The notes under the pieces: generated by a model
The model's database searches: none
What the model was told of the DNA's origin: nothing
Seen by the model: the letters and a program-made list of their open reading frames with translations, nothing else
Translations under genes and position numbers: made by a program
Assembly: GCA_016192455.1 (NCBI GenBank)
Contig: JACPUC010000015.1
Location: forward strand, 62,001-99,922
Length of the DNA: 37,922 nt
Direction: 5' to 3'
Source: Candidatus Tectimicrobiota bacterium
Lineage (GTDB): Bacteria; JACPUC01
In this document: positions 1-37,922 of the stretch, one piece after another
How the letters are laid out: each line of letters begins with the position of its first letter
How positions within the stretch are numbered: position 1 is the first letter of the stretch

Positions 1-131
1 TGAGGCGGAGCCTGCCGATCCGCGACCTGGGCGTCGACGTCTCGCCGATCATCGTGGTGCTCGTGGTGATGTTCCTGCGCTGGGCGCTCGTGCCATCCCT
101 CGAGGACCTCGGCCGTCTCCTGGTTCCCTGA
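1..131 (+). CDS. yggT: YggT family membrane protein, 3' part only
   Basis: Frame from nt 3 reads RRSLPIRDLGVDVSPIIVVLVVMFLRWALVPSLEDLGRLLVP*. GxDxSPII plus a hydrophobic helix is the YggT C-terminus, and the yggT-divIVA-yggU order fits. Confidence 0.8.
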   Translation, partial: RRSLPIRDLGVDVSPIIVVLVVMFLRWALVPSLEDLGRLLVP

Positions 132-184
132 TGCTCCGCCCGCTCAGCCTTTCCCCGCACCCCTCCCGGAGGAGGAAGACCACC

Positions 185-826
185 ATGAGAATCACGCCGC
201 TCGATTTGCGCCAGCAGCAGTTCAAGCGCGCGTGGCGCGGCTACGACCCGGAGGAAGTCGATGCCTTGCTCGAGGCGGCGGCCTTTGAGCTGGAGGCGCT
301 CCTGAAGGAGCAGCAGAATCTCCAGGAGCAGTTCGCCGGGCTTGCGGACGAGCTTGCGGGGGCGCGCGCGGAGGAATCGGAGATCAAGCAGATGCTGCTG
401 GCGGCGCACCAGGTGCGCGAAGACCTCGTGGCGCAGGCCACGAAGGAGGCCCAGCTCCTCCTGAAGGAAGCGCGCCTGCGCGGGGATGACTTCCTGCGGC
501 AATGCCGTGAGAAGGATCGGCGCATCACCACCAAGCTGACCGAGCTCGAGCGCCAGTACCAGACCTTTCGCGCCAGGCTCCGCGGCCTCCTCGAGACGCA
601 CCTGCAGCTCCTCGAGGAGAGCGGGCGCGATCTCGCTGCGCCTGAGCGGCGGGACACGCCGTCGTCGGAGGATGGGAACGCGCTGCCTGCCGCCCTGGTC
701 GAGAAGGAGAAGAGAGAGGCGGCGGCGCGCCCGTCTCGAGAGGGGCGCGGCGCCCCCGCCCCCGATACCCTCGAGTTCCCTGCCTCGTCCGCGCAAGCCC
801 TTGATGCCGAGCCGCAGCGACCATGA
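185..826 (+). CDS. divIVA: DivIVA domain protein
   Basis: ATG at 185 after GGAGGAGG. MRITPLDLRQQQFKRAWRGYDPEEVDALL is the DivIVA N-terminal signature, followed by coiled coil and a low-complexity tail. Confidence 0.92.
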   Translation: MRITPLDLRQQQFKRAWRGYDPEEVDALLEAAAFELEALLKEQQNLQEQFAGLADELAGARAEESEIKQMLLAAHQVREDLVAQATKEAQLLLKEARLRGDDFLRQCREKDRRITTKLTELERQYQTFRARLRGLLETHLQLLEESGRDLAAPERRDTPSSEDGNALPAALVEKEKREAAARPSREGRGAPAPDTLEFPASSAQALDAEPQRP

Positions 827-1197
827 GCCCGTCTGAACCGAAGTCCTCAGCCGCTGCGGACGCGGCGGCGTCCCTGCGGGGGTGGAGCTGCCGGGATGGC
901 GAAGGCGGGGCCGCGTTCACCGTCAAGGTCCAGCCGCGCGCCGCCCGCGCGGCCTTGGGCCAGGTTCAGAACGGCGCCTTGACGCTGCGTCTCACGGCGG
1001 CGCCGGTTGAGGGGGAGGCCAACGCGGCGTGCTGCAAGTTCCTCGCGAAAGTCCTCGGCGTCGCCGCCGGGCGCGTTCACATCCGGCGCGGGGCCGGCTC
1101 GCGCACCAAGGTCATCCAGGTTGAGGGGATCGAGGCGGCGGCCGTGCGTGCGCGCGTCGCCGCCCTCCTGGATCGGCAATCCTCCGCTCGCCGCTGA
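823..1197 (+). CDS. DUF167 / YggU family protein
   Basis: VKVQPRA...LRLTAAPVEGEANAACCKFLAKVLGV...GAGSRTK motif; ATGA overlap with divIVA. Confidence 0.9.
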   Translation: MSPSEPKSSAAADAAASLRGWSCRDGEGGAAFTVKVQPRAARAALGQVQNGALTLRLTAAPVEGEANAACCKFLAKVLGVAAGRVHIRRGAGSRTKVIQVEGIEAAAVRARVAALLDRQSSARR

Positions 1198-1206
1198 GTC
1201 TACCCC

Positions 1207-2325
<1,119 letters not shown>

Positions 2326-2339
2326 GCGCCGTTCGGCCC

Positions 2340-2368
2340 TTGACTTTGCGGCCCCCGCCGCGTATAGT
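2340..2368 (+). promoter_or_regulatory. sigma70-type promoter of the tRNA pair
   Basis: TTGACT (2340-2345), 17 nt, TATAGT (2363-2368), about 90 nt upstream of tRNA-Val. Confidence 0.75.
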
Positions 2369-2456
2369 GACAATCAGGCAGGTGTCAGCGGCTGACCGCC
2401 GGGCGAGCACGTGCGGCGCGGGAGGAAGGGCAAGCTGCACGGCACATTATGACACC

Positions 2457-2531
2457 GGGCGGGTAGCTCAGCGGGAGAGCATCGGCCTTACAAGCCGGGG
2501 GTCACAGGTTCAAACCCTGTTCCGCCCACCA
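2457..2531 (+). tRNA. tRNA-Val (TAC)
   Basis: Acceptor GGGCGGG/TCCGCCC, D-arm TAGCTCAGCGGGAGAGC, anticodon loop CTTACAA, T-loop GGTTCAAACC, encoded CCA. Confidence 0.96.
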
Positions 2532-2620
2532 TCCTGTCTGTTCGACACCTGAAGAAAGGTCTTGCAGCGTGCCGGCTGGTTGAGTCGGCGGCGAGGATGA
2601 TTTGCGAGCGTCACGAAGCC

Positions 2621-2697
<77 letters not shown>

Positions 2698-2707
2698 TTC
2701 GAGACAG

Positions 2708-2741
2708 AGGCCGCTGGAGGCTGCTCCAGCGGCCTTTTTTT
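2708..2741 (+). terminator. Rho-independent terminator after the tRNAs
   Basis: 12-bp stem AGGCCGCTGGAG/CTCCAGCGGCCT, 4-nt loop, followed by a T run. Confidence 0.88.
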
Positions 2742-2968
2742 CGTCCTGGGCTGTGGCTGTAGTGGCTGTGAGATCAAAGGGTGCGGGATGGGGCTGCCAG
2801 GTTCCGTTGGCGAGGTCTTCGATGTGGCGCTGGACTAGGTTCACCATCGCTGCGCTGGTCCAGCGACCATGCAATCATTTCGACGCAAGCCTCGATCCAC
2901 GCCGTGGAAGGTGGGCCGCGATGTTTTTGAAAGCTTACAGAGAGGCTGTTCATACCCGTTAGCCCCCG

Positions 2969-3745
2969 CTACCAGTGCCACCTTGCCGTGTACGCCTTGC
3001 AGATGCGGTCGAGCATGGCGCGGTACTGAGCGTCGACGTCGATGCCGAGGGCGTTGTCGCGCGCCACGCTGGGCGGATGCACGTTGTCAATGAAGACGGG
3101 AACGAGCAGGACGTAGTCGTATGCTGCTAGGTCGGTCCTTCCGGGCGGGCGACTCGGCAGCTCGCGGAACTTCTCGACGGTACGCTCTGCGTCCCGCGGC
3201 CGGTTGCGGCTCACGGCGCGTGGGAACTCATCCCACAGGGTCTCGTCGCCGGTGGACAGCCGCGGCAAGATTCGATCGGCGAAGTCCTCGGGCGGCACGA
3301 AGGGCTTCACGCGATCTGGAACATTGAGGACATGTTCAGCGACGCCGACAAGGACGGTCGCGATCAGGACGGCGTCGGGCTTCTTCTGATGAAGCACGCC
3401 GACAACGTCACTCAGATCGTCGTAGCGGTTGGTGCGATTGCGGTGCGCCGTAACGACGGACTTGTTCTCGACGCAGAGGCGCAACCGGCTGAGGTCCGGC
3501 TCGCCCGCATCGCCGCCGGGCTCGGCGACGACGAGGTCGAGCTTGCGCGCCCGGCCGCCGGGCGACGGGAAGTCGAGCCACTGACGGATGCTGCCACCGT
3601 CGATATCGCCCCGGAACGGCTCGCACTGTGCGCGTAGGTCGCGCAGGATGCCGCGGCTTACCGTGCCGGAGTGACCCTCGGTCCGATGGTTGTGAAAGCC
3701 TCGTGCCCTGACCTCGCGCACAACCTCGTCAAACGGCGTGCTCAT
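2969..3745 (-). CDS. Putative type II restriction endonuclease (PD-(D/E)xK fold)
   Basis: ATG at 3745 (MSTPFDEVV...), 258 aa. KLDLVV...LCVENKS fits a D...ExK catalytic motif. Lies 8 nt downstream of a DNA MTase on the same strand. Confidence 0.68.
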   Translation of the reverse strand: MSTPFDEVVREVRARGFHNHRTEGHSGTVSRGILRDLRAQCEPFRGDIDGGSIRQWLDFPSPGGRARKLDLVVAEPGGDAGEPDLSRLRLCVENKSVVTAHRNRTNRYDDLSDVVGVLHQKKPDAVLIATVLVGVAEHVLNVPDRVKPFVPPEDFADRILPRLSTGDETLWDEFPRAVSRNRPRDAERTVEKFRELPSRPPGRTDLAAYDYVLLVPVFIDNVHPPSVARDNALGIDVDAQYRAMLDRICKAYTARWHW

Positions 3746-3753
3746 ACAGGACC

Positions 3754-5163
3754 TCAGGCACGGTGCTCGAAAGGCAACGCCGCTTGCAGCACCGCGGCAT
3801 CGGCCCGCGCCACCGGCTGCCAGGCGGCAGCAACGTGGGCGACATCGAGGGGCACGGGCAGCCGTTGAAGCACGCGGCTCTGGAGCCGTAGGTATCCCTT
3901 GGAGGCGCGCTGGCAATTGCGCGTCAACCAGTCGTGCGCGGCTTGCGATCTCAGGTAACCCACAATGGCGTCGAGCGCCGTGGGATCCCTGGGCACGATA
4001 TAGTAGACAGAATGCCGTGGTACGATCTCACCCCGCCGATCCACCCAAAAGCGAGGTGTTTCGCCGATGTCCTTGCAGAGGATCTTTGGGCGCAGAATGT
4101 CCCGCAGCAGTGGCGTCTCGTGGAATGCATACCACGGCTTCCGCTTGACGCAGGTTCGCGACAACAGCCGGTGGCGAACCTCGTCGCGCAGCAGATAATG
4201 TCGCAAGCCCCCCAACCGCTCGAGTGGCAGCAGTCGCCCGTCAGCGTCATAGGGAATGAGCATGGCGCAACGCGGCGTGAGATCGGTCGTCGCCGGCGTC
4301 AGCTCGCGTCCGGCAATTGTTGGGTAGGCAAAGGGCCGCAGGGCTGGGTCGAGGTCGCCCGCCGCCCGCACGAAGACGCCGTCCGCGCCCGTCGCGACGC
4401 CGCAACTCAGCCGCAGGCAAAGATCGCCGAGCGTTACGGCCGCGCGCTGCGACGCCTCACCTTCAACCACCGGCAGCCATGAGTGCCGGCCGCGTGGCAG
4501 CTTCACCGTCGCCGTCGTACCGTCCCGCCTCACGATGCGCGTGGCGCCGGGCGGCTGCTGGCACAGCACGGTGATCGTCGGATACGTCACGAGTTCGCCA
4601 AATGTGTCCTCGCGGAGGAGGCGGATTTCCTCGACCTGCCGGCGTGCCAGTAAATCGCGCAATGGGCCGGCGGTCTCGACGTAGAGGTACTTCTCCGGCG
4701 TGATGAAGACGAGCCGGCCACCCGGCGCGAGCCTTCGCAGCGCCTCCTCGAAAAAGAGCAGATAGAGATCGAACCGGCCGCGCGCTGTGGTGTAGCGCGC
4801 TCGATACCGCGCTTTCTCAGCTTCCGACAGCTCCGTGATCGGCACGTAGGGCGGGTTGCCGATGATGTAGTCGTACGTTGTGCGGTCATCCGCCAGGAAG
4901 TCGGCGTGTTTGATGCGCACGCCAGGTTGGCGCTCGAACCTTGCCCGCAGCGCCGGCAGGTGACGCGGGTCGGCCTCGATGCCGGTAATGCGCGGAACCG
5001 CAACTCGTCGCGACTCGCACCAGCGGATGACGCCGTCGATGAACTCGCCCGTCCCGCAGCCGGGGTCCAGGAGTGCGTTGTCCTCCCCAGGCTGCCGCCC
5101 ACGAAACAGTAACTCGACCATCTCGTCGACGGTCGCCCGCGGCGTGGGCACGAAGCCCTTCAC
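3754..5163 (-). CDS. N6-adenine DNA methyltransferase, gamma class (TaqI/Eco57I-like)
   Basis: Motif I LLDPGCGTGEF precedes motif IV IIGNPPYV; DLYLLFFE and GRLVFITP motifs; C-terminal target-recognition region; GTG start after AAGGAG. Confidence 0.93.
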   Translation of the reverse strand: MKGFVPTPRATVDEMVELLFRGRQPGEDNALLDPGCGTGEFIDGVIRWCESRRVAVPRITGIEADPRHLPALRARFERQPGVRIKHADFLADDRTTYDYIIGNPPYVPITELSEAEKARYRARYTTARGRFDLYLLFFEEALRRLAPGGRLVFITPEKYLYVETAGPLRDLLARRQVEEIRLLREDTFGELVTYPTITVLCQQPPGATRIVRRDGTTATVKLPRGRHSWLPVVEGEASQRAAVTLGDLCLRLSCGVATGADGVFVRAAGDLDPALRPFAYPTIAGRELTPATTDLTPRCAMLIPYDADGRLLPLERLGGLRHYLLRDEVRHRLLSRTCVKRKPWYAFHETPLLRDILRPKILCKDIGETPRFWVDRRGEIVPRHSVYYIVPRDPTALDAIVGYLRSQAAHDWLTRNCQRASKGYLRLQSRVLQRLPVPLDVAHVAAAWQPVARADAAVLQAALPFEHRA

Positions 5164-5309
5164 GGCAGCTCCTTCATGCGGTGCGAATGGATTCGGATCG
5201 GCGAGGTGCCGACTCTCCGGGGCTGACGCTGCTCGGTTCGAGCCTCCTCACCCCGGCGTGCCTGAGCCGTGTTTGGCAACATCCTCGGCAGGGCGCAAAA
5301 CACCGAGAT

Positions 5310-5468
5310 CGCATCGGCGTCCGGAGGGGCCTCGTGGTGAGGTAAGCCCTTGCCGCGGCCATGATCCAGTCACGAACACCCGTCCGAAGCGAGGGCAACG
5401 TGCAGCTCCCGCTTCAGCTCGACATCCTGGACGTCGATGACGCTGTGCCTGCCTCTCGTAACAGGCAT
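5310..5468 (-). pseudogene. Frameshifted small controller-like (ribbon-helix-helix-like) gene upstream of the R-M genes; 3' end approximate
   Basis: ATG at 5468 gives MPVTRGRHSVIDVQDVELKRELHVALASDGCS* (stop 5370-5372). A second frame continues VRDWIMAAARAYL. Joined, they give a strand-helix-helix pattern. Confidence 0.5.
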
Positions 5469-5474
5469 GACGAG

Positions 5475-5503
5475 CATGTAACTCATAGGACATTGCATGT
5501 CAA
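5475..5503 (-). promoter_or_regulatory. Candidate promoter and operator for the R-M operon
   Basis: Minus-strand TTGACA (5503-5498), 17 nt, weak -10 TACATG (5480-5475). Inverted repeat GACAT-tgc-ATGTC (5489-5501) overlaps the -35. Confidence 0.45.
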
Positions 5504-5536
5504 GCTATTGCGGGCGCCAATTTTCGCAGCTTTCCC

Positions 5537-5564
5537 TTGACAGAGTGGGGGAGTTATGTACCAT
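5537..5564 (+). promoter_or_regulatory. Candidate sigma70 promoter, divergent from the R-M promoter
   Basis: TTGACA (5537-5542), 16 nt, TACCAT (5559-5564). Confidence 0.45.
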
Positions 5565-5792
5565 GCCCTTCAATCAAGAGGGTTGCTTGCTGGAGGGGTT
5601 TCCGTACGGGGTGGCTTAGGGGACCCCTGCGACCGGTGAAGGAATCCGTCGCCGGAGAAGAGAGATTGGAAAGCGGCGGAAAGGGTGCGGAATCTTGAAG
5701 GGGCCGAATTCTGCCCCTTATCTTCCGGTCATCCGCCGTCAGGGGAGTCGGCGTGGAAGTGGAAAGGCGCGAAGCCCTCGGAAGCTGTTCAT

Positions 5793-5809
5793 CTCGATCA
5801 TTGATCGAG
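5793..5809. promoter_or_regulatory. Perfect palindrome, candidate operator
   Basis: CTCGATCA-T-TGATCGAG in an AT-richer stretch upstream of the solute-binding protein gene. Confidence 0.4.
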
Positions 5810-6174
5810 TTTGATTTGTATAGGTGCCAATACTTTGAAGGCGGACGGGAAAGAAGCTCTGTCGCCCTGAAAACCCCACCATTCTCTCGCCGGCGAAGAC
5901 TGGGACCTTCTCTGAGTTTGAGACGGGTACGTGATCTCGCGGTGCTGCTCTCACTAACAGGAGCCATGTTGCTCCCAGCGCGGGGAGCACCGAACAAGAT
6001 TCCCGATCTGAGTGTGCCTCAAATCCCTCATTCATAGCAGGAGCAGCAGCCGGATCATCAGGGATGTTGCGGGGCAGTTGCCAACTGGGAACTCTCGGAA
6101 CAGAGTACGCGCCCGTCTTCACGGCGGCGCCTCGGGTTCCGATCACGCACCCAACCACACGAGGAGGAAAGGTC

Positions 6175-7356
6175 ATGCGTTCCAACCCCTTTGTCAGGGC
6201 ATCATGCCTGCTTCTCATCCTTGCGCTGCTGCTGGGCGCTTCTGCCTTTTCCGCCGCGGCGAAACTGGCCGGGAGCGAAGTCCGCATCGGGGTGATCATC
6301 CCTACCTCGGGCTACATCGTATTTTTCGGCAACCAGCAACTCCTGGCCTTGCGCATTGCGGAAGAGGAGATCAACGCCGCTGGGGGAATCGGTGGCTTGC
6401 CGATGAAGCTGATTGTTTACGATACCGCCTCGAAAGGCGAGACGGCGATTGCCGTGACGAAGAAGCTCATTGATACAGATAAAGTACTCGCCATCATTGG
6501 GCCGCTGTTGAGCAGCAATGCCGAAGTCACCTTCCCCGTGGCGAATCGGGCGAAGATCTCCATCATCTCCGCCGCCTCGGCCGCGCCGGGCATCTCCGCT
6601 CGCAACCGCCCCTGGGGCTTCCGAAATACCTCCACCAGCGACAAGGTGAGTGGACCGGCAATCAAGAAATGGGTCGAGATGCACGGCATCAAGTCCGTCG
6701 GTATTGTCACCGACGTCAAATCGGTCGTGAGCAAAATCTACGGCAAGCAAGTTGCTCCAACCTTGCTGGCGCAACACGGGGTTAAAGTGATTGAGAGCAT
6801 CGATATCATGACAACCGACATGGATTTCAGCGCCCAGGTCACGAAACTCAAAGCGGCAAAACCTGACGGCATTGTTCTCGCCGGCGAGTTCTTCCTGGCT
6901 GCCAATATCGCGCGTGAAGTGCGCCGCCAAGAGATGAAACAACCCTTCCTAGGCGATGTCACCATCTCAGGGACGCAGTACGTGGAACTCGGCGGCAAGG
7001 CTACCGAAGGCACCATCGCCGCCTCCGACTGGTGGCCGGCGAAGCCGGATGCCCGCGTCCAAGCCTTTGTGGAGAAATTCAAGGCGCGGGACCCCAAGAA
7101 GCAAGATCCCCACACTGTGGCCGCAAGCATGTACGACACGATTTACATTACCAAGCGCTTCATTGAAACCGGGGGGGTGACCAACAAACCTGAGGACCTG
7201 GCTGGCGACCGCGAGCGCATTAGAGATGGATGGGCGAACTTGAAGGATTACGCGGGAATCATGGGGCAGACCACCATCAACAGCGACGGCGATGGGGTGA
7301 AGGAACTCTATATCCTCATGGTGAAAGATGGGAAATATGTTCGCCTGGCCGACTGA
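6175..7356 (+). CDS. ABC transporter substrate-binding protein, branched-chain amino acid (LivJ/LivK) type
   Basis: ATG at 6175 after GAGGAGG; Sec signal ending AFSAAA; EVRIGVIIPTSG, EEINAAGGIGG, VLAIIGPLLS and DFSAQVTKLKAAKPDGI motifs. Confidence 0.92.
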   Translation: MRSNPFVRASCLLLILALLLGASAFSAAAKLAGSEVRIGVIIPTSGYIVFFGNQQLLALRIAEEEINAAGGIGGLPMKLIVYDTASKGETAIAVTKKLIDTDKVLAIIGPLLSSNAEVTFPVANRAKISIISAASAAPGISARNRPWGFRNTSTSDKVSGPAIKKWVEMHGIKSVGIVTDVKSVVSKIYGKQVAPTLLAQHGVKVIESIDIMTTDMDFSAQVTKLKAAKPDGIVLAGEFFLAANIAREVRRQEMKQPFLGDVTISGTQYVELGGKATEGTIAASDWWPAKPDARVQAFVEKFKARDPKKQDPHTVAASMYDTIYITKRFIETGGVTNKPEDLAGDRERIRDGWANLKDYAGIMGQTTINSDGDGVKELYILMVKDGKYVRLAD

Positions 7357-7446
7357 TCTTTCGCTCGCAGGCTGTTGGGCGCAGAGCGCAGAAAGCGGGG
7401 GACTGCCCAGGTCGTTCGTGTGCCGGCCGAGGAGAGAAGAGACGAC

Positions 7447-9081
7447 ATGTTGAAGCAGCGGTTAACACAACTCAGCACGGATCAGGACCTCACTCAGTAC
7501 CCCTATGCCACCTTGCCGCCGACGCCCGAGGCCTCCGAGCCCCGCTACGTTCCGGCTCCGATGGAGAGCATGCGCATTCGCATGCGCGACGGAGTCCACC
7601 TCGAGGCCGACATCTTCCGACCCGCCGCGGCGGGGCAGCGCTTCCCGGCCCTGGTGGCGTGTTCCCCGTATGGCAAGTTCATGCAGCATACGCCCATTTG
7701 CCACCAGGGCAACGAAGCGGGTGATATCGACTTCTGGGTGCGGCGCGGCTATGCGCAGGTCATCTTCGATGTGCGCGGCGCCGGCGGCTCCGAAGGGTTG
7801 CTCTGTTTCTTGGGGGATGCCGAGCAGCAGGACGGCGCCGATCTCATCGAATGGGTGGCGCAGCAGCCGTGGTGCAACGGCAAGGTGGGCATGATCGGCA
7901 TGTCCTACTACGCCATGATCCAGTACCTGGTGGCCGCTCAGCAACCTCCCAGCCTGAAGGCGATCTTCCCTTACGATGGCGCCAACGATCTCTACCGCGA
8001 ATGGATGAACACCGGCGGCCTCAACGTGCTCGGCTTCGACGCCGCCATGACCTACTTCATCACCCGCGCCAATCTGACCCCCGGCATCCCGCAGGAGCGG
8101 GCCGAAGCCCTGCTGGAGTTCGGGCGCCTGACGATGAATCGCGTCCATCGCGAAGATGGGCCGTACTTCTGGGAGCGTTCGGCCTGCTGCAAGATGGACC
8201 GCATCAAGGTGCCCGTCTACTGCGGCTCGGGCTGGTACAGCATCGGGCTGCACCTGCGCGGCGCCTTCACCGCCTGGGAGAACCTCCAGGTCCCCAAGCG
8301 GCTCCTCATTACGGGCAAGAAAGTGCCGGCGCGCCCCTGGAGGAGCTTCCATGTCGAAGCCCTGCGCTGGTATGACCATTACCTGAAGGGAATGGACACA
8401 GGTGTCCACGCGGGGCCGCCCGTGAACCTCTACACGCTGGGCGCCGAGGAGTGGCGCTCGCACCAGGACTGGCCGCTGCCCACCACCCGCTGGACCGAGT
8501 GGCACCTCTCCAGCGACCGCCATGGCCGGGGCGTTCTGCTGGACAGCCAGGCCACCCGCACCAGCACCCACAGCTTCACCACGGACCCCGAAAGCCCGGA
8601 GTGCCTCGAAGGCTTGCCGGCCTTGGTCTACCGCACCGAGCCGTTCGAGCGAGACACCGAAATCACGGGGCCGGTCGCCCTCTACCTGGTGGGCTCGGCC
8701 GATCAGCCGGAGACGTTTTGGATCGCCAAGGTGTTGGACGAAGATGCGGCAGGCCAGACGCGGGTGCTGACCAAAGGATGGCTGCGCGGAACGCACCGCG
8801 CTCTGGATCGGGAGCGCTCCAGACCGTGGCGTCCGTTCCATCCACACCGGCAGGGGGAGCCGCTCGTGCCGGGAGAGCCGACGGAGTTTCCCATCGAGAT
8901 TTGGCCCACCTCCAACGTCTTCAAGGCCGGCCACCGCTTCCGCCTGGAGGTCTCGGCGTGTGACAGCCCTGCCTATGACCTCCCCTTCGCCCACTACCCG
9001 TACAGTCGCGTCGTCACCAACACCGTCCATGAGGGGGGCGCGCGGGGCTCAAAACTCCTCGTTCCCCTCATTCCATCTTGA
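7447..9081 (+). CDS. CocE/NonD family hydrolase (peptidase S15-like), copy 1
   Basis: MRDGVHLEADIFRP, SPYGK, DVRGAGGSEG, QPWCNGKVGMIGMSYYA (nucleophile elbow), EITGPV, LTKGWLRGTHR and IWPTSNVFKAGHR motifs. Confidence 0.93.
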   Translation: MLKQRLTQLSTDQDLTQYPYATLPPTPEASEPRYVPAPMESMRIRMRDGVHLEADIFRPAAAGQRFPALVACSPYGKFMQHTPICHQGNEAGDIDFWVRRGYAQVIFDVRGAGGSEGLLCFLGDAEQQDGADLIEWVAQQPWCNGKVGMIGMSYYAMIQYLVAAQQPPSLKAIFPYDGANDLYREWMNTGGLNVLGFDAAMTYFITRANLTPGIPQERAEALLEFGRLTMNRVHREDGPYFWERSACCKMDRIKVPVYCGSGWYSIGLHLRGAFTAWENLQVPKRLLITGKKVPARPWRSFHVEALRWYDHYLKGMDTGVHAGPPVNLYTLGAEEWRSHQDWPLPTTRWTEWHLSSDRHGRGVLLDSQATRTSTHSFTTDPESPECLEGLPALVYRTEPFERDTEITGPVALYLVGSADQPETFWIAKVLDEDAAGQTRVLTKGWLRGTHRALDRERSRPWRPFHPHRQGEPLVPGEPTEFPIEIWPTSNVFKAGHRFRLEVSACDSPAYDLPFAHYPYSRVVTNTVHEGGARGSKLLVPLIPS

Positions 9082-9281
9082 TCAACAGGAGGGGGTGGAG
9101 ACCCCGCTTCCCGAGAAGCAGGCGACCTGGTGGTGGAGCATGCTTCTCTTCCGGGGTGGCGGCGGGGATCCAGACCTTAGGTGTGGGTTCGAGGCAGTTC
9201 CCCATGGGCCTTTGGCCCACCCGCAAGGTCATGAAAATAAGCGGACACTTTATTTCTCAGCCGGCTTTCATCCCATCCACC

Positions 9282-9309
9282 GCAGGGGCGGTTCGCGAAC
9301 CGCCCCTAC
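9282..9309. repeat. GTAG-type REP-like palindrome
   Basis: GCAGGGGCGGTTCGCGAACCGCCCCTAC; near-identical copy at 33916-33943. Confidence 0.8.
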
Positions 9310-9387
9310 ATCGGGATGCAAGAAACCGTGGAGGGAGGCGAATATCGGTGCGCATCCATGTTGAGCGCTGGTTCCTTCCCCTTCCTT

Positions 9388-9451
9388 CTCCGCGCCCTCT
9401 GCGTCTCCGCGGTGCACTCCATTGAACCGCAGAGGCGTAGAGAACGCAGAG
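9388..9451. repeat. Inverted pair of short ACCGCAGAG/CGCAGAG-type units
   Basis: Reverse complement of 9388-9414 (CACCGCGGAGACGCAGAGGGCGCGGAG) matches 9425-9451 (AACCGCAGAGGCGTAGAGAACGCAGAG) at 20/27 positions by eye. Confidence 0.6.
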
Positions 9452-9691
9452 GTGAAGGACACCGGCCGCACGAACGTCAGCCTCCCCATCACGTGAAATC
9501 AACCACGTGGAGGTTCTTTTTTCTAAGCGGGGAAGAAGAGCGAGGTTCGGGGCCTGGGCATGGCGACCGCCCATGGCGCGTCGGCCTCGTTGACCGTAGG
9601 TACGGCGTCAGCCACGGCGATGACTATCTTCATGAAGGGGGAGGCGTTCAGACGAGCTCCGGCGGTTGGGGGGCTAGGTCTGCCTGCGGCC

Positions 9692-10084
9692 TCAGACACG
9701 GGAGTGGTACCAGGTGTCGAGGTCGATGACCTCGGCCAGGCGGGTGCTGGTGTGGCGCAAGCGCTCGATCAGGGAACCGAGGATGTACTGCATCGCCAGC
9801 GGCATGGAGGCGAGGAGGCGGCGAAATTCGCTCTCCGGCACGACGGCCACGCGCACGCGCTCAAGCGCCGCCACCGCCGCCGAGCGCGCGCCGCGGTCAA
9901 TGATCCCCATCTCCCCGAAGACCTCACCCTTGCTGAGCACGCGCAGACTCACCTTGCGCCGATTGACGGTCTTGAACACCTCGACACGGCCTTCCAGAAT
10001 CACGTAGGCGCTCGTGCCCATGGCGTCCTCGGCGACGATCACCTCGCCAGCCCCGTAGCTCTCCTCCGGTAGATGCCCCTGCAT
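9692..10084 (-). CDS. Stand-alone cyclic-nucleotide-binding domain protein
   Basis: ATG at 10084 after GGAGGGA, 130 aa. GEVIVAE..G.SAYVILEGRVEV...GEVFGEMGII...RSA phosphate-binding cassette. No HTH domain. Confidence 0.9.
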   Translation of the reverse strand: MQGHLPEESYGAGEVIVAEDAMGTSAYVILEGRVEVFKTVNRRKVSLRVLSKGEVFGEMGIIDRGARSAAVAALERVRVAVVPESEFRRLLASMPLAMQYILGSLIERLRHTSTRLAEVIDLDTWYHSRV

Positions 10085-10489
10085 GGTTCTTCCCTCCGTG
10101 GGCGGGTCAGCGAACGGCTGTATTGTACACCAACACGGCCCCGCCGGCTCCTTCAACTTCTGCCGCCGCGGGACGGAGCCACGCCGGCTGTCGAGGCTGT
10201 CGCGGCCGTCACTCCCTGCCCCAGCCGAGGCCGAGGAACGGAGCCGCCGCCGCGGCCCGCGCAGGGAGCATCGCAACTTGGCATCCCGCCTCCTTACCTT
10301 ACCGGTTCCACGTTGTCAGCGATCGCCTCATGGCTTGACACGGCTTGAACTCGGACGGCAGATGCCTCATCATGCCGTTCAGGAGCCTTGGAGGGGTGAG
10401 GCGGCTCCTAGCGACATCACAGCTCGCGCTTCGGTGTTGGCACGTACAGCGATCCTACCTCCCTTGCCTGGCGGATAAAGGAGCTTATT

Positions 10490-12667
10490 GTGCCGCAGCC
10501 TGCCGCCTGCCGGCTCCTGGCGCTGCTCGTGGCCTTGTGGTTGCCGGCCTGGCCCGCGCTCGCCCAGCTCCCGCTTCCGGGTCCACAACCGGACGCCTCC
10601 TCGCAAGCGCCCGCGGCACTCACCGGGAGGGTCTTCAACGCCCTCACCCTGGTGGGGATTCCCCTGGCGCGCGTGCGGGTTGAGCCGCTCGGCGCCTCGG
10701 TGAGCACCGATGTTGACGGCACCTTCTCGCTCGCGGTGCCGCCTGGCAGCTATGAGGTGCTCATCGAACAGGAGGCCGACCTCCCCGCGCCACCCCTCGG
10801 CTACGCTCTGCGCACGCGTCTTCCGAGAGTGCGCGTGGACGAGGCGGCCACCCACCTTGAGGTCTTCCTTACCCCCCTCTTCTCTGCCGAGCTGACGGCG
10901 CCGCCGGAACCGCTGACCTTGATCCCCGCCCGCGCCACCCTGCGCCTCGGCGAGGAGCAGACCTTTCGCGCCAACGGCGGCAGCGGCCTCTACCTCTGGC
11001 GGGTGAGCTCGGGGTCGCTGGACGTGGACCGCGGCGCGGTAGCCCGCTACACCGCCCCGGCCAGCGCCGGCAGCCATGCGGTGATCCTCTCCGACAGCGC
11101 CGGCAACGTCACCACGGCCCAGGTGCAGGTGACCAACACCCTCTTCATCACCCCGCTCCGCGCCACCCTCCGGCAGGGCGAGGAGAAGGCCTTCACCGCC
11201 ATCGGGGGCATCCCACCCTATAGCTGGGCCAGCTCCGCGGGGGACATTCTCGCCGCCTCCGGCGCCTCCGTCACCTATACGGCGCCGCGGCAGAGCGGCA
11301 GTCACACGCTGACGGTCACCGATGCCGCCAGCAGCCAAGCCGAGGCGACGGTGGAGACGATCCTGCCGCTCAGCATCACCCCTGCGTCCGCAGCCGTTGA
11401 ATTGGAGGGGAGCGCCGAGTTCGCGGTGGCGGGGGGGGTGGCTCCCTTCAGCGTCAGGGCCACGGCAGGCACGGTGAGCGGCCCGACGGAGGAGGGGACG
11501 ATCACCTTTGCGGCGCCCAACCTGGTGGGCAATCAGTCGCTCATCGTCACTGACAGCGCCGGGAACAACGTCAGCGCCCTGATCAGTGTCAGCCGGGGAC
11601 GCATCCGCGTCAGCCCGGCCAGCGCCGCGGTCGAGCCCGGCGAGGCCTTGCGGCTCTCCGCCCTGGGCGGCAGCGCACCGTACCGCTGGGGAGCGGAGGC
11701 GGGCTCCCTCAGCGCCGCGCTGGCGGAAGAAGAGGAACCGATCATCTACATCGCCCCGATCCTGGCGGGTCTCTTCAATGTCACCGTCACCGACAGCGCC
11801 GGCAGCGAAGCCCTGATCAGCATCAACGTCGCGCAGCCCCTGGCCGTCACCCCGCAAAGCGCCACCCTCGGTCTGGCGGAGGAGCACCTGTTCCTGGCGA
11901 GCGGGGGAAGCGGCACCTACACCTGGAGTGCGAGCGAAGGGGACCTCAGTTCCACGCAAGGCTCGGAAATACGCTACACGGCGCCGGCGAGCCGCAGCAT
12001 CAGCAGCCTCATCCTGACCGATTCCGCTGGCAACTCGGCCGTCGCCACCATCACCACCAGCCAAGGTCTGCGGATCACCCCCGCCACGGTGGCGCTGGGC
12101 CCCTCGCAAGAGAGCACCTTTTCGCTCGCCGGGGGCGTGCCACCCTACATCCTGCAAACCGAGGCCGGGCAGCTCAGCGCCTCCACGGTCGAGGAGAACC
12201 AGCTCTTCACCCACAGCGCCGCGGTTTTTCCTGGGAGGTACAAGCTGCGCGCCACGGACCGTGAAGGGACGCGGGCGGAGGCCGAGGTGGAGGTGGTGCC
12301 GCCGACGCTGACGCTCGCACCCTCCGAGACGCGGCTGCGCGCCGGCGACACGCTGACGCTCGCCGTTACCACGTCCGGGCGCGGCAACGTCGACCTGTAC
12401 GTGGGACTGCTCCTGCCCAGCGGGCAGCTCCTCTCCCTCGCGGCGGAGAACCAGTTCCACGAAGCCGGCGAGGTTCGACCCTTGCGCAGCAACGAGGAAA
12501 TCAGCGGCGAACAGACGCTGCGCGCTTTCAGCTTGGCCGTTCCTGCCCTTCCCGAGGAGCTGCGCGGCGACTACCGGGTTGTCGCCCTGCTCACGGCACC
12601 TGGGAGGGATCCCTTGCGCCTGGCGAATCACCTGGCGGTTGCGACGCTGACTCTGACGCTTGATTGA
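10490..12667 (+). CDS. Secreted protein with carboxypeptidase-regulatory-like N-domain and six Ig-like repeats
   Basis: GTG start after AAGGAG; Sec signal ending ALA|Q; LTGRVFNA...STDVDGTFSLAVPPGSY domain; six ~80-aa repeats (ITP.....GE...F.A.GG..PY.W....G......YTAP...G.....VTD.AG); C-terminal beta domain with VDLYVGL. Confidence 0.8.
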   Translation: MPQPAACRLLALLVALWLPAWPALAQLPLPGPQPDASSQAPAALTGRVFNALTLVGIPLARVRVEPLGASVSTDVDGTFSLAVPPGSYEVLIEQEADLPAPPLGYALRTRLPRVRVDEAATHLEVFLTPLFSAELTAPPEPLTLIPARATLRLGEEQTFRANGGSGLYLWRVSSGSLDVDRGAVARYTAPASAGSHAVILSDSAGNVTTAQVQVTNTLFITPLRATLRQGEEKAFTAIGGIPPYSWASSAGDILAASGASVTYTAPRQSGSHTLTVTDAASSQAEATVETILPLSITPASAAVELEGSAEFAVAGGVAPFSVRATAGTVSGPTEEGTITFAAPNLVGNQSLIVTDSAGNNVSALISVSRGRIRVSPASAAVEPGEALRLSALGGSAPYRWGAEAGSLSAALAEEEEPIIYIAPILAGLFNVTVTDSAGSEALISINVAQPLAVTPQSATLGLAEEHLFLASGGSGTYTWSASEGDLSSTQGSEIRYTAPASRSISSLILTDSAGNSAVATITTSQGLRITPATVALGPSQESTFSLAGGVPPYILQTEAGQLSASTVEENQLFTHSAAVFPGRYKLRATDREGTRAEAEVEVVPPTLTLAPSETRLRAGDTLTLAVTTSGRGNVDLYVGLLLPSGQLLSLAAENQFHEAGEVRPLRSNEEISGEQTLRAFSLAVPALPEELRGDYRVVALLTAPGRDPLRLANHLAVATLTLTLD

Positions 12668-12750
12668 GACTCGCGGGGGGGCAACGCCGACGCTTCTCGG
12701 CTGCCAGGCCCCTGGAGGGCACCGGGGTCGCGGGGAGGTCTGGGTCAAAC

Positions 12751-15700
12751 GTGAAGTTTTGGTCTGTCCTGGCAGTGATTCTGCTCATCACCTGGGGCGG
12801 CGCATCCATGGTGTCGGGCCCTCCCCCCGTTGCCGCACAGGAGCCACTGCCGCCGCCGCCCGGTGGGCTGCTGCCGCCGCCTCCCGGTGGGCTGCTGCCG
12901 CCGCCGCCCGGTGGGCTGCTGCCGCCGCCGCCCGGTGGGCTGCTGCCGCCGCCGCCCGGTGGGCTGCTGCCGCCGCCTCCCGGTGGGGCGCTGCCGCCAC
13001 CTCCCGGTGGGGCGCCGCTGCCCGGTGGGGCACCGCCGCCCGGCGGCCAGCCTCCGGGGCCTGGGGCTCCCCTTCCGGGTGGAGGCGGACCGCTGCCGCC
13101 GACCGGCCTGCCGCCACCCCCGCCGCGAGGCGGCTTCCCATCACCGGAGCTGCTGGGTGGAGGCCTGCCGCTGTTCCCTCCGCCGCCCGGCCCAGGCGGA
13201 CAGCCACTACCCGGGGGACCGCTGCCGGGAATGCCAGGAGAAGGGCCGCCACCCGCGGGATTTGCGCCTGGCGCGATTCCCCCGGGGGCGGGACGGCCAC
13301 CGGCTGTCTTCGCCCCTCCGGGGCTCTTCCCCGGTGGTCCGCCGGTGGAGTTTCGCCTGCCTCAGCCGCACCTCGAAGTGGCGGTGCCGCGGGACCTCTT
13401 CCTGCCGGCAGGGGAGCGTCCTATGCTCCCTGCCGGTCTTGAGATCCCTGGCCGATTCATGGTGCCGGAGGCACTGCTCACCGAGCAGGGTCGGGTGCGA
13501 CCTGAGTTCTTCGCCCTGCCTCCCAGACTCACCCTCCCGCCGGCCTTCGTGAATGCAGAGAACACCGTGCGGCCGGAGGTGTTCGTCTATCCAGCAGGGT
13601 TCATCCCGCCGGCGGGGGCGCGGCTGCCGAGGGATTTCTTCGGCCCTGAGCGGATGCCCGGTAGGGAGGCTCCGGAGAGGGTTGAACGCGTCCAGGCCGT
13701 CCGGGGCACGGTGACGGTCGCGGGGGCGCCCTTTGCGGGCGCCCGCGTCCGTCTGGAGCCGGGGGAGGTCCTCGCCACCACGGGCCCCGACGGTAGGTAC
13801 TTCGCCGCGGTGGCGGAGCCGGGCACCTTCTCGGTGCACCTCTCCCTCGACACGCAGCGCCACGATCTGGTCACCCTGGTGGCGCCGTCCGGGATAGCGC
13901 CGCCAGGCGCGCCGCGGCAGTTCGTCGAGCTGCGTCGCGACGCCGTGGTCGTGGCGGAGAACGACACCGTCGCTATCGACTTTGCGTTGTTCCCCGAACG
14001 CAGCCAGCAATTGCTGGATCAGCCTCTGCAGGAGCTTGAGGTCCAGCCTCGCAGCGCCACGTTGACGGGCGGCGAGGAGCAGACCTTCAGCGCCGCGCAC
14101 GGCACCGGCACGTATCGCTGGCACGCCACGCTGGGCAGCTTCAGTTCAACCTCCGACGCCGCCACGACCTACACCGCCCCCGCCTCCGCGGGGACGCACT
14201 TCGTCATCGTCAGCGATACCGCCGGCAATGTCGCCATGGCGAGGGTGGAGGTTACCAATCCCCTTACCATCACCCCCCGGCGCAGCACGGTGGCGCTCGG
14301 GGAAACCCAGGAGTTGACGGTCCTGGGCGGCCTCGGTCCTTACGTATGGTCGGCCTCGGCCGGCTCCTTCAGCGCGCCGGAAGGCTTCCAGGTCACCTAC
14401 CTCCCACCGGCGGTAGCCGGTGAGTACGAGGTCGTCGTCACGGACGCCGCCGGCAAGAGCGCCACCGCCGCCATCAGTGTGGTCCTGTCCCTCGCCCTTA
14501 CGCCGGCCAGCGCCACCCTGCAGATCGGGGAGAGCGTCACCTTCACCGCCAGCGGCGGCACCGGGGAGTATCGCTGGCGCACCTCCGCGGGAGAAGTTGA
14601 GCCGCTGACCGGCGAGCAGACGACCTATACGGCGCCGCAGCTTGTCAGTACGCAGTCGCTCATCGTCACGGATTCGGCGGGGAGCAGTGCCGTGGCCGTC
14701 ATCGCGGTGAGCAGCGGCACCCTGCGCGTCACCCCGGCCCTCGCCAACCTCGGCTTCCAGGCCAGTCAGGCGTTCAGCGCCACCGGCGGCGTGCCGCCGT
14801 ACGCTTGGACGGTGGCATCGGGGGGCTTGAGCGCCACCGAATCAGCGGAGGGGGAGGAGGTTACCTACACGGCGCCGTCCGTGGCCGGAGTGTACGAGAT
14901 CAACGTCACGGACCGGGCCGGGAACGCGGGCCTGGCGAGTGTGAACGTCAATCGCGCCTTGCGCATCAGCCCGGCGGCGGCGGTGGTGGAGCGCGGCGGC
15001 ACGAGCAGCTTCACCGCCCTCGGCGGCTCGGGGACGTACACCTGGTCGACAACTGGCGGTGAGCTGAGCGCCCTGAGCGGCTCTCCCGTGACCTACACCG
15101 CGCCCGACCTCAGCGGCAAGGAAAACATCATCCTCGCTGATACGGCGGGGAGCGTCGTCACCGCGGTGGTCGAGGTGATCGAGGCGCCGCTGCCGTCGCC
15201 GGATCGTCTCATCCTGGGACCGCAGGAGAGCTCGCGCCTCTCCGTGGCGGGTGGCCGCGCTCCCTACACGTGGCACGCTGAATCAGGCGATTTGAGCGCC
15301 ACCAGCGGCGACAGCATCATCCACACCGGCCCAGTGCTGAGCGGCAGCTACTTCGTGACGGTGATCGACAGCGAAGGCGTCGCCTCGCAGGTTCCCGTGA
15401 ACATCGTCTCCGGGGCCTCCCTGGTGGTTACCCCCAATCAGGAGCGCTACGCCGCGGGAGAGCTGCTGGAGATCATCGTCACCACGCTGGGGCGCGGCGT
15501 GGCCGACCTCTACGTACGGGTGGAACTGCCGGCCGGGACGCCGGTGAGCATCACGGAGTTGAACGAGTTCAGCGTCCCCGACGTGTCGCTTCCCTTCGGG
15601 AGCCCGGTTCTGCTGGTGCCGGTGGCTCAGGAAACCACCATCATCTCCGTGCCCCTGCCCGAGACCCTGGTCGGCGCGCTGGCGGGCGAGTACCGCGTCA

Positions 15701-15789
15701 CCGCCTCCCTGGTCGTTCCCGGCAGCGACTCGGCCCAGGCGAGGAACATCCTCGCCAGCGACAGCGCCGTCTTCGAGGTGGGCCAGTAG
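12751..15789 (+). CDS. Secreted proline-rich protein, paralog of the upstream Ig-repeat protein
   Basis: Likely GTG start at 12751 (VKFWSVLAVILLITWGG...VAA|QE). Long Pro/Gly-rich region, then the same architecture as the upstream gene, with an ADLYV C-terminal domain. Confidence 0.8.
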   Translation: MKFWSVLAVILLITWGGASMVSGPPPVAAQEPLPPPPGGLLPPPPGGLLPPPPGGLLPPPPGGLLPPPPGGLLPPPPGGALPPPPGGAPLPGGAPPPGGQPPGPGAPLPGGGGPLPPTGLPPPPPRGGFPSPELLGGGLPLFPPPPGPGGQPLPGGPLPGMPGEGPPPAGFAPGAIPPGAGRPPAVFAPPGLFPGGPPVEFRLPQPHLEVAVPRDLFLPAGERPMLPAGLEIPGRFMVPEALLTEQGRVRPEFFALPPRLTLPPAFVNAENTVRPEVFVYPAGFIPPAGARLPRDFFGPERMPGREAPERVERVQAVRGTVTVAGAPFAGARVRLEPGEVLATTGPDGRYFAAVAEPGTFSVHLSLDTQRHDLVTLVAPSGIAPPGAPRQFVELRRDAVVVAENDTVAIDFALFPERSQQLLDQPLQELEVQPRSATLTGGEEQTFSAAHGTGTYRWHATLGSFSSTSDAATTYTAPASAGTHFVIVSDTAGNVAMARVEVTNPLTITPRRSTVALGETQELTVLGGLGPYVWSASAGSFSAPEGFQVTYLPPAVAGEYEVVVTDAAGKSATAAISVVLSLALTPASATLQIGESVTFTASGGTGEYRWRTSAGEVEPLTGEQTTYTAPQLVSTQSLIVTDSAGSSAVAVIAVSSGTLRVTPALANLGFQASQAFSATGGVPPYAWTVASGGLSATESAEGEEVTYTAPSVAGVYEINVTDRAGNAGLASVNVNRALRISPAAAVVERGGTSSFTALGGSGTYTWSTTGGELSALSGSPVTYTAPDLSGKENIILADTAGSVVTAVVEVIEAPLPSPDRLILGPQESSRLSVAGGRAPYTWHAESGDLSATSGDSIIHTGPVLSGSYFVTVIDSEGVASQVPVNIVSGASLVVTPNQERYAAGELLEIIVTTLGRGVADLYVRVELPAGTPVSITELNEFSVPDVSLPFGSPVLLVPVAQETTIISVPLPETLVGALAGEYRVTASLVVPGSDSAQARNILASDSAVFEVGQ
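12847..13014 (+). repeat. Coding tandem repeat, 7 x 24 bp (LPPPPGG[L/A])
   Basis: Unit CTGCCGCCGCC(G/T)CCCGGTGGG(CTG/GCG) repeated head to tail with no spacers. Confidence 0.95.
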
Positions 15790-16163
15790 TTTACCGGCTG
15801 AAGCGCCGAGTTGGCGCCCCGCCTGGGTGGGGCGCATCAAGCAGAGGGTGGGCCTGGCGGCTTTCGCTCCTTCTGGGGGTCCCGCCGATCTCAGAACGAA
15901 CACGAAGAACTTCAGGGCGCAGATCTCAACTCCTCCTCACCGATGCAAACAAAGCCTCGTCAACGCTGAGCGTCCAAGAGGCGTCAACCAATCGGCGGCA
16001 GGCGAGACAACGGCCGCGGGAGCGCCCTATGGCGGCCGTTGTTCGCGCCGGAACGGTCCCGGCGGCGCGCCGGCGGCGATGCTGCTGAATAACCCAGGTC
16101 GCCTGGCTCCCCCCATCTCTCTCATCCCCCAACCTCCCTGCCAGCAAGGTACGTCTTCCCTGA

Positions 16164-16364
16164 CCAGTGTTACGTCACACAAATTCCATCCTTAATCGGA
16201 CGCCTTCTTCGGGCCATGTGGTGGGGGAGTTTTTGCGCAAGACCTTTGCTTCCCCACACCCCCAATCCCCGCGAGCTGCGCAGCAGCTCGCGTAGTCGGG
16301 GTGCGCGAGGGGGCGAGGCTCCCTCGCAAATTCTGGCGATAGAATTTGTGAAACAGCACACTGG
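16164..16364. mobile_element. ~200-bp MITE-like element, copy 1
   Basis: Imperfect terminal inverted repeats CCAGTGTTACGTCACACAAATT / AATTTGTGAAACAGCACACTGG (17/22); no ORF; homologous inverted copy at 33844-34050. Confidence 0.72.
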
Positions 16365-16592
16365 CCATGGCACAGCTACGGCATTCTCGGCAGCAGCTTC
16401 CTGGCGGCACCGCGAACCTGGGCGGGGCGCGCCCCGCGGCGAACGCCGGCATGCTTGCACGCCTGGGGCAGGTGCAGGAGATCGCCGCGACGCGGCACGA
16501 TGAGGGAGCAGCGCAGCCTCGACGTAGGAAGGTCGAAAAGGGGAGTCATAAGAAAGACTAATTTCATCTAATAAGTCTTTTCACAGATAATT

Positions 16593-16606
16593 TTGACAAC
16601 GGTCAA
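16593..16606. promoter_or_regulatory. FNR/CRP-family binding-site candidate upstream of the nxr/nar operon
   Basis: Perfect TTGAC-AACG-GTCAA (FNR consensus TTGAT-N4-ATCAA) in an AT-rich patch about 150 nt before the alpha-subunit ATG. A second inverted repeat AAAGACT-N14-AGTCTTT lies at 16553-16580. Confidence 0.65.
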
Positions 16607-16757
16607 TGTTTTACGGCCCGGAAGAGGGCATGAAAGAGCATACAGCTCTGAATGCCGCAGGCCTGCGAGCGCCAGTGGCGTCATGGCTGCCCAGGCATGA
16701 GCGAGTGGGTTTCAGGAGCGGCGGCGGAACCGAGCCCGGTGACGAAGGGGTAGTCCG

Positions 16758-19700
16758 ATGACCGAGGAGCAGAAGTCGAGTCAAGCATCGAGTGGGAGCG
16801 GACTGACACGGCGGAGTTTCTTCCAGGCTTCGGGGGGACTGGTGGCGGGGCTGGCGGCGCTCACGACCGGCGGGGCGCTGCGGTCGAAGCCGGCCTTGGC
16901 GGCCCGCACGTTGATCCCGGTCAGTCAGCAGCAGAATCCCCTGGAGAGCTATCCGAACCGCGTTTGGGAACATGTCTACCTCGATCAGTACTCTTATGAC
17001 AGCACCTTTGCCTGGGTCTGCTCGCCGAACGACACGCACGCCTGCCGCTTGCGGTCGTTCGTGAAGAACGGCGTCGTGCTGCGCAGCGAGCAGAACTACG
17101 ATTCGCATCGTCTCACCGACCTCTATGGCAACCAGGCGACGCGGGCCTGGCATCCACGCGGCTGCGGCAAGGGTCAAACGATGCACCGCCGCGTCTACGG
17201 TCCCTTCCGCCTCAAGTACCCCACGGTGCGGAGGGGGTGGAAAGCCTGGGCCGATGCGGGGTTTCCCTCCCTGTCCGACAATCCTGAGCTGCGCGACACC
17301 TTCAAGTTCACTTCCCGCGGCACCGACACCTTTGTGCGCCTCTCCTGGGAGGAGGCCTTCGACTACATCGCCCGCGGCGCGGTCGCCGTGGCCCAGACGT
17401 ATAGCGGCGTGGCGGGGCGCCGACGCCTCCTGGCGGATGGCTACCAGGCGGAGATGGTCGAGGAGACGCAGGGGGCCGGCACGCGCACGATGAAGCTGCG
17501 CGGCGGCATGGGGCTGCTGGGCGTCATCGGCAAGTACGGCATGTACCGTTTCGCCAACATGCTGGCCCTGCTCGATACGCACGTCCGCGGGGTTGGGCCG
17601 GACAAGGCGCTCGGCGGGCGCAACTGGTCGAACTACACCTGGCACGGCGATCAGGCGCCGGGCCAGCCGTTCGTGCACGGCCTGCAGGCGTCGGACTGCG
17701 ACTTCAACGACATGCGCAACACCAAGCTGCACGTCCAGGTGGGCAAGAACCTCGTCGAGAACAAGATGCCCGACAGCCACTGGTTCATCGAGACCATGGA
17801 GCGCGGCGCCAAGATCGTCGTCATCTCCCCGGAATACAGCCCACCCAGCACCAAGGCCGACTACTGGATCTCGGTGCGGCCCGGTCTCTCGGATACGGCG
17901 ATCTTCCTCGGCATCACCAAGTACCTCATGGACAAGAAGCTCTACGATGAGCCGTTCGTGAAGCAGTTCACCGACTTCCCGCTGCTGGTGCGCGCCGACA
18001 CGCTGAAGCGCCTGAAGGCCGCGGAGGTCTTCCCGAGCTACAAACCCGGCCTCGGCAAGGACGGCCCCAGCTACACCATCCAAAACCTGGCGGATGACCA
18101 GTACGCCAAGCTGGGCGACTTCGTCGTGGTGGAGAAGAAAGACGGCAAGCTGAAAGCGATCACGCGCGATGACATCGGCCAGCGCATGCTGCAGAAGGGG
18201 ATCGATCCGCTCCTTTCCTGGAAGGGGAAGGTGAAGCTGGTGAACGGCAGCGAGGTCGAGGTGATGACCCTGTGGGATATGTACGTCGTGCATCTGCGCG
18301 ACTACGACCTCGACACGGTGGCGGAAATCTGCGGCGCCCCGAAGGCCCTCATCGAGCGCCTGGCCAACGACATCGCCACCATCAAGCCGGTGGCCATCCA
18401 CATCGGCGAGGGGATCAACCACTGGTTCCACGCCACGTTGCACAACCGCGCCACCTACCTGCCGCTCATGCTGACGGGGAACATCGGCAAGCCCGGCGCC
18501 GGCTGCCATACCTGGGCGGGGAACTACAAGGCGGCCCTCTTCCAAAGCGCCCCCTGGTCGGGTCCCGGCTTCAAGGGATGGGTCGCCGAGGATGTCTTTG
18601 ACCCGCTCCTCGATGCCGGCGCGTCCGGCAAGGACATCAAGGTGAAGGGCCGCGCCAAGGACGAGGAGCCGGCCTACTGGGACCACGGCGATCAGGCCTT
18701 GATCGTGGAGACGCCGAAGTACGGCCGCAAGAACTTCACCGGCGCCTCGCACATGCCCACGCCGACGAAGTTCCTTTGGTTCAACAACGTCAATCTCTTC
18801 AACAATGCCAAGTGGGCCTACGGCGTTTTGAAGAACGTCAATCCCAAGATCGACCTGATCGTCAACCAGGATATCGAGATCACCGCCACCGGCGAGTACT
18901 CCGACTTCAACCTGCCGGCCAACTCCTGGATGGAGTTCCAGGTGCCCGAGATCACCGCCTCCTGCTCCAACCCCTTCCTACAGATCTGGGGCGGCAAGGG
19001 GATCAAACCCCTCTACGACAGCAAGGATGACGTCCTCATCATCGCCGGCGTCGCCAAGCGGCTCGGGGAAGTGCTCGGAGACGCGCGCTTCGCCGACTAC
19101 TGGAAGTTTGTCCTGGAGGGGCGTCCCGAAGTCTACATGCAACGACTGCTCGAGAGTTCCACCACCACCGCCGGCTACACCGTTCAGGACATCAATGCGG
19201 GCAAGTACGGCGAGCCCGGCGCCGCCCTCATGCTCTTCCGCACCTACCCGCGGGTGCCTTTCTGGGAACAGCTCCAGGAGAACATCCCGTTCTACACCGA
19301 CACGGGACGGCTGCACGCCTACTGCGACATCCCCGAGGCGATCGCCTATGGCGAGAACTTTATCGTGCATCGGGAAGGGCCGGAGGCCACGCCGTACCTG
19401 CCGAACGTCATCGTCTCCACCAACCCGTACATCCGCCCGGACAACTACGGCTTCACGGCGGACATGGTGCAGCGGGCCGTCCTCGATGCCGACATCCGCA
19501 CCGTGGCCAACAACAAACTGTCATGGGCCGACACGAAGAAGAGCAAGAACCCGCTCTGGGAGCAGGGCTTTAACTTCTACATCATCACCCCGAAGACCCG
19601 GCACCGCGTGCACTCCCAGTGGAGCATGGACGATCTGCATATGGTGTGGGATTCGAACTTCGGCGATGCCTACCGCAGAGACAAGCGCACCGTCGGCACG

Positions 19701-20291
19701 GGCGAGCACCAGATGCACATCAACCCGCAGGCCGCCAAGGACCTCGGCCTCGAGGACGGCGACTACGTCTACGTGGATGCCAATCCCGCCGACCGTCCGT
19801 ACCTCGGCCACTCTCCCCAAGACCCCTTCTACAAAGTGGCGCGGCTGATGCTGCGGGTGCGGTACAACCCCGCTTACCCATACCACGTCCTCATGATGAA
19901 GCACTCGCCGTTCATGGCCACCGAGCGCAGCGTCAAGGCCCACGAGACGCGGCCCGACGGGCGCGCCCTCTCCGCCGACACCGGCTACCAGGCGAACCTG
20001 CGCTACGGATCGCACCAGAGCATCACGCGCGACTGGGCGATGCCGATGCACCAGACGGACAGCCTCTTCCACAAGGCCAAGGTGGCGATGAGCTTCATGT
20101 TCGGCGGCGAGGCCGATAACCACGCCATCAACACCGTTCCCAAGGAGACCCTGGTGCGCGTCGTGAAGGCCGAGCCGGGGGGGCTGAACGGCAAGGGGGC
20201 GTGGCTGCCGGCGACCACGGGCAATACTCCCAGCCACGAAAACGCCTTCATGAAGCGCTACCTCGAGGGTGACCTGATCCGCAGCGTCTAG
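16758..20291 (+). CDS. nxrA: Periplasmic nitrite oxidoreductase / nitrate reductase alpha subunit (type II DMSO reductase family, NXR-like)
   Basis: Tat signal GLTRRSFFQ; FS0 motif CSPNDTHAC...PRGC; RGGMGLLGVIGKYGMYRF and GGRNWSNYTWHGDQAPG (Mo-ligand Asp region); TPKTRHRVHSQW; NHAINTVPKET. Reaction direction is not determinable from sequence. Confidence 0.88.
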   Translation: MTEEQKSSQASSGSGLTRRSFFQASGGLVAGLAALTTGGALRSKPALAARTLIPVSQQQNPLESYPNRVWEHVYLDQYSYDSTFAWVCSPNDTHACRLRSFVKNGVVLRSEQNYDSHRLTDLYGNQATRAWHPRGCGKGQTMHRRVYGPFRLKYPTVRRGWKAWADAGFPSLSDNPELRDTFKFTSRGTDTFVRLSWEEAFDYIARGAVAVAQTYSGVAGRRRLLADGYQAEMVEETQGAGTRTMKLRGGMGLLGVIGKYGMYRFANMLALLDTHVRGVGPDKALGGRNWSNYTWHGDQAPGQPFVHGLQASDCDFNDMRNTKLHVQVGKNLVENKMPDSHWFIETMERGAKIVVISPEYSPPSTKADYWISVRPGLSDTAIFLGITKYLMDKKLYDEPFVKQFTDFPLLVRADTLKRLKAAEVFPSYKPGLGKDGPSYTIQNLADDQYAKLGDFVVVEKKDGKLKAITRDDIGQRMLQKGIDPLLSWKGKVKLVNGSEVEVMTLWDMYVVHLRDYDLDTVAEICGAPKALIERLANDIATIKPVAIHIGEGINHWFHATLHNRATYLPLMLTGNIGKPGAGCHTWAGNYKAALFQSAPWSGPGFKGWVAEDVFDPLLDAGASGKDIKVKGRAKDEEPAYWDHGDQALIVETPKYGRKNFTGASHMPTPTKFLWFNNVNLFNNAKWAYGVLKNVNPKIDLIVNQDIEITATGEYSDFNLPANSWMEFQVPEITASCSNPFLQIWGGKGIKPLYDSKDDVLIIAGVAKRLGEVLGDARFADYWKFVLEGRPEVYMQRLLESSTTTAGYTVQDINAGKYGEPGAALMLFRTYPRVPFWEQLQENIPFYTDTGRLHAYCDIPEAIAYGENFIVHREGPEATPYLPNVIVSTNPYIRPDNYGFTADMVQRAVLDADIRTVANNKLSWADTKKSKNPLWEQGFNFYIITPKTRHRVHSQWSMDDLHMVWDSNFGDAYRRDKRTVGTGEHQMHINPQAAKDLGLEDGDYVYVDANPADRPYLGHSPQDPFYKVARLMLRVRYNPAYPYHVLMMKHSPFMATERSVKAHETRPDGRALSADTGYQANLRYGSHQSITRDWAMPMHQTDSLFHKAKVAMSFMFGGEADNHAINTVPKETLVRVVKAEPGGLNGKGAWLPATTGNTPSHENAFMKRYLEGDLIRSV

Positions 20292-20303
20292 GCGCCGAGC
20301 TGC

Positions 20304-20330
20304 CGGGGCGCCCGCCGCCTGGGCGCCCCG
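20304..20330 (+). other. GC-rich hairpin between the alpha gene and the small ORF
   Basis: Perfect 10-bp stem CGGGGCGCCC/GGGCGCCCCG with a 7-nt loop and no U-tract; possibly an mRNA stability element. Confidence 0.45.
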
Positions 20331-20359
20331 CGCGGCGCGCCGGAGGAGGGGAGATCGCC

Positions 20360-20638
20360 ATGGCAGAGAAGGCGTTCGATCCCGAGGACCCCATGGAGCT
20401 CGTCGGCGTCGAGCTGCCGGGCTGCGACCCGGCACAGATGCTCGACGACATCGTGCAGGAGTACCTCCTCATGGGCTGGGGAGCGGCGCAGATTCTCGAA
20501 CTCTTCCGCTCCCCCCACTTCACCGCCACGCACCGGATTCTGCAGCTCATGGGCGAGCCTTACGTGACCGAACGGGTGGACCGACTTGCCGAAGCATGGC
20601 AGCAGGGTTGGCTTACCGAAGGAGAGGCAGATGGCTAA
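20360..20638 (+). CDS. Small hypothetical protein within the nxr operon
   Basis: Strong RBS GGAGGAGG; 92 aa (DPEDPMELVGV...EYLLMGW...LFRSP.F); 8-nt overlap with the beta-subunit start. Confidence 0.8.
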   Translation: MAEKAFDPEDPMELVGVELPGCDPAQMLDDIVQEYLLMGWGAAQILELFRSPHFTATHRILQLMGEPYVTERVDRLAEAWQQGWLTEGEADG

Positions 20639-21905
20639 GGTCTACAACTGGCAGATCGGCAGAGAGATGTCCTACCCCTACGAGCAGGCTGCTCCCAAGC
20701 GCCAGTGGGCGTTCGTCTTCAACATCAACCGCTGCATCGCCTGTCAAACCTGCACCTTCGCCTGCAAGGCCACCTGGACCTTCTCGAAAGGCCAGGAGTA
20801 CATGTGGTGGAACAACGTCGAGACGAAGCCGTACGGCGGCTATCCGCAGTTCTGGGACATCAAGCTCCTGACCCTGCTGGATGAGAGCCACCGCAAGGCC
20901 AACCGGCAGATGGTCTGGAACAGCGCCAAGCGGCAGGGGGAGCAGCGTCCCTACGGCACCTACGAGGGGATGACGATCTTCGAGGCCGCCGAGCAGAACG
21001 GCTTGCAGCAGGAAGTGGCCCTGGGCTACGAGCCGAGCGATGCGGAGTGGAGCGCCCCGAACATCTACGAGGACACCGCCACCGGCCTCACCAGCGCCAA
21101 GGGCGCCACAACCATCGCCTCGGGCAGCCTGCCCGAGCATAAGGCATGGTTCTTCTACCTGCAGCGCGTCTGCAACCACTGCTCGTACCCGGCCTGTCTC
21201 GCCGCATGCCCCCGCAAGGCGATCTACAAACGGCCCGAGGACGGCATCGTCCTCATCGATCAGGAGCGCTGCCGGGGCTACCGCAAGTGCGTCATGGCCT
21301 GCCCCTACAAGAAGTCGCTCTACCGCCCGACCACCCGCACCAGCGAGAAGTGCGTCGCCTGCTACCCGCGCATCGAAGGCAAGGACCCCCTCTACCCCGG
21401 CCAGCCGCTGGAGACGCGCTGCATGTCGGTCTGCCCCGGCCGCATCCGCATGCAGGGGCTGGTGAAGAAGAACGCCGACGGGAGCTGGGCCGAGGATCGG
21501 CAGAACCCGCTCTACTTCCTCGTCAAGGTCGCCAAGGTGGCCCTGCCGCTCTACCCGCAGTTCGGCCTGGAGCCGAACGGCTACTACATTCCGCCGCGCT
21601 GGGCGCCCCGCCCCTACCTGCGGCAGATGTTCGGCCCCGGCGTGGAAGAGGCCATCGCGGCGTACACCGCCCCGTCGCGCGAGCTGCTGGCGGTGCTGCA
21701 GCTCTTCCGCACCACCCAGCAGATCATCTTCCGCTACGAGATCATCGAGGGACCGAAGGTCTTCGAAACGACCATCCAAGGGAAGAAGTGGCAAATGTAT
21801 AACGACACGGTGGTGGGCTATGGCCAGGATGGCCGCGAGGTGACCCGCGTGGCGGTGGAGGAGGGGCTGCAGGTGCGTCCCAACAAACACGCCAACTCCA
21901 TCTAG
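20631..21905 (+). CDS. nxrB: NXR/Nar beta (Fe-S) subunit
   Basis: MAKVYNWQIGREMSYPY start; CIACQTCTFAC, CNHCSYPACLAACP, CRGYRKCVMACPY, CVACYP...CMSVCPG cluster motifs; MWWNNVETKPYGGYP; LPLYPQFG. Confidence 0.92.
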   Translation: MAKVYNWQIGREMSYPYEQAAPKRQWAFVFNINRCIACQTCTFACKATWTFSKGQEYMWWNNVETKPYGGYPQFWDIKLLTLLDESHRKANRQMVWNSAKRQGEQRPYGTYEGMTIFEAAEQNGLQQEVALGYEPSDAEWSAPNIYEDTATGLTSAKGATTIASGSLPEHKAWFFYLQRVCNHCSYPACLAACPRKAIYKRPEDGIVLIDQERCRGYRKCVMACPYKKSLYRPTTRTSEKCVACYPRIEGKDPLYPGQPLETRCMSVCPGRIRMQGLVKKNADGSWAEDRQNPLYFLVKVAKVALPLYPQFGLEPNGYYIPPRWAPRPYLRQMFGPGVEEAIAAYTAPSRELLAVLQLFRTTQQIIFRYEIIEGPKVFETTIQGKKWQMYNDTVVGYGQDGREVTRVAVEEGLQVRPNKHANSI

Positions 21906-21936
21906 TTCACCCACTCAATCGCGAGGAGCCGCTGTC

Positions 21937-22650
21937 ATGGGTGCCCCTGAGTCGGCGATTGCTCGAAGCGCCACCTACGACCTCCTCTCCTTGGCCTTCC
22001 TGTACCCGGAGGCGGGTCACCTTGACCATCTGCGCGAGGCCGTGCCGCAGCTCCAGGAAGCCGCCGGCGAGATTGGCTGGGACGACGTGGCGCGGGCCCT
22101 GCGAGGGCTCGGCGCCGAGCTGCGCACGGCGACGCGGGAGGCCCTCGAGACCGAGTTCGCCGAGGTCTTCGGGCACGGTATTCCGAAGGACTGCCCCCCT
22201 TACGAGGGAGAGTACAACCAGGCGCATATCTACCAGAAGGTGCAGACGCTGGCCGAGCTGAAAGGGGTCTACGAGCATTTCGGCCTGGCACCCAATCCCG
22301 ACCTCAAGGATCGCCCCGATCACATCAGTGTGGAGCTGGAGTTCATGCAGGCGCTCACCGCCAAGGAGGCGTACGCCCGGCTCCAGAACCATGGCGACGA
22401 CAAGATCAGCCTCTGCCGTGAGGCCCAGAAGTGCTTCCTTGAGCAGCACCTGGCGGGCTGGACCCGCCGCTTCGCCAGGGCGCTGGCCGGCAAGACGCAG
22501 CGCCAGGGGGTCTACGGGGCGCTCGCCCTGCTGCTGGGAGCCTACATGGAGCGTGAGCTCCAGGAGTTCGGGCTGACGCCGTCGCTCCTCCCCGTCCTGA
22601 CGGACATCGAGGAGGAGGGCGATGCCGGCTGTCCCGGTTGCGACGCCTGA
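21937..22650 (+). CDS. TorD/DmsD/NarJ-family chaperone (delta subunit)
   Basis: CPPYEGEY, DRPDHISVELEFM and FLEQHLAGW motifs; position in the molybdoenzyme operon. Confidence 0.9.
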   Translation: MGAPESAIARSATYDLLSLAFLYPEAGHLDHLREAVPQLQEAAGEIGWDDVARALRGLGAELRTATREALETEFAEVFGHGIPKDCPPYEGEYNQAHIYQKVQTLAELKGVYEHFGLAPNPDLKDRPDHISVELEFMQALTAKEAYARLQNHGDDKISLCREAQKCFLEQHLAGWTRRFARALAGKTQRQGVYGALALLLGAYMERELQEFGLTPSLLPVLTDIEEEGDAGCPGCDA

Positions 22651-22704
22651 CGATGATCCCGGCGACGATCCCGAGAACGAACGCAGCTCAGAAAGGGCGC
22701 TACG

Positions 22705-23613
22705 ATGAATCTGGCAAAGTTCTGGATGAGCAGACGGACGGTGCTGGCGGGCGGGACGGCGGCACTCCTCTCGCTGGCCGGCCGCCTGTGGCTGCGCTCG
22801 GCGCGCGCCCAGCAGACGGCGAGCGGCATCACGGCCGCGCCGGTGAGCAGGGTGCCGCTGGCCCCCGAGGATGCGCTCTGGGGACGGGCGAAGCCCACGC
22901 CGGTGGTGCTGCTGCCGCAGAACCTCGTGCTGCCGCGATTGGCGAAGTCGAACCTGCAAGCCCTGAACGTCCAGGCGCTCTACGACGCCGCGCGTCTCGC
23001 CGTGCGCCTCGAGTGGCCGGATGCCCACAAGGATGACGAGCTGGGCACAGTGCAGCAGTACCGCGACGGCGTCGCCATCCAGTTTCCGGTGAACCCGGCC
23101 GGCTCCGCGCCCTCCTTCATGATGGGCCAACCGGGGAGCGGCGTGGTCATCTACCACTGGAAGAGTGACTGGCAGTTCAGCCTGACCTACGACGTGGACG
23201 AAGCCTACCCAAACATGTACGCCGACTACTACCCCTTCTCCGGGGTTGCGGCCGGGGAGATGCCGGAGGCCACCGATTACCTGACGAAGGGCCGCCGGGA
23301 GTACCTGACCGCGGCCGCGGTCGGCAACAGCTTGGCGGACCCCTTCGTCCAGAAGCGGATCGGACCGATCCAGAAGATGCGCGCGGAGGGCTTCGGGACG
23401 ACGGAGGCTGACCAGGTGCAGGACGCGCAGGGCGGCGGCGTCTGGTCCTCCAAGGGATGGCGGATCGTCATCTCCATCCCGCTCAAACAGAGCGCCTTCA
23501 CCTTCGCCAAGGGCATGACGGTGCCACTTGCCTTTGCCGTGTGGGACGGCGCGGACCGGCAGCGGAACGGCCAGAAGACTTACGCACCCTGGATGAATTT
23601 GGTGCTGGCGTAG
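22705..23613 (+). CDS. nxrC: Heme b gamma subunit (ethylbenzene dehydrogenase gamma / NxrC-like)
   Basis: Tat-like SRRTVLAGG...ARA|Q; AVRLEWPD, YRDGVAIQFP, SFMMG (candidate Met ligand), AFAVWDG...RNGQK (candidate Lys ligand). Confidence 0.82.
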   Translation: MNLAKFWMSRRTVLAGGTAALLSLAGRLWLRSARAQQTASGITAAPVSRVPLAPEDALWGRAKPTPVVLLPQNLVLPRLAKSNLQALNVQALYDAARLAVRLEWPDAHKDDELGTVQQYRDGVAIQFPVNPAGSAPSFMMGQPGSGVVIYHWKSDWQFSLTYDVDEAYPNMYADYYPFSGVAAGEMPEATDYLTKGRREYLTAAAVGNSLADPFVQKRIGPIQKMRAEGFGTTEADQVQDAQGGGVWSSKGWRIVISIPLKQSAFTFAKGMTVPLAFAVWDGADRQRNGQKTYAPWMNLVLA

Positions 23614-23705
23614 GGGCAGGGGGGCGGCGGATCAGCCGCGCGACTCCTGGGCAGGGATGCGGCATCCCCTCCCGAACCCGCGAGTCCGCCGTGACCGCCC
23701 TGATT

Positions 23706-23729
23706 GTAGGGGCGGGGCTTGCCCCGCCC
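23706..23729. repeat. GTAG-type REP-like hairpin (variant)
   Basis: GTAG-GGGCGGGGC-TT-GCCCCGCCC, with GGATGCGGCAT on both sides. Confidence 0.65.
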
Positions 23730-23790
23730 AAGGATGCGGCATACGCGCCGGGTATCCCGCCTCCGCCGGCAGCGCGCGACGCCCAGCGAG

Positions 23791-23825
23791 AACGCAGAAA
23801 GCCCGCGTTGCGGGCTTTCTGCGTT
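23791..23825. terminator. Long hairpin between convergent genes, likely terminator
   Basis: Perfect 16-bp stem AACGCAGAAAGCCCGC-gtt-GCGGGCTTTCTGCGTT between the nxr operon and CocE copy 2. Confidence 0.65.
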
Positions 23826-23912
23826 TCAGCGCTGCCGCGCGGACTGCGCGGCAGCGAGCGTGAAGGGGTGCGGGCGGGGAGGAGCCTCGCCCGCGGCGGC
23901 GCGGTCGATTGA

Positions 23913-25643
23913 TCAGAGGTACGGTTTGCCGCCGGAGATGAAGGTGCCCATGACGTTCCCCCTGGTGATCGGCAGCAGCAGGTGCGAGGGATGCTCCGCG
24001 TTGTGGTGCACGGTGATGCGTGACGCCGAGGCGCGGTGCAGGTGACCCGAGGCCAGCGCTTCGAGCGGGTGCTTGGGTGGGTCGTCAGTGCAACTGATCT
24101 TCAGCACCAGCCTTGATCCAGGCTTGCAGAGAGTGCAGGTGGGAACGAGCGGGATGGTGAACTCCGTCACCTCTCCGGGGGTGAGCGGCTCGGGCTGCGT
24201 GTGCGGGAAAAACGGCGCCCAGGGTTTGGAGCGCTGCGGGTCGAGGCGTCGATGCGAGCCGCGCAGCCAGCCGCGCGTCAAGATGCGCTCCTGCCCCGCC
24301 GCGTCCACGGCGCGCAGGCTGATGAACCAAAGCGCCTCGGGAGCCGTGCTGGAGGCGAACAGCTTGAGCACGATGGGGCCGATGACCTCCGTCTGCTCCA
24401 CGAAGAGGGGGGTGGAAAACTCCAGGCTGCCGCGTCCCCATGGCGAGTCTTCAAACGAGGTCGTCCCCTCGTTCGGCCAGTGCTCGCGCTCGAAGAGGAC
24501 GCCCCCTTCGTGCAGGTGGAAGGGAGTCCATTTCGTTTCCGGCAGAGGCCACTCGTTCGCTTCCTTCCAGGTTCCCTCGCCGGGGATAAAGAGCCTGATC
24601 GGCGGCTCCTGCAGAATCCCCGTCTCGATCCCTTTCAGCCAGAAATCGAACCAGCGCAGCGACTCGTACTGGAGCTGGTAGAGAGGGCGGTCCAAGTACG
24701 CCGGCGGGCCGATCACCAGCTTCTTGGGGACGCTCAAGTTCTCCCAGCTCCGGAAGGCTCCGGGCAGGTGCAGGCCGTAGATGCCCCAACAGGCGCCCAG
24801 GTACGCCGGCACGTTGATGGTCGGGTAGTTTACCCGGCGCTCCTCCCAGTACGGGCCATCGCAGGGGTTGAGCAGCAGGTCCACCAGGAGGGGATTCATC
24901 CCCTGCTCGGGGTTGCGCAGGATCGCCGCCAGTTCAGGCACGCGGGTGATGTCCTCATCCCGCAAGCACGCCGCGATGGCCTGTCCAAACGCCTCCTCGC
25001 CGAGGCGTTGCCGCGTCTCGCTCGCCACCCTGGCCTTGTAGAGCGAGCCATACGCCCACATGCGCCAGAAACCGTGACCGAGGATGCCGCCGTGATAGAC
25101 GGAGTCGCGGTAAAGGTCCGTGGCTCCCCAGGGGGCGAAGATGCACTTCAGGTGGGGTGGATTGAGCGAGGCGATGAAGAACTGAATCCAGGCGAAATAC
25201 GACACCCCGAACATGCCGACCTGGCCGTTGCACCAGGGTTGCCGTGCCATCCACTCGATGAGCTCGCAGCCATCCTCGATCTCGCGGCGGGCAAGAAAGG
25301 GGTAGATGCCGCCCGAGTTGCCGGTTCCCCGGATATTGGCGATGAGGTAGGCGTAACCGCGGCGCACGTAGAACGCCGGGTCGCCCGCTTCGATATAGGC
25401 GGTCCCTTCTTCCTGATTGGCATGCCGAAAGATGTTGATGGAAAGGGCCGCAGGCTTTATCGGTGCGGTTTGCGAGGCTTGATTATACGGATGATAGCCC
25501 AGGATGGCGGGAAAAGGTCCGGCTGCGTCGGGCCGGAAAATATCGGCATCGAGTTCGATACCGTCACTCATGGGAATCTTTACGGAGCGTTCCACCACCA
25601 CGCCGTACGCGCGTTCCGACGTTGTCCATGCAGTGCTAAACAT
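23913..25643 (-). CDS. CocE/NonD family hydrolase, copy 2
   Basis: MSDGIELDADIFRP, NIRGTGNSGG, QPWCNGQVGMFGVSYFA, EVIGPI and LTRGWLRGSHR motifs; evident paralog of 7447-9081. Confidence 0.92.
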   Translation of the reverse strand: MFSTAWTTSERAYGVVVERSVKIPMSDGIELDADIFRPDAAGPFPAILGYHPYNQASQTAPIKPAALSINIFRHANQEEGTAYIEAGDPAFYVRRGYAYLIANIRGTGNSGGIYPFLARREIEDGCELIEWMARQPWCNGQVGMFGVSYFAWIQFFIASLNPPHLKCIFAPWGATDLYRDSVYHGGILGHGFWRMWAYGSLYKARVASETRQRLGEEAFGQAIAACLRDEDITRVPELAAILRNPEQGMNPLLVDLLLNPCDGPYWEERRVNYPTINVPAYLGACWGIYGLHLPGAFRSWENLSVPKKLVIGPPAYLDRPLYQLQYESLRWFDFWLKGIETGILQEPPIRLFIPGEGTWKEANEWPLPETKWTPFHLHEGGVLFEREHWPNEGTTSFEDSPWGRGSLEFSTPLFVEQTEVIGPIVLKLFASSTAPEALWFISLRAVDAAGQERILTRGWLRGSHRRLDPQRSKPWAPFFPHTQPEPLTPGEVTEFTIPLVPTCTLCKPGSRLVLKISCTDDPPKHPLEALASGHLHRASASRITVHHNAEHPSHLLLPITRGNVMGTFISGGKPYL

Positions 25644-26042
25644 GGCGCAGCTCCATCGCGGCGTCCTCGCGCCCGCGCAGTGAGAGGGATGCTCCGTTCC
25701 CCGCCTGCTGCTCCCTCTCGCTTGATTCCACCACCCTCCTAGCCTTCCTGGCGGAGCTCACGCCCGCCATTCTTCTTGCACGATGAGCATGGAAGGTTGG
25801 CGGAAGGCCGACAGGCTCGCCGCGGCGCACATCCCCGGACGCAGCGTCGGCAGGGGTTCGAAGCTGTCGAGATTCCTTCAGCGGTCCCGCGGTCGTGGAG
25901 CACTGCACCCTGGCGCCCCTCTGCCGCTCCACAACAGCATGATCTGGCGGGCCCCGATGATTGCCGCGGTGCAGGAGCGGCCCTGGCGTGCTGCCGTGGA
26001 GACGGTGAAGTTGGCGCGCCGTTCAGCAGAGCGCGCAGCCGT

Positions 26043-26360
26043 TCACGCCGGCTCGCCGCGGCCGAGGCGTCCCCCCTCGTGTTCATAGATTTCATGCCTT
26101 GGTCGGCTGGCGAGGATATTCTCCTTGCCCCAATTCGTCACCTTGGCGAACTGCTCGGAGCGGATGAACGACTCGAAAGCCGTCCTGTCGGTCCACGCCG
26201 AGACGATCAGGTAGGAGCGCGGGTGGTTGACATCGCGGTAGAGATGCGAGGCGGTGTGGCCGCTCATGCTCTTCATGATTTCGAGCACGCGATTGAAGGC
26301 ACGTTCAAAGGTCCCCTCTTTCCCTTCCAGGATTTCGTAGTTCATGCCGACGGTGATCAT
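26043..26360 (-). CDS. Antibiotic biosynthesis monooxygenase (ABM) domain protein
   Basis: 105 aa; ...GKEGTFERAF...GHTASHLYRDVNHPRSYLIVSAWTDRTAFESFIRSEQF pattern; GGAG RBS. Confidence 0.85.
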   Translation of the reverse strand: MITVGMNYEILEGKEGTFERAFNRVLEIMKSMSGHTASHLYRDVNHPRSYLIVSAWTDRTAFESFIRSEQFAKVTNWGKENILASRPRHEIYEHEGGRLGRGEPA

Positions 26361-27244
26361 CGGAGCTCCTTTGGGCGATGGCGCTGGTGTCGTTCCGTCG
26401 TTTTCTCCAGGGTGTTGCAGTCACGGCTGATCGCGCACCGCATCCTAGCATGTCGCTCGCCGCATTTCGAGGCGACGAGGCCGACGGCCCCGGCTCGTGG
26501 TGGCGGGATGCCGGGAGCGCTGCGTTCTACGTGGTCGATACGGGTCGGCCGCGGCTACCCACTCGAGGGAGGCGCTCCCTCCGTCTGGACGTCTGGCAGC
26601 TCTCCCACGACCGAGGACCTCTGGCGCCGCTCCTCCGCGGCGCTTTGGTCAGGCGCCAAAGGGGCTAAGCAGGTTGCCATGCGCACGCTGCCGAGGAGAC
26701 GCGAACGGGCTTGTGGTCGCCGCCGGAGAGGATTCGCGCAGACGGCGGCGAAACTTACCTGCCGAATATCATGGCTGGGAGCGTGGCGGAAAGCACGGCA
26801 TGGGGGAAGCTGCGCAACGGGGGAAACTCTGCCTGGGGACGAGAGCGTAAGGCGCGGCGGCAGGGGGGGTGGGAGGAGGAATCGGCGCGCTGATGTCGCT
26901 GGCGGTGGTCAACAAGCTCAGCAGCGAGGCCTGTCGTTCTTTCTCGGTGTCACGCAAAAGAGCTTTCTGGGCAGGTCACCTCTCTCAAATTCAAGAACGT
27001 CAAGCATCTCAGAGTCTGTTGAAAGTTGTTTGACGGTTCTCTCTACTGAAAAAACGAACAACGCCCCCCCCTCTCGTACCTGTCTACGCCATGGTGACGT
27101 TCCTGGAGGGATTGCCTCGAAGTGCGCCCCCCGTCGAGAACGCAGGCCCTCTCTCCTGACCACTCGCCCCCCTCGCTGCTTGCCCTTCATCACCAACAGA
27201 GCCGGCAAGCTGGCGCGTCCACGGTTCGGGGGCGGGTAGGCCGG

Positions 27245-27475
27245 CTAGGAGCTGCCGCCGAACGATCCGCCCATGCCGCCGCCCATCATACCCATGCCCA
27301 TCTGTGCATATGCCTCAGGAACAACCTTGAAGGAGCGGATGCTGGGGCGGTGGTAGGCCAGCAGGAATGCCGCCGCGCCGATGCCGAGGTGCTTGAAGAG
27401 ATCGCGGCGTTCCACTCCCTCTTGGGGGGTATCGCCCTGCGCGTCACGCGCTTCACCCTTGGGGAACTGATCCAT
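27245..27475 (-). CDS. 76-aa precursor-like peptide B with twin-arginine leader
   Basis: ATG at 27475 after AGGAGG. MDQFPKGEARDAQGDTPQEGVERRDLFKHLGIGAAAFLLAYHRPSIRSFKVVPEAYA|QMGMGMMGGGMGGSFGGSS. Paralog at 28976-29206. Confidence 0.82.
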   Translation of the reverse strand: MDQFPKGEARDAQGDTPQEGVERRDLFKHLGIGAAAFLLAYHRPSIRSFKVVPEAYAQMGMGMMGGGMGGSFGGSS

Positions 27476-27654
27476 CGTGAGAACCTCCTGTCCCCGCAAC
27501 CACTGGGCCGCCATCCCTAAAGATATTCGAGATATTCCAGCGCCGGCCTGCCTCCTGTGCACCTGTCACGTGGCGAGGTGGCCCCCCTTTGGTCACTGCA
27601 AGGAAGCAAGCTGCGTTTACCCCGGCAAGGGTGCGCGCGCCTCCTGGGATCGCT

Positions 27655-28578
27655 TCAGGGGACCGGCGCGCCACAGCTTGCAAGTGTCGCTCTGATGGAG
27701 CTCACCCCTTCTTCCAGCGACGCCATCGTGAGCTCATAGCCAGGCAGCGCGTGAGCCACATCGATGAGGGCGCAGAGGCGCTCCGTGGTCCGTTCCTCGA
27801 GGTTCATCCCCTCCTGAGTCAGCCGCTCGAGGACCTCGGCCGGATCAAGGGCGCGCAGGCGCGTTCGCTCCTCTGGCGCATACCTGGGGAAGAAAAGCAG
27901 CGACGGCTTCGCCCGCGCGCCAGGGCTCAGTTGGCGGTAGGAAGCGGGATCGACTACGTAGCGCCGCTTGCCGTCGAACTTGGTATGCGAGAAACATACC
28001 GCGGCCGCGGGCCAGAAAGCGCGCAGCGAGGCGAGAACGTCCTCCCGCAGCAGGAAGCTGCGCTGGAAGGGGATGAGGGAGAGGCGCGCCACGTCGAGAA
28101 AGATCAACTCTTCCGAGACCAGCACAAACCCCAGGGATGCCAAGCCGGCCAGGAGCGTTGATTTTCCCATCCTCGGCGGGCCGATGAGGAGGAGCGTTTG
28201 CCGCCCGTTCGTCATCGCTCCCCCATGGAGATGCACGCAATCGCCGCGCCTCGTGGCGGCGTGCGCCCCGAAGGATCGGTCCACCTTGTAGAGGGCTTCA
28301 TCCAGATTCGGCTTCACGTGCAATTGCGAGCCGGCATCGATGACCCGCCACTCGGCGCCATTCGAGGTGTGGTGCACGGAAAAAGTAGGGAGCTGGGCCC
28401 GGGCGCTCTCCGCCCGGTCGCCGTTGCGATCACCATTCTGGTCGCCATGATCGCTGACGCGCGCGTAGTAGAGCTGGGACAACCGCGCCAAGAACTCCGC
28501 GCTGTTGGTGCGCAACTCAACCTTGCACCCGGCGAGCCAGAAGATCGCGCAACTCTGCCCCTCTTGCCGTTTCATCAT
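27655..28578 (-). CDS. HPr kinase-like P-loop protein, copy 2
   Basis: HLHGGAM...LLLIGPPRMGKSTL (Walker A)...LVSEELIFLD; paralog of 30468-31325. Confidence 0.8.
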   Translation of the reverse strand: MMKRQEGQSCAIFWLAGCKVELRTNSAEFLARLSQLYYARVSDHGDQNGDRNGDRAESARAQLPTFSVHHTSNGAEWRVIDAGSQLHVKPNLDEALYKVDRSFGAHAATRRGDCVHLHGGAMTNGRQTLLLIGPPRMGKSTLLAGLASLGFVLVSEELIFLDVARLSLIPFQRSFLLREDVLASLRAFWPAAAVCFSHTKFDGKRRYVVDPASYRQLSPGARAKPSLLFFPRYAPEERTRLRALDPAEVLERLTQEGMNLEERTTERLCALIDVAHALPGYELTMASLEEGVSSIRATLASCGAPVP

Positions 28579-28975
28579 CGAGGAGAACGCTTCTCAAGCA
28601 ACAACCCCAATCGCCTTTCGAAGACTCCTACAGTAGTGCGAGATAAAGCAATCGTCCTCAGGAATAAGTAGAACAACTCCGCTTATCTATAGACCCGCCT
28701 TTGGTTGTCAAGGAAATCGATGCGCCCCATGAAGAGCGCCGCGCGTGCGGCCAGGTGGCGGGTGGTTGAACTCCCTGGAGCGACACCTACCCTCCGCGGA
28801 AGCAGACGGCTCGCCAGCCGGACACACCACCTCCGCCGCGCCGCGGCACACTCCCCGAACCGCCGGCGCTACGTCACCCCTCCCCTCGCTTGGCAGCTTC
28901 TGTCTGGCCAGAGGGCCGAAGCAGGCATGCCGAGGGGGCCTCGACGACGAGCCGTGGAGGCGCCGAGATGCTCCG

Positions 28976-29206
28976 TCAGAACCCCATGTGCATGTTCTGC
29001 TGGCCGTGTCCGAACGAGCTCTTGCCGGGGTGATCCTGCGCCATGGCCCCCGGCGCGACCCTGAAAGTACGGATCGACGGTGGATGATAGACGAGGAGGA
29101 ACGCCCCCGCGCCGGCGCCGATTGCTTTGAGGAGGTCGCGGCGCCCCAGTCCGGAGGCAGGTTTCTCCTCTCCCTGACTTTCTGTCACACCCTCGTACGG
29201 TTCCAT
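28976..29206 (-). CDS. 76-aa precursor-like peptide A with twin-arginine leader
   Basis: GAGGGA RBS. MEPYEGVTESQGEEKPASGLGRRDLLKAIGAGAGAFLLVYHPPSIRTFRVAPGAMA|QDHPGKSSFGHGQQNMHMGF. Starts 33 nt after the methyltransferase stop. Confidence 0.85.
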   Translation of the reverse strand: MEPYEGVTESQGEEKPASGLGRRDLLKAIGAGAGAFLLVYHPPSIRTFRVAPGAMAQDHPGKSSFGHGQQNMHMGF

Positions 29207-29239
29207 TGTTTTTCCCTCGCCTGACCGCGGCGGCGGCCC

Positions 29240-30475
29240 TTAGCGGGATGCCGCGTCGCTGGTCGTTGTGGGAGTGCCGCTTCGACTCGCGGTAGGGTGG
29301 TCCCCCCCCCCGCTCCTGCCGGCAACGTCGACACGGTGGCGCAGGGTCTCCGCGAGGAGCACCCGCGCGTAGGCCTCGTCACGAACGATGTCGCCGAAAC
29401 TCGCCCGCAACTCTTCGATGATGGCCTGCGCCGCGAGACCGCGGCGACAGCCGTCAAGAACCGCCGCGTCGATCCGACCGCGCTCGTTCAGCAGCGGCCG
29501 CCAGTCATCCCCCTGCCGTCCCAGCGACTCCTCCGTGCAGAGGATTGATGCGAACGAGTCATGGTTGCGGACCGCTACCACCGTTGGAGACGCCGCCCCG
29601 TCCGAGGATCGAAGCTGCCGCACCCTCCACTTCCAGATTATGTCGATCCAGGGAAAAGTTGCAAGCTCGACATGCAAACGATCTCCCGCCGCCGCGGCGA
29701 GGGGTGGGGAGATCGGAAAGAAGGCTTGCTGCCATGCGGTCGCCGTGAACTGCGGGTGGTTCGAGAGGACAAGGCCCTCAAGGAGGCGCAAATCGAACCA
29801 CCCCAGCAGACCATGCACCTCGGCGGCGCGCGGCACCTCGAAGCTCAGGCTGGCGGAGAAGTGCCCCGTGGTCGCCTCGCGCAGGCGCAGGCGATGAACC
29901 TCCCCCGGCGTCGCCACCAGCTCGGCGGCGGAAAATGCCCGGTAGATCGGCTTGCCGTAGATGGTGGCGAGCAGCGGCTGCGGCTCGATTCCCAGCTTGC
30001 TCACCAGCCGCACGGGGCGCTCAAGCTCGGCGTAGAACTCCGGGGTGCTGACCGGCGCCATGAAGAGCACCACCTCCTCGGGGAGGAACTTCCCCGTCGG
30101 CTTCAGAAGCCGCTCCCGGCAGCCGAGGATGACCTCGTCAACGGAGGCGTGCAGAAAAAAGGGGTCGAAGTGCTCCGTCACCAGGAGATCGACCGGCTCC
30201 GGCAGGCGCACCGAGCGCGCATCCTCCTGCACGAAGGTGATGCGCTCCGCCCAGCCATTGGCCCGCGCCAGCTCGCGGGCCTTGCCGATCACGTCGTGCG
30301 GCTCGATGGCATAGACGCGCTCGGCGCCCGCAGCGCAGGCGAAGAAGGCGAACGTCCCCAGCCCCGTGCCGATCTCGGCGACGGTCTGGCCGCGCAAGTC
30401 GAGACGCTGGAAGGCCTCGCGGAAAGCGCCCAGCCGGCGCTCGTCCTGCCACATGCGCAAATAGTACTCAAGCAT
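29240..30475 (-). CDS. PRMT-fold SAM-dependent methyltransferase with PqqD/RRE-like C-terminal domain
   Basis: ATG at 30475 overlaps the kinase stop. YLRMWQDERRLGAFREA, VAEIGTGLG, AGAERVYAIE, VDLLVTE, RLLKPTG, HGLLGWFD, TAWQQ. Tail LNERGRIDAAVLDG...AIIEELRASF. Confidence 0.82.
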   Translation of the reverse strand: MLEYYLRMWQDERRLGAFREAFQRLDLRGQTVAEIGTGLGTFAFFACAAGAERVYAIEPHDVIGKARELARANGWAERITFVQEDARSVRLPEPVDLLVTEHFDPFFLHASVDEVILGCRERLLKPTGKFLPEEVVLFMAPVSTPEFYAELERPVRLVSKLGIEPQPLLATIYGKPIYRAFSAAELVATPGEVHRLRLREATTGHFSASLSFEVPRAAEVHGLLGWFDLRLLEGLVLSNHPQFTATAWQQAFFPISPPLAAAAGDRLHVELATFPWIDIIWKWRVRQLRSSDGAASPTVVAVRNHDSFASILCTEESLGRQGDDWRPLLNERGRIDAAVLDGCRRGLAAQAIIEELRASFGDIVRDEAYARVLLAETLRHRVDVAGRSGGGDHPTASRSGTPTTTSDAASR

Positions 30476-31325
30476 GGAGCACGCTCTCCACGCATGCCAC
30501 GGCGTCTCGCAGGGATGAGGCCGTGATCTCGTACGCGGGCGCCGACTCCGCCAGGCGCGCCAGCGCCGAGACCCCCGCGAAGCCGTGTCCCGCAAGGTTG
30601 AGCGTCTGGCTCAGGAGACGTCCAAAAACCTCCTCGAGCGGCAGCAGCTCAATCCGTCTGGCGCTCTCCGCACGGTAGGCGGGGAAGATGAGGAGGTAGG
30701 GCGCGGCGACTTCCCGTGTGGGCGCCTGCTGGAACGACCCAGGAGCCGGAAGGTAGCGGCGCGTGCCGTCATCCTTCGTGTAGGCGTAACTGAGCGTCGC
30801 CGCCGGCCACACCGCGCGCACCTCCTTGAGCGCGGCCTCCCTGATGAAGATGCCGCGTCGGAAGGGGATCACCGCGAGCCGTTCGGGGTGCAGGAAGAGC
30901 AGCTCGTCGGCCACATACTCGAAGCCGCGCCCCAGCAAGCCGGCGAGCAGCGTCGTCTTGCCGGCGCGGGGGCCTCCCAGGACGAGGATGGTGCGTCGCC
31001 CCCCGCGGCTCACCCCCCCTCCGTGGAGCTGCAACAGGTCTGGACGCGCCTCCATGGCGTACGTGCCGAAGGCAAGGTCCACCTCGTAGAGGGCTTCTTC
31101 CAGCGTCTCGGTCTGGAGACGCTGCAACTTCTGGTCCACGATGCGCCAGCGCTCACCCTTGGCGCACGCCGCTTCCGTAAGGCGCATCACCTCAATCATT
31201 GGACAATCGCATGGCTCAGGTGGTTCTCGCTCGTACTCCCCATAGAGCTGAGAGAGCCGCGCGACAAAAGATGGGCTGTTCGTCCTGAGCGCAATTTGCC
31301 GATCCGCAACCCGGAAGATCGTCAT
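30468..31325 (-). CDS. HPr kinase-like P-loop protein, copy 1
   Basis: Start at 31325 inferred from the paralog (IFRVADRQIALRTNS vs IFWLAGCKVELRTNS). QLHGGGV...LVLGGPRAGKTTL...YVADELLFL. Confidence 0.82.
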   Translation of the reverse strand: MTIFRVADRQIALRTNSPSFVARLSQLYGEYEREPPEPCDCPMIEVMRLTEAACAKGERWRIVDQKLQRLQTETLEEALYEVDLAFGTYAMEARPDLLQLHGGGVSRGGRRTILVLGGPRAGKTTLLAGLLGRGFEYVADELLFLHPERLAVIPFRRGIFIREAALKEVRAVWPAATLSYAYTKDDGTRRYLPAPGSFQQAPTREVAAPYLLIFPAYRAESARRIELLPLEEVFGRLLSQTLNLAGHGFAGVSALARLAESAPAYEITASSLRDAVACVESVLHA

Positions 31326-31620
31326 AGATGCAATCCCGTCACGCCTGACCATGCTCCCGGGTCCATGCGCCGCGACCCCCTGCCGGCCAAGTTCATGGCG
31401 GACTGGTAAGGCCACGTGGGGTCCTCACGTTCACTACATCGTACTCTCCTGTCACAACTCAATATATGGCCAATCATTCTGAGTTGGGTATCCCCCGGCG
31501 GCAAGTGATGTGACAATCGGCCCCGCGCCCCGGCGGATCACGCCTGGTCGCCTTGGCTGGCCGCCGGCACTGGCTTACAGCGGCAGCGAAGCGACGCGAG
31601 ATGGGGAACAGCAGGCAGGA

Positions 31621-32787
31621 CTACGGACGTTTCCCTGGCTGGCCGGGAGCGGGCTTCGTCGCCTTCTTTCCCCCCGGTAGGAGCTCGTACAGCCGCGCCA
31701 GCAGGTACCCCCAGGGCTGGCGGCGCAGCTTCTCGAGGTTCTCCGGCGCGGGGTGGAGGAGGAGCCGCAGGGGCCATCCCCAGCGTTGCCAGCGACGCGA
31801 GGTGGAGAGGCAGACCTCCAGCCAGGGGCCAAGGATCTCGCTGCTCCGGCCGCGCAGGGACGGCAGCATGAGCCTCGCCGCCAGCCACTCCATGAGGCGC
31901 TCCTCGATGGCGCTGAGGTGCGGAAACCTGCTGAGATCCTGAAGGACGCCGTCTGGGATGGGCACCCCAAGGAGGCGCTGGGCGAGGCGAAGGTAGAGGC
32001 GACAGTACGCGCCCACCCGGTAGGCGTTGGCGCGCTGGACGAAGGCTGGCCAGTCAAGGCGGCAGCGCTCGAGGATGGCCGCGGCGTCACAGAGACTGTA
32101 GAGGTGTCCCACGCACGCATCCATGTAGGTTGCATGCAGGGCGGCGTGCAGGAGGAGGTCTTCCGCGGCGAAGCGGCGGCCGGGCTGCGCCGCGATGAGG
32201 CAGGGCGAGGCGCGCTCCCACACCTCCCCGCTCCTGATGGCATGTCCGGGCGGGGGGCTGACGAAGGCCAGGTGCACCTCCACCGGGCTGCGCCGCTGCG
32301 GGTGCACAAAGCCGGGAAGCTGGTGCGGGGTGGTGTGAGGGCGCCGGCGCAGGGGGATGTCGGTCTTCATGACGTAGCCGAGGCTCTTCAGCAGCTCGGT
32401 TGTTCTTGCCGCATCCGGGGGGGCGATGAGGAGGTCGATGTCCTCCATGCAGCGCGTGCCGATGTCCTCATAGACGCTTTCCAGGAGGGCGGCTCCCTTC
32501 AAGACGACGACCGGGATGCGGTGCGCGGCGAGCGTCGCGAGGAGCCCCCCCAGCTCATGGAGGAGCGCGACATTGGCGCCGAGGGTGCTATAGTAGAGCG
32601 CCTCGATCTCCCGCAGGTGCTGCGGAAGAATGCGCACCGAGGGATGCGCGGCGAGGCGGCGATAGAGGAGCGGCGCAACGCGCAACGACGCCGCCAGCTT
32701 GACGACCTCCGCCGTGATCGAAAGCCGGAGGCCGGGCGGCAGCTCCCGTCGGAGAGCCTGGAGGAGGCGCCGCCTTGCCTGCTTCAT
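31621..32787 (-). CDS. Nucleotidyltransferase family protein (NTP_transf_5-like)
   Basis: ATG at 32787 after AGGAGGAG. VVVLKGAAL...Y.....R.MEDIDLLI, VEVH, EDLLLHAALHA, LCDAA motifs. Confidence 0.88.
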   Translation of the reverse strand: MKQARRRLLQALRRELPPGLRLSITAEVVKLAASLRVAPLLYRRLAAHPSVRILPQHLREIEALYYSTLGANVALLHELGGLLATLAAHRIPVVVLKGAALLESVYEDIGTRCMEDIDLLIAPPDAARTTELLKSLGYVMKTDIPLRRRPHTTPHQLPGFVHPQRRSPVEVHLAFVSPPPGHAIRSGEVWERASPCLIAAQPGRRFAAEDLLLHAALHATYMDACVGHLYSLCDAAAILERCRLDWPAFVQRANAYRVGAYCRLYLRLAQRLLGVPIPDGVLQDLSRFPHLSAIEERLMEWLAARLMLPSLRGRSSEILGPWLEVCLSTSRRWQRWGWPLRLLLHPAPENLEKLRRQPWGYLLARLYELLPGGKKATKPAPGQPGKRP

Positions 32788-33213
32788 ACCGCTCCTCCTG
32801 GCTGGCAGGCATGGCGCGGGGGCGGCCACGACGCTCCCCGCGCGACCGCCCGCTCTTTCCTCACCATGGTGAGCAGTATAGCGCAGGTTAAAGGAAAGGC
32901 GCAGGCTCGGCTCGCCGGCGCCGGTATTTTTCACTGACTCCTGGGCTCCTCCGGACCTGCTGGATTCCTGTTTCTCCTGCCAGCCCGGTGATTGGTGGTT
33001 GTCCTCCCCGCGGCGAGGCAGCAGAATGGCGCGGCGTCAAGCGCGAGCGGCAGAGCAAGCCAGGCGGGTTGAGCCAGTCGGATCGACCCATCCGCGGCGG
33101 ACTCCTGGCGAGCCTGGCGTGGACCGCCATGGCGAGCGGCAGGCCGCGGCGGCCTCTCAGTCACCATCCCGGCGGGCGACACGCCTGGGCGGCGCCCCCA
33201 AGTCGTGCGCTTC

Positions 33214-33837
33214 ATGAGCAGCCCACTCTCCCCGCCGCAGCTTATTCTGGCGAGCCGCTCGCCACGGCGCCTCAAGATGCTGCGCCAGATCGGCCTGCGC
33301 TGCCGCGTGCGCGCCGCAACCGCGGTGGATGAAACCCCGCGGCAGGGCGAACCGCCCCACGCGCACGTGCAGCGGCTCGCGCTGGCGAAGGCCAGCGAGG
33401 TGGCGGCGCGCTTCCCTCGCGCCTTCGTCCTTGGAGCCGATACCATCGTGGTGCTCGAGGGGCGCCTCCTCGGCAAGCCGCGCGATGCCGCGGACGCCGC
33501 GGCGATGCTGCGCCTCCTCAGCGGACGCACCCACGTGGTCTATACCGGTCTGGCACTGCTCCGCGCCGACCCCGCCGTCCAGGAGGTGGCCTATGCCGCA
33601 ACCCGGGTGACGTTTCGCACCCTTCACGAAGAGGAGGTTCTGGCCTACGTGGCGACCGGCGAACCCCTCGACAAGGCGGGCGCCTATGGCATCCAGGGGC
33701 GGGCGGCTCTCTTCGTGGAACGCATCGACGGCTGCTACGCAAACGTCGTGGGGCTGCCGCTGGCGCTGCTGGCGCAGCTCCTGCAACGGGTCGGCGTCCG
33801 CTGGTGGAGCCACCTGCTTGCCGAGCCTGCCACGTGA
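33214..33837 (+). CDS. maf: Maf family nucleoside triphosphate pyrophosphatase
   Basis: LILASRSPRR, VDE, LALAKA, LGADTIV, LGKP, LSGRTH, EPLDKAGAYGIQG, NVVGLPL. Confidence 0.95.
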   Translation: MSSPLSPPQLILASRSPRRLKMLRQIGLRCRVRAATAVDETPRQGEPPHAHVQRLALAKASEVAARFPRAFVLGADTIVVLEGRLLGKPRDAADAAAMLRLLSGRTHVVYTGLALLRADPAVQEVAYAATRVTFRTLHEEEVLAYVATGEPLDKAGAYGIQGRAALFVERIDGCYANVVGLPLALLAQLLQRVGVRWWSHLLAEPAT

Positions 33838-33843
33838 GGCCGA

Positions 33844-34050
33844 CCCGCGTGCTGTTTCTCAATTGAGATCGCATAACTTTGCGAGGGAGCATCGCCCCCT
33901 CGCGCACCCCGCCTTGTAGAGGCGGTTCGCGAACCGCCCCTACGGGATGGGGGTGTGGGGGAGCACGGGTTCCCCACAAGAGCTCCCCTCCCCCACATGG
34001 CGCAAAGAAGGCGTTGAATTGAGGATGGAACTTGTGCGACGTAACCCTGG
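33844..34050. mobile_element. ~200-bp MITE-like element, copy 2 (inverted), containing a REP palindrome
   Basis: Reverse complement is colinear with 16164-16364 (GTTACGTCRCACAARTTCCATCCT...CCCCACACCCCCA...GGGGTGCGCGAGGGGGCGAKGCTCCCTCGCAAA...GAAACAGCAC). REP GTAGAGGCGGTTCGCGAACCGCCCCTAC at 33916-33943. Confidence 0.72.
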
Positions 34051-34102
34051 CCAAGCGGCAGGCGTGGGAGCTGACCCACCTCGTTGCAACCCCAGCAAAA
34101 CC

Positions 34103-34131
34103 TTGACCCTCCAGGGGCCGTACCCTATACT
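34103..34131 (+). promoter_or_regulatory. sigma70-type promoter of cysE-iscS-iscU
   Basis: TTGACC (34103-34108), 17 nt, TATACT (34126-34131). Confidence 0.7.
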
Positions 34132-34203
34132 TGAGTGCAGTGATCGGAAGCTCAGCCGCCAACTGGTCGTCTCGGAGAGACCTGAAAAGAGAAGGGGGTC
34201 GGC

Positions 34204-34872
34204 GTGGTTCGCAGTCTGCGCCGGGATATTCAAGCCGCCCTGGAGCGTGATCCAGCGGCGCGCAACTGGCTCGAGGTCGTCTTCTGCTACCCGGGGTTTC
34301 ATGCCCTCCTCTTCTACCGCGTCTCGCACTGGTTCTGGCAGCAGCGCCTCTGCCTGCTGGCGCGGTGGTTCTCCCATCTGGGGCGCTTCTTCACCGGCAT
34401 TGAGATCCACCCGGCGGCCAAGCTCGGAGCGGGGTTGTTCATCGACCACGGCATGGGCGTCGTGATCGGCGAAACGGCCGAGGTCGGGGAAAACTGCACC
34501 CTCTACCACGGGGTGACGCTGGGCGGGACGCGGCTGGCGAAGGAGAAGCGGCATCCCACCGTGGGGGATAATGTCGTCATCGGCGTGGGGGCCAAGGTCC
34601 TCGGCAACCTGAAGATCGGCGATAACAGCCGTATTGGGGCGAACTCCGTGGTCATCCGGGATGTGCCGCCCAACTCGACGGCGGTCGGCATCCCCAGCAA
34701 GGTGGTTGAGAGAGAAGTGTCCGATCAGTCTCCCGCCATCGACCTCAACCATGCTGACCTGCCGGACCTGCAGGCGGCGAAGATCGCCCACCTCATGCAG
34801 CGCGTCGAGGAGCTCGAGCTCGAGATGGCGCGCCTGCAACAGGCGCAGAACGCCTCCTGGCGCGCCTCCTAG
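34204..34872 (+). CDS. cysE: Serine O-acetyltransferase
   Basis: [11 protein letters not shown]...[36 protein letters not shown]...KRHPT, hexapeptide repeats. Confidence 0.96.
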
Positions 34873-35003
34873 GCGACGGCCGGGATGCGCTGAGTGCTGA
34901 GGGAGGCGCCGACCTCGGCAACGAGTCGCTTGCCCGCGCCGCCTTGGCGGAAGGGGCTGTGTGCGGAGCCACGCAGGCAGCCGCTGAGTAGGATACGGGT
35001 TCC

Positions 35004-36200
35004 GTGCGCCTGATCTACCTGGACCATAATGCCACGACCCCCGTCCGTCCCGAGGTGCTGGAGGCGATGCTGCCGTACCTGCGCGAGCACTACGGCAACG
35101 CCTCGAGCCTGCACACCTTCGGGCGCACCGCCCGCAAGGCGGTCGAGGAGGCCCGCGGTCGGCTCGCCCACCTCATCCACGCCGAACCGGACGACCTGGT
35201 GTTCACCGGCTGCGGCAGCGAAGCCGACAGCATGGCGCTCAAAGGCGTGGCGTTCGCCAACCGCCGGCACGGCTCCCACCTCGTCACCACGAACGTCGAG
35301 CACCAGGCGGTGCTCGATACCTGCCGCTACCTCGCGGAACGTTTCGGCTTCGAGGTGACCTACCTGCCCGTTGACGCGGCCGGGCTCCTGCGCCTCGATG
35401 ATCTGCGCCAGGCGTTGCGCCCCGACACCATCCTCGTCAGCATCATGCACGCCAACAACGAGGTCGGCGTCATCCAGCCCCTCGACGCGTGCGCCGACGT
35501 GGTGCGGGATTTCAGCCAGCAGATCGGCCGCCGGGTTTACCTGCATAGCGATTGTGTGCAATCCCTCGGTAAGCTCCCCATCGATGTTCGCCGCCTCGAC
35601 GTGGACCTGCTGACCTTCTCCGGCCATAAGCTCTATGCGCCAAAGGGCGTGGGCGCCCTCTACGTGCGCGAGGCGACGGTGATGGACGCCCTCATCAACG
35701 GCGGTCACCAGGAGCTCAATCGTCGGGGGGGTACGGAGAACGTGGCCGGGATCGTGGCCCTCGGAGCAGCCTGCGCGCTGGCCGAGGCGGAGATGGGCGC
35801 GGAAGCCAGGCGACTCGCCGCCCTGCGTGACCGCCTGGAAGCGGGCATCCTCGGCGCCATCCCCGAGGCGCGGGTGAACGGCGACGCCGCGCCCCGCCTG
35901 CCGAACACCTTGAACCTCAGTATCGCCGGCGTGGATGGCGAGTCGCTCCTCATTAACCTTGACCTCGAGGGCATCGCCGTTTCCACCGGCTCGGCGTGCA
36001 GCTCAGGCAGCGTCGAGCCCTCGCACGTGCTGCGCGCCATGGGGGTGGACAAGGAGTACATCCGCGGCTCGGTGCGCCTCTCCTTGGGGCATGGCACGAG
36101 CGCGGCGGACGTTGACGCGACCCTTGAGGTCATGACCCGGGTGGTGGAGCGGATGCGACAGCTCTCGCCCCAGTGGGAGGATGCCCGAGCCCTGCGCTGA
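35004..36200 (+). CDS. iscS: Cysteine desulfurase (group I, IscS/NifS)
   Basis: IYLDHNATTP, YGNASSLH, VEH, ANNEVG, SGHKLYAPKG (PLP lysine), RGGTEN, STGSACSS (catalytic Cys). Confidence 0.95.
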   Translation: MRLIYLDHNATTPVRPEVLEAMLPYLREHYGNASSLHTFGRTARKAVEEARGRLAHLIHAEPDDLVFTGCGSEADSMALKGVAFANRRHGSHLVTTNVEHQAVLDTCRYLAERFGFEVTYLPVDAAGLLRLDDLRQALRPDTILVSIMHANNEVGVIQPLDACADVVRDFSQQIGRRVYLHSDCVQSLGKLPIDVRRLDVDLLTFSGHKLYAPKGVGALYVREATVMDALINGGHQELNRRGGTENVAGIVALGAACALAEAEMGAEARRLAALRDRLEAGILGAIPEARVNGDAAPRLPNTLNLSIAGVDGESLLINLDLEGIAVSTGSACSSGSVEPSHVLRAMGVDKEYIRGSVRLSLGHGTSAADVDATLEVMTRVVERMRQLSPQWEDARALR

Positions 36201-36413
36201 GGAGCAGGCTGCGGCGTCTGCCTCCCTGGGTCCATCGCGGCGCCTCGATTGTCATCTTGCTGCATCGCCGGGAGACGGTGGCGGCGGCGGGAGCAGGCGA
36301 GGGTAGAAGCCCCCACACGCCGGCGCCGCGACTGACTGGTGGCGGGCGTGGGTGTCCTGAGAGGGTGCACCGCTGAGTGCAGCAACGTTCCCGACACGTG
36401 ACGAGAGGCGGCC

Positions 36414-36779
36414 ATGCTCACCGATGAAGTCCTGTACCATTTCAAGAACCCACAGCACCAGGGCAGCATCGAGGATGCGGAGATCGTGGCCTCGGTGGTG
36501 AATCCGGCCTGCGGCGACACGCTCAAGGTGTACGTCAAGCTCGATGGCGACAGGATCACGGACGCGAAGTACAAAATCTACGGCTGCGCCGCGGCCGTGG
36601 CGGCGAGTTCCGTGGTCACCGGCATGCTCATTGGCAAAACCCTGAGCGAGATCGAGTCGATCAAGCGCGAGCAGGTCTCCGACGCACTTGGCGGTCTCTC
36701 CCCCACCCACGCCCACACCGCGGTGCTGGCGGAGGATGCGGTCAAGGCCATCCTGCGCACGCAGCGCGAAAAATCCTAG
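36414..36779 (+). CDS. iscU: IscU/NifU-N Fe-S scaffold-like protein (atypical)
   Basis: HFKNP..G, NPACGD, YGCAAAVAASS, ALGGL and LAEDA motifs. The third Cys is replaced by Thr. Confidence 0.85.
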   Translation: MLTDEVLYHFKNPQHQGSIEDAEIVASVVNPACGDTLKVYVKLDGDRITDAKYKIYGCAAAVAASSVVTGMLIGKTLSEIESIKREQVSDALGGLSPTHAHTAVLAEDAVKAILRTQREKS

Positions 36780-36944
36780 CGGCGCTCCTGCCGTGTGCAG
36801 TCTCCCTCTCCGTCGGCGCAGTCTGAGCGGCGCGGCGAATCCGGCTGCGCCCCAGTGGGCTGCGCTTCCTTCACCCCCAGCCGCGACCAACGTGCGCGCC
36901 CCGGCGCTGCTCTTGCTCGCACCGACTGACGGCGAGCGCCCCGG

Positions 36945-37397
36945 TCAGTAGCGGCCGGCGAAGAAGTCGTCGAGAATCTCCGCGTGATCAAAGGCCAGGG
37001 GGCGAGGGAGGGTTTCGGCCCCGAACAGGCCGATGGCGGCGGCGTCGCTGGCGGCGCGGGGGCTGCCGTGGGCTGTGGCGAGGAAGACGACGGAGAGCGT
37101 GTGCTGGCGAGGATCGCGCCCAGGGCGTGAGTAGGTGTGGAACTGCCGCAGCAGGTGGACCTGCAGCGAGGTCTCCTCCAGGGCTTCCCGCGCCGCCGCG
37201 TCCTCCGCCGATTCGCCGTAGTCCACGAAGCCGCCTGGGATGGCCCAGCCGTACGGCTCGTTGCGCCGCTCAATGAGCACGATGCCGCGGCGGCCCTCCG
37301 GCGTTACGCAGTCGATGAGGATATCCACGGTGGGGATGGGGTTGCGGAACCTCTCCACCGCGGCGCCGCAGGCGGGGCAGGTGATCGTCGTGCGCAT
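36945..37397 (-). CDS. NUDIX hydrolase with N-terminal CxxC
   Basis: Nudix box [40 protein letters not shown]. Confidence 0.93.
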
Positions 37398-37478
37398 GGG
37401 CGAGGTCTCCGCCGCGTTGCGAGGGCGGCAGGTGGGTCCGCGGCAGGACCAGCCGGGCCGCGCTGTGCGGGGGCTTGA

Positions 37479-37784
37479 TCAACCCGGCATGGAGGATTGC
37501 AGGCTGCCGTCGTCCAGCAGTGCGAGCACCAGGCTGGCAAGGTTGGCGCCGGCGCGCTCGGCGTTGCGCGACAAGGTGCCCCAGGATTCCCGCCAGGCAG
37601 GGTCCCGCCCATCCTCTGCCGGCGCTGTTTCGGCCGGCTCTGGTGGGCCCACGGTGGTGGAGTCGGAGGACCTGCCGGCGCCAGCCGTTTCCTCCAGCGG
37701 CCCCTCTGATGGCTCCCCCGGCGGCGGGTCAGGCGCCGCGGTGAGCGCGCTGCGCCGCTGGCCGTCGGTCGGGGGGCGCGGCAC
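37479..37784 (-). CDS. Hypothetical ORF, possibly the 3' remnant of a gene cut by the IS
   Basis: The frame begins exactly at the CTAG junction of the IS. Low-complexity N-part and a helical C-part (LSRNAERAGANLASLVLALL). Confidence 0.3.
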   Translation of the reverse strand: MPRPPTDGQRRSALTAAPDPPPGEPSEGPLEETAGAGRSSDSTTVGPPEPAETAPAEDGRDPAWRESWGTLSRNAERAGANLASLVLALLDDGSLQSSMPG

Positions 37785-37922
37785 TAGTACTTAGTTGCGT
37801 AATTCAGTTATACGCCTCGTAAGGGTGACTGGGTGGACGACCGTTTTGCGCCACTCGAAGGGGGCGGCCTCAGGATTATAGGCGGCGATGAACGCTTCGA
37901 TGGCGGCGCGCAGCTCAGCCAC
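37784..37922 (-). mobile_element. IS630-family element: transposase 3' end (CDS 37791->37922) and right end
   Basis: Minus strand reads VAELRAAIEAFIAAYNPEAAPFEWRKTVVHPVTLTRRITELRN*, the typical IS630 tail (L..AI..FI..YN....PF.W.K). CTAG (TA target) at 37784-37787 lies just past the stop. Confidence 0.82.

Follow-up and report, generated by a model that had tools for sequence, protein, structure and literature searches.

A minus-strand cluster of six co-oriented genes in a groundwater bacterium is a variant of the linear polyphosphorylated peptide (LPP) family, known since 2026 from other bacteria. The cluster encodes two short peptides with N-termini that resemble Tat export signals, and its enzymes probably phosphorylate these peptides and modify them in other ways. 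The reading that we prefer, with a probability of about 0.6, is that of an LPP-like cluster that modifies peptides without a cyclase and in which the precursors bear a Tat-type signal peptide as leader. A leader of this type has not been described before for the LPP family; further differences are the lack of a dedicated peptidase and exporter, the PRMT-like methyltransferase and the duplication of the kinase/peptide pairs.

Organization of the cluster

The cluster encodes an NTP_transf_5 enzyme, two HprK-like kinases, a PRMT-fold methyltransferase and two 76-residue peptides. The six open reading frames, their common orientation and their order (NTP_transf_5 > kinase 1 > methyltransferase > peptide A > kinase 2 > peptide B), as given in a preliminary description, were confirmed in the window (the whole stretch of 37,922 nucleotides that was analysed), as was the 8-nt overlap of the kinase 1 and methyltransferase genes (ATGCTTGA):

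31621-32787, minus strand: NTP_transf_5 gene; the ATG at 32787 was taken as start, the frame being open up to a GTG at 32934
30468-31415, minus strand: kinase 1, HprK-like P-loop kinase; likely start M22, position 31352
29240-30475, minus strand: PRMT-fold SAM methyltransferase (Pfam PRMT_C and Methyltransf_25)
28976-29206, minus strand: precursor peptide A, 76 residues; leader HMM 70 bits in the own-genome scan
28579-28975, minus strand: 397-nt spacer between peptide A and kinase 2, considered for an internal promoter or terminator
27655-28578, minus strand: kinase 2, HprK-like P-loop kinase, paralogue of kinase 1; TIGR04352 76.2 bits
27245-27475, minus strand: precursor peptide B, 76 residues; leader HMM 71 bits in the own-genome scan

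Each of the two paralogous precursors is thus paired with one HprK-like kinase. A consensus scan of positions 26900-33300 found no promoter-like or terminator-like site inside the 397-nt spacer; over the whole scanned region the numbers of promoter-like sites (2, versus 0.7 ± 0.7 in shuffles) and terminator-like sites (5, versus 4.4 ± 2.3) were close to those in shuffled sequence. GGAGG lies 7 nt upstream of the peptide B ATG. The neighbours of the cluster are Maf, CysE and NifS at one end, ABM and a CocE/NonD hydrolase at the opposite end. As claimed earlier, an Asn-synthase-like cyclase, a transglutaminase-like peptidase, a radical SAM enzyme, a YcaO enzyme and an ABC gene are absent among and beside the six genes; in the whole window no lasso cyclase, B2 peptidase or exporter was found.

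Precursor peptides and their leader

Peptides A and B share a leader (28/49 residues identical, E 1e-17) and are unrelated beyond it, in agreement with the preliminary description. The elements of the leader are, in order, RRDL[LF]K as twin-arginine consensus, a segment of moderate hydrophobicity that closes with YHxPSIR[ST]F, and an AxA site. The second element fits the RRE-binding motif [Y/W]xxPx[L/V/I], so that the proposed coexistence of twin-arginine consensus and RRE-binding motif in one leader holds for both peptides. In peptide A an acidic N-region precedes RRDLLK (29126-29143), the h-region, YHPPSI (29072-29089), AMA and the tail QDHPGKSSFGHGQQNMHMGF (28979-29038); peptide B contains RRDLFK (27392-27409), YHRPSI (27338-27355), AYA and the tail QMGMGMMGGGMGGSFGGSS (27248-27304). 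The tails, 19-20 residues long after AxA, are rich in Met, His, Gly and Ser; both contain S-F-G, and peptide B ends in Ser-Ser. AxA closes the leader block in A and B and, reading the alignment by eye, is visible in most other aligned members. P0011, an orthologue of peptide A, is 91% identical and has an identical tail, and the peptide A sequence is present in NCBI nr. As direct queries A and B found only one close orthologue, an observation that weighs against the preferred reading.

Predicted modifying enzymes

The claim of two HPr-kinase-like enzymes was borne out. With each of the genome's three kinases TIGR04352 (HprK_rel_A) outscores the other NCBIfam models; kinase 1 scores 99.7 bits and kinase 2 76.2 bits, and neither reaches the curated family cut-off of 200. 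The two are paralogues (118/305 identical, 39%, E 8e-66), with homology including the N-terminus of kinase 1; this identity, like that of the leaders, is far beyond chance. The family profile matches the HPr(Ser) kinase 3tqf (E 4.5e-6) over the segment HG...GxxGxGKT..L...G...v.D. In NCBIfam, TIGR04352 (kinase A), TIGR04353 (PqqD chaperone) and TIGR04355 (kinase B) make up an HPr-rel-A system, a name that our literature search found in no paper. The present genome differs from this system in that all scores fall below the curated cut-offs, kinase B is lacking and there is no curated model for the peptides. The NTP_transf_5 product (PF14907, E 1e-46, 160 bits, cut-off 31.2), encoded by one of three such genes in the genome, is from its sequence a candidate nucleotidyl- or glycosyl-phosphate transferase.

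The methyltransferase had been described as a PRMT-RRE fusion, of which the PRMT part stands. Its start at M41 of the long reading frame is consistent with a 411-aa homologue (90% identical), and its AlphaFold2 model (pLDDT 90) comprises a PRMT fold (residues 1-306), a three-helix C-terminal domain (~307-381) and a disordered tail. Matches to Pfam PRMT_C (35.6 bits) and Methyltransf_25, to PRMT6/CARM1/PRMT3 as top Foldseek hits (E 2.5e-26) and to PRMT6 in the profile search of the PDB (1.7e-59) agree on the fold. The RRE part was overstated: the beta wing, with which the leader pairs in RRE complexes of known structure, is missing from the three-helix domain, no PqqD/RRE model matches at E ≤ 1, and hhalign against a PqqD alignment gave 59% probability over 24 columns. 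The domain fold does match lasso B1 and PqqD (Z 5.7), tied with many unrelated helical domains. The likeness of the domain to PqqD is thus weak. That no full RRE is detectable in the window cluster, and that the LPP-defining peptidase and exporter are absent, weighs against the preferred reading.

The second Glu of what we take to be the PRMT double-E loop is replaced by Ala, and for this reason the substrate is not readable from homology, a further point against the preferred reading. Among 80 methyltransferase-anchored metagenome loci, a kinase occurs in 46 and a cyclase or B2 in 50. Since most relatives thus reside in ordinary lasso clusters, the enzyme set is better seen as a borrowed lasso/LPP tailoring module than, as proposed before, as defining a class.

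Distribution of the leader family

A leader HMM was built from 6 peptides and then refined. The 40 kinase-anchored genome loci comprise 21 with kinase and PqqD and no cyclase or B2, 11 with cyclase or B2, and 8 with the kinase only; leader peptides occur in nine, all in the first group (9/21, versus 0/11 and 0/8). They occur in 2/80 methyltransferase-anchored loci, the only ones of the 80 with kinase and PqqD and no lasso core. Leaving out A and B of the window, there are 13 peptides: one from a second locus of the same genome on contig C2, ten from the nine genome loci, of which one has two copies, and two from the metagenome loci. They lie 0-1555 bp from the kinase and, in 12/13 cases, on its strand. 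The peptide on the strand opposite to its own enzymes (L055) weighs against the preferred reading. Overall, homologous peptides in other genomes adjoin genes for PqqD, the HprK-like kinase and NTP_transf_5, in many cases together with this methyltransferase, which is the co-occurrence for which a test had been proposed.

In the own genome (41,383 ORFs) the HMM was significant for its three training peptides only; the next best ORF had E 0.052 (0.0091 with the refined HMM), and ordinary Tat N-termini were among the sub-threshold rows. Full-leader matches in five other whole genomes were kinase-adjacent peptides plus one broken orphan. A profile search of 5.8e9 proteins yielded 31 family members, all 'hypothetical protein' or unnamed at source, many with Ser-Pro-Met-rich tails.

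The export function of the leader was weighed against a rather unlikely alternative, in which A and B are modified as proposed while the twin-arginine/hydrophobic segment serves in recognition or membrane anchoring instead of Tat export, with products that stay cytoplasmic or membrane-bound or exit by another route. No Tat model reaches its cut-off with either peptide (TIGR01409: 16.5 for A, cut-off 16.7; 12.7 for B), TIGR01409 matches 6/15 family members at E ≤ 1, and KR replaces RR in L135, L136 and L157. Moreover, the supposed h/c-region contains the RRE-binding motif, so that its conservation may reflect enzyme binding alone. However, most members follow, residue for residue, what we take to be the Tat consensus ([ST]-R-R-x-F-[LI]-K, ~15 uncharged residues, AxA), TatC is present in the genome, and no dedicated ABC exporter or SipW-like peptidase was found beside the enzymes of the Tat-type loci in the 10 neighbouring ORFs scanned. 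In six of the 12 related loci described next, the leader has YxxP but no twin arginine; Tat is therefore not obligatory for the enzyme set, and these loci also speak for the alternative. The Tat-type leader is absent from 12/21 cyclase-free kinase and PqqD loci, and this weighs against the preferred reading of a Tat-type LPP variant.

Genome context

The genome is 88% complete. A cyclase or PqqD acting in trans had been envisaged; the genome contains a stand-alone PqqD and no match to Transglut_core3 (B2), and its three AsnB-like genes (products of 660-675 aa) all lie on contigs other than that of the cluster. The PqqD (E 1.3e-17; TIGR04353 32.8, cut-off 35) is encoded on contig C2 after a small ORF with RRRFLK...LLPYVAPLV and is followed by an HprK-like kinase and NTP_transf_5, next to a Wza-like polysaccharide exporter. 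The AsnB-like proteins, the incompleteness of the genome and the lasso context of most methyltransferase relatives would fit an orphaned lasso tailoring module, with A and B as lasso precursors whose cyclase and peptidase genes lie elsewhere. We regard this as very improbable: no B2 gene was found in the genome, the leaders lack the YG....LT ending of the 40 lasso precursors found in the same analysis, and Tat-type leaders occur in 0 of 11 + 50 loci with cyclase or B2.

The Wza-like neighbour of C2 bears on another improbable explanation, that A and B are ordinary small Tat-exported periplasmic proteins (e.g. Met/His metal binders) and the enzymes act on polysaccharide or another protein. The tails do resemble periplasmic Met/His metal-binding segments, and LPP clusters are located in capsule loci, their NTP-transferase LppN being uncharacterised according to the LPP report (PMC13381572). 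Against this stand the YxxPx[IV] motif in the leader, the duplication of the kinase/peptide pair as a unit, the position of the leader family beside PqqD/kinase in every intact case examined, and the phosphorylation of peptides by homologous kinases in lasso and LPP systems. A and B are the likely substrates of the cluster enzymes, and the interpretation as a cyclase-free RiPP-like cluster stands, apart from the RRE fusion.

Relation to known systems and proposed mechanism

The epithet 'undescribed' no longer applies: a paper of May 2026 (Popov et al., Nat Commun; PMC13381572) presented LPPs as products of cyclase-free clusters with an HprK-like kinase, an RRE and an NTP-transferase. As described there, their precursors combine a leader of the YxxP type with C-termini that vary, polyphosphorylation takes place at Ser3 of the core, and the leader is removed by a signal-peptidase-type enzyme. 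Both systems have the kinase and NTP-transferase and no macrolactam cyclase, a YxxPx[V/L/I] leader motif for recognition, 1-3 precursors per cluster that are conserved at the N-terminus and vary greatly at the C-terminus, a type I signal-peptidase-type activity that removes the leader (predicted here), and a connection to polysaccharide loci (C2 here). The window cluster lacks the SipW-like LppS, the MsbA-like LppD and a discrete RRE, adds the methyltransferase and the second kinase/peptide pair, and has a Tat-like leader (RRxFLK, h-region, AxA) in place of YxxPxVLxHQxIxFETxxS. Whereas LPPs are stated to be restricted to Bacillota, the present family carries source names including Nitrospinota, Tectomicrobia, Thermodesulfobacteriota and Pseudomonadota.

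The kinase and nucleotidyltransferase belong to the same families as those of paeninodin/pseudomycoidin lasso clusters, where HprK homologues phosphorylate the precursor and the nucleotidyltransferase puts hexoses on the phosphate (PMC8498205); the pair of PRMT-like methyltransferase and kinase also occurs in environmental lasso clusters. In contrast, the window cluster has no cyclase, B1 or B2, and its precursors lack the lasso leader ending and ring-forming core; the C-terminal Ser that is the lasso kinase target is present in peptide B only.

The steps that we infer (phosphorylation, nucleotidylation, methylation, Tat export, signal-peptidase cleavage and function) would run as follows. The leader would be held in the cytoplasm by an RRE-type domain, either the three-helix domain of the methyltransferase or the C2 PqqD. 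Each kinase would phosphorylate Ser within the tail of the adjoining peptide, perhaps repeatedly, the NTP_transf_5 enzyme may extend the phosphate, as hexoses are added in pseudomycoidin, and the methyltransferase would add a methyl group to the peptide; tail Arg is excluded as its target because neither tail contains Arg. The finished peptide would exit via Tat, a route taking post-translationally matured cargo, and housekeeping signal peptidase I would cut at AxA, freeing a peptide of ~2 kDa into the periplasm. This route would replace the SipW-like peptidase and ABC exporter of Bacillota LPPs.

Tat proofreading chaperones of the TorD/DmsD/NapD type are cytoplasmic proteins that stay bound to a Tat signal peptide as long as its cargo is incomplete. 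A PqqD/RRE that binds to a motif within the signal would play a comparable part, although the folds are unrelated and RRE-delayed export is proposed here by analogy. Bufferins, MNIO-modified RiPPs that chelate copper, carry Sec signal peptides that are dispensable for modification (PMC11626156). They have in common with the present peptides that a general-secretion signal peptide takes the place of a dedicated exporter and that the product acts in the periplasm (predicted here), and differ in using Sec rather than Tat and in wholly different enzymes and chemistry. The Met/His tails suggest a role like the copper chelation of bufferins, and our guess is that they bind metal, possibly Cu.

Organization of the gene cluster

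The preliminary description had listed six co-oriented genes, two of them encoding peptides with a common leader and unrelated tails, and both the gene order and the peptide pair were confirmed in the window.

27245-32934, minus strand: six-ORF cluster, in the order NTP_transf_5 nucleotidyltransferase, kinase 1, methyltransferase, peptide A, kinase 2, peptide B

The first gene encodes an NTP_transf_5 protein (PF14907, E 1e-46). Genes 2 and 5 encode paralogous P-loop proteins (39% identity, E 8e-66), whose best family match was NCBIfam TIGR04352 'HprK-related kinase A' with 99.7 and 76.2 bits, short of the curated cut-off of 200 in each case. These scores set the cluster apart from the HPr-rel-A system of NCBIfam, as do a score of 12.8 bits for TIGR04355 (kinase B) and the absence of PqqD (TIGR04353) from the cluster. 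The kinase-family profile matched solved HPr(Ser) kinases at the His-Gly/Walker-A segment (3tqf, E 4.5e-6). Gene 3 encodes the methyltransferase, with PRMT_C and Methyltransf_25 matches; its start is M41 of a long ORF, the same as in a 90%-identical homologue of 411 aa, and given this start it overlaps kinase 1 by 8 nt (ATGCTTGA). Genes 4 and 6 encode peptides A and B, each of 76 aa, and a GGAGG lies 7 nt 5' of the ATG of peptide B. A promoter/terminator scan of 26900-33300 gave counts close to those of shuffled sequence, Rfam matched only two tRNAs in the window, both distant from the cluster, and the sequencing runs listed for the locus comprised DNA runs from groundwater metagenomes, possibly its source, and no RNA run.

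The leader of peptides A and B

Peptides A and B are 57% identical across 49 leader residues (E 1e-17). From the N-terminus both consist of an acidic stretch, RRDL[LF]K, about 13 uncharged residues, YH[PR]PSIR[TS]F, a few residues leading to AMA (A) or AYA (B), and a tail of 19-20 residues (QDHPGKSSFGHGQQNMHMGF in peptide A and QMGMGMMGGGMGGSFGGSS in peptide B). By its residues, the first part of both leaders fits the Tat consensus, S/T-R-R-x-F-L-K. The twin-arginine model TIGR01409 scored peptide A at 16.5, against a cut-off of 16.7, and peptide B at 12.7; Pfam TAT_signal gave 14.6 against a cut-off of 22.7, and TIGR01409 matched six of 15 members of the peptide family at E <= 1. The Tat translocase is encoded in the same genome (GCA_016192455.1; TatC PF00902, E 7.5e-70, contig C10). 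Discrete RREs of lasso systems bind the motif [Y/W]xxPx[L/V/I/F/A] (PMC13381572), and the Y-x-x-P-x-I of both leaders fits it as a putative RRE-binding site.

A near-identical orthologue of peptide A, with the identical tail, was found on a 6.9-kb contig, together with the 90%-identical methyltransferase mentioned above and a kinase of 79% identity. The sequence of peptide A is contained in NCBI nr; a search of 40 other genomes gave no match. When 1.84e9 cluster representatives were searched with a profile of the two peptides, the matches were confined to peptide B and a single near-identical orthologue of A; the family became detectable only once loci anchored on the kinase (see below) had supplied distant members.

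Fold of the methyltransferase

The methyltransferase had been proposed to be a PRMT-RRE fusion. An AlphaFold2 model from 43 sequences (pLDDT 90, pTM 0.82) predicts a type I PRMT fold for residues 1-306, with a Rossmann domain and a beta barrel. Foldseek matched the model to PRMT6 (E 2.5e-26, TM of about 0.8 on the target) and also to CARM1 and PRMT3, and the sequence profile matched PRMT6 in the PDB with an E of 1.7e-59. The acidic loop aligned with PRMT6 is presumably the double-E loop of PRMTs, which normally has two glutamates; the first acid is kept (TEH), and both the window protein and the family consensus have Ala in place of the second Glu, so that arginine cannot be assumed as substrate. 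As to possible acceptors, neither tail in the window contains Arg, which rules out a tail arginine there, and methylation of the twin arginines of the leader was set aside since five of the 13 Tat-type loci outside the window are without a methyltransferase.

Residues 307-381 form two short helices followed by three helices in the model, with beta strands absent. Aligned with PqqD by hhalign, this C-terminal domain gave a probability of 59% over 24 columns, in the segment L..DG.rt..eI..el. Foldseek with the domain alone gave no match at E <= 0.001, TbiB1 being found at rank 32 (E 3.3). VIA-align placed complexes of the lasso RRE B1 with its leader (5v1u, 6jx3) and PqqD (3g2b) at ranks 5, 6 and 8 of 48,161 chains, all with Z 5.7, rmsd 2.7-3.1 Å and 53-56 aligned residues; these scores are not decisive, being level with those of phage terminase, DpnI and other unrelated helical domains (top Z 6.5). 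No PqqD match was obtained for the six cluster proteins at E <= 1, or for any cluster ORF with the PqqD HMM. Complex prediction of the methyltransferase (1-386) with peptide A gave ipSAE values of 0.00 and 0.01, which in a run without controls speak neither for nor against binding. The PRMT part of the proposed fusion is borne out by the Foldseek and profile matches, and a fusion to an RRE is no more than plausible; we read the modelled C-terminal domain as the putative helical half of a winged-helix/RRE-like domain.

At two cyclase-free loci with a discrete PqqD (L134 and L140; L numbers denote fetched loci), the methyltransferase is about 320 aa long and without the C-terminal domain. An N-terminal PqqD-like extension was seen on three HprK-like kinases from the databases (P0014, P0017 and P0019, with a precomputed PF05402 match for P0017), and RRE-kinase fusions therefore occur among such kinases.

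Absence of the lasso core and a second locus in the genome

In agreement with the preliminary description, cyclase, transglutaminase-like peptidase (B2), radical SAM enzyme, YcaO and ABC exporter are all absent from the window, as is the lasso core as a whole (cyclase, B2 and the PqqD-like B1). Maturation of the peptides as lassos in trans, by enzymes encoded elsewhere, was considered as an alternative. Contigs C15 and C7 of the genome (88% complete) do carry three AsnB-like genes between them, and C2 and C18 are the only contigs with PqqD, one gene each; the genome gave 0 Transglut_core3 matches, and with B2 absent lasso maturation in trans was rejected. The PqqD gene on C18 (43219-43488, 68 bits) is an orphan beside a 220-aa unknown ORF, a sigma-54 activator and a multihaem cytochrome c, with no kinase or lasso genes nearby. 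The one on C2 belongs to a second locus:

C2:9274-12816 (L013:5274-8817): cyclase-free locus with Tat-type peptide (twin arginine and YxxP motif), PqqD, HprK-like kinase and NTP_transf_5, without methyltransferase

Its small ORF of 103 aa contains TRRRFLKTGLVGIGLLPYVAPLVQSV and has a basic/acidic tail. The next genes on its strand encode PqqD (E 1.3e-17), the third HprK-like kinase of the genome (TIGR04352, 97.4 bits) and another NTP_transf_5 protein, and a Wza-like polysaccharide exporter is encoded divergently from the locus. With the C2 locus included, each of the three such kinases of this genome has a nearby small ORF on the same strand with a twin arginine and YxxP.

Loci of related kinases

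TIGR04352-like proteins (E <= 1e-8) were found in 42 of 401 genomes, that of the window included; the other carriers are no closer kin to it than 'same domain'. A kinase-anchored scan of genome contigs gave 2 loci, and 40 kinase loci were fetched from 35 of the 41 other genomes, leaving out G147 (a 1.5-kb contig), the genomes with the weakest matches (G024, G084, G245, G259, G325) and G047:C86. A leader HMM trained on six peptides detected small ORFs in eight of the 40 loci, and a second round added one.

Occurrence of the Tat-type leader at the 40 kinase loci
Kinase and PqqD, no cyclase or B2: 9 of 21 loci
Cyclase or B2 present: 0 of 11 loci
Kinase only: 0 of 8 loci

The co-occurrence of leader and kinase that had been put forward as a check is thus seen, and among the 40 loci it is confined to the cyclase-free ones with kinase and PqqD. 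The nine loci come from seven genomes and six coded families, and the synteny recurs across these unrelated genomes. Counting the C2 locus, the nine genome loci (one with two copies) and two metagenome loci, and excluding A and B of the window, 13 peptides are found at distances of 0-1555 bp (kinase) and 29-2080 bp (PqqD), 12 of them on the strand of the kinase. The commonest gene order is peptide, PqqD, kinase, (methyltransferase), NTP_transf_5. Counter-evidence comes from the 12 of the 21 loci without a Tat-type leader, six of which have YxxPx[IV]x[ST][YF] leaders lacking the twin arginine (L138, L142, L146, L148, L158, L159); the precursors of these six look like a non-Bacillota LPP type (LPP, linear polyphosphorylated peptide). 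L158 has three such precursors in tandem (1931-2499), with Thr at the end of two and Gly-Thr at the end of the third.

Specificity of the HMM was assessed in whole genomes. Among 41,383 ORFs of the window's own genome only the three training peptides were significant, the next E being 0.052 with the first HMM and 0.0091 with the second; ordinary Tat N-termini were among the sub-threshold matches (11.7-16.8 bits). Five carrier genomes gave 16 matches: six training peptides, one kinase-adjacent peptide outside the training set, one broken orphan copy and eight N-termini of ORFs of 397-531 aa, seven of which matched in the twin-arginine part only and the eighth weakly over a longer stretch (E 0.042). 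The orphan copy (G002:C81:34299-34430; L174:8025-8150) is an apparently broken copy, with one in-frame TGA, of the leader at the kinase locus of the same genome, and has no enzyme genes within 8 kb.

A radical SAM gene directly adjoins the peptide/PqqD genes at two Tat-type loci (L134:1800-2903 and L143:8832-9923), a sulfotransferase gene is present at L029 and a gene for a family-2 glycosyltransferase-TPR protein at L157; the accessory chemistry therefore varies among the loci.

Loci of related methyltransferases

A scan of metagenome contigs anchored on the methyltransferase gave 108 relatives, from which 80 loci were kept. Features were counted with purpose-built HMMs, and the counts are lower bounds as many contigs are short.

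Features of the 80 methyltransferase-anchored loci (lower bounds)
HprK-like kinase: 46
PqqD: 30
NTP_transf_5: 17
Asn-synthase-like cyclase: 48
B2: 21
Cyclase or B2: 50
Typical lasso precursor (Y..P.L..YG...LT...): 37

From these counts, methyltransferase plus kinase (with or without the nucleotidyltransferase) is in most places a lasso tailoring module. On the reading proposed below, a eukaryote-like methyltransferase of PRMT fold would be tied to peptide natural-product pathways, in the system of the window and in many environmental lasso clusters. Kinase and PqqD without cyclase or B2 were found at only two of the 80 loci, L029 and L055. Each holds a small ORF with RREFI[KR], a [CY]xAPxI[TV]S[FL] segment, an Ala-rich site and a variable tail, that of L055 being full of Ser-Pro-Met.

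Of the lasso-type precursors adjoining both a PRMT-like methyltransferase and an HprK-like kinase, 22 of 40 end in Cys-Leu, often after a Met-rich stretch, and others in Thr or Ser. The conserved -CL end may be the target of the methyltransferase or the kinase.

L022:10151-10330, L026:6184-6405, L042:7740-7967: examples of lasso-type precursors, from metagenome loci L017-L096

The peptide family

A profile of 15 members searched against 5.8e9 proteins yielded 31 proteins at E <= 0.01, within the word index of the search. Every name given by a source is 'hypothetical protein' and the rest are unnamed; the leader of the window peptides is not described in the literature searched. The organism labels are Nitrospinota, Candidatus Tectomicrobia (two), Thermodesulfobacteriota, Pseudomonadota and 'bacterium'. 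As read from the alignments, the consensus is [KR]R[DEN]F[IL][KR][KR], an h-region and [YFC]xxPx[IV]x[ST][FYL]x[IV], with an AxA site 10-15 residues after the YxxP block in most members. A tight subfamily has tails of Ser-Pro-Met (SPM) repeats, most of them ending GNPGN[IM]W[KR]; organism labels, available for three of its members, name Nitrospinota and Candidatus Tectomicrobia MAGs.

Members of the SPM-tail subfamily: P0024, P0027, P0030, P0032-P0034, P0037, P0039, P0041-P0044, P0047, P0049

Comparison with known systems

Linear lasso precursors are phosphorylated on their C-terminal Ser by HprK homologues, in some cases more than once, and in pseudomycoidin this phosphate is extended with one or two hexoses by a nucleotidyltransferase (PMC8498205). 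LPPs were defined in May 2026; their clusters lie in capsule loci, each with between one and three precursors that are 35-200 aa long, share a YxxPxVLxHQxIxFETxxS leader and vary at the C-terminus, the core Ser3 carries up to four phosphates, and LPPs are described as 'restricted to the Bacillota' (PMC13381572). The cluster in the window resembles them in its HprK-like kinase (in two copies), the NTP-transferase, the lack of a cyclase, the YxxP motif of the leader and the variable tails. It differs in three LPP-defining features, having no discrete RRE (LppB), SpI-like peptidase (the SipW-like LppS) or exporter (the MsbA-like LppD), and its Tat-like leader and its methyltransferase of PRMT fold are additional to the LPP set. 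No SipW-like (archaeal-type) signal peptidase I was found in the window, TIGR02228 matched the genome just once and weakly, on a different contig (28.2 bits, cut-off 51.85), and there is no MsbA-like ABC exporter ORF in or beside 27245-32934. The YHPPSI and YHRPSI of the two leaders fit only the YxxPx[V/L/I] part of the LPP leader, the rest of which is absent.

The preliminary description had presented the system as a candidate for an undescribed one. Its cyclase-free logic of kinase, nucleotidyltransferase and peptide holds; the same logic was published for LPPs (PMC13381572), and the cluster is a variant of the LPP/phosphorylated-lasso tailoring kind, not a categorically new class. The main text on LPPs (PMC13381572) makes no mention of Tat, twin-arginine, signal peptide, methyltransferase or Gram-negative. 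No natural RiPP precursor with a Tat leader was found described in the main texts of the literature searched. The same holds for a PRMT-like enzyme in such clusters, with the qualification that the supplementary tables of PMC13381572 might list clusters that are non-Bacillota or contain a methyltransferase. By its title, PMC13056109 concerns a lipoprotein pathway. Bufferins, RiPP precursors with a Sec signal peptide that are described as rare and bind copper in the periplasm (PMC11626156), are a precedent for RiPP precursors bearing a signal peptide, which is Sec there and Tat-like in the window peptides.

Proposed modification and export

By homology to experimentally studied relatives, the kinases would phosphorylate Ser in the peptide tails and the nucleotidyltransferase would extend the phosphate. 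The sequences themselves suggest that the leader may be held by an RRE-type domain, either the C-terminal domain of the methyltransferase or the C2 PqqD in trans, whose own peptide carries a motif similar to that of the window leaders, and that the finished peptide may be exported by Tat and cut at AxA by the housekeeping signal peptidase I. Tat and this peptidase would then replace LppD and LppS. Tat suits cargo that needs completion in the cytoplasm, and it can carry small unstructured hydrophilic proteins. Overall, we regard LPP-type modification combined with export by a Tat leader as probable (roughly 0.6), the modification part being firmer than the Tat part. If correct, the LPP family reaches well beyond the Bacillota, the peptides would be the first natural RiPP-type precursors with a Tat signal as leader, clusters without a dedicated protease and exporter are explained, and the leader HMM is a simple handle for mining a peptide family that is filed as 'hypothetical protein' or unnamed.

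A wider model is put forward only tentatively. It supposes a widespread, hitherto overlooked LPP-like RiPP branch in several non-Bacillota phyla, in which one N-terminal segment would combine a Tat signal with an RRE-bound YxxPx[IV]x[ST][FY] in its h/c-region. The PqqD-type RRE would act like a Tat-proofreading chaperone, holding the precursor for phosphorylation, glycosyl/nucleotidyl extension and methylation before its release to Tat and signal peptidase I, and the products would be small periplasmic phosphopeptides with Met/His-rich (SPM-repeat) tails that buffer copper or similar metals. The periplasmic metal-binding role of the Met/His/SPM tails is speculation, drawn from their composition and the bufferin precedent.

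Other genes in the window

2457-2528 and 2621-2694, plus strand: two tRNA genes
3754-5163, minus strand: Eco57I/TaqI-like N6 DNA methylase
7375-9081, plus strand, and 23913-25643, minus strand: two CocE/NonD (S15) hydrolases
10490-15789, plus strand: two large PKD/BiPBP_C/CarboxypepD_reg surface-type proteins
16758-23613, plus strand: operon of a type II enzyme of the DMSO reductase family

The second hydrolase shares the strand of peptide B and is found 1.6 kb downstream of it, beyond an ABM monooxygenase (26043-26360), and no link of the hydrolase to the cluster was seen at other loci. The operon encodes a 1177-aa molybdopterin subunit (TIGR03479, 320 bits, below the cut-off), a 4Fe-4S subunit and an EB_dh haem subunit, and resembles nitrite oxidoreductase/ethylbenzene dehydrogenase.

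Follow-up and report, generated by a model that had tools for sequence, protein, structure and literature searches.

Two short reading frames in a bacterial operon for kinases and a methyltransferase raise the question of what such small proteins are for. In the window (the whole stretch of 37,922 nucleotides that was analysed), two peptides of 76 residues, here called A and B, are encoded on the minus strand in an operon that also has genes for a PF14907 nucleotidyltransferase, a PRMT-like methyltransferase and two HprK-related kinases. Their N-terminal parts carry a segment that resembles a twin-arginine (Tat) export signal and a segment that resembles the motif by which peptide leaders bind an RRE. 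Are A and B precursors of modified peptides, what does each segment of the leader do, and which known systems do they resemble?

Two paralogous genes and their operon

Peptide A is encoded at 28976..29206 on the minus strand, from an ATG start. It consists of a leader (residues 1-56) and a putative core (residues 57-76) of 20 residues, QDHPGKSSFGHGQQNMHMGF (28979..29038, minus strand), which begins at the AMA|Q junction. Peptide B is encoded at 27245..27475 on the same strand; its leader (residues 1-57) is followed at AYA|Q by a putative core of 19 residues (58-76), QMGMGMMGGGMGGSFGGSS (27248..27304, minus strand). The frame of B is open further upstream to a GTG at 27562, which would give 105 residues, and the ATG at 27475 is the sole start of B with an AGGAGG, 8 nt upstream. 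The Shine-Dalgarno sequence of A is GAGGG, 7-10 nt ahead of the ATG. The preliminary description had reported two 76-residue frames with unusually short passengers, and our reading agrees with it in the frames, in the length of the tails after A|Q and, letter for letter, in both leader strings that it quoted. GC content by codon position is 0.68/0.49/0.75 in A and 0.68/0.48/0.77 in B, which is like that of the adjoining genes (GC3 0.79-0.87) and unlike that of intergenic DNA. The leaders of A and B are identical at 28 of 49 positions (57%; BLASTP, E 5e-18), and the match covers the leader only, stopping at A|Q; the tails are unrelated to each other. Alike leaders with divergent tails identify A and B as precursor-like paralogues, as had been proposed, and with their Shine-Dalgarno sequences and gene-like GC pattern they look like real genes.

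It is very improbable that A and B are spurious reading frames, or small Tat-exported proteins functionally unconnected to the adjoining enzymes. The scarcity of close relatives would suit such a reading, as a single close homologue of A, P0001, was found among 1.84 billion representatives. P0001 has 76 residues and is 91% identical to A, with seven differences, none of them in the core. It lies on a 6,933-base contig of another assembly, and a 90%-identical homologue of the methyltransferase comes from the same contig. This pairing argues against an unlinked or spurious origin, as do the Shine-Dalgarno sites, the coding GC pattern, the conservation of the paralogous leaders over divergent cores, and the fact that unrelated genomes, too, carry this leader type next to these enzymes. 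An Rfam scan found two tRNAs only, with no match in the 397-bp and 884-bp gaps, and a scan for promoters and terminators gave signals no higher than in shuffled controls. The stretch of DNA is present in four DNA runs of one groundwater study, which may be its source.

Both cores contain an S-F-G motif, and Ser occupies no conserved position in them. The A core has a single Asp, at position 2; acidic residues are absent from the B core. Neither core offers the methyltransferase an Arg, which counts against the explanation that we prefer below. The Gln at the N-terminus of each core could cyclise to pyroglutamate.

HprK-related kinase 1 (307 aa; 27655..28578, minus strand), which is directly upstream of B, matches TIGR04352 with 76.2 bits (E 2.1e-21) and has the Walker A sequence GPPRMGKS. 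Kinase 2 (315 aa; 30468..31415, minus strand; TIGR04352, 99.7 bits, E 1.5e-28) is 38% identical to kinase 1. The genome has three HprK-related kinases, which score 75-100 bits on TIGR04352; all three are far under its 200-bit cut-off and are thus relatives and not equivalogs of that family. The stop of kinase 2 overlaps the start of the PRMT-like SAM methyltransferase (29240..30475, minus strand; 411 aa from the ATG at 30475), which matches PF22528, PF17286 and PF13649, has homologues P0019-P0027 and carries a C-terminal extension. The nucleotidyltransferase gene is located at 31621..32934 on the minus strand, with a likely start at 32787 (PF14907, E 1e-46). Among the 18 window ORFs scanned, and among 20 ORFs scanned in the flanks of six related loci, no S26 peptidase, C39 peptidase or ABC exporter was found. 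This absence is not discriminating, because loci with a plain YxxP leader are likewise without exporter or peptidase among 10 ORFs scanned. An S15 hydrolase is encoded 1.6 kb downstream of B, and an alpha/beta-hydrolase (S9-like) comes after the cassette in one related locus (L064). The S15 hydrolase and an ABM protein were considered as members of the cluster and rejected, as neither recurs in 21 related loci (tblastn).

The leader family and its putative docking partner

Judged by their leaders, A and B belong to a precursor family without a name that is scattered over many bacteria, and most peptides of this family are uncalled or annotated as hypothetical. Its 22 aligned members follow the pattern [RK]RxF[LI]KK, a short hydrophobic stretch, and [YF]xxPx[VILM]x[ST][FY]. 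The Pro is invariant, Ser/Thr stands at +7 from the aromatic residue in 22/22 members, and Phe/Tyr comes next in 16/22. An Ala usually stands 16-17 residues past the aromatic (alignment position +15 in 12 members; +16 in A, B and P0001). RG-repeat cores occur in several relatives. In A the RRE-type motif is YHPPSIRTF (residues 40-48; 29063..29089, minus strand) and in B it is YHRPSIRSF (residues 41-49; 27329..27355, minus strand), both within the family pattern. It had been suggested that this YHxPSIRxF segment docks modifying enzymes, and the suggestion is now supported by its conservation across unrelated genomes and by its fit to the RRE-binding leader motif [Y/W]xxPx[L/V/I..] of lasso and LPP (linear polyphosphorylated) peptides, as given in the part of PMC13381572 that we used.

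When the 4.46-Mb genome was translated in six frames, a composite regular expression, [RK]R.[FLI][LIF][KR], 4-14 residues, [YF]..P.[VILM].[ST], which was written after the family had been seen, matched three times, at A, at B and at an ORF of contig C2. The reversed genome gave no match, and the result exceeds chance. Next to each match lies an HprK-related kinase gene, of which the genome has three; at the C2 locus (L023), the third kinase has the family-type ORF alongside and a discrete PqqD. A word-index search with A gave one match, and an exhaustive profile search with A, B and P0001 over the 1.84 billion representatives gave two, P0001 and B itself. A database profile search added P0006, P0007, P0010 and P0012-P0016 to the family.

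The kinase had a match in 28 of 401 comparison genomes, which are related to the host at the 'same domain' level, with no phylum-level kin among them. The 35 listed kinase places comprise 20 sampled loci from 16 genomes, drawn from close to the head of the ranking without keeping strictly to its order, three of the host genome itself and 12 outside the sample. A profile search of genome contigs with the kinase alignment gave two weak loci among the matches listed. A first motif expression returned 26 lines; nine short frames beside a kinase were kept, and 17 were dropped as long frames or as frames without another family feature. Family peptides occur in nine of the 20 sampled loci (L054, L055, L056, L060, L063, L064, L065, L068 and L073) and plain basic-YxxPx[VL] leaders in five (L058, L061, L066, L067 and L071); no candidate peptide was found in the other six sampled loci (L057, L059, L062, L069, L070 and L072). 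No cassette gene lies closer than about 8 kb to two family members (G225 and G002:C81), which counts against our preferred explanation, and another (G102) has PqqD as the only cassette gene nearby.

The C-terminal region of the methyltransferase contains a PqqD/RRE-like domain (about residues 305-392; 29300..29563, minus strand), which is a candidate partner for the motif. Alignment of this region with 11 PqqD sequences by hhalign gave a probability of 85% and an E-value of 5.9e-6 over 56 columns, compared with 0.2% and 0.9% for two control regions. This strengthens the earlier proposal that the domain is a docking partner of the leader. An AF2 model of the C-terminus shows the order strand-strand-strand-helix-helix-helix, as expected for a winged helix-turn-helix, with a mean pLDDT of 70.9, about 90 in the helices and below 60 in the strands; two strands have four residues each, and a two-residue bridge is added to them before the three helices. 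VIA-align against 48,161 chains placed PqqD 3g2b (rank 3, Z 6.0, 56 aligned, rmsd 3.2), 6jx3_B (rank 5, Z 5.8) and 5v1u_A (rank 7, Z 5.8) near the top, tied with unrelated helix-turn-helix proteins. Other searches did not detect the likeness. Pfam PF05402 (PqqD) had no match on the methyltransferase and none on contig C12 at E<=1; BLASTP of the methyltransferase against the C2 PqqD gave no match; Foldseek with the C-terminal domain against the PDB gave nothing at E<=0.001 (TbiB1 at rank 31, E 3.9); and a PDB profile search returned no RRE match, only forkhead and decarboxylase noise. The domain is kept in eight of 11 aligned methyltransferase homologues, and where one homologue is without it (G006), the operon has a discrete PqqD gene. 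A complex prediction for methyltransferase residues 288-392 with peptide A (score 0.01, mark 0.32) has no bearing either way. Taken together, profile alignment and model suggest that the methyltransferase C-terminal domain is probably the RRE of this system.

Possible export character of the leader and its rival readings

The Tat consensus is (S/T)RRxFLK close to the N-terminus. The consensus residues are present as GRRDLLK in A and ERRDLFK in B; the twin-arginine motif itself is RRDLLK at residues 22-27 of A (29126..29143, minus strand) and RRDLFK at residues 23-28 of B (27392..27409, minus strand). On TIGR01409 (cut-off 16.7 bits), A scored 16.5 bits as a protein and 16.9 in a six-frame scan, and B scored 13.0; on PF10518, A scored 14.6 against a cut-off of 22.7. 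The window's molybdopterin oxidoreductase, which is likely a genuine Tat enzyme, has 14.1 bits on TIGR01409. The whole genome in six frames gave only 21 matches to this model at E<=10, and A, B and the C2 peptide (13.2 bits) are among them. The other 14 above-cut-off matches in the genome have uncharged runs of 13-28 residues and peak hydropathies of 1.31-2.2; A, with 18 residues and 2.09, and B, with 14 residues and 1.98, are inside both ranges. The putative cleavage sites are of the small-x-small type, and the A|Q junction is a recurrent feature: it is found in 8 of the 22 family members, and several of those 14 Tat signals also end in AxA|Q. The ESM-Atlas clusters closest to the leaders are N-termini of Tat substrates (score 0.96). 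By these sequence measures, the RR part of A and B is as Tat-like as the genome's own Tat substrates, and export by Tat with cleavage by signal peptidase may follow. The genome encodes TatC, two S26 signal peptidases (contig C27) and BamA. TatC was also found in all seven other genomes with family peptides, which says little because it is present in 11 of 14 control genomes.

The preliminary description, which had called the leader a Tat/SPase I signal, is thus upheld in the Tat-like composition of A and B and qualified by model scores at or below the cut-offs and by the relatives, 6 of 22 of which have KR in place of RR. The distance from RR to the putative cut also counts against Tat, being 33 residues in A and B compared with 23-29 in five Tat signals of the same genome, counted by eye. 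Furthermore, Lys residues interrupt the would-be hydrophobic region of several relatives, so that no more than 12 uncharged residues remain. The KR members and these Lys residues make a Tat role across the whole family doubtful.

The KR members, the internal Lys residues and the Tat model scores, which are mostly under their cut-offs, would also fit a leader that is a docking device only. Here [RK]RxF[LI]KK and the hydrophobic stretch would be a second recognition element, e.g., an amphipathic helix for the kinase, the nucleotidyltransferase or the methyltransferase; an RRE-guided protease would remove the leader, and any export would take another route. The fixed spacing from aromatic to Ala equals the geometry of RRE-guided LPP cleavage in the portion of PMC13381572 consulted, and the S15 and S9-like hydrolases are possible proteases nearby. 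We regard this reading as doubtful. The leader motif fits the Tat consensus at each position, A, B and the C2 peptide stand among so few Tat-like matches and inside the ranges of real Tat signals, and the leader profile cross-matches the N-termini of large proteins (profile positions 7-39, 4-37 and 14-54); the S15 and ABM neighbours, moreover, recur in none of the related loci. The hydrophobic stretch is weak and Gly/Ala-rich, and the region behind it contains Arg/Lys (SIRTFRV, SIRSFKV), a frequent trait of the c-region of Tat signals. Cytoplasmic modification that depends on ATP, SAM and NTP would also be better suited to post-translational export. These points make a Sec-type leader, or one that stays uncleaved as an anchor, unlikely as a means of Sec export or of tethering to the inner membrane, even though a basic n-region, a hydrophobic stretch and AxA fit Sec as well as Tat, the KR members would have ordinary Sec n-regions, and RiPP precursors with Sec signals are known in the DUF2282 family (bufferins; PMC12710340, in the part used).

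Another possibility is that the kinase acts on the invariant Ser/Thr at +7; the 'leader' would then itself carry the modification, and phosphorylation would control export or processing. The presence of this Ser/Thr in every aligned member, mostly with Phe/Tyr next, and the lack of a conserved Ser position in the A and B cores agree with this. We consider it quite unlikely, as the phosphorylation site of LPP is core Ser3 (according to the part of PMC13381572 used), P0005, P0008, P0012 and P0015 have Ser at the LPP-Ser3 position past the conserved Ala, and a residue within an RRE-bound strand would be a poor kinase substrate.

The reading that we prefer, and whose chances we judge to be even, is that A and B are precursors of a leader-guided pathway, modified by the enzymes of the operon, exported by Tat and cut at A|Q, and that this pathway is related to LPP and to the tailoring of phosphorylated lasso peptides. 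In the cytoplasm, the YHxPSIRxF segment would dock as a strand on the PqqD-like C-terminus of the methyltransferase. This domain would bring the short core within reach of the nucleotidyltransferase, both HprK-like kinases and the methyltransferase itself. Each peptide has one kinase encoded next to it, and the target of phosphorylation would likely be a core Ser, perhaps that within S-F-G. The leader would double as a twin-arginine signal made of RRDL[LF]K, a Gly/Ala-rich uncharged stretch, a basic c-region and AxA. Tat would export the finished peptide post-translationally, and cleavage at A|Q by the general signal peptidase I would free Met/His/Gly-rich peptides of 19-20 residues into the periplasm.

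A bolder version, which we offer tentatively, is that one leader serves two machines in turn. YxxPxIx[ST]F would lie inside a working Tat signal, in its hydrophobic part and c-region, and the RRE, acting like a Tat proofreading chaperone, would mask the signal until the peptide has been phosphorylated, methylated and given its nucleotidyl group; TatBC would then take over, with signal peptidase I as the leader peptidase. The scattered family would be the first natural class of Tat-exported RiPPs, and the Met/His/Gly-rich products of A and B would be periplasmic peptides that possibly bind metal.

Significance and relation to known systems

Within the literature collection searched, titles and abstracts described no natural RiPP with a Tat leader; the supplementary precursor lists of PMC13381572, which lie outside this search, might hold related leaders. 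On HprK-related kinases, PqqD and the methyltransferase, and on HPr-rel-A and TIGR04352, the same collection yielded only the LPP paper, PMC13381572. Cassettes of kinase, PqqD and nucleotidyltransferase are widespread in bacteria, and their neighbours are often genes for exopolysaccharide or c-di-GMP; a substrate is known so far only in Bacillota; the family of A and B would provide a substrate for such cassettes. It also suggests how two problems of RiPP production in diderms, exit of the product and removal of the leader, could be solved by a leader that is a general post-translational export signal. If this is true, binding of a signal peptide by an RRE would tie RiPP maturation to Tat quality control, and a simple sequence rule would be available for mining such peptides. 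The PRMT-like methyltransferase with its fused RRE-like domain points to bacterial peptides methylated at Arg or at other nitrogens.

TorD, DmsD and NapD are cytoplasmic proteins that bind a Tat signal and hold the substrate until its maturation is done. In the boldest reading the RRE would play this role, although the folds are unrelated and the substrates of these proteins are cofactor enzymes, not short peptides. The HPr-rel-A system has the same cassette of kinase, PqqD and nucleotidyltransferase, and the C2 locus shows that layout plus a leader-bearing ORF. TIGR04353 is the PqqD protein of this system and the partner of the TIGR04352 kinase, and no precursor family is known to be attached to the HPr-rel-A model. 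The sub-cut-off scores of the genome's three kinases set them apart from it.

Bufferin-type precursors carry Sec signal peptides, with DUF2282 precursors and a DUF2063 RRE (PMC12710340). As in A and B, the N-terminus of a RiPP precursor is a general export signal and cytoplasmic modification precedes export; the signal is of the Sec and not the twin-arginine type, the enzymes are others, and no RRE motif is seen in the bufferin signal in the part of that paper used. Phosphorylated lasso peptides of the paeninodin, pseudomycoidin and Bsf types (PMC13381572, in part) resemble A and B in having a [Y/W]xxPx[L/V/I] leader and, for their tailoring, a PqqD-type RRE, an HprK-like kinase and a nucleotidyltransferase. 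Among the sampled relatives, L067 is a true lasso cluster, and it too has the PRMT-like methyltransferase. A and B differ from lasso precursors in that their cores are without a ring-forming Asp/Glu at position 7-9, and neither an Asn-synthase-like cyclase nor a B2 peptidase was found in the ORFs of the window that were scanned with Pfam.

The LPP system of Bacillota comprises LppA/K/B/S/D/N (Popov et al., Nat Commun 2026, PMC13381572). In the sections of this paper that we used, LPP are described as Bacillota-restricted, and their leader is YxxPxVLxHQxIxFET|, with Y at -16; a discrete RRE presents the site to an enzyme of the signal-peptidase-I type. The host of A and B, in contrast, is a diderm with no phylum-level kin among the comparison genomes. 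Its operon has two kinases, and the RRE-like domain is not discrete as in LppB but fused to a PRMT-like methyltransferase, an enzyme that the paper does not mention. A scan of 18 ORFs of the window revealed neither a SipW-like peptidase nor an MsbA-like exporter in the A/B cluster. The A and B leaders have the extra module of RRxFLK and hydrophobic stretch and, by eye, fit YxxPxVLxHQxIxFETxxS only at Y, P and I/V. As far as the same sections go, the two systems nevertheless share linear precursors without a lasso cyclase, an HprK-like kinase, an NTP transferase of the PF14907 type, a YxxPx[V/I] motif (YHPPSI and YHRPSI, with Ile for Val) whose Tyr stands about 16 residues before the cut, and, plausibly, removal of the leader by an enzyme of the signal-peptidase-I type.

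The cluster and peptides A and B

The cluster is encoded on the minus strand and starts, in operon order, with a nucleotidyltransferase assigned to PF14907 (31621-32934). This is followed by HprK-related kinase 2 (30468-31415) and by a PRMT-like methyltransferase whose start overlaps the kinase 2 stop (29240-30475). The fourth and fifth places are taken by peptide A (28976-29206) and, after a 397-bp gap, HprK-related kinase 1 (27655-28578); peptide B comes last (27245-27475). The kinases are 38% identical to each other, and both match TIGR04352, the HprK-related kinase model, far under its equivalog cut-off (200 bits). No lasso cyclase, B2 peptidase, signal peptidase or ABC exporter was found among the 18 window ORFs scanned. 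We placed the cluster boundary at B because the ABM protein and S15 hydrolase downstream of B do not recur in related loci. The window carries two CocE/NonD-type S15 hydrolases (7375-9081, plus strand; 23913-25643, minus strand), neither of which recurs there, and two plus-strand tRNA genes (2457-2528 and 2621-2694; Rfam RF00005).

The preliminary description reported two 76-aa peptides and quoted their leaders; both were found letter for letter at A and B. The A start is preceded by GAGGG at 7-10 nt. The frame of B extends open upstream of ATG 27475, and this ATG is the start preceded by AGGAGG (8 nt upstream). In BLASTP, only the leaders of A and B align (28/49 identical, E 5e-18), and the alignment ends at Ala-Gln. 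The tails, 20 residues in A and 19 in B, have S-F-G in common and are otherwise unrelated. Codon-position GC of both ORFs is like that of adjacent genes and unlike that of intergenic DNA. Furthermore, a database protein of 76 aa, P0001, is 91% identical to A and lies on a 6,933-base contig of another assembly; a methyltransferase homologue, P0019 (90% identical), likewise comes from a 6,933-base contig. Of the seven differences between A and P0001, five are at residues 1-17 and the core has none, a distribution that is weak by itself (chance ~0.12). The leader design of A and B is a real feature.

The precursor family and its cores

A third HprK-related kinase of the host genome, encoded on contig C2, belongs to a second cassette (L023, G000:C2:4000-20000; 5274-8817, minus strand), in which it adjoins a discrete PqqD and a nucleotidyltransferase. 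A 98-aa ORF just upstream has RRRFLK, a hydrophobic stretch, YVAPLVQS, VEA-Q and an Arg/Gly-rich C-terminus. The flanks encode an AAA ATPase, an HD-GYP protein and polysaccharide-export genes. No methyltransferase lies near this cassette, the window copy being the sole one found in the genome. With a regular expression written after the family had been seen, the composite leader motif occurred three times in the genome-wide six-frame translation (A, B and the C2 ORF) and not at all in the reversed genome.

The kinase model was searched against 401 genomes, kin to the host at domain level only; the host, a groundwater MAG, was the one genome of its phylum in the collection searched. Of the 401, 28 matched, and 20 of the matching places were fetched and inspected. 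Nine had the same two-part leader on a short ORF, usually adjoining PqqD, kinase and nucleotidyltransferase genes and often a PRMT-like methyltransferase too. Five had an ordinary hydrophilic YxxPx[VL] leader, including a true lasso cluster (L067), and six had no candidate precursor. A database profile search added nine family peptides, all unnamed or "hypothetical". A wider leader-profile search of the same 401 genomes gave four places outside the training set: G215:C4, adjoining kinase, methyltransferase and nucleotidyltransferase genes and with a Met/Gly-rich core resembling that of B; G102, with PqqD as its only cassette neighbour; and G225 and G002:C81, with no cassette gene within ~8 kb.

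Radical-SAM genes adjoin the precursor in some cassettes (L054 1800-2903, plus; L063 8832-9923, minus; L058 8700-10109, minus); in L058 the PqqD domain is part of the radical-SAM protein, and the core is rich in Cys. Genes for HD-GYP/HD_5, HDOD, PilZN, FHA and AAA_22 proteins recur by the cassettes (L055 3067-8556, minus; L054 3-1618, plus; L023 2254-4945, plus), which suggests a link to c-di-GMP signalling and exopolysaccharide loci.

All rows of the 22-row leader alignment share the second Arg and the Pro, and nearly all have Lys four residues past the twin position. The first basic position holds R (16 rows) or K (6); the aromatic position holds Y (16 rows) or F (6). Counted from this aromatic, +7 is Ser/Thr in 22/22, inside the presumed leader (Thr47 of A, Ser48 of B), and +8 is Phe/Tyr in 16/22. 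An Ala follows at +15 in 12/22 rows; in A, B and P0001 it is at +16. In four relatives, position 3 of the core is Ser. RG/RGG repeats, which classically mark substrates of protein arginine methyltransferases, form the cores of several members of methyltransferase-bearing cassettes (L055 1626-2283, minus; L054 2922-3194, plus; P0010; P0015). In contrast, Arg is absent from the cores of A and B. The G006 and P0021 methyltransferases keep a THW-like motif, and the window enzyme has TAW. Met/Gly-rich cores are found in unrelated members: B (MGMGMM, 27248-27304), G215:C4 (SMGMGGNPMGM, L060 ~9845-10057, plus), P0010 (EMGMKMM) and P0016 (GSNMG repeats). Those of G225, G002 and G015 are rich in His/Trp/Pro. 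Met/His-rich motifs in the periplasm are a typical feature of copper binding.

Proposed docking and export halves of the leader

The [YF]xxPx[VILM] element of the family leaders is the one recognised by discrete lasso RREs, and the linear polyphosphorylated peptides (LPP) of Bacillota share it (PMC13381572). The LPP leader is YxxPxVLxHQxIxFET with Tyr at -16; the RRE, named LppB, makes the site available to a SipW-like signal peptidase I, and core Ser3 is polyphosphorylated by an HprK-like kinase (PMC13381572). The window has no discrete PqqD. Its methyltransferase carries ~100 extra C-terminal residues, conserved in 8/11 aligned homologues; the G006 enzyme lacks them, and the G006 operon has a discrete PqqD gene. 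The extension profile matched an 11-PqqD profile with 85% probability (E 5.9e-6 over 56 columns), compared with 0.2% and 0.9% for control regions of the same enzyme. Its AlphaFold2 model has strands and then three confident helices. In VIA-align, PqqD and two lasso B1 proteins ranked 3, 5 and 7 of 48,161 chains, at Z ~6, equal to unrelated helix-turn-helix proteins, and Foldseek gave no significant match. The extension is probably an RRE domain.

The export half may be a Tat signal. RRDL[LF]K of A and B agrees with the Tat consensus, and a six-frame genome scan with the Tat signal model TIGR01409 gave 21 hits at E<=10, including A, the C2 peptide and B. For both A and B, the uncharged stretch and the peak hydropathy are within the ranges of the 14 other above-cut-off hits; several of these share the AxA-Q ending, as do many predicted Tat signals of the genome. 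In ESM-Atlas feature space, the neighbours of A are Tat-substrate N-termini (0.96), and the genome encodes TatC, two S26 peptidases and BamA. Against this reading, the scores are marginal (A 16.9 bits, just above the cut-off of 16.7; C2 peptide 13.2; B 13.0), the signal is predicted to be long, KR replaces RR in a quarter of the family, and several relatives have Lys within the would-be hydrophobic region. The missing exporter and peptidase do not discriminate, because the flanks of plain-leader loci showed none either. On balance, we lean slightly toward export of A and B via Tat, as predicted from sequence. A molybdopterin oxidoreductase unrelated to the peptide cluster (1177 aa; 16758-20291, plus) has a twin-arginine N-terminus of its own (TIGR01409, 14.1 bits); it is accompanied by a 4Fe-4S subunit (20586-21905, plus), likewise unrelated.

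Proposed pathway and comparison with known systems

The anatomy of the system is as observed here, and we infer all chemical steps. The leader strand would be bound in the cytoplasm by the probable RRE domain of the methyltransferase. The cognate kinase would phosphorylate the peptide, which would also be methylated; nucleotidyl or glycosyl transfer is possible. The peptide would then be exported post-translationally via Tat and cut at A-Q by general signal peptidase I, releasing Met/His/Gly-rich peptides.

The A/B system would work like LPP and lasso tailoring. The distance from Tyr to the predicted cut is the same in the family as in LPP (PMC13381572). The A/B cluster falls outside LPP as described there on three points, having no discrete RRE, no SipW-like peptidase and no exporter; a probable methyltransferase-RRE fusion and a Tat-like module are additional to the LPP design. 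An export signal on a precursor has a Sec precedent in bufferin-type precursors, according to PMC12710340. In the literature searched, supplements excepted, natural RiPPs with Tat leaders were not found, nor was the cassette outside the LPP paper. Thus, A/B is a variant of the LPP/lasso-tailoring design not previously described in that literature.
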